NCBI GenBank assembly: GCA_964603525.1
Contig: CAZRVI010000002.1
Span: forward strand, 1-39,190
Direction of reading: 5' to 3'
Source: Candidatus Woesearchaeota archaeon
Lineage (GTDB): Archaea; Nanobdellota; Nanobdellia; SCGC-AAA011-G17; JACPIM01
Length of the DNA stretch: 39,190 nucleotides
The first letter of the stretch is position 1; every line of letters begins with the position of its first letter. The translations under genes were made by a program, and so were the position numbers. This document shows, in pieces, positions 1-39,190 of the stretch. The notes below the pieces were generated by a model. That model was not told the origin of the DNA. It was given only the letters and a program-made list of their open reading frames with translations, and searched no databases.

Positions 1-129
1 ATCATAAGATAACAACTTATCTATTCCGGCTTTTACCACAATACCACTACTAACAGAATATAACTCAGCTATGTGTATAATATCTTTTCTTAAATCATCA
101 TCAATTGATATACTAAACTTTATATTCAT
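1..129 (-). CDS. partial CDS running off the left edge; possible ribbon-helix-helix (CopG/Arc-like) small DNA-binding protein
   Basis: Absent from the ORF track because it is truncated. A reverse-strand ATG at 127-129 opens an uninterrupted frame to position 1 (MNIKFSISIDDDLRKDIIHIAELYSVSSGIVVKAGIDKLLSYD...). A short strand-like FSISIDDDL followed by helical segments resembles RHH N-termini. Pattern-level call only. Confidence 0.3.
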   Translation of the reverse strand, partial: MNIKFSISIDDDLRKDIIHIAELYSVSSGIVVKAGIDKLLSYD

Positions 130-163
130 AATACTACCCCCTTTTTGTATTATATTGATAATA

Positions 164-604
164 TTATTTATTATCAACATTAGTACAATTTTTAATATCA
201 ACATTAACTAATTCACAACTAAATATCAATCCAGGACATTCAATTTCATATTCCGTTTTTTTATTCACACCCTTATCAATATAATCCAAAACTATATTAT
301 ACACACCAGGTTCATTAATTTGAGCAACTCTACTTTTAAAATCAACTTTTTCATCAGAAATATAATCTTTACTCCAACTCCCATTAACCTTAAATTTTAA
401 AATTGTAAAATCCAGAAATGGATCTTTCTTTTCAACAATAACTTCAATATCATTAACATAAATTTTATCATCATCAGAATAAACTTTTAAATTTAAAGAA
501 CCATCTTTCTTACACAAAACCTCATCAAACACTAAATCCCCCCTAACAAATCCAGATATTAAAATTAAAAATACAAAAATCAAAACTAATTTATAAAATC
601 GCAT
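164..604 (-). CDS. hypothetical secreted or membrane-anchored beta-rich protein
   Basis: N-terminal hydrophobic segment (LVLIFVFLILISGFV) followed by a beta-strand-like, Cys-containing body. Its ATG shares one base with the deoA stop (TAATG on the minus strand at 602-606), suggesting co-translation. The motif EPGVYNIVLDY weakly recalls EPGTYYFRLYD of the 4642-6364 paralog family. Confidence 0.55.
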   Translation of the reverse strand: MRFYKLVLIFVFLILISGFVRGDLVFDEVLCKKDGSLNLKVYSDDDKIYVNDIEVIVEKKDPFLDFTILKFKVNGSWSKDYISDEKVDFKSRVAQINEPGVYNIVLDYIDKGVNKKTEYEIECPGLIFSCELVNVDIKNCTNVDNK

Positions 605-2094
605 TATTCAATTTCAATAATCTTAACTTTATTAAAAACATCTAAAGTATAATTCAATCTTTTACTATTCTTAGAATATACAGTCAATAAAACATCACCT
701 TCTTTAACCTTATCTCCTTTATGCACATTTAAATAAATTCCAGCTTCCTTGTCAAATGGTGCACCAGCAATTCTTGCTATTCTTACCAAAGCCTTATTAT
801 CAATTCTTTTTACAACACCATTTTTCTTTGCCTTTACCATATAAGAATACTGCCCAATTTTAATATCTTCTGGTTTAATATCAGGATTACCCTCTTGCTC
901 TTTAATTATTTCCTTAAATTTTTCATATGCTTTACCAGATTCTAAAATCTCTCTTGCAGTTTCCTGATTACCTTTTCCAACCATTTTTAACATTAAACCA
1001 GCTATATGTATTGATTTTTCTTTTAAGTCCTTAGGTGCTCTTACATCATTCATTAAAACATATAAAACATCTCTTGCTTCCAAACTAGGTCCAATTCCAT
1101 TTCCAATAGGTTGTGTTCCATCAGTCATTATAACTTCCATCTTAATACCTAATTTTTTACCTAATTTATAAAACATTTTCCTTAAACGATTAGCTCTTTT
1201 CACACTTTCAATTTTAGCTCCAGGACCATAAGCAATATCAATTAGAACATGCGTAGCATTAACAGCCTTTTTCTTAGCCATTATGCTGCTCAATAAAATA
1301 CCTTCAGGATCTAAACTTAAAGGGTGTTCCATTTTAATTATCTTATCGTCTGCACTTGCTAAATCCATTGCACCACACCAAACAATACAACCATTAGTCT
1401 TCTCCACAATCTCTTTTATTTTATCTGTGGAAAAAGAAACATTTGCAAACACCTCAAAAACATCAGCTGTACCAGCAGCACTTGTAATTGCTCTTGAACT
1501 TGTTTTAGGTATGCAAACACCTGCAGCAGCAATTATAGGCACAACAATCATAGTGGTTCTATTACCAGGAGTCCCACCAGTTCCATGCTTATCTAATATA
1601 ATATTCCTATCTAATTTTAATTGTGCCCCATTATTCACAATAGCATTTGTTAATGCAACAGTTTCATTCATACTTAAGCCATGTGTATAGCATGCAGAAA
1701 CAAAAAATCCTAACTCAACCTCGCTTATTGTATTATCAACAACATCCTTAATAATAGCATTTATTTCCTCACTACTTAATTCTTGTCTATCTAATTTTTT
1801 CTTAATATAACTAATAGAATCAGGCTTTTTTTCAATACTAACATCAACTAACTCATTTTCCTTAACTCCTAATTTATCAAAAACCTCTTCAAACAAACCA
1901 ATTTCTCCGCTTCTAATACCTTTATTCTCGCAAATATTTACAACAGCAACAATATATTTTTCATCCTTCTTTATTTTTACTCTATCTAATGCATGCAAAT
2001 CCATTTTACTAGAATCCTCTTTATTTAATACAACTATTAAAGGACCCCCAGTAGATAAATTAACGTCTTTTACTTTTAGTTTCATGTTTCTCAC
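604..2094 (-). CDS. deoA: AMP phosphorylase (archaeal thymidine-phosphorylase-family enzyme with extra N-terminal domain)
   Basis: 496 aa. The N-terminal MKLKVKDVNLSTGGPLIVVLNKED...LDRVKI domain is typical of archaeal AMP phosphorylases. HGTGGTPGNRTT phosphate-binding motif, and a glycosyl-transferase family 3 core with a C-terminal PYNP-like domain (GDKVKEGDVLLTVYS). The real start could be the internal Met at 2085. Confidence 0.85.
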   Translation of the reverse strand: MRNMKLKVKDVNLSTGGPLIVVLNKEDSSKMDLHALDRVKIKKDEKYIVAVVNICENKGIRSGEIGLFEEVFDKLGVKENELVDVSIEKKPDSISYIKKKLDRQELSSEEINAIIKDVVDNTISEVELGFFVSACYTHGLSMNETVALTNAIVNNGAQLKLDRNIILDKHGTGGTPGNRTTMIVVPIIAAAGVCIPKTSSRAITSAAGTADVFEVFANVSFSTDKIKEIVEKTNGCIVWCGAMDLASADDKIIKMEHPLSLDPEGILLSSIMAKKKAVNATHVLIDIAYGPGAKIESVKRANRLRKMFYKLGKKLGIKMEVIMTDGTQPIGNGIGPSLEARDVLYVLMNDVRAPKDLKEKSIHIAGLMLKMVGKGNQETAREILESGKAYEKFKEIIKEQEGNPDIKPEDIKIGQYSYMVKAKKNGVVKRIDNKALVRIARIAGAPFDKEAGIYLNVHKGDKVKEGDVLLTVYSKNSKRLNYTLDVFNKVKIIEIE

Positions 2095-3088
2095 TTATAT
2101 ATATTTCAAAGAATAAAGTTAATATAGATAATAGTAAAGGACCAATAATAATTCCGATTAAACCTAAAACTTTTAATCCTCCTAATACACCTAATAAAAC
2201 AAAAACAGGATGAACCTTGCCCTTAACTCCAATTATCTTTGGTCTAACTATGTTTTCCATGCTACTAACTGCAACCCAGCAATATATCATAAAACCAACA
2301 CCAGCTAACACTTTCCCAGTAACTATTGAATAAATACCTACAGGTAGCCATACCAAGCTTGCTCCAACAACAGGTAACATGCTTAAAATAGTCATTATTA
2401 TTCCCCATAATATAGGGCTTCCTAAACCAAATATATAAAACCCTAATGCACCTAATGTTCCAGCAATAATTGAAGTAACTATAATACCATAAAGTGTAGC
2501 ATAAATAACAGAATTAAATTTTTTAGATAAATCTTTTTTATGCGATTCTCTCAAAGGTATTTCTTTTCCTATCAATTTTATAAATTTCTTTCCGTCTTTT
2601 AAAGAATAGAACATAACAAAGAATATAACAAACAAAGCAATCAACTTCTCAGGCAAACTCCAAATAAACTTTTCTGTTTGTTGCATTATATATACAGAAA
2701 GTCTATTTAACATGTCTTTAATATAAGCACCTAAATCTATATTTTCACCAAAATAATCTCCAACATACTTATTAATTTCATCTTTTTCTATATTGCTTAT
2801 CTTATAAAATAAATCTACAGATTCGTTAATCACAGAATTAGTAACAAAGATAACAGGAACTATTAGAATTATCAAAACAACTAAAGTCACAATAAATGAG
2901 CAAATAGTCTTGTTCCTGATAACTCTTAATAATTTTTTATATAAAGGATAAAAAATATAAGCAAGAACAATTGCACCTAAAATAGAAGTTAAAAAAGATT
3001 TAATTAAAATAATAGAGATTATAATAATTAATAAAAAGAAACCTAAAAAATAATACTTAGAATATTTTTTTAAGCTTAATTGGTCCAT
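2060..3088 (-). CDS. AI-2E family transporter (PerM/UPF0118-like permease)
   Basis: 342 aa with about 7-8 predicted TM segments. The C-terminal half has the family-typical MLPVVGASLVWLPVGIY...VRPKIIG...HPVFVLLGVLGG pattern. The 3' end overlaps the deoA start. Confidence 0.7.
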   Translation of the reverse strand: MDQLSLKKYSKYYFLGFFLLIIIISIILIKSFLTSILGAIVLAYIFYPLYKKLLRVIRNKTICSFIVTLVVLIILIVPVIFVTNSVINESVDLFYKISNIEKDEINKYVGDYFGENIDLGAYIKDMLNRLSVYIMQQTEKFIWSLPEKLIALFVIFFVMFYSLKDGKKFIKLIGKEIPLRESHKKDLSKKFNSVIYATLYGIIVTSIIAGTLGALGFYIFGLGSPILWGIIMTILSMLPVVGASLVWLPVGIYSIVTGKVLAGVGFMIYCWVAVSSMENIVRPKIIGVKGKVHPVFVLLGVLGGLKVLGLIGIIIGPLLLSILTLFFEIYISEKHETKSKRR

Positions 3089-3110
3089 ATTATCTTTCTA
3101 TTAACCTTTC

Positions 3111-3118
3111 TTTATAAA
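3111..3118 (-). promoter_or_regulatory. TATA-box candidate for the AI-2E/deoA transcription unit (leaderless)
   Basis: Palindromic TTTATAAA centred 26.5 nt upstream of the minus-strand ATG at 3086-3088. Confidence 0.4.
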
Positions 3119-3131
3119 TTTTATGGAAACC

Positions 3132-3139
3132 TTTAAAAA
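3132..3139 (+). promoter_or_regulatory. TATA-box candidate for the rimB-like/rimK-like unit (leaderless)
   Basis: TTTAAAAA centred 27.5 nt upstream of the ATG at 3163, with purine-rich GGAAAC immediately 5' (BRE-like). Confidence 0.4.
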
Positions 3140-3162
3140 TCTATTGACTTTTATTTATAATA

Positions 3163-3486
3163 ATGCAAAAAACCATATTAGGTCTAATAGAAAAAATAAA
3201 GATTAATGGTAAGGAATTAAAAGCAAAAATAGACACTGGAGCCCAAGGAAATTCTATAGATATCAAATTAGCTCAAAAGTTAAGATTAGGCCCAATAATA
3301 AAAACATATAAAATTAAAACTTCTGCAGGACATGCAAGAAGACCAGCTGTTAGAGCTCATTTAGAAATTAAAGGAAGAAAGTTTAATACAATCTTCAATG
3401 TAAGTGACAGAAAACACATGGAATATCCTGTGCTAATAGGAAGAAGAATACTTAAAAAAGGTTTCTTAGTAGATGTATCAAAATGA
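3163..3486 (+). CDS. RimB-like retropepsin-fold aspartic protease (the family annotated as putative ATP-dependent zinc protease, DUF785)
   Basis: 107 aa. It has AKIDTGAQGNS (a D-T-G-A active-site signature), then ...RRPAVRAHLEIKGRKF...SDRKHMEYPVLIGRRILKKGFLVD, matching the family pattern. It overlaps the downstream RimK-like gene by ATGA (3483-3486). Confidence 0.8.
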   Translation: MQKTILGLIEKIKINGKELKAKIDTGAQGNSIDIKLAQKLRLGPIIKTYKIKTSAGHARRPAVRAHLEIKGRKFNTIFNVSDRKHMEYPVLIGRRILKKGFLVDVSK

Positions 3487-4574
3487 AACTGGCTATTATA
3501 AGTTTGGGAGGAGAATCCGCTAAAAACATACTTAAAGAAGCAAAAACTTATTTTAAAAAAACAGATTTACTTAATCTTAAAGAAACAGAAGTTCATGTAG
3601 ATTCAAAAAAAATACAAGTTCTATACAAAGAAAAACCAATAGAAGATTATGATTGTATTTATATTAGAGGCTCTTATAAATATTCTCTACTACAAAGATC
3701 ATTAACAAGAGCATTACATCACAAAACTTACATGCCAATTAACCCAGCAGCATTTACAATAGGACATAATAAATTTTTAACTCTGCTTGAATTGCAAAAA
3801 AATAAAATTCCTCTACCCAAAACTTATCTGGCAGCAACTACAAAAGCAGCAAAAAAACTGCTAGAAAAAATACATTATCCTATTATCATGAAAATACCTG
3901 AAGGAACTCATGGTAAAGGAGTTATGTTTGCAGATTCTGAAAGTTCAGCAAGATCCATGATAGACACATTAGAAATATTCAAACAACCATATATCTTACA
4001 AGAATATGTTGAAACAGGAGCAACAGATATAAGAACAATAGTTGCAGGGGATAAAGTAATAGCTTGTATGAAAAGAAAAGCACCTTTAACAGAAATGAGA
4101 GCAAACATACATGCTGGAGGAAAAGGACAACCATATGAACTAGATTATGATACAGAACAAATAGCTATTAAAGCAGCACATGCAATAGGTGCAGAAATCT
4201 GTGCAATTGATATTCTAGAAACAGGAAAAAAGTCAATGGTAATAGAAATTAATCTTTCTCCAGGATTAAAAGGTATAACATCTGTTACTAAAAAAAACAT
4301 AGCAAAAGACATTGCAAAATTTCTAGCAAAAGAAACAAAACAATTTATAGCATCAGCACAAAAAACAGGATATAGCAAAATTATGCAAGAGCTTGAACTA
4401 GAATCAAAAAACAATAAAGAAACTAAAGAAATACTAACTTCATTAAATGTTAAAGAAGGAATAATAAAATTACCCAAGATAATTTCTAAAATATCTAAAT
4501 TAAAATCAGACGATGAAGTAATAATAAAGATAGATAAAGGAAAAATAGAAATTAAAAAACATGAAATTAAATAA
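3483..4574 (+). CDS. rimK: RimK-family ATP-grasp alpha-L-glutamate ligase with ~75 aa C-terminal extension
   Basis: 363 aa. The ATP-grasp core reads HYPIIMKIPEGTHGKGVMFADS...PYILQEYVE...DIRTIVAGDKVIACMKR...RANIHAGG...AIDILE...MVIEINLSPGL. The extra tail (about 4344-4571) ends EGIIKLPKIISKISKLKSDDEVIIKIDKGKIEIKK, which resembles an AbrB/SpoVT swapped-hairpin segment. Confidence 0.85.
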   Translation: MKLAIISLGGESAKNILKEAKTYFKKTDLLNLKETEVHVDSKKIQVLYKEKPIEDYDCIYIRGSYKYSLLQRSLTRALHHKTYMPINPAAFTIGHNKFLTLLELQKNKIPLPKTYLAATTKAAKKLLEKIHYPIIMKIPEGTHGKGVMFADSESSARSMIDTLEIFKQPYILQEYVETGATDIRTIVAGDKVIACMKRKAPLTEMRANIHAGGKGQPYELDYDTEQIAIKAAHAIGAEICAIDILETGKKSMVIEINLSPGLKGITSVTKKNIAKDIAKFLAKETKQFIASAQKTGYSKIMQELELESKNNKETKEILTSLNVKEGIIKLPKIISKISKLKSDDEVIIKIDKGKIEIKKHEIK

Positions 4575-4587
4575 ATATTAAAATATA

Positions 4588-4593
4588 TTTTTT
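4588..4593 (+). terminator. oligo-T tract downstream of the rimK-like gene
   Basis: A T6 run starts 14 nt after the TAA at 4572-4574, and archaeal termination typically uses oligo-T. Weak evidence in such an AT-rich sequence. Confidence 0.25.
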
Positions 4594-4626
4594 AATCCAT
4601 TAACAGAAAAAATTAATTTATATAAT

Positions 4627-4641
4627 AAAAAAAGAAAAAAA
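4627..4641 (-). terminator. oligo-T terminator candidate ending the paralog operon
   Basis: On the minus strand the TGA stop at 4642-4644 is followed immediately by TTTTTTTCTTTTTTT (T7-C-T7). Confidence 0.4.
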
Positions 4642-5070
4642 TCAATAATGTTTCTTTGGACCTACAGGTTCATACAAAACACCAACTGTAAAGTATGCTT
4701 TTACATATTCTTTACTACCTAAATCATATAATCTAAAGTAATATGTTCCTGGTTCAAAAGCATCTATTAATTTAAATTTAACTTCACTAATATCCTTGCA
4801 TTTATATCTTTTGCATACCTGTGCAGCAGATTGCATATACCTATAATCTGTATCAGCTCTATAAACATCTATATCAGTATCAACACCCTTGCTTCCAGGA
4901 ATTACAGTTAATGTTATAGTTTCACTTGGTAAAGCATATGTTTTATCTAGCATCACAGTTGTTGTTTTTTCTTTAATAGCTTCCCCAGTTATACCTGTAA
5001 AATTAAAACTCACAATAGCAATTAGTAAAATCAAAACAGCCCATACCAAAACTTTATTTTCTTGCCTCAT
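4642..5070 (-). CDS. signal-anchored small beta-rich protein, paralog P1 of a four-member tandem family (unnamed)
   Basis: 142 aa. MRQENK + hydrophobic VLVWAVLILLIAIVSF + NFTGITGE, then VIPGSKGVD, VYR, CKRYKC, EPGTYYFRLYD, and a VKAYFTV tail. GGAG lies 6 nt upstream of the ATG (5077-5080). Confidence 0.75.
   Translation of the reverse strand: MRQENKVLVWAVLILLIAIVSFNFTGITGEAIKEKTTTVMLDKTYALPSETITLTVIPGSKGVDTDIDVYRADTDYRYMQSAAQVCKRYKCKDISEVKFKLIDAFEPGTYYFRLYDLGSKEYVKAYFTVGVLYEPVGPKKHY
4991..5031. repeat. near-identical DNA block shared with 5446-5486 (codes the signal-anchor of P1)
   Basis: Perfect 17-nt (4991-5007 = 5446-5462) and 20-nt (5012-5031 = 5467-5486) matches, separated by a 4-nt spacer with 2 mismatches. 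The flanking coding DNA is much more diverged. Confidence 0.8.
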
Positions 5071-5102
5071 TTTTTACTCCATTATATTTTTATATTTAAA
5101 CT

Positions 5103-5528
5103 TTAATCTACTAGTCTAAACTTAACATCTATATTCTTTCCTGTTTTATGGTTTTTAACTCTTATAACATATGTTCCTTCTGGCCATATTCTTTTATCAT
5201 AAGTTCCTAAGTAATTATAAGTAACTTCTGAAGGTTTATAACAAGTATTTCCAAATCTTCCACACACCCATGCTTTGCTGTTACTCATCCTTCCACCATT
5301 CGCTCTATAAATCCACATATATCTGTTATCTACTCCTTCTTTTGGAGGAATAACCTTAACTTTTATTGTTTCTCCTCTATGTACAATCCCATCAGGATGT
5401 GAAATTATCTTTAATACATCTTTATTTCTTACAAATTCACCTGTCATACCTGTAAAATTAAAGCTAACAATAGCAATTAGTAAAATAAATACTGCTAATA
5501 AAATTGTTTTTGTGTTTTTTTCCATCAT
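5103..5528 (-). CDS. signal-anchored small beta-rich protein, paralog P2
   Basis: 141 aa. MMEKNTKT + ILLAVFILLIAIVSF + NFTGMTGE, then VIPPKEGVD, IYR, CGRFGNTC, PEGTYVIRVKN. GAGGTGAT lies directly upstream of the ATGATG start (5531-5536). Confidence 0.75.
   Translation of the reverse strand: MMEKNTKTILLAVFILLIAIVSFNFTGMTGEFVRNKDVLKIISHPDGIVHRGETIKVKVIPPKEGVDNRYMWIYRANGGRMSNSKAWVCGRFGNTCYKPSEVTYNYLGTYDKRIWPEGTYVIRVKNHKTGKNIDVKFRLVD
5446..5486. repeat. second copy of the signal-anchor DNA block (see 4991-5031)
   Basis: Same perfect 17-nt and 20-nt blocks as in P1. Confidence 0.8.
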
Positions 5529-5538
5529 ATCACCTCAT

Positions 5539-5964
5539 CTATTCTATAACAAATTTGTTTGAATCAAATTTAATATCATTCTTTGAAGTATCATAATTAT
5601 CTCTTTCAGCTCTAAAGAAATATGTTCCTGCTTTATTCCCTGAACTTAACTTATATGTCAAAGTTACATCATCATAACAAATGTTTTTATTACATATTGT
5701 TATACTTTCACTTCCAACCCTTACACTTCCTGTTGGAGTTACTTTATAAAGTCTTAACCATTTATCAACACCCATACTTCCAACATCAACCTTTATTGTT
5801 AATAATTTCATTGTATCATATTTACCGAAACTTACTTTTGTAGGGTTTACAGTAATCTTTGTAATTTGTTCTTTTGTTATTTCACCTGTCATACCTTTAA
5901 AATTATAAGCAACCAATGCCACCAATATTATCAAAACAACAACAATCCATGTTTTGTTTTCCAT
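5539..5964 (-). CDS. signal-anchored small beta-rich protein, paralog P3
   Basis: 141 aa. MENKT + WIVVVLIILVALVAY + NFKGMTGE, then VDVGSMGVD, LYK, CNKNIC, AGTYFFRAER. A strong AAGGAGGT site at 5972-5979 lies 7 nt upstream of the ATG. Confidence 0.75.
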   Translation of the reverse strand: MENKTWIVVVLIILVALVAYNFKGMTGEITKEQITKITVNPTKVSFGKYDTMKLLTIKVDVGSMGVDKWLRLYKVTPTGSVRVGSESITICNKNICYDDVTLTYKLSSGNKAGTYFFRAERDNYDTSKNDIKFDSNKFVIE

Positions 5965-5971
5965 TTAAACA

Positions 5972-5979
5972 ACCTCCTT
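5972..5979 (-). promoter_or_regulatory. Shine-Dalgarno-like ribosome-binding site for P3
   Basis: AAGGAGGT on the minus strand, with a 7-nt spacer to the ATG at 5962-5964. It overlaps the P4 stop codon. Confidence 0.55.
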
Positions 5980-6364
5980 AAGTTATAGTGAAATATGCTT
6001 TCACATAATCATCAATACCATAATCAAATATTTTGACATAATGAATCCCAGGTTCCCAAGCATGTGTGCTAAAACTAAAAGTACTTGTTTCAAGGCATTT
6101 ATAGGAACCACCACAAACTCTGTAAGTACAACCTTTTCTTAAATTATCTTCAGCTTGATAAAAACAAGCTCTTTTATAAACTCCTTTTGGCCCAGGATCC
6201 ACAGTAACATAAATTTTTTGTCCAGGATTTATCACATCAGGTGTTATAGAAATACTGGTTTTGCTCTTTATAACCTCTCCAGTTAAACTATTATAATTAA
6301 ATGAAACTAAAGCAATAACTAAAATAAAAATAGCACCCATTAAAATTCTACTGCTTTTCTCCAT
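5978..6364 (-). CDS. signal-anchored small beta-rich protein, paralog P4
   Basis: The track ORF starts at GTG 6373. I prefer the ATG at 6362-6364 (MEKSSRILMGAIF...) because AGGTGA (6370-6375) sits 5 nt upstream and the N-terminus then matches P1-P3. Motifs: ILVIALVSF + NYNSLTGE, VDPGPKGVY, FYQ, CGGSYKC, EPGIHYVKIFDY, and a VKAYFTIT tail. Confidence 0.75.
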   Translation of the reverse strand: MEKSSRILMGAIFILVIALVSFNYNSLTGEVIKSKTSISITPDVINPGQKIYVTVDPGPKGVYKRACFYQAEDNLRKGCTYRVCGGSYKCLETSTFSFSTHAWEPGIHYVKIFDYGIDDYVKAYFTIT

Positions 6365-6426
6365 TAGTTTCACCTTTTTTTCAATATTATTTAAAAAGTT
6401 ACTTTCTTTAAATACTTTTCGTTTGT

Positions 6427-6621
6427 TTATCTATAAATCATTCTTGTTACAGCATCCATAGCATCAATTCTCATTAACACATAACCTATAACTAATAATA
6501 ATACTAATATCAATATTATCAATGCTGTTAATAGTTTATTTGTTCTTTGTTGCAATATCTGAGAATAAGAAACTTCATATCTTTTAACTTTTCCATTCTT
6601 TCCAGTTAGCTCATACTCCAT
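6427..6621 (-). CDS. hypothetical 64-aa single-pass membrane protein (first gene of the paralog operon)
   Basis: Polar ~30-aa N-terminus, one TM (LLTALIILILVLLLVIGYVLM) and a short tail. It has no SD-like site but does have a TATA-like box ~28 nt upstream, so it is probably the leaderless first cistron. Confidence 0.5.
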   Translation of the reverse strand: MEYELTGKNGKVKRYEVSYSQILQQRTNKLLTALIILILVLLLVIGYVLMRIDAMDAVTRMIYR

Positions 6622-6645
6622 TTTAATTCTAAGAATAATTTACTA

Positions 6646-6653
6646 CTTTAAAA
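6646..6653 (-). promoter_or_regulatory. TATA-box candidate for the 64-aa gene + P4-P1 operon
   Basis: Minus-strand TTTTAAAG centred 28.5 nt upstream of the ATG at 6619-6621. Confidence 0.4.
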
Positions 6654-6709
6654 GAATTTCTAAATCATATAATATATTTTTAAAAATTTATTTCTATCTT
6701 AATTAAAAA

Positions 6710-7182
6710 TTAAATCCCCTCTTTAGTTGTAGTAAATTTCAATTTTTCTAACTGAAACAATCTTTTTCCTTTCTTTTTAAATCTAATACTAACAACTTTA
6801 CCTATAAAAATTATATGATATCCTGCCTCTGCTTCATTAACAACCTTACATTCAACAAAAGCTAATGCATCTTTCAATCTACAACAATTTTTTTCAGCTT
6901 CCTCTTTCTCTAACTTCGCCTCTTTAAATTTATCTATATTCCTCTCAGATCTAGTACCGCAAATAATAACAGCATTCTTCATCTCATAAGGGATATAATT
7001 AATAACAAAACATTTACTTTTTTTAATTAATTCACAACTATATCTTTCTTTCCTACAGAAATTAAATACAAATTTGGCTGAAAAGAAATTTTAGTATGCC
7101 AAGTCATTGCTAATATACTATCTTTATCTTTATATTCTGATGTTATCAAAACAACTTGGCAAGGACAATTTATTTTAGACAT
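6710..7182 (-). pseudogene. flavin reductase-like (FMN-binding split-barrel, DIM6/NTAB-type) gene interrupted by a 1-nt frameshift
   Basis: The minus-strand ATG at 7180-7182 gives MSKINCPCQVVLITSEYKDKDSILAMTWHTKISFQPNLYLISVGKKDIVVN*, the typical N-terminal half, with a stop at 7027-7029. A second frame, open from 7090, reads ...RKERYSCELIKKSKCFVINYIPYEMKNAVIICGTRSERNIDKFKEAKLE...ECKVVNEAEAGYHIIFIGKVV, the typical C-terminal half (the track ORF 6710-6982 is its tail). The two frames join at GGAAAGAAAGA (7043-7054), where one extra A would restore ...ISVGK-K/E-RYSCELIKK... Confidence 0.7.
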
Positions 7183-7183
7183 T

Positions 7184-7879
7184 TTATTCTTTTAGCTTCT
7201 CTAAAACTTTTGGTAATTCATTAATGTCTTTAATAATAGCAAAGGGTTTTTCTTTTTTTAATATTCTTTTTGAATTTACACCAGTTAAAACAGCAATTGC
7301 TTTAGTATTACTTCTCCTTGCAGCAATAATATCGAAAGGACTATCACCAACATGAAATTTAATATCACTTCTCATTAACTTCTCAGCTTTAAATAATTCA
7401 TCAGGATAAGGCTTGCTCCTTTTAACATCATCCTTTCCTATTATAATATCAAACAAACTTTTCTTTAACCCAGCCCCTCTCATTAAAGAATTAATCTCTT
7501 TATGTGTACAATTACTAATCATACCAATTTTATAAATTTTTTTTAGTTTTTTCAATACAGGAACTACACCTTTAATTTTCTTTGCATATTTTCCATATTT
7601 TATACTGATTAATTTATGATGCTCCTTTGTTATTTTATCTACTTCCTTTTCAGAAAGTTTTGGAAATAAGTCTCTAACAACTTGATGAGCATGTCTTCCA
7701 TTCAAAAAAGGGATTAATTTTTGATATTTTATTTTTTTCAAATCAAATTTCTCAAAAGCTTCATTAAACGCCTTCCAATGGCATCTTTTAGCATGAATTA
7801 AGGTTTCATCTAAGTCAAATGTTATTATATATTTTCTTTTACCATTAACTATATTCTTTTTTCCTGTTTTCATATCCAT
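7184..7879 (-). CDS. HAD-superfamily (subfamily IA) phosphatase, phosphoglycolate/sugar-phosphate phosphatase-like
   Basis: Motif I FDLDETLI (DxDxT), motif II ISNCT, motif III K in RSKPYPD, motif IV VGDSPFDI. It overlaps the upstream e2b2-like gene by 10 nt. Confidence 0.8.
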   Translation of the reverse strand: MDMKTGKKNIVNGKRKYIITFDLDETLIHAKRCHWKAFNEAFEKFDLKKIKYQKLIPFLNGRHAHQVVRDLFPKLSEKEVDKITKEHHKLISIKYGKYAKKIKGVVPVLKKLKKIYKIGMISNCTHKEINSLMRGAGLKKSLFDIIIGKDDVKRSKPYPDELFKAEKLMRSDIKFHVGDSPFDIIAARRSNTKAIAVLTGVNSKRILKKEKPFAIIKDINELPKVLEKLKE

Positions 7880-8667
7880 CTATATTTTTTCTTAACTTTT
7901 TTAACAAATTTTTTAGGTTTTAAAACCCCTAATTCAGAAATTATTCCTTTAATATATTTATTTTTAATAATTTCAAAAGCAGGATTCTTAATTTTTATTT
8001 TTTTTGGTAATTTCTTCCAGACTTCTCTGAAATTTCTTTCTTCTATTTTAATATTTCTTGAAGAAAATTTCCATGAATCTGCACAGATATAAACAGGTAT
8101 TTTATAATCATAAGCAATATTAGCAAACATCCCAGAACCAACCTTATTCACAACATCACCATTTTTCAAAATAGCATCAGCACCAAATAAAACAATATGC
8201 TTTTTCTTATGATTTAAAGTCATTGCAATACCAGCAGCAGCATCAACAACTTGTATAACTTTAATACCATCTTTCGCTAATTCTTTTGCAGTTTTCCTTC
8301 CTTGATATAAAGGTCTTGTTTCTGTATTATACACCTTAAATTTTTTACCTTTCTCTTTAGCATATCTTAAAATATTTATTACAGTAGAACTATGACAATG
8401 TGTAAAAACAATTTCTTTAATAACTTTATAACCATAATTAATTATTTTTTTCTGTGATTCAAAAATATGTTCAATAGCTTTTTCTTGTCCATACTTTTTT
8501 GCAAATTTTAAAGAGTTTTTTAATAATGGTTCTGTTGGTCTAACTTTTAATAATTTTTTTTCAGAAAAACCTTTTAAACTCATTGCTTTAATTCCAGCAA
8601 TAGTAATATTAGTAGCCCCTTGAATTTTCACCTCTTTTATTTTTTTTAATAATTCCTTAAAATTCAT
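7870..8667 (-). CDS. e2b2: eIF-2B alpha/beta/delta-family isomerase, probable ribose-1,5-bisphosphate isomerase (short form)
   Basis: 265 aa. IQGATNITIAG, THCHSSTV, VYNTETRPLYQGRKTAKELAKDGI and FGADAILKNGDVVNKVGS are family hallmarks. The R15P-isomerase reading (rather than MTR-1-P isomerase) is inferred from AMP phosphorylase lying in the same window. Confidence 0.65.
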   Translation of the reverse strand: MNFKELLKKIKEVKIQGATNITIAGIKAMSLKGFSEKKLLKVRPTEPLLKNSLKFAKKYGQEKAIEHIFESQKKIINYGYKVIKEIVFTHCHSSTVINILRYAKEKGKKFKVYNTETRPLYQGRKTAKELAKDGIKVIQVVDAAAGIAMTLNHKKKHIVLFGADAILKNGDVVNKVGSGMFANIAYDYKIPVYICADSWKFSSRNIKIEERNFREVWKKLPKKIKIKNPAFEIIKNKYIKGIISELGVLKPKKFVKKVKKKYRWI

Positions 8668-9354
8668 TTAAAAATCCCTTTCTTTTAATTTTTTAGCAGG
8701 TATTCCAGTATAAACCATATTTGGTTTAGTATCTTTTGTTACAACAGCCCCAGCACCTATAAAAGATTCTCTTCTTAATCTGATAGCAGGTAAAATAATA
8801 GCGCCAGCACCAACACACACTTTTTCTTCAATAATTGGTCCTTTAAATTTTGGCATTTTTTCTTTTAAACTTATTCTAGATTTTGCTGTTTTTTCATTTG
8901 CAAATTTAACTCCAGGACCGATGAATACTTGATTTCCAATTTTAGAATGAGAACAAATATAAGAACTGCTATGAATCAAAACATTTTTACCAATTTTAAT
9001 ATAACCATCTAACACAGAATTAGTCCCAATAATACAATTATCTCCAATTACTGTTTCTTCTCGTATAAGAGCATTATGAAATACATTAACATTATCACCA
9101 ATTTTTACATTTTCATATATATTAACATTAGAGTAAATCATACAATTATCTCCAATTATTGTTTCAAACTTCTTTTCACTTACCCCTTTAATGCAACTTT
9201 TTAAATTTTCTAACATTGGAAAACCTATTATGGAGTTAGATCCTATATATGTGTTATTTCCTATTGTAACAGGTCCATATACTTTTACACCATTTTCTAT
9301 CTTAACATTTTTCCCCAGTTTAACATTTCCGATTAAAACATAATCTTTTTTCAT
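8668..9354 (-). CDS. left-handed beta-helix (hexapeptide-repeat) sugar N-acetyltransferase, WbpD/WlbB/PglD-like
   Basis: 228 aa made almost entirely of [LIV]-G-x-x-x-x hexapeptide repeats (IGNNTYIGSNSIIG, IGDNCIIGTNSVL, IGKNVLIHSSSYI, VGAGAIILPAIRL, IGAGAVVTKD). It lies divergent to a DegT aminotransferase. Confidence 0.8.
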   Translation of the reverse strand: MKKDYVLIGNVKLGKNVKIENGVKVYGPVTIGNNTYIGSNSIIGFPMLENLKSCIKGVSEKKFETIIGDNCMIYSNVNIYENVKIGDNVNVFHNALIREETVIGDNCIIGTNSVLDGYIKIGKNVLIHSSSYICSHSKIGNQVFIGPGVKFANEKTAKSRISLKEKMPKFKGPIIEEKVCVGAGAIILPAIRLRRESFIGAGAVVTKDTKPNMVYTGIPAKKLKERDF

Positions 9355-9377
9355 AATTAATAAAATAATTCTTCTCC

Positions 9378-9385
9378 TTTATAAA
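9378..9385 (-). promoter_or_regulatory. TATA-box candidate for the acetyltransferase/e2b2/HAD unit
   Basis: Palindromic TTTATAAA centred 27.5 nt upstream of the minus-strand ATG at 9352-9354. Confidence 0.45.
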
Positions 9386-9431
9386 AATATTTCTTTTAAA
9401 CTTCAATATATATATTAAATTACAATAAATA

Positions 9432-9439
9432 TTTATAAT
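9432..9439 (+). promoter_or_regulatory. TATA-box candidate for the DegT/radical-SAM/deacetylase unit
   Basis: TTTATAAT centred 26.5 nt upstream of the ATG at 9462. Confidence 0.45.
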
Positions 9440-9461
9440 GTTCAAATAAGTAAAATTCCTT

Positions 9462-10601
9462 ATGAAAATCCCTCCAATCAAAATAAATTTTCCTGAGGAA
9501 TCGGTTAAAAACATAGTCAATTCTGTAAAAGAGAGCTTTAAAACAGGCAATCTAACCTTAAATAAAAATGTAAAGGCATTAGAAGAAGCTTGGAAAACTC
9601 TTACAGGAACAAAATATGCTATTGCAACAAATAGTGGAACATCTTCTATTGAACTGCCATTGAGAGCATTATTATACAAAGATCAACCCGAAGACTGGAC
9701 AGCAGAAAATAAAGAAATAATAATTCCAGCTAATACTTTTATTGCAACAGCAAGTGCAGTTAGAAACTCTTATGCAAAGCCGATTTTAGTTGATGTAACA
9801 GAAAATTTAGTCATGGACCCGGAAGATTTAAAGAAAAAAATAACTGATAAAACAAAAGGAGTTATCTATGTTCATATCGGTGGCTATGTTTCAAAAGAAA
9901 TTTTAGAAATTAAAAAAATATGTGAAGAAAATAATTTATTCCTGATAGAAGATGCTGCACATGCACATGGAACATCTTATGAAGACAAAAAAACAGGAAC
10001 TTTTGGCGATGCTGCTTCATTTTCATTTTATCCAACAAAGATAATTACAAGTGGAGAAGGTGGAATGATAGTTACAGATAACGAAGAAATAAATAAAATT
10101 AGCAGAATGAGAAGGGATCAAGGAAAGTTAAATTTTTCATCAGCAAACTGGGAAATGTTTGGTAATAATTATAGGATGAGTGAAATTCATGCAGCAATAG
10201 GAATAGCCCATACTAATTTATTAAAGGAATTTATTAAAGAAAGAAATTCTATAGCAAAGGTTTATGATAAAGAATTAGAATCAATTAAAGGGATAATCCC
10301 CTTAAAAATTCTCCATTCTAAAAGTAATTACTACAAATATATAGTTTTCTTGGATAATATTGATAAACAAAAATTCAAACAAAATATGAAAGAATTAGGT
10401 GTTTCTTTAAGCGGGGAAGTTTACGAAACTCCATTGCATTTGCAAAAAGCATTTTTAAATTTTGGTTATAAAAAAGGTGATTTTCCAATAGCAGAAAAAG
10501 TTTGTAACAAACATGTCTGCTTGCCAATTTATAACGGAATGAGTACAGAAGAGATAAACTACGTTATAGATTGCATTAAAAAAACATTAGAAGGTGTTTA
10601 A
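9462..10601 (+). CDS. DegT/DnrJ/EryC1/StrS-family PLP-dependent sugar aminotransferase
   Basis: 379 aa. ATNSGTSSIELPL, LIEDAAHAHG, and SFYPTKIITSGEGGMIVTD (PLP lysine in the PTK context) are classic family motifs. Confidence 0.85.
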   Translation: MKIPPIKINFPEESVKNIVNSVKESFKTGNLTLNKNVKALEEAWKTLTGTKYAIATNSGTSSIELPLRALLYKDQPEDWTAENKEIIIPANTFIATASAVRNSYAKPILVDVTENLVMDPEDLKKKITDKTKGVIYVHIGGYVSKEILEIKKICEENNLFLIEDAAHAHGTSYEDKKTGTFGDAASFSFYPTKIITSGEGGMIVTDNEEINKISRMRRDQGKLNFSSANWEMFGNNYRMSEIHAAIGIAHTNLLKEFIKERNSIAKVYDKELESIKGIIPLKILHSKSNYYKYIVFLDNIDKQKFKQNMKELGVSLSGEVYETPLHLQKAFLNFGYKKGDFPIAEKVCNKHVCLPIYNGMSTEEINYVIDCIKKTLEGV

Positions 10602-11682
10602 AATAGCTGAAGAGATAGGTCTTAAAAAAATTGCATTATTCCCTGAAAAAGTAAAAGCAATTAATAATTTAAAAGATAAAAAACAGATCGACTTAACTTA
10701 TCCCATTAGTGTTGAAGTTTCACCAACACATATTTGCAATCACGCCTGTATATGGTGTTCAGATAGAGGTCTAAAATTAAGATCCCCAAATGCAATCTTA
10801 GATAAAGAAGTTATCTTTAAATTATTTGAAGATTTAAAAGATGGTGGAACAAGAGGGGTAGTGATTGAAGGTGGAGGAGAACCTACTTGCTATAAGGACT
10901 TTATTGAAATAGTTAAAAAAGCAAATGAATTAGGACTTTCTCTTGGTTTAGCAACAAATGGGTATATCTATAATTACGAAGAAGTTCTTCCTTTTTTCCA
11001 GTGGATAAGAATTAGTTTAGATGCATCTACTCCAATGGAGTACATTAAAATAAAGGGTATTGACGGATTTGATACAGTTATTAATAATATTAAACAAATG
11101 GTTGAATATAAAAAAAGGAATAACTTAAAATATCCTGTTATAGGGGTAGGTTATGTTGTTTCCACATTAAATTTAGGTAATATAGAAAATCTTGTTAAAC
11201 AACTAAAAGAAATAGGAGTAGATTATGTTTATTTTAGACCAGTTATTGATCATCCTCATTTAGTAAGCAATAAGGACTTAGATTACCTTAACATGCATTC
11301 AACTAAAGAGTTTACAGTTATGACGAAAGGAATGAAAGAAAATGTTTTTATGGGGAATGAAGGTTTTCCATGTGTTGCTCATTCTTTATCTTGTGTAATT
11401 ACATCTGAAGGAGACGTCCACTTGTGTGGAAGATTAAATATTTACGAATGGTTTAACCCTCTTGGGAATCTAAATAAACAAAGTTTTAAGGAAATTTGGG
11501 AAGGAGAAAAAAGAAAAGAACAGGTTATGAAAGTTTTAGATCCTGAGTTTTGTAAAAAATACTGTTTACAATGTAGAATGACAAAATATAATAAATTATT
11601 TTACAATTATAATATAGAAGAAGAACTAAATAAGATAAGTAAGGAAGAGCTTAATTTAATTAAAACAAAAGATTTTATTTAA
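10594..11682 (+). CDS. radical SAM enzyme with SPASM/twitch-like auxiliary Cys motifs
   Basis: CNHACIWC (CX3CX2C; 10735-10758). GGGEP SAM-binding motif (VIEGGGEPT). C-terminal CVAHSLSCVITSEGDVHLC fits CX12GX4C (11371-11427), and CKKYCLQC follows (11551-11574). The start is the GTG at 10594, overlapping the DegT stop; the start is uncertain. Confidence 0.8.
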   Translation: MFKIAEEIGLKKIALFPEKVKAINNLKDKKQIDLTYPISVEVSPTHICNHACIWCSDRGLKLRSPNAILDKEVIFKLFEDLKDGGTRGVVIEGGGEPTCYKDFIEIVKKANELGLSLGLATNGYIYNYEEVLPFFQWIRISLDASTPMEYIKIKGIDGFDTVINNIKQMVEYKKRNNLKYPVIGVGYVVSTLNLGNIENLVKQLKEIGVDYVYFRPVIDHPHLVSNKDLDYLNMHSTKEFTVMTKGMKENVFMGNEGFPCVAHSLSCVITSEGDVHLCGRLNIYEWFNPLGNLNKQSFKEIWEGEKRKEQVMKVLDPEFCKKYCLQCRMTKYNKLFYNYNIEEELNKISKEELNLIKTKDFI

Positions 11683-12477
11683 ATGAAAAACTTATTACTG
11701 ACTTTTGATGTAGAGGAGTTCTCATTACCTAGAGTATTATATAATCTTAATTTAAATAAAAAAGAACTTGAAATAAGTTATAAAGGTCTAAACAAGCTCT
11801 TGAAAATTTTAAATAAATATAAAGCAAAAGCAACTTTTTTTACAACAGCTTTCTTTGCAAAAAGCTATCCTAAATTAATCAAAAAACTATCAAAAACTCA
11901 TGAAGTAGCTTTGCACGGATTATACCATACAGACAATTATAGTGTTTTATCAAAACAAGAAGCTTATAAAAAAATTAAAGAAGCAAAACAGATACTAGAA
12001 AAAATAATCAATAAAAAAATATTGGGATTCAGGGCTCCTTTATTTTCTCCTCCTAATTATGATATTTTAAAAAAACTAAAATTCAAATATGACAGCTCTT
12101 TAAACCCAATCTTTCTCCCCGGAAACTATAATAATTTTTTTAAAAAAAGGAAAATTCATAAAAAACAAGATGTTTTTGTTTTACCTATCTCAGCAACACC
12201 TTTATTAAGACTTCCTCTTTCATGGATTTTTTTTAGAAATTTTGGATTAATTTATGCGAAAATCTGTACAAAATTATGTTTATTAGATCAAAAATATATA
12301 ATGTTATTATTCCATCCTTGGGAGTTTATTAATTTAAATCATTTAAAGATAGGAAAATTAATAAAAAGGAATACAGGAGAAAAATTAATCAAAATGTTGG
12401 ATTTATATTTGGAATGGTGTAATAAGAATAATATTAAAAATTCTACAATTAAAGATTATTTATTCTTTAGAAAATAA
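11683..12477 (+). CDS. polysaccharide deacetylase (NodB-homology/CE4-like, DUF3473-type)
   Basis: 264 aa. LLLTFDVEEF (the family-typical TFDVE start), ATFFTTA, HEVALHGLYH (His pair), and GFRAP. The ATG begins 1 nt after the radical SAM stop. Confidence 0.7.
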   Translation: MKNLLLTFDVEEFSLPRVLYNLNLNKKELEISYKGLNKLLKILNKYKAKATFFTTAFFAKSYPKLIKKLSKTHEVALHGLYHTDNYSVLSKQEAYKKIKEAKQILEKIINKKILGFRAPLFSPPNYDILKKLKFKYDSSLNPIFLPGNYNNFFKKRKIHKKQDVFVLPISATPLLRLPLSWIFFRNFGLIYAKICTKLCLLDQKYIMLLFHPWEFINLNHLKIGKLIKRNTGEKLIKMLDLYLEWCNKNNIKNSTIKDYLFFRK

Positions 12478-13215
12478 TCTTTTCAATTTAGTTAATCTTA
12501 CCTTAACCCCAGCTTTAGTTATTGATTTTAATAAAGATATCATTTCTTGAAATACATTCAATCTCGACTCTGATGTATGTCTTTTCAATTCTATTTTAAT
12601 AGGAATTTCTTTAATTTTTAATTTATCTAATCCTGCTTGCAATAAAATTTCCGCTTGAATCCCCCAGTTTGGATCTCTCAAATTTAAATTTTTCTGTGCC
12701 CATCTTCTTTTAAACATTTTCAGAATACCTATTTCAGATATTGGTAAAGGGATCCAATATCTAGAAAATAATCTACAAGATTTGCTTAAAAACCTTCTAA
12801 GACTATTTGAAATAAAACCCTTTTCCTTATCTTCTTTCACACCAAATTTCTTATTTTCTAATACTCTAGCTCCTGTTACTAAATCATATTCATTCATTAA
12901 TTCCAGTCCTTTTTTAATAAAACTATAATCCATTTCCCCATCAGCAAAAACCCAAGTTATTATATCTTTGGAAGCATATTTTATACCTTTTTTTATAGCA
13001 TTCCCAGCTCCTTTTTTAGATACCACATATTTTATTTTTTTATTGTTTTTAGAAAGTTCTTTAGCAATTAATTCTGTTTTATCAGAACAACCATTTGGAA
13101 TTATTATTATTTCAAAATCCAACTTCAATTTTTTTAAATAACTTAAAGTTTCTAAAATTGTACCTTTAATATATTTTTCTTCATTATAAGCTGGAATCAA
13201 AATACTGATGCTCAT
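12460..13215 (-). CDS. GT2-family glycosyltransferase, polyprenol(dolichol)-phosphate sugar synthase-like
   Basis: ISILIPAYNEEKYI, a GCSDKT...GAGNAIKKG region, and an acidic ADGEMD motif. The track start is TTG 13218; the ATG at 13213-15 is more likely and lies 26.5 nt from a TATA box. Confidence 0.8.
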   Translation of the reverse strand: MSISILIPAYNEEKYIKGTILETLSYLKKLKLDFEIIIIPNGCSDKTELIAKELSKNNKKIKYVVSKKGAGNAIKKGIKYASKDIITWVFADGEMDYSFIKKGLELMNEYDLVTGARVLENKKFGVKEDKEKGFISNSLRRFLSKSCRLFSRYWIPLPISEIGILKMFKRRWAQKNLNLRDPNWGIQAEILLQAGLDKLKIKEIPIKIELKRHTSESRLNVFQEMISLLKSITKAGVKVRLTKLKRLFSKE

Positions 13216-13237
13216 CAAACAATCTTTAATAGCAATA

Positions 13238-13245
13238 TATATAAA
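13238..13245. promoter_or_regulatory. single TATA element shared by divergent genes (GT2 at 13215 minus strand; membrane protein at 13271 plus strand)
   Basis: TATATAAA (TTTATATA on the minus strand) is centred 26.5 nt from the minus-strand ATG and 29.5 nt from the plus-strand ATG. The whole spacer is only about 55 nt. Confidence 0.4.
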
Positions 13246-13270
13246 TCTTTTTCTTTATATTTATCTAAAA

Positions 13271-14821
13271 ATGAATAAACATACAAACCTTTCTCAAAAT
13301 ATATTAAAACATAAAAATTTAATACATGATAAATGGCTTTATTTCCCAATAATTGTTCTTATTATATCTTTTTTAATAAAACTTCTAGAAAATGCACAGC
13401 TTATTTGGATTTTTCCACTAGATTTAAATCATGATTTACCATCATATATGTCTTTACTATACCTTACAATTAAATATGGTTATGTTTCTAGTGTTCCTTG
13501 TTGGTATAATGGATTAATTTCATTAAAAACTTATCCGCCATTATGGTTTTTTATTACAATTCCTATTTATTATCTTTTTAAAAATATACAATTAGCAACG
13601 TACATCTCTTTTATAATAATCTACTCTATTGGATTCTTCTTTATTAATTTGTTAGGAAAAATCTATAGATTTTCATTTACTAAAAAAATATCTTTCTTTC
13701 TTTTTTATTATGCTAATCCTTTATTTTTAAGTTATTATCTAAGATTAGGAAGACCAGCAGAACTTCTTGGTTGGACAATTTTTATAGCTTTTTTTATAAT
13801 TTTGGATTATTACAAAGATCATAAACTTAATTTTAAATTTTACTTATTTTTTATTTGTATTTATTCTTTATTAATCTTAGCATATTTCACACCAACCATT
13901 GTTTCTTCAATTTTTTTGGTTTCTTTTTTAATAATCAAAAAAAGGTTAAAAGATAAGATAATTGTAATATTTTCAGTAATTTCTTCTTTATTAATAACAT
14001 CTTTGTGGTGGTTGCCTTTCCTTAAAGAAATCAAATCTCTTTCTGGAGGAACTTACACACCACTTAATTGGTTAAATTTACCAACTAAATTAGGCCCTAA
14101 TGTTAATTTATTTATGGACAAATTTTTAACAATTTTATGTCCAATTGCTTTTATCATAATTTTTATTTTTTATTTCATAAGCATCAATAAATTTAACATT
14201 AAAAAATCTAAAAAAGAACTTTTATTCTATTTACCAGCATTAATTCTAGCAATTTTATTAATAACAAGAATTTTAGTTTATATTCCTTTATTCAATAGAA
14301 TGTATCCAGATTCCTATAACAGTTTATATATATTTCTTTTTTTAGTTTTGTTCTTTAAAACAAAAATTAGAGTATATCCAAAACAACTAAAGAAAATTGT
14401 CATTTATGCTTTAATAATAATCCCAATTCTATTTTTGCTTGCATCAATTTTTTATATTACTCCTTATAAAAAACATACAATTCAAGATAAGGAAATAATC
14501 TCTTTGTTACCTGAAGTAAATGACAGATTACTTATCTTAGCTGAAAATGAAAGGTTATTATATGCTTATGCAACAATTTATCATAATATTACAACTCCTT
14601 CAGGAGCAAGTTCTGTTTTAGGAGGAAGTAATTTAATATTAAAATTAAATTCAATTTATAAAGATATTAAAAATGAAAAGTGCAAATCTCTTAAAAATAA
14701 ATTTTCAGAATTAAATGTAAGAGAAATCATATCTACTATTAAATACTGCAATGCTCTAAAAAAATGTGGTTTAAAAACCAAGATTCAAAAAGAACATTCC
14801 TGTCTATTGCTTAACAACTAA
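13271..14821 (+). CDS. polytopic membrane protein, GT-C-fold-like (putative lipid-sugar-dependent glycosyltransferase)
   Basis: About 12 or more hydrophobic segments plus a ~100-aa soluble tail. The first loop, LDLNHDLPSYMSLLYLTIKYGYVSSVPCWYNGLISLKTYPPLWFFITIPI, parallels the 28323-30362 protein and the generic GT-C/PTPS-related pattern (acidic residue...W...G...Y-P-P-L). The track start at 13208 runs into the divergent gene, so the ATG at 13271 is preferred. Confidence 0.5.
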   Translation: MNKHTNLSQNILKHKNLIHDKWLYFPIIVLIISFLIKLLENAQLIWIFPLDLNHDLPSYMSLLYLTIKYGYVSSVPCWYNGLISLKTYPPLWFFITIPIYYLFKNIQLATYISFIIIYSIGFFFINLLGKIYRFSFTKKISFFLFYYANPLFLSYYLRLGRPAELLGWTIFIAFFIILDYYKDHKLNFKFYLFFICIYSLLILAYFTPTIVSSIFLVSFLIIKKRLKDKIIVIFSVISSLLITSLWWLPFLKEIKSLSGGTYTPLNWLNLPTKLGPNVNLFMDKFLTILCPIAFIIIFIFYFISINKFNIKKSKKELLFYLPALILAILLITRILVYIPLFNRMYPDSYNSLYIFLFLVLFFKTKIRVYPKQLKKIVIYALIIIPILFLLASIFYITPYKKHTIQDKEIISLLPEVNDRLLILAENERLLYAYATIYHNITTPSGASSVLGGSNLILKLNSIYKDIKNEKCKSLKNKFSELNVREIISTIKYCNALKKCGLKTKIQKEHSCLLLNN

Positions 14822-16489
14822 ATATTTGCCTAAAGCTAAACAATCAATCCCTGTTTTTCTAAAACATTTTATTGCATCACTTGGGTTACAAACAATTGGC
14901 TCACCTCTTATATTAAATGATGTATTCAATACAACACTAACCTTTGTTAATTTCTTAAATTCATTAATCAAATTCCAAAATAATGGATTGGTTTTTTTAC
15001 TAACAGTTTGCAATCTTCCAGTTCCATCAACATGTGTTACTGCTGGAATATTTTTTCTTTTTTTAGGAAGTATCTCATAAACAAACAACATATAAGGTGA
15101 AGGATAACTTAACTCAAAATATTTGTTACAGTCTTCTTCCAATATTGCAGGAGCAAAAGGCCTAAATGATTCTCTATATTTTACTTTAGCATTTATTATA
15201 TCTTTCATTTCAGCTCTTCTAGGATCTACAATTATACTTCTATTCCCTAATGCTCTTGGACCGAATTCCATTCTTCCTTGAAACCAACCCAAAATTTTTC
15301 CTTTAGCAATTAATTTAGCACATTCCTTCGCTATATCCTTACATTTAATATAATTTAAATTAAAATCATCCAATGCCTTTTTAATTTGTTTATCATTATA
15401 TTCAGGTCCTAGGTAAACATTATCCATTACATAATTTCTTGGTTTATTTAAAATTTGATTATAAATATAAAATGCAACACCTAAAGAAGTTCCCGCATCA
15501 TTCGCAGCAGGTTGAATAAATATTTCTTTAAATTTGCTTTCTTTTAGTATTTTTCCATTAGCTACGCTATTAAGTGCACATCCTCCAGCTAAACATAAAT
15601 TTTCAGATTTTGTTACCTTATAAAGATAATTTACCATATGCATTACAATATCTTCATATCTTTTCTGCAAACTTGCTGCTATGTCTTTATATTTTTCTTT
15701 TATTCCACTTTCAGGAATCCTTGCAGGACCAAATAAATCTAAAAGTTTTTTAGAATACCAAATCTTTTTACCATATTGAAAATCAAAATATTTTGTATTT
15801 ATTCTAAATTCACCATTAGGCTTTAATTTAATTAAATTTTTAAATTCTCTATAATATCTTAGTTTACCATATGGTGCTAACCCCATAACTTTCCATTCAT
15901 CATTGACTTTAAATCCCAAGTACTGTGTAATTGCAGAATAAACAAAACCAAGAGAATGTGGAAGATTTATCCTTTTAATACATTCAATTTTATTATTTTT
16001 ACCTTCTCCAAACCAAGTAGTATATATCTCTCCACAAGCATCTATTGTTAATATTGCTGCTTCTTTAAATGGAGAAACAAAAAAAGAACTTGCAGAATGA
16101 GAAGGATGGTGCTCTATATACCTAAATTTAAATTTAGGTTTTTCAATTCCAAATTTTTTCTTAATAGTTTTAACAATACCTAAAGAACTAGTTTCACTAG
16201 TCAATACACCACTTTTAAGAAGATTAAATGATTTTGGAAACAATTTTAGAAAATAGGGTACAGCAGACTTAATTCTTAACCAAGGATTATAAGAATATCC
16301 AATATAATCTATGTCATTAATAGTAATCCCAGCTTCTTTTAAGCAATATTTAATAGCATTAACTGGAAACTTTTTTGTATGTTTCTCTTTATTAAATCTT
16401 TCTTCTTCTACAGCAGCTATAATTTTTCCATCATTTATAAGACATGCTGCTGAATCATGATAAAAACAGTTTATTCCAAGTATATACAT
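14804..16489 (-). CDS. NodU/CmcH-family carbamoyltransferase
   Basis: 561 aa. The canonical N-terminus MYILGINCFYHDSAACLINDGKIIAAVEEERFNKEKH, then HHPSHSASSFF and LAGGCALNSVANGKI, and a C-terminal YrdC-like/carbamoyl-AMP part (VLNTSFNIRGEPIVCNP). Confidence 0.9.
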   Translation of the reverse strand: MYILGINCFYHDSAACLINDGKIIAAVEEERFNKEKHTKKFPVNAIKYCLKEAGITINDIDYIGYSYNPWLRIKSAVPYFLKLFPKSFNLLKSGVLTSETSSLGIVKTIKKKFGIEKPKFKFRYIEHHPSHSASSFFVSPFKEAAILTIDACGEIYTTWFGEGKNNKIECIKRINLPHSLGFVYSAITQYLGFKVNDEWKVMGLAPYGKLRYYREFKNLIKLKPNGEFRINTKYFDFQYGKKIWYSKKLLDLFGPARIPESGIKEKYKDIAASLQKRYEDIVMHMVNYLYKVTKSENLCLAGGCALNSVANGKILKESKFKEIFIQPAANDAGTSLGVAFYIYNQILNKPRNYVMDNVYLGPEYNDKQIKKALDDFNLNYIKCKDIAKECAKLIAKGKILGWFQGRMEFGPRALGNRSIIVDPRRAEMKDIINAKVKYRESFRPFAPAILEEDCNKYFELSYPSPYMLFVYEILPKKRKNIPAVTHVDGTGRLQTVSKKTNPLFWNLINEFKKLTKVSVVLNTSFNIRGEPIVCNPSDAIKCFRKTGIDCLALGKYLVVKQ

Positions 16490-16551
16490 TTTAACTTTAA
16501 TGGTTTTTAAAATAATTTAATAAATTTTTCTATATAGGAATATATAGTATA

Positions 16552-16899
16552 CTAACCAACAAATCCAATTAAACTAATACCCATAATAATTAATAAAATC
16601 CCAATCCATTTTAATTTATTCATTCTTTCATTTAAAAATTTAATTGAAAATATAGAAATCCAGATATAGCTTGAAGAAACTATTGGATATAATATAGAAA
16701 CTTCAACAAACTTTAATAAATATACAAAAATTAAAGCACTAATTCCATATCCAAACAAAGCAAAAATTAATTTATAATTCTTAATAGTCCCCCTAATAGA
16801 AAATCTAAATCTTCTGGAAGCTTGTTTAAATAGGATTGATACATATGCACCAAATATTGAAAATAACAATACTATTATAATAGCTAAAGATTTATGCAT
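16552..16899 (-). CDS. small 4-TM DMT/SMR-like (EamA-type) membrane protein, ArnE/ArnF-like
   Basis: Four hydrophobic segments. The ATG at 16897-16899 is preferred over the track TTG at 16917 because GGAGGT (16904-16909) precedes it. It overlaps the upstream paralog by 8 nt. Confidence 0.6.
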   Translation of the reverse strand: MHKSLAIIIVLLFSIFGAYVSILFKQASRRFRFSIRGTIKNYKLIFALFGYGISALIFVYLLKFVEVSILYPIVSSSYIWISIFSIKFLNERMNKLKWIGILLIIMGISLIGFVG

Positions 16900-17251
16900 T
16901 CTTACCTCCCACACCAATAAAGCTTACTCCTAGTATAATTAATAGAATACCAATAACTTTAAATGAAGTTATAATCTCACTAAAAATTAAAAAACTTAAA
17001 ATCATTACCCAAATATAACTAGTAGCAAAAAAAGGATATAAAGTAGATAAATCCCCTTTTTTCAAAGCTAAAATAAATAATAAAGCTCCAAAAGCATAAC
17101 ACAAAAACCCAAATACTACAAAATAATTCTGAATTAATAACAAAGGATTAAATGAAAATTTAACAGAACCGAATTTAAATAGAATCTGTGCTAGTGAAGT
17201 TAAAGCTGTGCAAATAATAATTAAAATTATAGCCTTAGTGCTTGTACTCAT
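16892..17251 (-). CDS. small 4-TM DMT/SMR-like (EamA-type) membrane protein, ArnE/ArnF-like (paired with 16552-16899)
   Basis: 119 aa with four TM segments. LAQILFKFG...LSTLYPF..SYIWVMILSFLIFSE.I....IGILLIILGV is typical of small multidrug-resistance-like/EamA half-transporters. Confidence 0.6.
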   Translation of the reverse strand: MSTSTKAIILIIICTALTSLAQILFKFGSVKFSFNPLLLIQNYFVVFGFLCYAFGALLFILALKKGDLSTLYPFFATSYIWVMILSFLIFSEIITSFKVIGILLIILGVSFIGVGGKNA

Positions 17252-17274
17252 AAATTTTTCAAAACAACAAAAAC

Positions 17275-17282
17275 TATATAAA
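17275..17282. promoter_or_regulatory. single TATA element shared by divergent units (DMT pair on the minus strand; SpoIIM-like + aglB on the plus strand)
   Basis: TATATAAA (TTTATATA on the minus strand) is centred 27.5 nt from the minus-strand ATG (17249-17251) and 26.5 nt from the plus-strand ATG (17305). Purine-rich stretches flank both sides (CAAAAAC and, on the minus strand, CAAAGAG). Confidence 0.45.
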
Positions 17283-17304
17283 CTCTTTGATAATTAAAAT
17301 TTAT

Positions 17305-18162
17305 ATGGTCCTAGAATCACTAACAACACCTTTTAAAGCAAAAAAGCATCCAACAGAGATGTTCTTTTTTGGATTATTATTTGCTTCTATAGCAATGTTT
17401 CTTGGTTTATGGATTTTTAAAGATCAAGTAAGTCTGGTAATGGTTTTTTTAACAGTTATGATAGCAGTGCCTTTAATGTATTTAACTATGAAACATGAAG
17501 AACAAAAAGATATAGAAATTCACTCTGAAAAATTATTATTAAAAGAACATTCAAGAGTTTTATCATTTTTTATTTTTTTATTTCTAGGTATAACTATAGC
17601 GTTTTCCTTATGGTACTTATTTCTGCCACACAGTTTAACAAATTCTGTTTTTAATACACAAATTCAAACTATTAAAGCTATCAACTCTAGAATTACAGGA
17701 TTAGCAGTAGGTTCAATAACAGCTTCAGATGCATTCTGTCAAATATTCTCAAATAATATTAAAGTATTGCTTTTCTGTATATTTTTCTCATTCTTCTTTG
17801 GTGCAGGAGCAATTTTTATTTTAACCTGGAATGCTTCAGTAATTGCTGCAGCAATTGGTAGTTTTTTCAAAAACAATATAGTAAGTAATTCATTAACAGG
17901 CATTACAAGATTTGGAGGGTATTTCCATATATTTTCTATTAGCATATTAAGGTACTTTATCCATGGTATACCAGAAATTCTTGGTTATTTTACTGCAGGA
18001 TTAGCAGGAGGAATTATTTCAGTAGCAGTTATAAGACATGATTTTGGAACAAAAACTTTTAAACACATATTATATGACTCTTTAGATTTAATTATTATAT
18101 CAGTAGCATTAATTTTTATTGCAGCATTGTTAGAAGTGTTTGTAACTCCAATATTCTTTTAA
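17305..18162 (+). CDS. SpoIIM-like (DUF95) integral membrane protein
   Basis: FSNNIKVLLFCIFFSFFFGAGAIFILTWNASVIAAAIG and HGIPEILGYFTAGLAGG match the stage II sporulation protein M/DUF95 pattern. The ATG at 17305 is preferred over the track TTG at 17287 (TATA spacing). The stop lies 1 nt before the aglB ATG. Confidence 0.6.
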   Translation: MVLESLTTPFKAKKHPTEMFFFGLLFASIAMFLGLWIFKDQVSLVMVFLTVMIAVPLMYLTMKHEEQKDIEIHSEKLLLKEHSRVLSFFIFLFLGITIAFSLWYLFLPHSLTNSVFNTQIQTIKAINSRITGLAVGSITASDAFCQIFSNNIKVLLFCIFFSFFFGAGAIFILTWNASVIAAAIGSFFKNNIVSNSLTGITRFGGYFHIFSISILRYFIHGIPEILGYFTAGLAGGIISVAVIRHDFGTKTFKHILYDSLDLIIISVALIFIAALLEVFVTPIFF

Positions 18163-18163
18163 A

Positions 18164-20755
18164 ATGGAAGAATTAGAAAAAAGAAAACAAAAAATATTAG
18201 AATATTTTAAAATTAAAAAAAATTGGATAATTTATCTAATTCTTGCTTTTATTATCTGGTTAAGTGCATTTATAAGAACAAGAAATTTAGTTCATTTAAA
18301 AGGAAAATATCTTTTAGCCCTTGATCCTTATGTATTCTATAGATATGCATCTTATATTGTTGAACATGGGACTTTAATGGCAATAGACACAATGCGTAAT
18401 GTTCCTTTAGGTATTAATACCGGAAATGAAAACATACTTGTAGCATACATTATTGCTTACCTATACAAATTCCTTAATCTATTTATTCCAATGACTTTAA
18501 TGCAATTTGATATCATATATCCAGTTATATTTTTTAGTTTATCTTTAATTGTTTTCTTTCTATTAACAAAAGAATTATTTAATAAAAAAGTAGCGATTCT
18601 TTCTACTCTGTTTTTTGCTGTGATACCAGCTTTTTTATATAGAACAATGTCAGGATTTTCAGAAAAAGAACCTATTGGAATATTTTTTATGTTCCTAGCT
18701 TTTTATTTTTGGATTAAATCTTTTAAATCAATTGAACTAAAAAGAAAATTAATTTTTGCTTCTTTATCAGGAATTTCTACAGGTTTAATGGGTTTAGTAT
18801 GGGGAGGTGTAGGTTTCGTTTTAATTATAATTCCAACTTTTGTATTAGTTGAATTCTTTTTAAATAAACTCAAAAAGCAAGATATTTATGCATATTTTTC
18901 ATGGTTCATCTTGTTTTTAATTTTATTATTTCCCTCACAAAGATATTCTTTATCAGCTCTAATAGAATCCTTTTCTACAGGTTTAGGTTTTCTTGTAGCT
19001 TTTATTTTAATAATAAATTTTATACTTTCTCTAACCTATTTTCAAAATATAAAGAAAAGAATCAATCTACCACACAACATTATTAGTCTAATAATAGCTC
19101 TAATTTTAATAATTATAATTTTATCTTTTCTACAAAATCCTTTTTTTATAATAGATAAATTAAACAAAATAAAATCAGATTTTTTACATCCTATGGGGGG
19201 TTCAAGATTTGAGTTAACAGTAGCAGAAGCACATCAACCATACTTCACTCATTGGAAATCAGAATTTCATCTATTTTTTTATTATTTTTTAATTGGTTCT
19301 ATTTTCTTATTTTATAAATTAGTCAAACCATTAAAAAAATATAAATATCTTTTTACAATTTCTTATTTCCTATTTATTTTAGCATTTATTTATAGTAGAT
19401 ATTCTCCTAATTCGATCTTAAATGGCGAAAATCCACTCTCAGTTTTTCTTTATTTGGGTTCTTTAATCATTTTCATATTTTTAATTTTTATAGTATATCT
19501 TTATACTTATTATAAAGATAAAGAAGCTCATAATTCTTTAATCAGATTAAAAAGTACATATGTTTTTATTCTTATTTGGTTTATATTAATGATAGTGGCT
19601 GCAAGAGGTGCTCTAAGATTAATTATGATGCTTGTTCCTGTAGCTACTATATTAGTTTCTTTTTTAATTTTTGAGGTTATGAAGTACGGGTTAACTCTGA
19701 AAAAAAATTATCAAAAATTACTTTGTTGGTTCTTTATAGTTTTAATAATACTTTTGCCTGTAAAGGGAAGTTTTATCTATTTTTTAAAAACAAATTATGC
19801 CCAAGCAAAAGCAACAGGTCCCAGCTTTAATATTCAATGGCAACAAGCAATGGAATGGGTTAAAAATAATACTTCAGATGATGCAGTATTTGCTCATTGG
19901 TGGGATTATGGATACTGGGTACAAACAATGGGTAATAGAGCAACAATAACTGATGGAGGAAATATGATTACCCCTTGGAATCATTTTATGGGGCGTCATG
20001 TTTTAACTGGAAAAAATTCAACAGAGGCTTTAGAATTTCTAAAAACACATAACGCCTCTTACTTATTAATAATAGCAGATGAAATTGGAAAATACCCTGC
20101 ATATTCAAGCATAGGTTCAGATATTAACTATGATAGATATTCTTATATTCCAACATTTACTCTTAATCCTAAAGATGTACGAGAAACAAGAAATGAAACT
20201 TTATTATTATATAGAGGATCTTTTATTCTTGATGAAGATTTAATTTACCAAAACAAATTATTTCCTAAAAATAATGCTGTAATTGCAGGAATAATACTCC
20301 CTATCCCTGCTATTAATTCTAATAATTCTACAAATATTAATATGGCCCAACCAACAGCAATTTTATTCTATCAAGGACAACAAACAAATATTCCTCTTGA
20401 GTGTGTGTTTTTAAATGGAAAAGAACATAATTATAATAAAGAGGGATTAAAAGGGTGTTTTAGAATTATACCTACAATAGAACAAAATAATCAAGTTAAC
20501 CCTTTAGGAGCGGGTCTTTATTTATCAGAAAAAGTTAGAAATACCTTATTTACGCAAATGTTCTTATTTGATAAAAACTGGAAAGGTTTTAAAAAAGTTT
20601 ATGATGACTCATCTTTTGGTTATCAACTAGCATTTTATAAACCATTTGGAAGACTAGTTGGTCCACTAAAAATCTGGAAGATTTCTTACCCTTCTGATAT
20701 TAAAATAAAAGAAAAATATCTAAGTATATTTTATCCAGAAGGTATACCAGATTAA
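18164..20755 (+). CDS. aglB: archaeal oligosaccharyltransferase AglB (STT3 family)
   Basis: 863 aa with a 13-TM-like N-terminal half. First-loop acidic motif LALDPYVFYRY (D54, 18323-18325). TVAE (a TIXE-type EL5 motif, 19217-19228). WWDYGYW (W579-G583, 19898-19912). Large C-terminal soluble domain. Confidence 0.95.
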   Translation: MEELEKRKQKILEYFKIKKNWIIYLILAFIIWLSAFIRTRNLVHLKGKYLLALDPYVFYRYASYIVEHGTLMAIDTMRNVPLGINTGNENILVAYIIAYLYKFLNLFIPMTLMQFDIIYPVIFFSLSLIVFFLLTKELFNKKVAILSTLFFAVIPAFLYRTMSGFSEKEPIGIFFMFLAFYFWIKSFKSIELKRKLIFASLSGISTGLMGLVWGGVGFVLIIIPTFVLVEFFLNKLKKQDIYAYFSWFILFLILLFPSQRYSLSALIESFSTGLGFLVAFILIINFILSLTYFQNIKKRINLPHNIISLIIALILIIIILSFLQNPFFIIDKLNKIKSDFLHPMGGSRFELTVAEAHQPYFTHWKSEFHLFFYYFLIGSIFLFYKLVKPLKKYKYLFTISYFLFILAFIYSRYSPNSILNGENPLSVFLYLGSLIIFIFLIFIVYLYTYYKDKEAHNSLIRLKSTYVFILIWFILMIVAARGALRLIMMLVPVATILVSFLIFEVMKYGLTLKKNYQKLLCWFFIVLIILLPVKGSFIYFLKTNYAQAKATGPSFNIQWQQAMEWVKNNTSDDAVFAHWWDYGYWVQTMGNRATITDGGNMITPWNHFMGRHVLTGKNSTEALEFLKTHNASYLLIIADEIGKYPAYSSIGSDINYDRYSYIPTFTLNPKDVRETRNETLLLYRGSFILDEDLIYQNKLFPKNNAVIAGIILPIPAINSNNSTNINMAQPTAILFYQGQQTNIPLECVFLNGKEHNYNKEGLKGCFRIIPTIEQNNQVNPLGAGLYLSEKVRNTLFTQMFLFDKNWKGFKKVYDDSSFGYQLAFYKPFGRLVGPLKIWKISYPSDIKIKEKYLSIFYPEGIPD

Positions 20756-20792
20756 TAGATATTGATAATATATAAAAAGTACAAAAAATAGA

Positions 20793-20800
20793 TTTATAAA
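20793..20800 (+). promoter_or_regulatory. TATA-box candidate upstream of the GPT (aglH-like) gene
   Basis: TTTATAAA centred ~32 nt upstream of the ATG at 20829, in the 73-nt aglB-aglH gap. Confidence 0.3.
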
Positions 20801-20828
20801 TTCTTAATTTCTCTTAAATTTGATTAAA

Positions 20829-21812
20829 ATGGAATATCGTTTATTAATTGTTCCTTTACTAAGTTTCATTGTAACTTATTTTGCAACTAGGACTTGGATT
20901 AAAATAGCAAAAAAAGAAAATTTCTTAGTTAAAGATATGAATAAATATAATTCTCCAAAAATACCGGGATATGGGGGAATAGCAGTATTATTTGGATTTT
21001 GTATGGGTATATTTTTTTATATAGCACTCTCTATATTTTATTTTAAAAGAACAATTCATTTAGTTGAAATTTTTGCATTATTAACAACAATTCTTATTAT
21101 TGCTTTTATAGGTATGCTAGATGATACTCTTGGATGGAAAAGAGGTTTAAAAAAATGGCAAAAACCCTTGTTAACAATACCAGCAGCAATACCTTTAATG
21201 GCTATTAATGCTGGATTTACAAGGATTTATGTTCCTTTTTTAGGACCAATCAATATAGGTTTATTATACCCTCTAATTTTAATTCCATTAGGTATTATTG
21301 GAGCTTCTCAAGGTTTTAACATGCTTGCAGGCTTAAATGGATTAGAAGCAGGTCTAGCTTCCATTATTTTATTTACATTAGGATTTATATCTTGGCAAAA
21401 CAATGAACCATGGATAGCTTTAATTTGCTTATCTATAGTTGTTTCATTAATCGCTTTCTGGTTCTTTAATAAATACCCTGCAAAAGTTTTTTCAGGTGAT
21501 GTTTTAAGATATCCATTAGGTGCTATAATAGCAGGCATAGCTATTCTTGGAAACATAGAAAAAGCAGCATTAATTTTGTTTATTCCATACTTCCTAGAAT
21601 TTTTTATTAAACTTAAAAATAAATTTAAAACAGAATGTTTTTTAATACCTCAAAAAGACAATTCTTTAAAACCTCCAGAAAAAATTGGTTCTTTAACCCA
21701 TATTATTGCTAAATTATTAAATAAAATTAAAAATAAAGTATATGAAAATGATATAGTTTACTCATTATATTGTTTTGAATTAGTATTAGCTATTATTGTT
21801 TTGCACTTGTAA
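20829..21812 (+). CDS. aglH: UDP-GlcNAc:dolichyl-phosphate GlcNAc-1-phosphate transferase (AglH/Alg7-type polyprenyl-phosphate HexNAc-1-P transferase)
   Basis: About 10 TM segments. MLDDTLGWKRGLKKWQK and NMLAGLNGLEAGLA are the eukaryote/archaeal-type version of the MraY/WecA-family motifs. FSGDVLRYPLGA is also present. The track start is TTG 20820; ATG 20829 is preferred. Confidence 0.8.
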   Translation: MEYRLLIVPLLSFIVTYFATRTWIKIAKKENFLVKDMNKYNSPKIPGYGGIAVLFGFCMGIFFYIALSIFYFKRTIHLVEIFALLTTILIIAFIGMLDDTLGWKRGLKKWQKPLLTIPAAIPLMAINAGFTRIYVPFLGPINIGLLYPLILIPLGIIGASQGFNMLAGLNGLEAGLASIILFTLGFISWQNNEPWIALICLSIVVSLIAFWFFNKYPAKVFSGDVLRYPLGAIIAGIAILGNIEKAALILFIPYFLEFFIKLKNKFKTECFLIPQKDNSLKPPEKIGSLTHIIAKLLNKIKNKVYENDIVYSLYCFELVLAIIVLHL

Positions 21813-21838
21813 TTATAAATCTAAACATAAAATAAAAA

Positions 21839-22807
21839 ATGAATCTCAAAAAAATTTTACCTTTTATAGGACTTTCAATTCTTTTTTTAATAATTTATAG
21901 AATAGGAATTAATAAAATTATTTTATCTTTAACCCAACCAAAGATTCCTTATTTAATTCTAGCATTAGTTCTTTCTTTTCTATCTATATTTGCACTTTCA
22001 TTTAAATGGTCTTTAATCCTTAAAAAACAAGGAATTAATCTTAACTATCTTTATTTAACTAAACTTTATTTTATAGGTTTATTCTATGGAACAATAACAC
22101 CTGCAAGAGCTGGTTCTTTAATCAGAGCTTATTACCTCAAAAATAAAATTAAAAAACCATTTGGTGAATGCGCTTCTTCAATAGTACTAGAAAGAGTTTT
22201 TGATTTATCAGTTATATTTATACTAGCTATAGCAGGCTGTTTATTATTAATTAATTATTTAACAACAAAAACTTTGCTTTATATTATAATAGCTTTTTTA
22301 ATTTTTATTGGTTTATTCGTATTTTTTATTAACAAAAAAAGAACAAAATTTATTTTTAAATTTATATATACTTTTTTAACTCCTAAAAAATTCAAAACTT
22401 TAATTAAAGATTCCTATGATTCTTTTTATACTAATATACCAAAATTTAATTCATTAATATTTCCTTTTCTATTTACTTTTATAAATTGGATTTTAGTATA
22501 TATGGTAAGTTATATAGTAGCTAAATCATTATCTATTAATATTCCTATTTATTACTTTATACCTATATATGCATTCTCAACAATTATTGCAATAATACCT
22601 ATAACTATAGCAGGACTAGGAACAAGAGAACTAACTTTAATTAGTTTATTTTCTATTTTTAATATTTTACCAGAGAAAGTAATAGCGTTATCTTTATTAA
22701 GTTTGATAATATCTTTATTTCCTATTACTTTGGGTTTTATATTTTCATTAAGGATTAAGGGTAAGAAAAATGAAATTTTCATTAATAATTCCAGTAGCAC
22801 CATATAG
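21839..22807 (+). CDS. UPF0104 / lysylphosphatidylglycerol-synthase-TM-region-like flippase-like membrane protein
   Basis: 322 aa with about 8 TM segments. The LYFIGLFYGTITPARAGSLIRAYYL motif (P-x-x-x-G...R) is characteristic of the family. It overlaps the downstream GT2 by 38 nt. Confidence 0.55.
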   Translation: MNLKKILPFIGLSILFLIIYRIGINKIILSLTQPKIPYLILALVLSFLSIFALSFKWSLILKKQGINLNYLYLTKLYFIGLFYGTITPARAGSLIRAYYLKNKIKKPFGECASSIVLERVFDLSVIFILAIAGCLLLINYLTTKTLLYIIIAFLIFIGLFVFFINKKRTKFIFKFIYTFLTPKKFKTLIKDSYDSFYTNIPKFNSLIFPFLFTFINWILVYMVSYIVAKSLSINIPIYYFIPIYAFSTIIAIIPITIAGLGTRELTLISLFSIFNILPEKVIALSLLSLIISLFPITLGFIFSLRIKGKKNEIFINNSSSTI

Positions 22808-23666
22808 AACAGCTCCAATTTTAAAATATATTAAAAATTTAGATTATCCTAAAGAGAACTATGAAGTTATAGTAGAATATGGAACAAATGCATCAGAAAA
22901 TCGTAATAAAGGAATACAAAAAGCAAAATATGATATTTTATGTTTCCTTGATGATGATGCTGAACTTCCTAAAGATTATTTAAAAAACATAGAGAAATTC
23001 TTTAAAAAATATCCAGAAATAGATGTTGTTGGAGGTCCACAACTAACACCAAAATCAGATCCTTTCTTTGCTAAAGTTTCTGGTTATATTTTATCATCTT
23101 TCCTAGGAACACATAAAATGAGTAACAGATATAAAAAAGGAAAATTAAATTTAGATGCAGATGAATCTTATTTAACATCAGCAAATTTAATCATTAAAAA
23201 ATCTGTTTTTAAGAAAACATCTAAATTTAACCCCGAACTTTGGGGAGGAGAAGATCCCGAACTAATACGCAGATTAAAAAAACTAGGGTTTAAAATAGCA
23301 TATTCTCCACAAATAATATTTTATCATAAAAGAAGACCAACATTCAAAGAATTCTGTAAACAATTTTTTCATTATGGCAAAGGATACGTTAATTACAAAA
23401 TGAGAACTTTGGGGGAAAGACCATCTTTATTGCATTTAATTCCAACAATTTTTATATTTTATTTAATATTGTTACCTTTTTTATATTATAATAATCCTTT
23501 ATTTGCAATACCTTTTATAGTTTATACCATCACTACTTTAGTATACTCTATTCTAATAATTAAATCTACTCATCATTATTCAGCATTCCCTTACTTACCC
23601 TTTTTATTTTTTGCAATACATATTTCATATGGTTTAGGCTTATTCAGGGGTTTAATTAAAAAATGA
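22770..23666 (+). CDS. GT2-family glycosyltransferase with C-terminal TM helices (polyprenol-phosphate hexose synthase-like, GtrB/AglD/AglJ-type)
   Basis: FSLIIPVAPYR, FLDDDAELP (DxD), GGEDPEL, then about 3 TM segments (LLHLIPTIFIFYLILLPFLYY...FFAIHISYGLGLF). Confidence 0.8.
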   Translation: MKFSLIIPVAPYRTAPILKYIKNLDYPKENYEVIVEYGTNASENRNKGIQKAKYDILCFLDDDAELPKDYLKNIEKFFKKYPEIDVVGGPQLTPKSDPFFAKVSGYILSSFLGTHKMSNRYKKGKLNLDADESYLTSANLIIKKSVFKKTSKFNPELWGGEDPELIRRLKKLGFKIAYSPQIIFYHKRRPTFKEFCKQFFHYGKGYVNYKMRTLGERPSLLHLIPTIFIFYLILLPFLYYNNPLFAIPFIVYTITTLVYSILIIKSTHHYSAFPYLPFLFFAIHISYGLGLFRGLIKK

Positions 23667-24934
23667 AATATACTCTACAAGGACCAAAAATAAACTTAAA
23701 AGTCCAAGAACACTTTAATATAATAATTAGTATAATAAAAAAAGAAATACCAAATATTTTAAGTATAATGCTCGCAGGAAGCTTTGGGCTTGGAGAAGGT
23801 CCTGTTAAATTAATAAAAAATAAAATTTATCCTTTTAATGATTATGATATTTATTTAATAACTAAACGAAAAATAAAATCAAAAAAAATTAATAAAATTG
23901 ATAAAGAAATCTCAAATAAACTTAATTTTATGTCAAAACTTTCATTCCATAAATTTACTAAGAAAAAAAAGACTTTCAGAAATACTTTTTTTGTTGATTT
24001 AAAAACATTTTCATATAACAAGTTAAAAAACCTTTCACCAAGATTAAGAAATTATGCAATGAAAAAAGCTACTAAAATCTTATATGGAAAAGATTTTAGG
24101 TATTTAATCCCAAATTATTCTTTAAGCGATATCCCTTTATCAGATCCAGCAAAGCTATTATTAGATAGGTTTAATCAACTTGTAGAATATTATTCTTTAA
24201 ATAGAGATAGTGATCCATATATCTTAGCATACAAAATTCAAGCAGCTTATTCTGCATGTTCAACAGCCTTGTTAATGCTAAGACGAAAATTTAATTGTTC
24301 TTATTTAAAATCTGCACAGATATTGAATAAAATTTATAAAAAAGAATTTCCAGAATTATATAAAAAATTACCTAACTTGCATCTAAAGATTAAAAAATAT
24401 GTTTATTGGAAAGCAAATCCTAATAAATTACCTGCTAAAGATCTTAAACAAGAGTTATTTAAAGCAATATACAATACTTCTGAAGTAACAAAATATTTTT
24501 TCTCAAAATTTTTATCCAAAAAAATATCAAATAAAAATGATTTATCTAATGCATTGTTAAAAATGAGCAAAGAATTCTATAAACCTTATATAAAATATAA
24601 ACTTGCTTTTAAATCAGATTTAGTATATAACATTCTATTCCCACTTATTAAATTGTTTTTAAAATATAAATACTTTTTAAGAGTTAGAAAAATAAGCAAA
24701 AAATTTTATTTCAAAATATTTTTTAACAAATATACACCAGATTCCTATATATATGCAGCAATACCGTATCTAGTTTTATCCATAGATTATAATAATAAAA
24801 TAAATAAATCTGATATTAATAAATTAAAAGAAATAATAAAAAAAGTATATCCTCTAAAAGGTAAAATATGGGAAGAACTAAGTTTAATATTTAGAAATGC
24901 ATACACAGCATTTTTCTTTCAAGATTTTGAATAA
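23663..24934 (+). CDS. hypothetical protein with possible N-terminal nucleotidyltransferase (Pol-beta/LicD-like) fold
   Basis: 423 aa. LAGSFGLGEG...PFNDYDIYLIT (G-S ... D-x-D) and a later FFVDLKTF strand fit an NTase-fold signature with a longer than usual spacer. The remaining ~300 aa are lysine-rich and helical with no recognisable motif. ATGA overlap with the upstream GT2. Confidence 0.4.
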   Translation: MKYTLQGPKINLKVQEHFNIIISIIKKEIPNILSIMLAGSFGLGEGPVKLIKNKIYPFNDYDIYLITKRKIKSKKINKIDKEISNKLNFMSKLSFHKFTKKKKTFRNTFFVDLKTFSYNKLKNLSPRLRNYAMKKATKILYGKDFRYLIPNYSLSDIPLSDPAKLLLDRFNQLVEYYSLNRDSDPYILAYKIQAAYSACSTALLMLRRKFNCSYLKSAQILNKIYKKEFPELYKKLPNLHLKIKKYVYWKANPNKLPAKDLKQELFKAIYNTSEVTKYFFSKFLSKKISNKNDLSNALLKMSKEFYKPYIKYKLAFKSDLVYNILFPLIKLFLKYKYFLRVRKISKKFYFKIFFNKYTPDSYIYAAIPYLVLSIDYNNKINKSDINKLKEIIKKVYPLKGKIWEELSLIFRNAYTAFFFQDFE

Positions 24935-24936
24935 AA

Positions 24937-26034
24937 ATGAAGAAAAAGCGATTGATAGTTTGTTTGGATGGATTAGGTTATGCTGAAATATCCAAAGATA
25001 AAACTCCTTTCTTATACTCATTTGCTAAAAAAAATTATATCGCTAGACTTAAAACTCTCTTAGCATTTACAGGAATAGAATATAGTTTCTTTAATGGAAA
25101 TTTACCTGATGACCATAAAGTCTTTCTAGAATTTAAATATTCGCCAAAAACAAGTTGTTTTAAATGGCAAAAGTATTTTTGGTTTTTAGGTAGAAATTTT
25201 CTTTCATACACAACTGCTTTATTCCAATATATCTTTAGTAAAGGTTATTTAACAAAACTCTATAGTATCCCATTAAATATAATTCACAATTTTGATGTTT
25301 CAACTAAGAAAGGGCCTTGGGATCTAAAAATGTTTAAGAACAAAAATTATGTCCTTTTTAAATGGCCTTTATTAGTTAAAAATGGAAAAAAAACTTTAAA
25401 ATTATTTAATTATTCTGATTTTAAAAGATGCCAATTAATAATAAATTCTATATCAAAGAACATAGATTTATATGCTGTTCATCTTGTAGAATTAGATAAA
25501 GTAGCACACAAACATGGAAAAGATACTTTTAAATATACTCAACAAATCAAGAAACTAGATAAATTAGCTAAATTTTTAGTCACCAATTTCAAGAAAAAAA
25601 TCCCTGATATAGAAGTAATCTTTTGGTCTGATCATTATTTTATAAACATTAAAAAGATAATAAATATTAAAAACCTTTTACCAAAATCAAATGATTATTT
25701 AGTATTTATTGGAGGAACATCTCTTTCCTTTTGGTTTAAAAATAAAAAAATAAAAAAAACAATAATAAATCTTCTTAAAAAGATAAAGGAAGGTTATATT
25801 TTAACAGAAAAGGAAAGAAAAAAATATAATATTCCCACAAATATCGAAAATGGAGAACTTATTTTTGTTGTGAAACCAGGCAATTATATATTTCCAAATT
25901 ATTATCAAGCAAAAATTCCTTATAAAGCAATGCATGGCTATGAACCTGATAAATATAATTCAGACGGGATTCTTATAACAGATATAAAACTAAAGAAAAA
26001 ATCTTATTCTTTGGACGAAATAATTAATCTTTAA
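24937..26034 (+). CDS. alkaline-phosphatase-superfamily metalloenzyme (type I phosphodiesterase/nucleotide pyrophosphatase-like)
   Basis: LIVCLDGLGYAEI (metal Asp). AFTGIEYSFFNGNLPDDHKV has T ... G-x-x-P-x-x-H spacing like the NPP nucleophile region. HLVELDKVAHKHG (D..H) and FWSDHYF (DH) are also present. The ATG lies 2 nt after the upstream stop. Confidence 0.55.
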   Translation: MKKKRLIVCLDGLGYAEISKDKTPFLYSFAKKNYIARLKTLLAFTGIEYSFFNGNLPDDHKVFLEFKYSPKTSCFKWQKYFWFLGRNFLSYTTALFQYIFSKGYLTKLYSIPLNIIHNFDVSTKKGPWDLKMFKNKNYVLFKWPLLVKNGKKTLKLFNYSDFKRCQLIINSISKNIDLYAVHLVELDKVAHKHGKDTFKYTQQIKKLDKLAKFLVTNFKKKIPDIEVIFWSDHYFINIKKIINIKNLLPKSNDYLVFIGGTSLSFWFKNKKIKKTIINLLKKIKEGYILTEKERKKYNIPTNIENGELIFVVKPGNYIFPNYYQAKIPYKAMHGYEPDKYNSDGILITDIKLKKKSYSLDEIINL

Positions 26035-27496
26035 CTTCGTAGATAATCAAAATAGGTTTGTTATTTAAATTATAAATCTTAATAGGTTTAAATCTTTCTT
26101 TATATTCTCCAAAATATGTATAAACCCACTCTGGATGTTGTTCAAAAATAGAAACTACAACATATTTCGGTTTTAATTCATTCAACTGCCTTTCAAATTC
26201 TTCTCTATTTGCTTCATAACCATAAACAAATCTTTCAGAATAATAAGTATATTGTGGTGCAGATTGACAAATTACAACATCTCCAGGGTTTGTATGTTTT
26301 TTTATCCATAATGCAGATTGTTTTACTTCTAAATAAGAATTTTTTTTAAACTTTATAATCTCATTAGCAGCACTAATTTGAGAATATGCTCCAGCAAATA
26401 GTATTACAAGAACAAAAATACTCGCCAATTTTTTATTATGTTTTTTAATATAATTATGAACTTTTAATAAACCAACCCCAGCAAGAATAAAAATTGCAGG
26501 ATAAGCCCATATAAAATATCTTTCTTGCACATATTCGCTAAAATATCCATGATATACTAAAGGAACTAAAATCCAAAATAAAATAAAAATTAGTTTCATT
26601 AATTTTTTGTTCTTAAATATCATATCAAAACCAATAAACAAATCAACAAACACTCCGCAACCAATTAAAAACATTATAAACATAAACCAACTTGTATTAA
26701 CAATAATATCTTTAAAATAATTCCAAATTCCTTTTAGTTTCATATAATTTGGAGTTGGACCTTCTTTTATACCAATACTTGTGTAATGTTTAATAAAATC
26801 TCTTATTCCTCCAGGATAATGTTCTTTATATTTAATAAAAAAAGGAGTTAATATTAAGAATATTATTAGAAAGAATATCCAAAGATGTTTACTTTTCAAA
26901 AATCTTAATTTTTCTTTTAATAAAACAAGAATTCCTAAAGGGATTATTGCTAAAAAAAAGGCAAACTTACTGAAAAAAGACAAGCCGATTAATACTCCTG
27001 ACAACCAAATATACCAATATTTTTCTTCTTTAAAATAACCTTTCCAAAACAACCACAACCCAGAAATAAAAAAGCAAGTTGCAGGAATTCCAACTAACAG
27101 TCTTCCTGTTAAAAATAAATGAATTCTACAAATACTCATTCCAAAAGCAGCAATTAATCCAACTTTTTTATTAAACATTTCTTTTCCAAGTAAATAAGTA
27201 AATAATATAGTTAAAAAAGAAAACAAAAGTTCTGTAAGTCTTAATGCTAATTCACTTCCACCTATTTTAAAGATTAAACCCCAAAACAAAGGCAAGAAAA
27301 GTGGTCTTCTATAATACCATAAACTTTTTACATGTTCTAAACTTAAACCAATTCTTTTTGCTTCACTAAGATAATCTCCTTCATCCCACCAAACTGGTTG
27401 ATTATATGTAATAGAAAAAACCCATATTCTTAATATCAAAGCGAAAATTAATATTCCGAACAAAATTAATACATATTTGTTTTTTGTTTTCAACAT
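26024..27496 (-). CDS. GT-C glycosyltransferase, ArnT/PMT-like (GT39/GT83-type, dolichyl/undecaprenyl-phosphate sugar dependent)
   Basis: 490 aa. The first periplasmic loop reads NQPVWWDEGDYLSEAKR (DE motif). About 11-12 TM segments, then a soluble C-terminal domain (~100 aa). Confidence 0.7.
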   Translation of the reverse strand: MLKTKNKYVLILFGILIFALILRIWVFSITYNQPVWWDEGDYLSEAKRIGLSLEHVKSLWYYRRPLFLPLFWGLIFKIGGSELALRLTELLFSFLTILFTYLLGKEMFNKKVGLIAAFGMSICRIHLFLTGRLLVGIPATCFFISGLWLFWKGYFKEEKYWYIWLSGVLIGLSFFSKFAFFLAIIPLGILVLLKEKLRFLKSKHLWIFFLIIFLILTPFFIKYKEHYPGGIRDFIKHYTSIGIKEGPTPNYMKLKGIWNYFKDIIVNTSWFMFIMFLIGCGVFVDLFIGFDMIFKNKKLMKLIFILFWILVPLVYHGYFSEYVQERYFIWAYPAIFILAGVGLLKVHNYIKKHNKKLASIFVLVILFAGAYSQISAANEIIKFKKNSYLEVKQSALWIKKHTNPGDVVICQSAPQYTYYSERFVYGYEANREEFERQLNELKPKYVVVSIFEQHPEWVYTYFGEYKERFKPIKIYNLNNKPILIIYEVKD

Positions 27497-27647
27497 ACCT
27501 ATACTTAAAGATTTTTTATTTAAAAATATAATGGTTTAACAGCTCTGATAAAATATCCATCATAAATTTAAGTACATATGATATAGACTTGAGAAATTCA
27601 GCATAGTTATTTCATTTCAACCAAAAACTTTATATCTTATTTTTATT

Positions 27648-28331
27648 ATGATATATAAATCTATGAAAATTTCTAATTTTGAAAAATGGAATAATGACAT
27701 GGTTGAAAAGTACAATCCAAATAATTACTATACTCACACCAACCCTTTAATAAAATATATTGAAAATAAAAGAATACATTCTATTATTAAAATGCTAAAA
27801 CCAAATAATAATGATAAAATTATAGAAATCGGATGTGGTGCAGGACACATATTAAAAAGAATTAATAAAGGAAAGATTACTGGATTAGATCTTTCTACTT
27901 ATGCGCTAAAATTAGCACGAAAAAGATTATCAGATAAAAATGTAAAACTAATAAAAGGAAATGCAGAAAAATTACAATTTAAAGATAAATTTGATAAAAT
28001 TATATGTACAGAGGTCCTAGAACATGTTCAACATCCCAAAAAAGTTATTAAAGAGATACAAAAAATATCCAAAAATGATTCCATAATAGTAATATCTATC
28101 CCCAATGAAAAATTAATAAATTTTTTAAAAAGAATATTTATTAAACTTAAATTATTCAAATTTCTTTTTAAAAATATTCCAGAAAGAATGGATGAAGAAT
28201 GGCATTTACATGTATTTAATTTAAAATCATTTAAAAGATTAATAAAAAATAAACTTAAAATAATAAAAATTAAAAAAATACCTTTCTTTTTTTTACCAAT
28301 AAGATTCGTTTTTAAGTGTAAATTAATTTAA
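27648..28331 (+). CDS. class I SAM-dependent methyltransferase (Methyltransf_11-like)
   Basis: Motif I IIEIGCGAGH, acidic GLDLS, post-II FDKIICTEVLEHVQHP. A TTTATATC box at 27629-27636 fits the internal ATG at 27663 (MKISNF...) better than 27648, so the start is uncertain. Confidence 0.8.
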   Translation: MIYKSMKISNFEKWNNDMVEKYNPNNYYTHTNPLIKYIENKRIHSIIKMLKPNNNDKIIEIGCGAGHILKRINKGKITGLDLSTYALKLARKRLSDKNVKLIKGNAEKLQFKDKFDKIICTEVLEHVQHPKKVIKEIQKISKNDSIIVISIPNEKLINFLKRIFIKLKLFKFLFKNIPERMDEEWHLHVFNLKSFKRLIKNKLKIIKIKKIPFFFLPIRFVFKCKLI

Positions 28332-30362
28332 TTCTTTAGAACCATAAATAATCATAAAAACCAACCCTAATATTAGACTTATAGAAATCAAAAATAATAC
28401 AAATCTTATATTAGGAGTTTTGTATTTAATATTTATAATTCCATTTTTTTCTGTTGGTATAATTAATGTTGAAGGAATACCCTCATAAATTTTTAATTCT
28501 TTATCATTTTGATATGCTTTCCAATAAGGATGATAGCTTTCTGCTATAACCAAATACTCTTCTTTCTTCACTCTTGTTATATTTAATTTTAAATACCCTG
28601 GTTCTCTTTTTATAATACTAACTTTTCCAACCAAACTTCTATTTAAATTAAAATCTGTATTTAAATTTCTAGAATGTACAAAACCAACTTTATCAAAAGG
28701 AATAATATTTTGGTTTAAGAAAGTATAAAAAACACCAAGATGTTCTGGTTCTTTATTTTTAATAACAACAATGTTTGGAACTAATCTTACATAATCTAAA
28801 AATTTTTCATTCTCATATATTGCATAATTATAACCCCTCTTAATTTCCTTTAAATAAGGAATTCTTACCTCATTTTTAAATAATAAATATTTAATCCCTA
28901 ATGTACCATATAAACCAGCAAAATTATAAATACTAGGTTCTTGTTTTAATAAACTCCAACCCATACTCCAAAAAAAGAAATGATACTTCGGCGCAGCTAG
29001 ATAATTTCCTCCATTCAAAATTCCATGTTTATGTAAAATTGGAGAAAAACCAAAAGGTGCAAAAGCCTGATCTTCTATTCTATAATATTCTTTATCTTTT
29101 GCTATTTCTTTATAAAATTCAACAACACCACTTGGTATTTGTAACTCATTTCCTTTAACAGGTCTAAAATGAAGATAATTGAAAAAAACTAATAAAACCA
29201 AAATTATTGTTACAATAAGCTTAATATTTTCATTAGTTTTTCCTTCTTTATTTAGTTCCAAGAAATTATATTTTTTAATAAATTTTACAAGATGTTCAGA
29301 AATTTTTTCCATACCAGCGACAATAATAATGCTTAATGGCACACTTAAAACAGAGAACATCCTAACAGCTCTTTCCAGTGTTGCTTTAATAAATTCAGGT
29401 ATTATGGGATATAAAAATAAACCCACCAACAGCAAAATAATTGCCATTAACCAATACTTTACTAACTTGTTTTCTTTTTTAATTTTCAAACCAATTAAAT
29501 ACCCAAATATAGAGATTAATCCAATAAATCCTATATACTCTGATCTTGAATTATTTTTACTAAAAAATCTAAAAATAGATAAGGGTCTAAAACTTTCTGA
29601 AGAATGTTTTTTAATAACATTAAAGTTTAATGTATTACTAATTTGATAAGCAGGGATTAAAAAGACAAAAGAAATTATTACTCCTATCAACAGAAAAGGT
29701 ATTATCTTTAAAACAATTTTTTTATCATTGATAAAATAATCATAACTCATAATTAAAATTAAAGCTCCGAGTAGAACACTACCAACAGCATGATGTGTTA
29801 ATAAACATAAACCTACAAATAGACCTAATAAGGCAAAATATCTTAATTTAGGTTTTTCAATTAAAATTTCATATACTAAAAATGATAACGGCACAAATAA
29901 TCCTCCAGTAAATTCTGATAATGTTCCACCACCAGCAATCATCAATCTACTTGGGAAGGAAATGAAAATTAAAGTTGCTAAAAATGCTTTAAATCTGCTT
30001 TGAAATAATTTTTTTGCTAATAAATAAAAAAAATAAGCTGATAATAAACTAATAACTAAAATAAAAATTTTAGGTGTTAAAACACCATTAAAAATTAAGG
30101 AAATCGGCAAAGCCAAAAAATAAGTTAGAGGTTGATATAAACCTAAGAAAGGTTTTCCACCAAAATGATCGGAAGTCCAAGAAGGAATTTTATTGTAATC
30201 TATTAATGAATTTTTTAGATACCAAAAATTATATGCATGAACTTCCATATCGTTTGTTCCGCCTATAAATTTATTAGTAAAAATATTGAATAAAAGAATA
30301 ATAATTATAATACCTATAATTAATAAATAAATTAAATCTCTTTTTTTGCCAGATATTTCCAT
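28323..30362 (-). CDS. large polytopic membrane protein, GT-C-fold-like (YfhO/PTPS-related-like)
   Basis: 679 aa. The first loop GGTNDMEVHAYNFWYLKNSLIDYNKIPSWTSDHFGGKPFLGLYQPLTYFLALPI parallels the 13271-14821 protein. About 13 TM segments, a ~230-aa extracytoplasmic domain and a final C-terminal TM. Family name is uncertain. Confidence 0.5.
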   Translation of the reverse strand: MEISGKKRDLIYLLIIGIIIIILLFNIFTNKFIGGTNDMEVHAYNFWYLKNSLIDYNKIPSWTSDHFGGKPFLGLYQPLTYFLALPISLIFNGVLTPKIFILVISLLSAYFFYLLAKKLFQSRFKAFLATLIFISFPSRLMIAGGGTLSEFTGGLFVPLSFLVYEILIEKPKLRYFALLGLFVGLCLLTHHAVGSVLLGALILIMSYDYFINDKKIVLKIIPFLLIGVIISFVFLIPAYQISNTLNFNVIKKHSSESFRPLSIFRFFSKNNSRSEYIGFIGLISIFGYLIGLKIKKENKLVKYWLMAIILLLVGLFLYPIIPEFIKATLERAVRMFSVLSVPLSIIIVAGMEKISEHLVKFIKKYNFLELNKEGKTNENIKLIVTIILVLLVFFNYLHFRPVKGNELQIPSGVVEFYKEIAKDKEYYRIEDQAFAPFGFSPILHKHGILNGGNYLAAPKYHFFFWSMGWSLLKQEPSIYNFAGLYGTLGIKYLLFKNEVRIPYLKEIKRGYNYAIYENEKFLDYVRLVPNIVVIKNKEPEHLGVFYTFLNQNIIPFDKVGFVHSRNLNTDFNLNRSLVGKVSIIKREPGYLKLNITRVKKEEYLVIAESYHPYWKAYQNDKELKIYEGIPSTLIIPTEKNGIINIKYKTPNIRFVLFLISISLILGLVFMIIYGSKELN

Positions 30363-30382
30363 TTGTTAAATTATTTATTTTA

Positions 30383-30390
30383 TTATATAT
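30383..30390 (-). promoter_or_regulatory. possible internal TATA box ahead of the 679-aa membrane protein gene
   Basis: A TATATA-rich element (TTATATAT) centred ~25-26 nt upstream of the minus-strand ATG at 30360-30362, in the only sizeable gap (42 nt) at the end of the long minus-strand operon. Confidence 0.3.
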
Positions 30391-30404
30391 AATCCTTTCT
30401 TTTT

Positions 30405-31271
30405 TTACTTTGTACTTTCTACCCTTTTCCATACATCCATAACCTTTTTTTTACTAAATTTATCATAAAAACTTAACAACCAACTATATAATCTCGCAGG
30501 AAATAATAATAAGGTATAGCAAAATTCCTTTAAATTTTTAGGATAACTTAAAGCTTTATACCAACCATAAAAAACTTCATTAAAAAAAGATTTCATTTGT
30601 GGAACATCCCTTAATAATCTTTTTGCATGATTATGCCCCATAGCATTTCTTCTTTTCTGTTTTATCCAATCTTTTAAATTAGAAGGATTTTTAATATAAG
30701 CAATAGCTTTAGGTTCATATTTTATTTTATAACCTTTCTTTAAAACTAACATAGAAATATAAGCATCATCTAAAACATCTTCTGGTAATTTTTCAAATAA
30801 TTTTTTCCTTATAGCAAAAATATAACCTGAACAAAACATAGGCATATTCTTTTTATCTCTTATTAATCTTTCAATATGTGCTGAATCATTTAATAAATGT
30901 GCCCAATATCCAAATAAAGTTTTTTTATTATCTAAAGCCACAGGTCTTCCAGTTACAGCACCTATTTTTCTGTCTTTAAAATGTTTTATTAGTTCATTTA
31001 CAGAATTATTACTTACATAAACGTCACCATCACTTAAAACAATAATATCACCTTTAGCTTTTTCAAAAGCTAAATTTAAAGCTGATGGCTTCCCTTTTCC
31101 TTTATCCTTTAAACATTTTACTTTATATTTTCTTGCTTTATCTAAAGTTTTTTTATCAGGTGCAACAACAATAACTTCATATTTTTCCTTTATTTTTTGC
31201 TTAAGAAAACTTTCTATAGCCCTACCTATTGTTTTTGGTTCTTTATAACTTGTTATTATAATAGATATCAT
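30405..31271 (-). CDS. GT2-family glycosyltransferase (PgaC/NodC-like catalytic domain, degenerate QxxRW)
   Basis: ISIIITSYKEPKTI, VLSDGDVYV (DxD-type), CSGYIFAIRK, DDAYIS and KQKRRNAMGH (aligned position of Q-x-x-R-W, with W replaced). It lacks the multi-TM region of processive synthases. Confidence 0.8.
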   Translation of the reverse strand: MISIIITSYKEPKTIGRAIESFLKQKIKEKYEVIVVAPDKKTLDKARKYKVKCLKDKGKGKPSALNLAFEKAKGDIIVLSDGDVYVSNNSVNELIKHFKDRKIGAVTGRPVALDNKKTLFGYWAHLLNDSAHIERLIRDKKNMPMFCSGYIFAIRKKLFEKLPEDVLDDAYISMLVLKKGYKIKYEPKAIAYIKNPSNLKDWIKQKRRNAMGHNHAKRLLRDVPQMKSFFNEVFYGWYKALSYPKNLKEFCYTLLLFPARLYSWLLSFYDKFSKKKVMDVWKRVESTK

Positions 31272-32344
31272 CTATACAACCTTTCTAACTTTTTACATAT
31301 TTTATCCCAACTTAAATTTTCAGCAAATTTTCTTGCATTTTTTCTTATTTTAATTAATTTTTTATAATTTTTAATAACATAATTTAATTTCTTAATTAAA
31401 CTATCTTCATTTTCAAATAAAAACCCTCTATCTTTATTAATTAACTCTTTACCTCCTTTGGTATAAGAAGAAATTACTAATTTACCAGCACCCATTGCTT
31501 CTAGCAAAACAGTAGGAATAGCTTCCCTTTTACTAGGTAATATAAAAATATCTGAATTTTTCAAATAATTTATTTCATCCTTTAAGTTATAAATCTTATC
31601 TATTATATTAACATTCCTTAAATTAGCTTTAAAATCATATCCATTTTCTATTGGTCCAACTATTTTGAAATTTAGATTTTTAAATTTATTAGCAATTCTT
31701 AATATCAGCTCTAAATTTTTAATAGGCGAAATCCTTCCTAAATATAAAACAGTTTTAGGTTTTCTAATCTTTATAGGAATCTTTAAAAGCTCTTTAGGAA
31801 TTCCATTATAAATATGAATTATTTTATCTTTTCTACATCCTAATTTTCTTAAATAAGGAATTTCCCATTTGGATATTGCAATTACTTTATCATAAGAATT
31901 AAGAATTTTTTTACTTAAAAATTTATCATAAAACCAAACAAATAAATTTAATAACAAACTTCTTAATCTTTTATCAACAAAAGGAGCATGTGTAGTTAAA
32001 AAACATTTCGCCTTTAATTTCTTTGATAATTTTGGTGCTAATGTAGAATGGGGATGTCTATAAACATGCGTATGTATAATATCTGGTTTTAATTTAAGTA
32101 ATTTCTTTTTAAAATTAAAATACAAAGCATTTCCAAATTTAAATCTAACAGGAAATCTATGAATTTTTATTCCTTCATATACCTCATAATTTGAGGATTT
32201 TTTATTAGTTCCCTTGATTATATTAGAAGAAAAAACATGAACATCATATCCCCTTTTAATTAATTCTTTACTTATATTATACACTCTATTCCAAACACCG
32301 CATGCACTTGGATATGAATAAGGACACAAAATTGCTATCCTCAT
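31268..32344 (-). CDS. GT4-family (GT-B fold) glycosyltransferase
   Basis: MRIAILCPYSYPSACGVWNRVYNISKELIKRGYDVHVFS N-terminus. EAIPTVLLEAMGAGKLVISS (E-x7-E motif). Confidence 0.85.
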   Translation of the reverse strand: MRIAILCPYSYPSACGVWNRVYNISKELIKRGYDVHVFSSNIIKGTNKKSSNYEVYEGIKIHRFPVRFKFGNALYFNFKKKLLKLKPDIIHTHVYRHPHSTLAPKLSKKLKAKCFLTTHAPFVDKRLRSLLLNLFVWFYDKFLSKKILNSYDKVIAISKWEIPYLRKLGCRKDKIIHIYNGIPKELLKIPIKIRKPKTVLYLGRISPIKNLELILRIANKFKNLNFKIVGPIENGYDFKANLRNVNIIDKIYNLKDEINYLKNSDIFILPSKREAIPTVLLEAMGAGKLVISSYTKGGKELINKDRGFLFENEDSLIKKLNYVIKNYKKLIKIRKNARKFAENLSWDKICKKLERLYR

Positions 32345-33405
32345 ATTAATTCCTCATAAATTTTACAATATTCTTTAAAGCATTTTTCCCAATTAAATTT
32401 CTTTAAAACAGATTTTCTACCTTTTTTAGCAAACGAATTTCTTAATATTTTATTTTCATATAAAATTTCTATAGAACTTGCTAATGCATCAAAATCTCCA
32501 GCTTTAACTAATAACCCGTTTTTACCAACAATCTCTCTTATTGATGGAAAATCAGAAGCTATTAAAGGTTTCTCACAAGCTAATGCTTCAGCAGCACTAA
32601 AACCAAAACCTTCGTACATTAAAGTAGGAAATACAATTAAATCAGCTTTTTGATAGTAACTAACAATATCCTTAACATTTAACTCAAATTTAACAGGCCA
32701 ACTAAAAGCCTCTCTTTTTAATTCATTTAAATAATCCTTATCAGAAACAAAACCAACAATTATTAATTCCATTTCTTTCAAAGTTTCAAGTGGAATTTTT
32801 TTAAATGCTTTAATTAATATATCTTGACCTTTTTCTCTACTAATTCTTGAAGGACAAACTATTGTAAATTTTTTATTTTTAATTTTTTTAGGTTTAAACT
32901 TCTTAAAATCAACACCAGGATAAATTAATTTTAATTTTTTTTCTTCTACACCCAACTTTAATAAATCATTATAAGTTGCTTTGGATATAGCAATAATCTT
33001 ATCAAATTTCCTTAACCTTTTTTTAACAAAAAATAATTGTAGTTTTTTAACCAAACTTTTTTTTCCAACATAACCCAATAAATGGCCTAAATGATATGAA
33101 CACAATAATGTCTTAATACTTAAACTTGGAAACTCATAACAAGTAGCATGAATCAAATCAGGTTTTATTTCCTCCAAATATTTTTTAGTTTTTCTATAAA
33201 ATTTCAAATAATTCCAGAATTTATTATTACTTTTTTGATTAATGGCATATGTATCTTCAGGTAATAAACCTAAATCTTTTTTAAAACCACTTATTAAGCT
33301 TACGTCATATACTTTCTTAGCTCTTTTCCAAATCTCATAAGTATGCAACTCTCCTCCACCAAAAGAATCTTCTGGGAATAATCTTGTTATAAAAGTTAGT
33401 TTCAT
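32341..33405 (-). CDS. GT4-family (GT-B fold) glycosyltransferase
   Basis: GGGELHTYEIWKR and EGFGFSAAEALACEKPLIASD (E-x7-E). ATGA overlap with the next gene. Confidence 0.85.
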   Translation of the reverse strand: MKLTFITRLFPEDSFGGGELHTYEIWKRAKKVYDVSLISGFKKDLGLLPEDTYAINQKSNNKFWNYLKFYRKTKKYLEEIKPDLIHATCYEFPSLSIKTLLCSYHLGHLLGYVGKKSLVKKLQLFFVKKRLRKFDKIIAISKATYNDLLKLGVEEKKLKLIYPGVDFKKFKPKKIKNKKFTIVCPSRISREKGQDILIKAFKKIPLETLKEMELIIVGFVSDKDYLNELKREAFSWPVKFELNVKDIVSYYQKADLIVFPTLMYEGFGFSAAEALACEKPLIASDFPSIREIVGKNGLLVKAGDFDALASSIEILYENKILRNSFAKKGRKSVLKKFNWEKCFKEYCKIYEELI

Positions 33406-33442
33406 AATTTTCTTATTAAAATCAATAAACTTATATATTTTT

Positions 33443-34519
33443 TTAATCCAAATTTAGTAACTTAATTTTTGTTATAATATTCTCAACAGTGATATTTTTC
33501 ATACTTTCATTTGGTTTTGGGCTAAAAAGATTCCCTACTGGTTTATATATGGTTATTACATTCTTTCCTAATGGTTTACAAAATGATGGATGAACACGGT
33601 TAAACAAAACTATTAATGGAATTTTTAAAGCAGCTGCAAGGTGTGCAGTACCCGTATCTACACTTAATACTAATTTAGATTCAGCAACAAGGTCAATTAG
33701 TTCTTTAATACCAGTTTTACCACACAAATTTTTAATATTTCTTTTATAAGTAGAAAGTTTTTTAATTTTTTCTCCTTCTTCAAAATCTTCTTTCACACCA
33801 GTTAGATATGCACTAAAGTTATATTTTTCGATTAAATAATCAATAACTTTTGCCCAATTTTTAGGCGACCATCTACGTATTAACTGAGTACCGCATGGAT
33901 TTACTATAAAATAATTTTTCTTTTTTTTAACAATATCTAAATTTGGTTCTATTTTTTCTAATCTAAATTTTGGTAAAAATTTTAAGGTAGCCATTACCCT
34001 TTCAAATTCATGCTTTTTATCAAATTTATATGCAGGAACCTTGTGGGTAAATAACAAACCTTTTATTCCATTATAAAAAACATTTCCATAAAAAATAACC
34101 CATTTAATTTTAGCATCCTTAGCCATTTTGATAAATTTTATACTTGTAGGCAAAATCACAAAACAAACATCATATTTTTTTAATTTATTTTTATTCAAAC
34201 TTTTAAAATTTTTAACTGTAACATTTAAATGATTGTATATTGGAGAATATTTTAGAGACATGAACACATCTATTTGTAAGTTTGGTTTCCATTTTTTTAA
34301 AAGTCTAAAAAAAGGTTCACGAATAACAAATTCTCCTAGCGCAGGTTTTTCCATAAAAACACAAATTTTGTTGATATCTTTTTTTGTTAAACTCTCTGAC
34401 ACTCTTTTAAACAACTTGAAAAAAAGATAATCCAATCTTAATATGATTTGTCTATAAAAAGAATAAATAGAATAACAATTATATTTCAAAAATTCTCTTA
34501 ACCAACTTTTAAGATTCAT
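33443..34519 (-). CDS. GT9-family glycosyltransferase (ADP-heptose:LPS heptosyltransferase-like)
   Basis: ICVFMEKPALGEFVIREPFFRLLKKWKPNLQIDVF (corresponding to the usual GD..L.P pattern), VNPCGTQLIRRWSPKNWAKVIDYL, and the near-canonical LSVDTGTAHLAAALKIPLIVLF motif. Confidence 0.8.
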   Translation of the reverse strand: MNLKSWLREFLKYNCYSIYSFYRQIILRLDYLFFKLFKRVSESLTKKDINKICVFMEKPALGEFVIREPFFRLLKKWKPNLQIDVFMSLKYSPIYNHLNVTVKNFKSLNKNKLKKYDVCFVILPTSIKFIKMAKDAKIKWVIFYGNVFYNGIKGLLFTHKVPAYKFDKKHEFERVMATLKFLPKFRLEKIEPNLDIVKKKKNYFIVNPCGTQLIRRWSPKNWAKVIDYLIEKYNFSAYLTGVKEDFEEGEKIKKLSTYKRNIKNLCGKTGIKELIDLVAESKLVLSVDTGTAHLAAALKIPLIVLFNRVHPSFCKPLGKNVITIYKPVGNLFSPKPNESMKNITVENIITKIKLLNLD

Positions 34520-35174
34520 TTTTTAACTTAGCAAATATATTAAGTCCAAACACCAAAGTTATTTTGTTAATAAAATTGTTTTCTGTATAGTTCTTCCATA
34601 TTCTCTTCAGAAAAGGAATATATAAATAATATGTAACTATTTTATTTATCTTTAAATCACTTTTTTTTAATATAGAATGGAGTAGTAAAGGATTAAAATT
34701 CCATAAGTGGGTTGGATCTCCACTAAATTTTTTTCCTCTTAACCAACAAAAGAATTTTATAAGTGCCCAATGATTTATTGTCGATAATACTAAAATTCCA
34801 CCTGGTTTAAGTAACTTTTTAATTTTTTTTAATATTTCAATTGGTTTAGATAAGTGTTCAATAACTTGAATCATAACAATTTTATCATAAAGTCCTTTAA
34901 TATTATCTTTTTCGATATCCTTGACTTCAAACTTAATAGATTTATATTTTCTTTTAGCAATCCTAATAGCTTCTTTATTTATATCAATTCCTTTAACTTT
35001 CACACCAAGCTTTTTTAAGAGATAACAAAATTCACCGGTGTTACATCCAATTTCTAGAATTTTTTCACCCTGTTCTGGTTTTAATAATTTAAGGACATAT
35101 TTAAATTCTAATTCCTCTTCAGGTTTAATCTTCTCATGATTTTTTGCATATTTAAAGTTATAATAAATTTTCAC
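34509..35174 (-). CDS. class I SAM-dependent methyltransferase (Methyltransf_11-like)
   Basis: Motif I ILEIGCNTGEF, GIDIN, YDKIVMIQVIEHLSKP, GGILVLST. GTG start overlapping the upstream stop (GTGA at 35171-35174). Confidence 0.8.
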   Translation of the reverse strand: MKIYYNFKYAKNHEKIKPEEELEFKYVLKLLKPEQGEKILEIGCNTGEFCYLLKKLGVKVKGIDINKEAIRIAKRKYKSIKFEVKDIEKDNIKGLYDKIVMIQVIEHLSKPIEILKKIKKLLKPGGILVLSTINHWALIKFFCWLRGKKFSGDPTHLWNFNPLLLHSILKKSDLKINKIVTYYLYIPFLKRIWKNYTENNFINKITLVFGLNIFAKLKNES

Positions 35175-36541
35175 TTTTTAAATGTAATTATTCCTAAATG
35201 TTTTATAGCATGTTTAACTCTCTTCCAATTTGGAAGATTTCCTTCGGATAAAATTCTAAATAATTTTTTTAAATATCCTCTATACAGTATTCTTCTTTCG
35301 ATACTCATTTTAACTTTCATTAAAATATCATCTGGTATCTTACTAACATTTATAGTCATATAATGAAAATCAGATTGTTGTGCCCATTCTTCTATTGATT
35401 TTGGTTCATTAATCAAACCCCTTTTAATACAATAATCATAAGTTTCTGTTGGAGGCAATGGTTGATAGATTCCTAATCCAATATAATCTGGAGGATTTTG
35501 TTTAATAAAATGTATTGTTTGATTTAAATCTTCCATAGTTTCATCAGGAGTTCCTATCATAAAACTCGCTCCACTAAATATTTTAAATTTCCTACATTTT
35601 CTTATTGCATCTCTGCCTTGTTGAACAGTTGTACCTTTTTTTAAAAAATTAAGAACTCTTTGACTACCACTTTCAATACCCATTTGTAAAGTCCAAACAC
35701 CAGCTTTTTTATAAGCTTTTAGTATTTCTTCATTAACCAAATTCACTCTAGAAAAAATAAACATTTTTAAATCAAGATGTTGAATATTCTTTAATATTTC
35801 CAGAGCCCTTTTTTTATTTGAGGGAAAATTATCATCAGGTATACAAATTCTCTTATCCTTATACTTTTCATATAACCTAGTAATAAGTTCTATCGAATTT
35901 TGGGTTGATAAATTTCTATAATTTTCAAATCTTTTTTTACCCCAAAGATAATTATTATAACAAAAAGCACAACGATAAGGACAACCACGACTTGTACTAA
36001 TATAAAACATATCATAATTTTTTACATTTACTAAATCATAATTGGGAAAAGGCAATTCATCGAGATTTGCAAATGACCTAAAAGGATTTAAATCCAAACC
36101 TTTTACTTTTGAAATATCCCTTCCTTTTTCAATCAAATTAGCAATCTCAAGCATAGTATATTCACCTTCTCCTCTTACTATATGATCAACTAAAGGATGT
36201 TCTAACGTATTTCTTGGAACAGCAGTAGGGTGAAATCCTCCCCAAATAACTAAAGCATTAGAATTTTCTTTTACAACTTTTGATACATTTAAAGCATCAT
36301 AAAGAACTCTTCCAGTCATAGTACTGATTCCAACTATATCCGGATCAAAACGTTTAAGTTCTTTTATTAATACTTCATTTTTAATATTATCTCCAAGATT
36401 ACGATCAAATATTTTTACTTTATGATTATATTTCTCTAGCATAGTTCCTATGTATATAAGTCCTAAAGGCATTGTAGCATCATAATCTTTGTTTTCTGTT
36501 TTATAAGAAAAACAAGCTTGTACAAGAAGAACCCTTGTCAT
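35171..36541 (-). CDS. B12-binding-domain radical SAM enzyme (class B radical SAM methyltransferase-like)
   Basis: N-terminal cobalamin-binding-type domain (VLLVQA...MPLGLIYIGTMLEKYNHKVKIFD...PDIVGISTMT...VIWGGFHPT...VRGEGE), followed by TSRGCPYRCAFCYN (CX3CX2C). Confidence 0.85.
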   Translation of the reverse strand: MTRVLLVQACFSYKTENKDYDATMPLGLIYIGTMLEKYNHKVKIFDRNLGDNIKNEVLIKELKRFDPDIVGISTMTGRVLYDALNVSKVVKENSNALVIWGGFHPTAVPRNTLEHPLVDHIVRGEGEYTMLEIANLIEKGRDISKVKGLDLNPFRSFANLDELPFPNYDLVNVKNYDMFYISTSRGCPYRCAFCYNNYLWGKKRFENYRNLSTQNSIELITRLYEKYKDKRICIPDDNFPSNKKRALEILKNIQHLDLKMFIFSRVNLVNEEILKAYKKAGVWTLQMGIESGSQRVLNFLKKGTTVQQGRDAIRKCRKFKIFSGASFMIGTPDETMEDLNQTIHFIKQNPPDYIGLGIYQPLPPTETYDYCIKRGLINEPKSIEEWAQQSDFHYMTINVSKIPDDILMKVKMSIERRILYRGYLKKLFRILSEGNLPNWKRVKHAIKHLGIITFKK

Positions 36542-37644
36542 TTTTTAATTTCTCCAAGCTTTTTAGCAATATTAAATATTTGTTTTTCGAAAGCTTTTCT
36601 TCCAAATCTTTTTTTAGCCATCATCTTTGCTTTCTTACTCATTTGAAGTCTAATTTTTTTATTATTTAATAAATATTTTGTTTTACTTATCATCTCATTT
36701 ACATCTTTAATAACAAATCCTGTTTTTCCATTAATAACAATTTCTTCAGGCCCCCCCTTTCCAAATGTAATAGTTGGCAAGCCAGAAGCTTGTGCTTCTG
36801 CAAGTGCCATACCAAAGCATTCGTACTCGACAGGATAAAGAAAAATTTTAGCTTTTTTAAATTCTTTTTTAATCTCTTCATGAGTAGCATTTATAACAAA
36901 CTTAATTTTCCTACCTTTAGCAAGTTTTTTTAATTTATTTAAATAATATAAATTTTCTTTGTTCACACTTCCAATTATTGTTAGGTTTGTATTAATTTTC
37001 TTCTGCACTTCTATTAATCTCTCAACAAATTTGCTTGGAATAATTCTTAAAAGAGAAACGATACCTTCTTTTCCTTCATTTTTAATATCAAAAAAATTGT
37101 CACTGACCATAGGATATAATATATTTGGTTTTATTTTCCATACAGCCTCAAAAATTTTTTGAGTAAATTTGCTATTTGTAGATATCAGATCTATTTTATT
37201 AATAACTCTTTTAGCTAAAATTGTATATATATTACCATATAAAGTTGGTATAATCCTTCCTTTTACTTTTAAAACAAGACCTGGAGCTCTTGGATGGTAA
37301 TACAAAAACACAGGTATTTTATCTTTAATTGGTAATAATGTATTATGGATAATTGAACCAACTTCAAAGAACCCGTCAATTTTACCATTTATTTTTTTAT
37401 AAGCTTTCTTCATTTGAAATCTATTAACTATATTAAAACAAGGATATTGTTTAATTTTATAGTTTATAAATTTAATATCTTTGATATCAATTTCATAGAA
37501 CTTAGATATATATTCTTTTTTCCAAGTATTTCCAGCTAAAAAAATAACTTCATATTTTTTACTTAAAATTTCTGCGATTAAATAAGCTAATTTAGTTCCA
37601 CCCCCTTTAGAAGATACATTATGGTATGAAACTATAAATCTCAT
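36538..37644 (-). CDS. GT4-family (GT-B fold) glycosyltransferase
   Basis: SSKGGGTKLAYLIAEIL and ECFGMALAEAQASGLPTITF (E-x7-E). The track start is TTG 37650; ATG 37642-37644 (MRFIVSY...) is preferred. Confidence 0.85.
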   Translation of the reverse strand: MRFIVSYHNVSSKGGGTKLAYLIAEILSKKYEVIFLAGNTWKKEYISKFYEIDIKDIKFINYKIKQYPCFNIVNRFQMKKAYKKINGKIDGFFEVGSIIHNTLLPIKDKIPVFLYYHPRAPGLVLKVKGRIIPTLYGNIYTILAKRVINKIDLISTNSKFTQKIFEAVWKIKPNILYPMVSDNFFDIKNEGKEGIVSLLRIIPSKFVERLIEVQKKINTNLTIIGSVNKENLYYLNKLKKLAKGRKIKFVINATHEEIKKEFKKAKIFLYPVEYECFGMALAEAQASGLPTITFGKGGPEEIVINGKTGFVIKDVNEMISKTKYLLNNKKIRLQMSKKAKMMAKKRFGRKAFEKQIFNIAKKLGEIKK

Positions 37645-37646
37645 CT

Positions 37647-38711
37647 TCAATAAAATTCATTAATTTTTTTACAAATAAATTCTACCTGTTGTTCTTCTAG
37701 ATCAGGAAACATAGGTAATGATAAAATTTCTTTAACATATTGTTCGGTTCTTGGTAAACTACAAGTAAATTCTTTAAAAATGGGTTGTTTGTGTAAGGGT
37801 ATAGGATAATGTATTCCAGTTTGTATATTATTATCATTTAAATACTCTTTTAATTTATCCCTATTTTTTGTTCTTATAACATATAAATGATAAGCATGTT
37901 TTTTATTTTCTTCTTCTATTGGTTTTATTATATTATTGCTTAAATTGCTATTATATGCTTCAGCAATTTTTCTTCTTTTCTCAACCCATTCTTCTACATA
38001 TTTCAATTGTTCAAGACCAATAGCAGCAGAGATTTCACTCATTCTAAAATTTAAACTAAGTTCTCCATAAAGAAATCTTTGTTTTTGCCCATGTTCTCTT
38101 AATGCCTTTAACCTTTCATAAATCTCTTCATTATCAGTTAATACCATACCTCCATCTCCAGCAACAGTCATATTTTTTGATGGAAAAAACGAAAAACAAG
38201 AAATATCTCCAAAACTACCAGCTCTTTTTCCTTTATATTCAGCACAATGTGCTTGTGCAGCATCTTCTATCAAAAATAAATTATATTTTTCTTTTATCTT
38301 TATCAATTTATCCATATCATTCATTAATCCATATAAATGAACACACATTATTGCTTTTGTTTTATTAGTTATTTTATTTTGTAAATCATTTAAGTCTATA
38401 TTATAATTTTCATCTATATCAACAAAAATAGGTTTAGCACCCAAATATAAAATCGGAGAAGCACTAGCCACAAAAGTATGAGATGGAACTAAAACTTCAT
38501 CTCCTTCTTTAATACTTAATACCCTTAAAGCTAAATAAATAGCATTAGTTCCATTACATGTACCTATACCATATTTTTTTCCACAAAATTTTGCAAATTC
38601 CTCCTCAAACTCCTTTAGTACAGGACCTTTAATAAACCTTCCACTATCTAAAATTTCAAGAACTTTTTTTTTCATATTTTCTGTTATTATTGGTTTGCTT
38701 AATGGTATCAT
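37647..38711 (-). CDS. DegT/DnrJ/EryC1/StrS-family PLP-dependent sugar aminotransferase (WbpE/PglE-like)
   Basis: MIPLSKPIITENMKKKVLEILDSGRFIKGPVLKEFEEEFAKFCGKKYGIGTCNGTNAIYLAL, LIEDAAQAHC, and SFFPSKNMTVAGDGGMVLTD (PLP lysine). Confidence 0.9.
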   Translation of the reverse strand: MIPLSKPIITENMKKKVLEILDSGRFIKGPVLKEFEEEFAKFCGKKYGIGTCNGTNAIYLALRVLSIKEGDEVLVPSHTFVASASPILYLGAKPIFVDIDENYNIDLNDLQNKITNKTKAIMCVHLYGLMNDMDKLIKIKEKYNLFLIEDAAQAHCAEYKGKRAGSFGDISCFSFFPSKNMTVAGDGGMVLTDNEEIYERLKALREHGQKQRFLYGELSLNFRMSEISAAIGLEQLKYVEEWVEKRRKIAEAYNSNLSNNIIKPIEEENKKHAYHLYVIRTKNRDKLKEYLNDNNIQTGIHYPIPLHKQPIFKEFTCSLPRTEQYVKEILSLPMFPDLEEQQVEFICKKINEFY

Positions 38712-38748
38712 TTTAAGGATTAAAATATAGAGTAAATACTTAAAAACT

Positions 38749-39190
38749 TTATGTTTGTTTTAGACATTTAGAACAAATAATATCTACCTTATAACCTTCA
38801 AAACCGTTATTTATAGGCTTTTTTTTATTTTTGATACAATTAATAAAATGTTTAAGTTCTTCTGTCAAAGGATCATTTTTAGTAAAATTTATTTTTTTCT
38901 CTTTTCTTCTAATAGTTTTATTATAGTCAATTTCTATAGGATAACTTATTATCTCTTGACTTAATAAATCAGCATATATTTTTTGTTTTTTTGCAATTAT
39001 CCATATATCTCTTTTTTTCTCAGGGTGAAACCAACTAACCTCCAAATTAGCTAAGAAATTTTTATAATCCATTATAATAGTTGCACAATCTTCTCTTATT
39101 TGAGATAAATAATTCACTTTTTTACACATAACATTTTCAGGTTCTTTCTCTAAAATAAAATTTAAGATATCTATTAAATGAGAAGCAAAA
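38749..39190 (-). CDS. Gfo/Idh/MocA-family NAD-dependent sugar oxidoreductase, C-terminal part (partial; continues past the right edge), WbpB-like
   Basis: The frame of the 126-aa track ORF stays open upstream to position 39189 (FASHLIDILNFILEKEPENV-MCKKVNY...). HLIDILNFIL and DPLTEELKHFINCIKNKKKPINNGFEGYKVDIIC match the C-terminal dimerisation/substrate domain of the family. Confidence 0.7.
   Translation of the reverse strand, partial: FASHLIDILNFILEKEPENVMCKKVNYLSQIREDCATIIMDYKNFLANLEVSWFHPEKKRDIWIIAKKQKIYADLLSQEIISYPIEIDYNKTIRRKEKKINFTKNDPLTEELKHFINCIKNKKKPINNGFEGYKVDIICSKCLKQT

Follow-up and report, generated by a model that had tools for sequence, protein, structure and literature searches.

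ArlF and ArlG (FlaF and FlaG) are small archaeal proteins that combine an N-terminal membrane helix, free of a class III signal, with one Ig-like sandwich, and that form oligomers at the interface between membrane and S-layer. FlaF, a monotopic protein whose N-terminal helix lacks a class III signal and leads into an Ig-like sandwich, acts as a dimer in the pseudoperiplasm (PMC4425475). Archaeal pilins, which also occur as paralogs, share an H-domain preceded by a class III site (a charged residue at −2 and G, A or S at −1), and several characterized pilins bear N-glycosylation sequons (PMC4371748). Archaeal surface filaments have been described as generally highly glycosylated. A further class of small Ig-like proteins comprises the Sulfolobus threads and the chaperone–usher pilins, encoded as several paralogs per operon with N-terminal export signals; a donor-strand fibre subunit has an incomplete Ig fold, in which one strand is supplied by the N-terminal extension of its neighbour.

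Here we describe a five-gene operon in a 39,190-nucleotide stretch of DNA from a Candidatus Woesearchaeota archaeon (contig CAZRVI010000002.1; hereafter the window) that is conserved across Woesearchaeota (DPANN archaea) and encodes a small membrane protein, tm64, followed by four paralogs, A to D (Table 1). As with ArlF and ArlG, more than one paralog lies side by side, and the likeness extends to the helix-plus-sandwich architecture provided that the helix of the operon paralogs is likewise uncleaved. Unlike those proteins, the operon lies outside an arl operon, with no ArlH, ArlI or ArlJ gene close by, and it combines three to five paralogs, marked by an invariant TG hinge and stapled by a Cys loop, with a dedicated 64-aa transmembrane partner. 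We tentatively favour, at somewhat less than an even chance, a reading in which the products form a membrane-tethered, glycan-free heteromeric Ig complex with a tm64 subunit, built like ArlF/ArlG.

Table 1. Features of the operon, in window coordinates.
Feature	Position	Strand	Description
TATA-like box TTTTAAAG	6646..6653	-	−32 to −25 from the tm64 ATG
tm64	6427..6621	-	64 aa; first gene of the operon
Paralog A	5978..6364	-	128 aa; hinge NYNSLTG between an N-terminal helix and an Ig-like domain that has 4 Cys (67, 79, 84, 90)
Paralog B	5539..5964	-	141 aa; helix 3-25, NFKGMTG hinge, Ig-like sandwich, Cys91-x4-Cys96 loop
Paralog C	5103..5528	-	141 aa; hinge NFTGMTG between the helix and an Ig-like domain that has Cys89-x6-Cys96
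Paralog D	4642..5070	-	142 aa; helix 3-26, hinge 26-33 (NFTGITGE), sandwich 38-129, Cys86-x4-Cys91, 13-aa C-terminal tail
T7-C-T7 run	4627..4641	-	Immediately past the paralog D stop codon; by sequence inspection

All five minus-strand ORFs were recovered exactly where the original prediction had placed them, with the same spacers (62, 13, 10 and 32 nt, in operon order). They are real, hitherto undescribed genes, given their orthologs in the same order on other contigs and their dN/dS values of 0.18–0.50. The Shine–Dalgarno-like sites that had been predicted are likewise present upstream of paralogs A (AGGTGA, 6375–6370), B (AAGGAGGT), C (GAGGTGAT) and D (GGAG). Paralog A starts at the ATG at 6364, as in its orthologs; the GTG at 6373, at which the ORF list starts this gene, lies inside the AGGTGA site and was discarded. 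Inspection of the sequence upstream of tm64 revealed no Shine–Dalgarno site, as predicted, and a TATA-like box (TTTATAAA or TTTTAAA forms) precedes the first ATG at about −34 to −25 in 19 of 19 compared upstream regions, the window included. This comparison supports the claim that the first gene has a TATA-like box and is leaderless: with a box at −32 to −25 and no Shine–Dalgarno site after it, the tm64 transcript probably has no leader or a very short one. The T7-C-T7 run predicted at the operon end was also found, and it is likely a transcription terminator by analogy with the oligo-T tracts that serve in archaeal transcription termination.

The four paralogs are homologous, with similarity beyond chance. 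They share 22–38% pairwise identity, and when a 5.8-billion-protein database was searched with paralog D as sole query, a paralog C ortholog was retrieved at E = 1.8e-8. Every shared motif that had been quoted for them was present as written, namely, in the order A to D, the hinge region (NYNSLTGE, NFKGMTGE, NFTGMTGE, NFTGITGE), the G-V-(D/Y) landmark (PGPKGVY, VGSMGVD, PPKEGVD, PGSKGVD), the Cys pair (CGGSYKC, CNKNIC, CGRFGNTC, CKRYKC) and the PG-type landmark (EPGIHYVKIFD, AGTYFFRAER, PEGTYVIRVKN, EPGTYYFRLYD). A Cys-x3-7-Cys pair occurs in at least 90% of 120 diverse family members. Homologous domains, matching at E values as low as 2e-40 and sharing the G-V-D, C-x-C and G-x-Y landmarks, also occur in tandem-repeat proteins (P0033, P0034, P0037, P0060, P0143 and others), which differ in having 2–11 domain copies, ordinary cleavable signals, no TG leader, and added S_layer_C-like, subtilase S8, dockerin (with C25) or discoidin modules. 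That the proteins match no named domain also held: Pfam and NCBIfam gave no match above cut-off for the window proteins, no named family recurred across the 120 members, and a PDB sequence search came back empty.

AF2 models predict an Ig-like beta-sandwich of seven strands for paralog D (mean pLDDT 85, pTM 0.67) and of seven to eight for paralog B (mean pLDDT 85), with pLDDT >90 over most of the domain in both. Foldseek placed the alpha2-macroglobulin MG domain 2p9r first for D (E 7.7e-6, target-normalized TM 0.62), followed by C3/C4 MG domains and generic Ig domains, and placed V-set Ig domains (CTLA-4, PD-1, VNAR; E about 2e-4) first for B; MG and V-set matches together spanned E 7.7e-6 to 1e-3 and target-normalized TM 0.5–0.62. 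These models and the Cys pair bear out the prediction of a small Ig-like body with a disulfide-type loop and suggest that the bodies of the paralogs adopt this fold. The different Ig subclasses matched by B and D point to likeness at the level of fold only. The MG domains and the generic V-set and I-set domains share the fold class of B and D at identities of only 9–23%, and belong to multi-domain protease traps or receptors, whereas each operon paralog would be a single tethered domain. None of the four paralogs or the 120 members matched an MG2 or A2M profile; sub-threshold MG2 (17.8 bits versus 32.8) and A2M_BRD matches appeared in the tandem-repeat relatives alone, with no A2M_BRD stretch significant by itself.

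Several small Ig-like paralogs in one operon would also be expected of donor-strand-exchange fibres of the thread or chaperone–usher kind, in which the N-terminal linker, after cleavage, would insert into the sandwich of a neighbour; by eye, the F-N-F-T-G before the domain resembles the F-x-V-x-G last strand and linker of the tandem-repeat relatives. The predicted sandwiches of B and D are, however, complete, with no strand missing, the linker after the TG is short and poorly conserved, neither usher nor chaperone accompanies the operon, and no thread or usher structure was among the Foldseek matches. We regard such fibres as very improbable.

The first gene of the operon encodes a single-pass membrane protein with a 29-aa basic N-tail (net charge +3) that contains an invariant YEVSYSQxLQ, one transmembrane helix and a conserved 14-aa C-tail with the motif IDxxDxxxRxIY. 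The N-tail is presumably cytoplasmic. Across 56 homologs, 7 positions are invariant and 12 near-invariant; homologs form 93 clusters, none of them named and all from MAGs of Woesearchaeota or ‘Nanoarchaeota’, and no relative was found in Pfam or PDB. Each of the 21 other loci with a true tm64 homolog, even on short contigs, continues with three to five same-strand family paralogs, the sole exception to this linkage being a weak match of 40% identity (L022). So strict a linkage counts in favour of a complex that includes tm64.

Among 120 representatives, the segment ahead of the Ig domain has a nearly fixed layout. The hinge Gly follows the last charge of the N-terminus at a distance of 23 residues (IQR 23–24), with recurrent A/S/F/N/F positions in between, and the hinge itself, [ILF]-[TS]-G, is near-invariant (I/L/F 80%, T/S 99%, G 100%) and is followed by a charged or polar residue (K/Q/R/E). 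The leader divides into an n-region of 6 aa, an h-region of about 16–17 aa and a c-region of about 7 aa; the N-terminal stubs are K-rich, and these stubs, like tm64, would fit the positive-inside rule with the N-terminus inside. The Ig domain begins some 5–10 residues beyond the hinge. In the AF2 monomers of B and D the helix ends at residue 25–26, pLDDT then drops to values under 50 right at the TG motif, and a separate sandwich follows; as a prediction, this sequence of helix, hinge and complete sandwich counts for a tethered protein. The same leader type was found in none of the non-family ORFs of 23 sequences. In locus L003, an unrelated secreted protein has a similar stretch, ‘NLTGYTV’, after its hydrophobic segment, and a different protein, P0032, is headed by the same leader.

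That this segment anchors the protein, as the original prediction had it, is plausible from the conserved, fixed-length leader, yet the hinge also fits a signal peptidase I site: it obeys the −3/−1 rule (I/L/F at −3, G at −1) before a charged or polar residue, and its n/h/c lengths suit a long Sec signal peptide. Were cleavage after [ILF]-[TS]-G to occur, the operon would release four unglycosylated Ig proteins of ~11–12 kDa into the pseudoperiplasm or medium, as soluble binders or a non-covalent envelope assembly, with tm64 an accessory or merely an unrelated co-transcribed gene. The disordered hinge of the AF2 models and the ordinary cleavable signals of the tandem-repeat relatives are in keeping with release, and the L003 and P0032 sequences suggest that the leader may be a lineage-wide export signal. 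Against this, conservation is higher in the leader than in the mature domain and the leader length is fixed, which is atypical of cleaved signal peptides; ordinary ones are not known to be conserved to such a degree. Nor does signal peptidase I require a near-invariant T at −2; the leader type was missing from the non-family ORFs searched; and release leaves the strict linkage to tm64 unaccounted for. We consider release unlikely, though a serious candidate, and infer that the helix is retained.

The conserved helices could alternatively make up the core of a filament, either thin or a short pseudopilus, the paralogs being non-canonical type IV pilin- or archaellin-like subunits (one major, several minor), tm64 a platform or anchor, and the machinery encoded elsewhere. 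As in archaeal pilins, one operon holds several paralogs, in which the hydrophobic N-terminal helix is conserved and the Ig-like beta domain varies. There are also marginal HMM echoes: Pilin_N (PF07790) scored E about 0.08–0.13 (13.5–14.3 bits) in two of the window paralogs and, among the 120 members, E 0.005 in two, and the crenarchaeal archaellin 7txi matched at E = 0.014 over the helix and a ‘PGxEGVD’ stretch. Archaellin-like proteins without a detectable signal peptide have, moreover, been reported in another DPANN archaeon (bioRxiv 10.1101/2023.10.27.564410). However, those Pilin_N scores lie below the 25.2-bit cut-off, and besides 7txi the PDB profile search gave no archaellin or pilin up to E = 10; FlaF and FlaG chains were absent from that search over the same range and, like any pilin or archaellin structure, from the Foldseek top 50 for B and D. 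The prepilin-peptidase (class III) site is found in none of the four window paralogs and, by a loose pattern, in 7 of 120 members, and 101 of 118 scored members have I, V, T or N directly behind the last charge of the N-terminus. In the AF2 monomers a flexible Gly-containing hinge takes the place of the unbroken, sheet-packed helix expected of a pilin, and no gene for PilB/ArlI, PilC/ArlJ or a prepilin peptidase lies in the 39-kb window or in the flanks listed for six loci. Several characterized pilins bear sequons and archaeal filaments are described as generally highly glycosylated, whereas the domains studied here avoid sequons (see below). A pilin-like role is in our view improbable.

The paralogs were compared across lineages. 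Paralog A is the most conserved subtype: its best domain-only matches are 39–47% identical in six loci (L008, L009, L010, L016, L018 and L019), where its position in the operon differs. The B-type orthogroup reappears in L003, L007, L008, L009 and L016, and orthologs of paralog C in L001 and L002 are 65–78% identical. A- and B-type orthogroups can still be recognized among loci whose domains are just 30–47% identical. The subtypes are thus ancient and kept one-to-one across distant Woesearchaeota, the pattern expected of non-interchangeable subunits, while paralog number (three to five) and order differ between lineages. The operon sits in conserved synteny with metabolic and housekeeping neighbours; across six loci the conserved flank genes encode a HAD hydrolase, a RuBisCO or IF-2B-family isomerase, RimK and a RimB-like protease (identified in four of the six by N-terminal similarity only). 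In the window and the conserved flanks, the locus has no linked gene for an S-layer protein, a partner or a machinery.

All five genes are under purifying selection, every omega being <1: dN/dS is 0.18–0.21 for tm64, 0.18–0.26 for paralog A, 0.18–0.50 for C and 0.31–0.37 for D, compared with 0.12 for the neighbouring RimK. The N-terminal helix is under tighter constraint than the Ig domain. In paralog B the first 30 aa have dN = 0 versus dS 0.49–1.07, and the N-terminal segments of C and D are 87–100% identical versus 59–75% for their Ig domains, which with that of B evolve faster (omega 0.22–0.62) than tm64 or RimK. Purifying selection and the more constrained helix count for a complex held together by retained helices.

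The original prediction had proposed adhesins or host-interaction proteins of the cell surface, kept as a diversified tandem set; on this reading, variation would be maintained for host engagement. An Ig-like fold, the faster-evolving domains of B, C and D, the probable host dependence of this DPANN organism, and the use of the same domain in tandem arrays of large surface proteins with S-layer-like, subtilase, dockerin or discoidin modules would all suit adhesins. The set is not, however, recently diversified: the old one-to-one subtypes, the purifying selection and a locus that is a syntenic core and not a variable island do not support that description. Because the Ig domain lies so near the hinge, the protein, if uncleaved, would lie at the membrane and not beyond the S-layer, its linker too short to pass the cell wall if tethered. 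We therefore hold adhesins to be a doubtful reading, slightly less probable even than pilin-like subunits.

N-glycosylation sequons are rare in the operon-type domains. In the Ig domains of 120 members we counted 11 N-x-S/T sequons versus 117.8 ± 8.3 expected (z = −12.8), an about 11-fold depletion (0.09-fold of expectation); the 46 operon-encoded proteins of the loci retrieved contain 2 versus 38.9 expected, and the four Ig domains of the window none. The control patterns S/T-x-N, D-x-S/T, Q-x-S/T and N-x-A/G all stood at ~1.0, and the other ORFs of the window gave a sequon ratio of 1.12. In contrast, the tandem-repeat relatives, which look like ordinary surface proteins, are 1.9-fold enriched in sequons, a difference that also speaks against adhesins. 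AglB is encoded in the window at 18164–20755, and sequon depletion requires both exposure to AglB and selection for bare surfaces; it counts for the tethered complex. With domains so depleted in sequons, the nearby glycosylation island is not a functional link in the sense originally implied.

In the tethered complex that we favour, the operon products would be subunits of one hetero-oligomer at the outer surface of the Woesearchaeota cytoplasmic membrane. Each of the three to five distinct paralogs would be inserted with its N-terminus in the cytoplasm and tethered by the conserved helix, made up of a 6-aa cytoplasmic stub, about 17–18 hydrophobic residues and an F-N-F interfacial belt, while the [ILF]-[TS]-G hinge and a 5–10-residue linker would keep one disulfide-stapled Ig-like domain directly on the membrane surface. 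The paralog helices may form a bundle that takes in the one helix of tm64, with the basic tail of tm64 pointing to the cytoplasm. Tight packing among the Ig domains, or between them and a partner, would require the domains to stay free of N-glycans. Such a complex could serve as a pedestal or connector close to the membrane, built like the monotopic beta-sandwich proteins of the ArlF/ArlG class in the archaeal pseudoperiplasm; we infer both complex formation and this structural role. The variable number and order of paralogs, implying a stoichiometry that is not fixed, count against it, as do the TG site compatible with signal peptidase I, the unlinked genes for partner, S-layer and machinery, and the lack of FlaF/FlaG in the Foldseek top 50.

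A more far-reaching variant, which we consider as improbable as pilin-like subunits, is that the operon builds a Woesearchaeota-specific, glycan-free Ig layer or patch, kept no more than a few nanometres from the membrane, coupled to the cytoplasm through tm64 and mediating very close apposition of membrane to membrane or membrane to wall. If true, it might act, for example, at a site of host contact or at a cytoplasmic bridge, where bulky N-glycans would block tight contact, and the operon would then encode an archaeal cell-junction apparatus of a new type, with no relation to pili, archaella or S-layers.

The locus is a minus-strand operon in a region of 27–28% G+C, in which a gene for a 64-aa single-pass membrane protein (tm64) is followed by four larger genes, A to D, with gaps of 62, 13, 10 and 32 nt along the operon. 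The original prediction had placed all five ORFs exactly, every motif string that it quoted was found in the proteins, and the T7-C-T7 run with which it closed the operon follows the last stop codon. SD-like sites (AGGTGA, AAGGAGGT, GAGGTGAT and GGAG) precede the four larger genes and none precedes tm64, again as predicted. In the 19 regions upstream of tm64 that were compared, window included, an SD is missing throughout, and each region has a TATA-like box (TTTATAAA or TTTTAAA) at roughly −34 to −25 relative to the ATG. With the usual archaeal distance from TATA box to transcription start, this position supports the predicted leaderless, or near-leaderless, state of tm64. The spacer between tm64 and paralog A has an A/T box of its own, TATTTAAAG, ~45 nt upstream of A's ATG, a candidate internal promoter that could raise paralog expression above that of tm64.

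Features of the operon, its neighbours and the adjoining glycosylation island (window positions)
Feature	Position	Strand	Remarks
tm64	6427-6621	-	64 aa ORF
Paralog A	5978-6364	-	128 aa ORF
Paralog B	5539-5964	-	141 aa ORF
Paralog C	5103-5528	-	141 aa ORF
Paralog D	4642-5070	-	142 aa ORF
tm64–A spacer	6365-6426		62 nt
T7-C-T7 run	4641-4627		after last stop codon
ORF	164-604		146 aa; no significant Pfam match
AMP-phosphorylase-like gene	604-2094		window neighbour
AI-2E transporter			window neighbour
RimB-like aspartyl/Zn protease and RimK ATP-grasp genes	3163-4574		convergent with operon
Flavin-reductase-like gene, disrupted	6710-7182	-	Pfam Flavin_Reduct; ORF 7027-7182 covers profile positions 4-44, ORF 6710-6982 covers 70-138
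HAD hydrolase			window neighbour
IF-2B-family gene	7870-8667		probably ribose-1,5-bisphosphate isomerase
Glycosylation island	about 8668-39129		~30 kb, to window end
Radical-SAM/SPASM protein	10594-11682		glycosylation island
EamA-domain gene pair	16552-17251	-	121 + 119 aa, adjacent, 26-nt overlap
AglB/STT3	18164-20755		glycosylation island
GT4-family phosphotransferase	20820-21812		glycosylation island
ORF	23663-24934		423 aa; no significant Pfam match; inside glycosylation island
B12-binding radical-SAM enzyme	35171-36541		glycosylation island
ORF	38749-39129		126 aa; no significant Pfam match

Homologs of tm64 form 93 clusters, all unnamed, and its N-terminal tail holds seven invariant positions (YE.S.SQ.LQ). 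Besides the window we collected 21 loci with a true tm64 (17 in metagenomes, 2 in reference genomes and 2 found by protein look-up), and in 21 of 21 it is followed by family members on the same strand; even the short contigs include the beginning of the first paralog. The set after tm64 numbers three paralogs in L007 and four in the window, as it does in L001, L002, L003 and L008; L009 and L018 have five, and L010, L016 and L019 have at least four or five before their contigs end. The only exception to this linkage, L022, is a weak match (40% identity, E 1.6e-7) and probably not a tm64 ortholog. The flanks run in a shared order, from an IF-2B-family gene through a HAD hydrolase and sometimes RuBisCO to the operon and then to convergent RimK and RimB-like protease genes, the flank genes of L003, L008, L009 and L018 being identified solely by N-terminal similarity to the Pfam-annotated genes of the window. 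N-terminally similar genes occupy the RimK/RimB-like position in L002, L007, L008, L009 and L018 (Pfam-annotated only in L002), and a diphthine-ammonia ligase gene separates this position from the operon in L001 and L002. A form III-like RuBisCO gene lies directly upstream of tm64 in L001 (5149–6417) and L007 (3684–4928), whereas the window has none there. Together, flanking synteny and conservation of the operon mark a vertically inherited core locus rather than a variable island. Taxon-named relatives all come from MAGs of 'Candidatus Woesearchaeota' or MAGs that NCBI labels 'Nanoarchaeota', and viral contigs scanned with the tm64 and Ig families contained no relatives.

Several features of the neighbourhood deserve mention in their own right. 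Genes of archaeal AMP/nucleoside salvage (the AMP-phosphorylase-like and IF-2B-family genes) flank the operon; a functional link to these or to the RimK/RimB-like pair was considered and dropped, as the genes are convergent or unrelated and share conserved synteny. The two ORFs of the disrupted flavin-reductase-like gene leave ~25 Flavin_Reduct profile positions absent between them, probably through pseudogenization or an assembly error, and no flavin-reductase gene stands at the equivalent position in L003, L007 or L008. In L003, from a Woesearchaeota MAG, the HAD gene and tm64 are separated by a gene (3705–4373) for a Cys-rich, acidic secreted protein of 222 aa, and L004 ends directly upstream of tm64 with the C-terminus of a similar protein.

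Paralogs A to D share 22–38% pairwise identity, and D alone retrieves an ortholog of C from a 5.8-billion-protein database at E=1.8e-8, so their likeness is not due to chance and the original prediction of paralogy stands. It had also found no recognisable family, and database searches agree: no Pfam or NCBIfam model scored above cut-off for the five operon proteins, and Pfam gave nothing above cut-off and no recurring family for 120 Ig-family and 56 tm64 members. PDB searches with three profiles were empty except for a marginal archaellin, 7txi (E 0.014), which we did not accept as a homolog since no other archaellin or pilin corroborates it; a PDB search with tm64 returned TM-driven noise only. 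AlphaFold2 models of D and B, each from 32–33 aligned homologs (mean pLDDT 85 for both), contain a helix (residues 3–26 in D, 3–25 in B), a stretch of pLDDT <50 that coincides with the (N)F-x-G-x-T-G motif, and a complete 7–8-strand sandwich with pLDDT >90 over most of the domain. In Foldseek searches, the nearest structures to D were macroglobulin (MG) domains of alpha2-macroglobulin and complement C3/C4 (best match 2p9r, E 7.7e-6, target-normalised TM 0.62), and those to B were V-set Ig domains such as CTLA-4, PD-1 and VNAR (E about 2e-4). These models thus point to an Ig-like fold common to B and D, as had been suggested for the beta-rich bodies, the likeness being at fold level only; a specific functional family was not assigned because the matches are generic Ig/MG ones and B and D match different subclasses.

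An exhaustive profile search extended the family to 406 representative clusters (50% identity) at E <1e-3, 179 of them at E <1e-10. Most members are single-domain proteins of 125–170 aa with a common N-terminus; the rest include tandem arrays of 2–11 copies inside large proteins, whose extra modules comprise an S-layer-like domain, a subtilase, a dockerin with C25 peptidase, and discoidin domains, and for which Methanobacteriota is the only taxon name. At least 90% of members have a Cys pair spaced by 3–7 residues, and one third, paralog A included, have four Cys. In four relatives (P0033, P0034, P0037 and P0061) a repeat linker (F-x-V-x-G-S/G…) lies ~18 residues before the next 'SP' strand and is, when compared by eye, collinear with the F-N-F-x-G…TG… segment after the helix of the operon proteins, which suggests that the membrane helix took the place of the upstream domain's last strand. 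That the paralogs are subunits of a donor-strand fibre is very improbable, as the predicted folds are complete.

Across 120 representatives the N-terminal module has an n-region of median 6 residues that usually ends in K. Its last charge and the hinge Gly lie 23 residues apart (IQR 23–24), and the hinge, of the form [I40/L30/F10%]-[T83/S16%]-G(100%)-[K/Q/R/E]-[A/V]-[T/V/I], comes after an A..(S/A)-F-N-F stretch that recurs among members. No other ORF in the window or the 22 loci has the same leader; elsewhere it was found only in P0032, with a looser 'NLTGYTV' in L003. P0032 (211 aa, from a 2.4-kb Logan contig outside the window) bears the leader …ILFAVLILLISVISFNFTGMTGAV… on an unrelated polytopic protein with several hydrophobic segments in its C-terminal region, so the helix and TG module can be carried by other proteins and is not confined to the Ig family. 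In the 222-aa secreted protein of L003 the looser motif, …IYQEVNLTGYTV…, follows a hydrophobic segment. Were [ILF]-[TS]-G a signal-peptidase I site, as its agreement with the −3/−1 rule allows, the Ig domains would be released; this is the main rival to the membrane-tethered complex proposed below and the less probable of the two. The conservation of the leader, its constant length and its obligate partner tm64 speak against it.

The mature Ig domains are nearly devoid of N-x-S/T sequons. Against expectations from per-protein shuffles, the 120 family members (13,638 aa) contain 11 sequons where 117.8 ± 8.3 are expected (z = −12.8), 46 operon-encoded proteins from the fetched loci contain 2 instead of 38.9 (z = −6.3), and the four Ig domains of the window contain none. 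Other window ORFs have 68 where 60.7 are expected (ratio 1.12), and 13 tandem-repeat relatives are 1.9-fold enriched (127 versus 67.5, z = +8.2). A composition artefact is ruled out by these two control protein sets together with five control patterns, among them, in the 120 members, S/T-x-N (124 versus 117), D-x-S/T (ratio 0.97), Q-x-S/T (0.98) and N-x-A/G (1.04). Since a cytoplasmic domain would be sequon-neutral, the specific 11-fold depletion indicates that the domains meet oligosaccharyltransferase and are hence extracytoplasmic, as the Cys loop and the positive-inside rule would also have it, and that selection acts to keep them free of N-glycans. By contrast, sequons occur in several characterised archaeal pilins (table in PMC4371748), and heavy glycosylation is described as general for archaeal S-layers and surface filaments; the operon proteins thus differ from ordinary surface modules, their tandem relatives included. 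Non-canonical pilins would account for the conserved helix and for weak Pilin_N and archaellin echoes, but sequon avoidance fits them badly, the continuous-helix test failed, and so did the linkage test, with no type IV pilus or archaellum machinery genes within the window. By the criterion of PMC4371748, a class III prepilin site is present in 0 of the 4 window paralogs and anything like one in 7 of 120 members; the proteins were therefore not filed as pilins, a reading that is weaker than signal-peptidase I release and improbable.

The operon proteins adjoin a glycosylation island, yet avoid N-glycosylation sequons. Beyond its tabulated genes the island encodes at least eight glycosyltransferases, two PMT_2-like membrane enzymes, two DegT aminotransferases, a carbamoyltransferase, a polysaccharide deacetylase and methyltransferases. 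The two half-size EamA genes encode either the two subunits of a heterodimeric transporter or the parts of a split gene, and the 423-aa ORF has a sub-threshold nucleotidyltransferase (Polbeta) match only.

Gene order corresponds one-to-one among the window, L001 and L002, and Nei–Gojobori dN/dS is 0.18–0.50 for all five genes in this comparison (RimK, 0.12). The Ig domains of B, C and D evolve fastest (omega 0.22–0.62), with tighter constraint on the N-terminal 30 residues; in paralog B these have dN=0 with dS of 0.49–1.07, so their identity is held by selection and not by recent gene conversion. A-type and B-type orthogroups are recognisable across distant loci (30–52% domain identity), with A-type genes first in the window and L003 and fourth or fifth in L008, L009, L016 and L018. 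The copies thus stem from old duplications and have been kept as distinct types, a pattern that points to non-interchangeable subunits rather than a recently diversifying adhesin repertoire. The original prediction had proposed a diversified tandem set of adhesins; the conserved operon unit with its core synteny, old retained subtypes, dN/dS <1 and sequon avoidance contradict this, and we give it slightly less credence than the pilin reading, well behind release by signal peptidase I.

The best-supported model, which we hold tentatively, is a heteromeric complex tethered to the outer face of the membrane. The conserved helices of three to five paralogs and tm64 would associate within the membrane, the TG hinge and a 5–10-residue linker would place bare Ig domains directly on it, and these would pack tightly, against each other or with a partner. 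FlaF, a monotopic protein with an N-terminal helix, no class III signal and an oligomeric, pseudoperiplasmic Ig-like sandwich (PMC4425475), offers a match by analogy of architecture; membership of the FlaF family fails on sequence, structure ranking and genomic context.

The Ig-like fold, and small archaeal envelope proteins that join an N-terminal helix to an Ig-like domain, are already known. What appears undescribed is the sequence family, with its TG-hinge leader, its dedicated 64-aa partner, its lineage-wide operon and its avoidance of sequons: database names of homologs are all 'hypothetical', and the literature searched, Woesearchaeota and DPANN papers included, held architectural analogies only and no description of the family or operon. 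Two things are thus absent from Pfam, NCBIfam and the PDB, namely the Ig-like domain family and the module of N-terminal helix and [ILF]-[TS]-G. Woesearchaeota are abundant, uncultured and probably host-dependent, and their surface biology is mostly annotated 'hypothetical'. Here a lineage-wide, syntenic locus under purifying selection consists of unnamed proteins only, and the operon, whose function is inferred, gives a solid, unusually clean evolutionary signal. An 11-fold sequon depletion is a rare, quantitative signal and a possible general bioinformatic marker of tightly packed archaeal envelope components. If the complex acts in host contact, it would be a candidate missing piece of DPANN–host attachment.

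What the first reader, a model, noticed from the sequence alone, without database searches (positions are those of the whole stretch)
23663..26034. Uncharacterised nucleotidyltransferase-fold protein + alkaline-phosphatase-superfamily enzyme at the end of the aglB-aglH operon
A 423-aa protein overlaps the upstream GT2 by ATGA. Its only recognisable feature is an NTase-like G-S...D-x-D signature (LAGSFGLGEG...NDYDIYL, later FFVDL). Two nt downstream lies a 365-aa protein with AP-superfamily/NPP-like metal and nucleophile motifs (CLDGLG, AFTG...NGNLPDDH, DKVAHKHG, SDH). NTase-fold LicD/fukutin-type enzymes transfer phospho-alcohols (phosphocholine, ribitol-P, glycerol-P) from CDP-donors onto glycans. 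AP-superfamily enzymes transfer or hydrolyse phospho-substituents (phosphoethanolamine or phosphoglycerol transferases, NPPs). The pair may therefore install or edit a phosphodiester-linked decoration on the glycan. The large helical C-terminal part of the first protein is entirely unassigned.
Basis: inference. Interest (0 to 1): 0.6.

Follow-up and report, generated by a model that had tools for sequence, protein, structure and literature searches.

The report
Conserved nucleotidyltransferase-phosphodiesterase glycan enzyme pair
Two adjacent genes in the surface-sugar gene island of a tiny DPANN archaeon encode an antibiotic-adenylyltransferase-like enzyme and a cytoplasmic phosphodiesterase-like enzyme; the pair recurs, sometimes fused, next to a glycosyltransferase in many archaea and bacteria, so it probably carries out an undescribed step in sugar-chain assembly.

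Summary
Both ORFs, the ATGA overlap, the 2-nt spacer and all quoted motifs are present.

**Protein 1 (423 aa).** This is a Pol-beta-fold nucleotidyltransferase, but not LicD/fukutin-like. Its model matches aminoglycoside O-nucleotidyltransferases best: ANT(3'')(9), Z 13.9. It has an MNT-type core, a HEPN-like helical domain, and about 135 further helical residues that remain unassigned.

**Protein 2 (365 aa).** This is a soluble NPP-fold enzyme (ENPP4 and Xac NPP, Z about 28). It is not a phosphomutase or a sulfatase. All six metal ligands are conserved. The canonical Thr nucleophile (T45 here) is not conserved among orthologues.

**Linkage.**
- The two genes are adjacent or near each other in 9 of 9 DPANN loci.
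- They co-occur in 22 of 23 diverse metagenome loci of at least 12 kb.
- They appear to be co-inherited (pairwise identities r = 0.88).
- One contig encodes them as a single fused protein.
- A GT2 is nearly always present, and is sometimes fused to the phosphodiesterase.
- B12-radical-SAM enzymes are sometimes fused to the transferase.

**Best reading.** A two-step nucleotidyl activation and resolution module that serves the GT2. The chemistry is inferred, not shown.

This scan found the same pair on other DNA three times before. I found no published characterisation.

The parts
22770..23666 (+). Membrane-anchored GT2 (298 aa, DDD motif, 3 C-terminal TM segments). It is the near-universal partner of the pair.
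   Evidence: Pfam GT2 families. KD hydropathy gives TM segments at 217-296. Orthologues lie in the GT2_a neighbour cluster found in 39 loci. AP-GT2 fusions occur in L080, L081 and L078.
23663..24097 (+). NTase423 residues 1-145: MNT-type Pol-beta nucleotidyltransferase core (G39-S40, GEG 44-46, D60, D62, D112).
   Evidence: Pfam Polbeta E 4e-4, below the gathering score. MNT structures give Z 9.5-10.5 on residues 1-143. G39, G44, E45, G46, D60 and D62 are at least 97% conserved, and D112 83%, in 155 family members.
24125..24523 (+). NTase423 residues 155-287: HEPN-like four-helix domain, equivalent to the substrate-binding domain of ANT/KNTase enzymes. It has no Rx4-6H RNase motif (R169-x5-E175 here).
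   Evidence: HEPN structures give Z 9.5-11.2. The whole of residues 6-283 aligns to ANT(3'')(9) 7uy4_B with Z 13.9, 223 residues aligned, rmsd 3.5. Foldseek best hits are AAD(9) and AadA, E 4e-6 to 1e-4.
24524..24931 (+). NTase423 residues 288-423: extra helical C-terminal extension, fold not assigned.
   Evidence: AF2 model pLDDT about 87-96 in this part. It is barely covered by structural matches.
24937..26034 (+). AP365: soluble NPP-fold binuclear metalloenzyme. Metal ligands are D11, D187, H191, D232, H233 and H333. T45 sits at the canonical nucleophile position. The family-specific motif is D259-x-T261-x-x-R264-F-W266 (G259 and S264 in this protein).
   Evidence: Pfam Phosphodiest 59.8 bits. 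PDB profile hits to ENPP4/6/5/7 and Xac NPP. Foldseek TM about 0.7. VIA Z 27.9 to ENPP4 against 16-17 for iPGM and sulfatases. Conservation. No TM segment or signal peptide.
21839..22807 (+). LPG_synthase_TM / TIGR00374 flippase-like membrane protein; a recurrent neighbour.
   Evidence: Pfam 6.6e-50 and TIGR00374 9e-34. Found in 14 related loci.
26024..27496 (-). GT-C (PMT_2/ArnT-like) glycosyltransferase. It is convergent and overlaps AP365 by 11 nt. It is conserved near the pair in DPANN loci.
   Evidence: Pfam PMT_2 3e-16. Present in L004-L010 and in 10 loci overall.
35171..36541 (-). B12-binding radical SAM enzyme, an orthologue of the recurrent partner family that is fused to the NTase in other organisms.
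   Evidence: Pfam B12-binding plus Radical_SAM. Matched by 34 of 37 members of the neighbour cluster. rSAM-NTase fusions occur in L073, L078 and L079.
30405..31271 (-). Second GT2 of the same GT2_a neighbour cluster.

Best explanation
The two genes form a cytoplasmic two-enzyme module that works with the GT2 encoded just upstream. Step 1 (inferred from fold and an intact active site): the 423-aa enzyme, built like aminoglycoside O-nucleotidyltransferases, uses an NTP and Mg2+ (D60, D62, D112) to put a nucleoside monophosphate on a hydroxyl or phosphate of a sugar-type intermediate, releasing pyrophosphate. Step 2 (inferred): the 365-aa NPP-fold enzyme, with a complete two-metal site, attacks the new phosphodiester or anhydride phosphorus and releases the nucleotide. 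My preferred version is that the nucleotide is a transient handle or activating group. In many organisms B12-radical-SAM enzymes would edit the intermediate while the handle is attached, and it would be removed before or as the GT2 uses the product. This is the logic of Fom1, Fom3 and FomD in fosfomycin biosynthesis. A net phosphate-linked decoration is the alternative outcome. Shown here: the folds, the conserved catalytic residues, soluble proteins, tight and ancient gene linkage, gene fusions, and the glycan-locus setting. Not shown: the nucleotide used, the acceptor, the order of steps, or any physical contact.
For: AF2 models are confident: pLDDT 90.8 and 93.8. The NTase matches ANT(3'')(9) at Z 13.9 over residues 6-283, plus MNT and HEPN domains. 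The motifs G39, GEG and D60-x-D62 are at least 97% conserved in 155 relatives. AP365 is NPP-fold, Z 26-28 with 315-323 residues aligned, and its six metal ligands are at least 96% conserved in 54 relatives. Both proteins lack TM segments and signal peptides. Linkage: 9 of 9 DPANN loci; 11 of 13 NTase-bearing genomes in a 401-genome phylum sample carry both genes on one contig; AP lies within 2 kb in about 55 of 89 loci and is present in 22 of 23 loci of at least 12 kb, with GC from 26 to 65%. Partner identities correlate at r = 0.88, and 0 of 500 permutations reach that value. Fusions: AP+NTase in L084, B12-rSAM+NTase in L073 and L078/79, AP+GT2 in L080, L081 and L078. An 813-aa Phosphodiest-bearing Atlas cluster matches the NTase model at TM 0.78. 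A GT2 is present in 21 of 23 loci of at least 12 kb and a B12-rSAM in 11 of 23. The window itself holds orthologues of both. Precedent for transient nucleotidylation followed by B12-rSAM editing and then hydrolysis: PMC8158854.
Against: There is no biochemical evidence for any member. The canonical NPP Thr/Ser nucleophile position is variable in the family (T, K, L, A, S, D, E, R, Q, C), so the second enzyme cannot work exactly like characterised NPPs. A B12-rSAM is absent from about half of the long loci and is 9 kb away on the other strand here, so the handle-for-rSAM version cannot be general. ANT-type enzymes leave a stable NMP adduct, and nothing shows the adduct is removed here. Z scores of 9-11 for helical HEPN-like bundles can arise from a common arrangement (note). 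Correlated divergence is expected for any two genes that share genomes.
Confidence: 0.45

Rival explanations
1. Activate-and-transfer of a phospho-substituent, following the LicC/LicD or TarI/TarL logic with the roles swapped relative to the first reader. The NTase would make an NDP-alcohol or NDP-sugar from X-phosphate plus NTP. The AP-superfamily enzyme would transfer phospho-X onto the glycan and release NMP. The result would be a phosphodiester-linked decoration.
For: AP-superfamily enzymes include phospho-alcohol transferases, and EptA, MCR-1, LtaS and GacH appear at Z 14-15. PfkB sugar kinases, a possible source of X-phosphate, occur in 15 loci. Basic residues K134, K194, R217 and K250 are conserved in the wider NTase family, which would suit an anionic acceptor. 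AP-GT2 fusions place the AP domain at the glycan-building step. Nucleotidyl activation before cell-surface tailoring is known for phosphonates (abstract of PMC6697681).
Against: Known NDP-sugar and NDP-alcohol synthases are not Pol-beta-fold enzymes (established knowledge). AP365 is far closer to NMP-releasing NPPs (Z 27-28) than to the phospho-alcohol transferases (Z about 15). The covalent nucleophile those transferases use is not conserved here. No kinase lies in this window.
Confidence: 0.2
2. A regulatory writer/eraser pair. The NTase would AMPylate (or NMPylate) a protein such as the GT2, and the NPP-like enzyme would remove the mark.
For: Protein-AMPylating enzymes appear among the structural matches: MntA-type MNT at Z 10.5, DrrA at 9.3, GlnE at 7.8-8.4. 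NPPs release AMP from phosphodiesters (established knowledge).
Against: Fusions to a radical SAM enzyme and to glycosyltransferases, together with the strict one-to-one adjacency, look like a metabolic pathway rather than a regulator. The best whole-protein match is to small-molecule ANT enzymes (Z 13.9).
Confidence: 0.08
3. A non-canonical nucleotide-sugar synthesis route. AP365 would act as a phosphosugar mutase or phosphatase, and the NTase as a sugar-1-phosphate nucleotidyltransferase supplying the GT2. This parallels HldE/GmhB.
For: The AP superfamily contains phosphomutases. Pfam Metalloenzyme matches weakly (20.8 bits). PfkB kinases are recurrent neighbours. A GT2 needs an activated donor.
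Against: Metalloenzyme is below its gathering score of 24.3. iPGM scores only Z 16-17 against 27-28 for NPPs. Mutases need the covalent Ser/Thr nucleophile, which is not conserved. The genome already has three canonical NTP_transferase genes.
Confidence: 0.07
4. One reading: protein 1 is a LicD/fukutin-type phosphotransferase using CDP-alcohol donors, and protein 2 edits the substituent.
For: LicD/fukutin enzymes belong to the NTase fold and carry a DxD motif (established knowledge). The setting is a glycan locus.
Against: Pfam LicD does not match P0001 at E<=0.1 or any frame of the genome at E<=0.001. The protein has the GSxxxGEG...DxD MNT-type motif and an ANT-like helical domain. PF01467 is not found and IspD scores only 20.4 bits, below its cut-off, in the 84.5%-complete genome.
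Confidence: 0.05
5. An MNT-HEPN-type toxin-antitoxin or defence element that merely sits in the glycan island.
For: The MNT and HEPN domain matches.
Against: There is no Rx4-6H HEPN RNase motif. PADLOC finds nothing. The neighbours are consistently glycan enzymes across GC 26-65%. Fusions are to biosynthetic enzymes.
Confidence: 0.02

Closest known systems
Aminoglycoside O-nucleotidyltransferases ANT(3'')(9)/AadA, AAD(9), ANT(4')/KNTase (PDB 7uy4, 6sxj, 5lpa, 1kny)
   Same: An N-terminal Pol-beta/MNT core with G[SG]...DxD plus a third carboxylate, followed by a helical substrate-binding domain. Z 13.9 and 12.8; Foldseek E 4e-6. These enzymes put an NMP on hydroxyls of sugars or cyclitols.
   Different: Sequence identity is only 10-15%. 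The protein is 423 aa against about 250-260, with an extra helical extension of about 135 residues. It has a beta-hairpin between the G-loop and DxD. No Pfam NTP_transf_2 or AadA_C match passes threshold. It is embedded in glycan loci with an obligatory NPP-like partner, not in resistance contexts.
Nucleotide pyrophosphatase/phosphodiesterases (Xac NPP 2gsn/7mw8; ENPP4, 5, 6, 7)
   Same: Pfam PF01663 above the gathering score. Z 26-28 over 315-323 residues. Six metal ligands with NPP-like spacing.
   Different: It is cytoplasmic, with no signal peptide or TM segment. The Thr/Ser nucleophile position is not conserved among orthologues. The position of the NPP oxyanion Asn appears to be E65/F66, judged from spacing only. 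It has its own invariant T261 and a DxTxxRFW motif. Identity to NPPs is 14-18%.
Fom1 cytidylyltransferase domain, Fom3 (B12-rSAM) and FomD in fosfomycin biosynthesis
   Same: The logic of transient nucleotidylation, then B12-radical-SAM editing of the nucleotidylated intermediate, then hydrolytic removal of NMP (PMC8158854). Here rSAM-NTase fusions occur with an adjacent NMP-releasing-type hydrolase.
   Different: The protein families at the nucleotidylation and hydrolysis steps are not homologous: Fom1's cytidylyltransferase domain and FomD are of other families (my own knowledge; PMC8158854 does not give them). The substrate there is a phosphonate, not a glycan intermediate. This is an analogy only.
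LicD / fukutin / FKRP phosphotransferases
   Same: NTase-fold superfamily, a DxD motif, and glycan-tailoring contexts.
   Different: No PF04991 match. The motif pattern differs and an ANT-type helical domain is present. No CDP-alcohol synthase was found in the genome.
MNT-HEPN modules (MntA/HepT, HI0073/HI0074)
   Same: The two domains resemble MNT (Z about 10) and HEPN (Z about 10-11) fused in one chain.
   Different: No HEPN RNase motif, no toxin-antitoxin context, and a much larger protein.

Membership tests
Pol-beta-superfamily nucleotidyltransferase, ANT/KNTase-type (MNT core + helical domain) | hG[GS] loop, DxD, and a third acidic residue on the adjacent strand | tested here: met
   G39-S40, D60-x-D62 and D112. 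These are 97-100% conserved (D112 83%) in 155 relatives.
Pol-beta-superfamily nucleotidyltransferase, ANT/KNTase-type (MNT core + helical domain) | Two-domain fold superposable on ANT enzymes | tested here: met
   7uy4_B Z 13.9, 223 residues aligned, rmsd 3.5; 6sxj_A Z 12.8. Foldseek probability 1.00, E 4e-6.
Pol-beta-superfamily nucleotidyltransferase, ANT/KNTase-type (MNT core + helical domain) | Match to a curated sequence family (PF01909, PF18765 or PF13427) above threshold | tested here: not met
   Only PF18765 at 20.8 bits, below the 26.9 cut-off. NCBIfam finds none. PDB phmmer finds none.
Pol-beta-superfamily nucleotidyltransferase, ANT/KNTase-type (MNT core + helical domain) | NTP-dependent O-nucleotidylylation activity | not testable with these tools
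   Needs an enzyme assay.
LicD/fukutin phosphotransferases | PF04991 profile match | tested here: not met
   No match at E<=0.1 on P0001. No match at E<=0.001 in six frames of the whole genome, while the control rings in Lactococcus.
LicD/fukutin phosphotransferases | Fold closest to FKRP/LicD-type catalytic domain | tested here: inconclusive
   Not among the listed matches. Absence from a list does not exclude it.
LicD/fukutin phosphotransferases | CDP-alcohol donor supply in the genome | tested here: inconclusive
   PF01467 none. PF01128 at 20.4 bits, below its cut-off. The genome is only 84.5% complete.
NPP family (PF01663) of the alkaline-phosphatase superfamily | Profile match above the gathering score, and the NPP fold | tested here: met
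   59.8 bits against 23. Z 27.9, 27.6 and 27.6 to ENPP4, Xac NPP and ENPP6.
NPP family (PF01663) of the alkaline-phosphatase superfamily | Six ligands of the binuclear metal site | tested here: met
   D11, D187, H191, D232, H233 and H333 are invariant in A2 and at least 96% conserved in 54 relatives.
NPP family (PF01663) of the alkaline-phosphatase superfamily | Conserved Thr/Ser nucleophile at the N-terminus of the helix after strand 2 | tested here: not met
   T45 is present in this protein. The column reads T in only 14 of 54 relatives, otherwise E, R, D, K, L, A, Q or C. Syntenic DPANN orthologues have K (L002), L (L009) and A (L006). The alignment in this loop is uncertain by 1-3 positions, but no neighbouring column is a conserved S/T either.
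NPP family (PF01663) of the alkaline-phosphatase superfamily | Secreted or ecto-enzyme location | tested here: not met
   No signal peptide or TM segment. The first beta-strand with D11 starts at residue 5. Maximum KD19 is 0.82.
Phosphopentomutase / cofactor-independent PGM (PF01676) | Profile match above threshold and closest fold | tested here: not met
   PF01676 at 20.8 bits, below 24.3. iPGM Z 16.3-16.8 against NPP 27-28.
Sulfatase / EptA / LtaS branch (PF00884) | Profile match and closest fold | tested here: not met
   No PF00884 match. Sulfatases Z <=16.9; LtaS, EptA, MCR-1 and GacH Z 14-15.5.

The most novel reading that the evidence does not exclude
A widespread, undescribed 'nucleotidyl-handle' route in glycan assembly. 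A KNTase-like enzyme would tag a sugar intermediate with an NMP. B12-radical-SAM enzymes, sometimes fused to that enzyme, would edit the tagged intermediate. An NPP-fold enzyme that has given up the canonical covalent Thr nucleophile would then remove or transfer at the tag, directly feeding a fused or adjacent GT2.
Probability: 0.25. Interest if true: 0.8.

Novelty: new variant of a known kind. Interest (0 to 1): 0.6.

Why it matters
Both folds are familiar, but this linked, sometimes fused, NTase/NPP-like/GT2 module has no assigned chemistry. Five literature searches found no characterisation of it. The module occurs in surface-glycan loci from DPANN archaea to contigs of up to 65% GC that are probably bacterial. 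The Atlas look-alike clusters are mostly bacterial: Chloroflexota, Verrucomicrobiota and Pseudomonadota. Solving it would define a new tailoring or donor-making step for cell-surface sugars. It would also give a physiological role to relatives of antibiotic adenylyltransferases. Finally, it would reveal how an NPP-fold enzyme works without its canonical nucleophile. In ultra-small symbiotic archaea, the cell surface is the interface with the host.

Tried and rejected
Contexts came from the search for related loci and the genome search instead.
- A search for longer (fused) homologues of P0001 by words found none. Fusions were instead found in metagenome loci and in the Atlas.
- The broad alignment A3 was too diverse for a pattern scan, so A4 was used.
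- NCBIfam gave no match for either protein.
- PDB phmmer with single sequences found nothing.
- PADLOC found nothing, so the defence reading was set aside.
- No LicD/FKRP chain appeared in either structural search of the NTase model.
- The Atlas search with P0002 did not return the fused cluster.
- Cluster look-ups gave only 'hypothetical protein' or no name at all.
- Literature searches for the pair found nothing relevant.


Full report
**Observation.** The window is a whole 39,190-bp contig, about 25% GC. It belongs to a 0.72-Mb, 45-contig, 84.5%-complete genome. The closest loci come from Woesearchaeota, Pacearchaeota and Nanoarchaeota MAGs, so it is a DPANN archaeon. ORFs 23663-24934 (423 aa, P0001) and 24937-26034 (365 aa, P0002) exist as described. 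The ATGA overlap with the upstream GT2 and the 2-nt spacer between the two genes are both present. The two genes close a + strand run: SpoIIM-like, AglB (STT3), GT4/AglH-like, LPG_synthase_TM flippase-like, GT2. A convergent GT-C (PMT_2) gene overlaps the 3' end of P0002 by 11 nt. The wider window from 7184 to 39190 is one glycan island. It holds aminotransferases, GT1/GT2/GT9 glycosyltransferases, methyltransferases, a B12-radical-SAM enzyme, a SPASM radical-SAM enzyme, a deacetylase and a carbamoyltransferase.

**Protein 1.**
- Sequence libraries barely see it. Pfam Polbeta scores 20.8 bits, below its gathering score. NCBIfam, single-sequence PDB search and PADLOC find nothing.
- It is nonetheless a sizeable family: 641 representatives of 50%-identity clusters at E<=1e-3, nearly all 380-480 aa. 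Where any name is given, it is 'hypothetical protein'.
- An AF2 model built from ten homologues is confident (pLDDT 90.8, pTM 0.91).
- Foldseek and the exhaustive VIA search agree on the fold. The best whole-protein matches are aminoglycoside O-nucleotidyltransferases: ANT(3'')(9) 7uy4_B at Z 13.9 (223 residues, rmsd 3.5, model residues 6-283), AAD(9) at Z 12.8, and AadA and KNTase by Foldseek at E 4e-6 to 2e-3.
- Residues 1-145 match minimal nucleotidyltransferases (Z 9.5-10.5). Residues 155-287 match HEPN-type four-helix domains (Z 9.5-11.2).
- The motif G39-S40-F-G-x-G44-E45-G46 ... D60-x-D62 ... D112 is the MNT/KNTase signature. It is 97-100% conserved (D112 83%) across 155 relatives. The enzyme should therefore be active.
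- The HEPN RNase motif is absent (R169-x5-E175).
- The last 135 or so residues are helical and remain unassigned.
- Nothing supports a LicD/fukutin assignment. PF04991 matches neither the protein nor any frame of the genome.
- The genome shows no TagD-type cytidylyltransferase and no IspD above cut-off. It does have three ordinary sugar-1-P nucleotidyltransferases.

**Protein 2.**
- Pfam Phosphodiest scores 59.8 bits (cut-off 23). Metalloenzyme is below its cut-off.
- A 23-sequence profile hits ENPP4/6/5/7 and Xac NPP at E 4e-14 to 2e-10.
- The model (pLDDT 93.8) superposes on NPPs at Z 26-28 over 315-323 residues.
- Other branches score well below NPPs: PhnA 23.6, PafA-type phosphatases about 21, iPGM and sulfatases 16-17, LtaS/EptA/GacH 14-15.5.
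- The six metal ligands (D11, D187, H191, D232, H233, H333) are invariant or nearly so. Their spacing matches Xac NPP; that comparison rests on my own reading against the known numbering.
- The protein is soluble, with no signal peptide, unlike characterised NPPs.
- One feature does not fit the family. The position of the catalytic Thr (T45 here, at the N-terminus of helix 45-53) is variable among orthologues: T in 14 of 54, otherwise E, R, D, K, L, A, Q or C.
- This variability extends to syntenic DPANN orthologues, which have K, L and A. No adjacent column holds a conserved Ser or Thr.
- The family instead has its own invariant T261, within a D-x-T-x-x-R-F-W motif.
- The family therefore probably does not use the textbook covalent phospho-Thr mechanism, or it uses another nucleophile.

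**Linkage.**
- In nine complete DPANN loci the NTase gene is always followed on the same strand by the AP gene. The two are either adjacent or separated by one radical-SAM gene.
- In an even sample of 401 genomes of the phylum, 13 carry a full-length NTase and 15 a strong AP365-type match. Eleven have both on the same contig within 2 kb. One further genome has a shorter NTase relative directly beside the AP gene.
- A metagenome scan seeded with more distant relatives gave 80 loci with GC of 26-65%.
- An AP365-family gene lies within 2 kb in about 55 of the 89 loci, and 2-7 kb away in 7 more. It is missing with room to spare in only 8.
- Among loci of at least 12 kb, the AP gene is present in 22 of 23.
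- Pairwise identities of the two partners correlate at r = 0.88 across 49 loci, and 0 of 500 label permutations reach that value. Shared ancestry alone would also produce some correlation.
- Rosetta-stone fusions tie four families together:
  - AP+NTase in one 806-aa ORF (L084);
  - B12-radical-SAM+NTase (L073, L078/L079);
  - AP+GT2 (L080, L081);
  - AP+GT2+WbsX+GT1 in a 1929-aa protein (L078).
- The ESM Atlas independently lists a 103-member, 813-aa, Phosphodiest-bearing bacterial cluster whose model matches the NTase model at TM 0.78.
- Recurrent neighbours are GT2 (39 loci, and 21 of 23 long loci), B12-rSAM (24-26), NAD-epimerase (22), GT1 (19), PfkB kinase (15), flippase-like (14), MocA oxidoreductase (11), GT-C (10) and EpsG-like (10).
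- The window holds orthologues of the GT2 (two copies), the B12-rSAM, GT1s, the flippase-like protein, the GT-C and a methyltransferase.
- The conserved core is therefore GT2 + NTase + AP. The association with aglB is specific to this archaeal lineage.

**Mechanism.** What is shown is a pair of soluble enzymes with intact active sites, inherited and sometimes fused together, always in glycan loci and almost always with a GT2. What follows is inference.
- ANT-type enzymes transfer an NMP from an NTP to a hydroxyl of a sugar or cyclitol.
- NPP-type enzymes act at phosphodiester or anhydride phosphorus and release a nucleoside monophosphate.
- The simplest coupled reading has the first enzyme creating an NMP-linked intermediate and the second resolving it.
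- The fusions of the NTase to B12-radical-SAM enzymes recall fosfomycin biosynthesis. There, a cytidylyl handle is added, Fom3 methylates the cytidylylated intermediate, and FomD hydrolyses the handle (PMC8158854).
- I therefore prefer a transient-handle or activation model (0.45).
- The main rival is activate-and-transfer of a phospho-substituent, which would leave a phosphodiester decoration (0.2).
- Protein AMPylation control, a phosphomutase route to NDP-sugars, the LicD reading and a toxin-antitoxin reading are less likely, for the reasons listed with each.
- In the wider family the helical domain keeps basic residues K134, K194, R217 and K250. The DPANN clade replaces K194 and R217 with Q and S, and has R127 and K114 instead. 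This may mean a different acceptor.

**Relation to earlier work.** After I had found the fusions, the scan's index showed that three earlier follow-ups on other DNA had reached the same pair and the same closest structures: a Verrucomicrobia locus, a bacterial polysaccharide locus and another DPANN genome. My results agree with theirs. As far as the index excerpts show, this report adds four things: the non-conservation of the NPP nucleophile; the family-specific T261 motif; the B12-rSAM-NTase fusions set beside the Fom1/Fom3/FomD precedent; and the phylum-level co-occurrence count. I found no published characterisation.

**Verdict.** This is a real, conserved, uncharacterised enzyme module of known folds in a new combination: a new variant of a known kind, of moderate to high interest.

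Noticed in passing
L006:13510-17883, L004:3140-7554, L009:7560-11946, L010:12363-16270; window 21839-23666 and 11683-12477: DPANN relatives carry two or three B12-radical-SAM genes downstream of the AP gene whose best NCBIfam match is HpnJ (well below cut-off), an HpnA-like epimerase and a methyltransferase. Together with the HpnL-like flippase-like gene, an HpnI-like GT2 (weak match) and a deacetylase in the window, the set resembles the hopanoid cyclitol-ether side-chain toolkit. This hints at a cyclitol or ring-contracted sugar in these archaea.
   Followed up: partly
L078:9034-14820: A 1929-aa single ORF combines Phosphodiest, GT2, WbsX and GT1 domains. It sits directly after an 806-aa B12-rSAM+NTase fusion.
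   Followed up: partly
L063:7647-10229 and L063:13905-16431: Two separate NTase-AP pairs lie on one 65%-GC contig, so the whole module appears to have been duplicated.
   Followed up: no
window 35171-36541 and relatives: Cobalamin-dependent radical SAM enzymes are present in genomes of only 0.5-1.1 Mb, which raises the question of where these symbionts obtain B12.
   Followed up: no
window 23663-24934 (residues 194 and 265): The window's NTase departs from its own family at two otherwise conserved positions: W265 is L, and K/Q194 is A.
   Followed up: no
window 604-2094 and 7184-9354: An AMP-phosphorylase-like gene (Glycos_transf_3 + PYNP_C), an IF-2B-family (ribose-1,5-bisphosphate isomerase-like) gene, a hexapeptide transferase and a HAD hydrolase flank the glycan island. 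These may be parts of the archaeal AMP salvage route.
   Followed up: no
L006:5426-6316 and L006:6427-7341: A 297-aa protein with no Pfam or NCBIfam match and a PHP_C/CehA-like metallohydrolase sit between the flippase-like gene and the GT2 in a relative. Neither is present in the window.
   Followed up: no
window 26024-26034: The 3' ends of the AP gene and the convergent GT-C gene overlap by 11 nt, leaving no room for a terminator between them.
   Followed up: no
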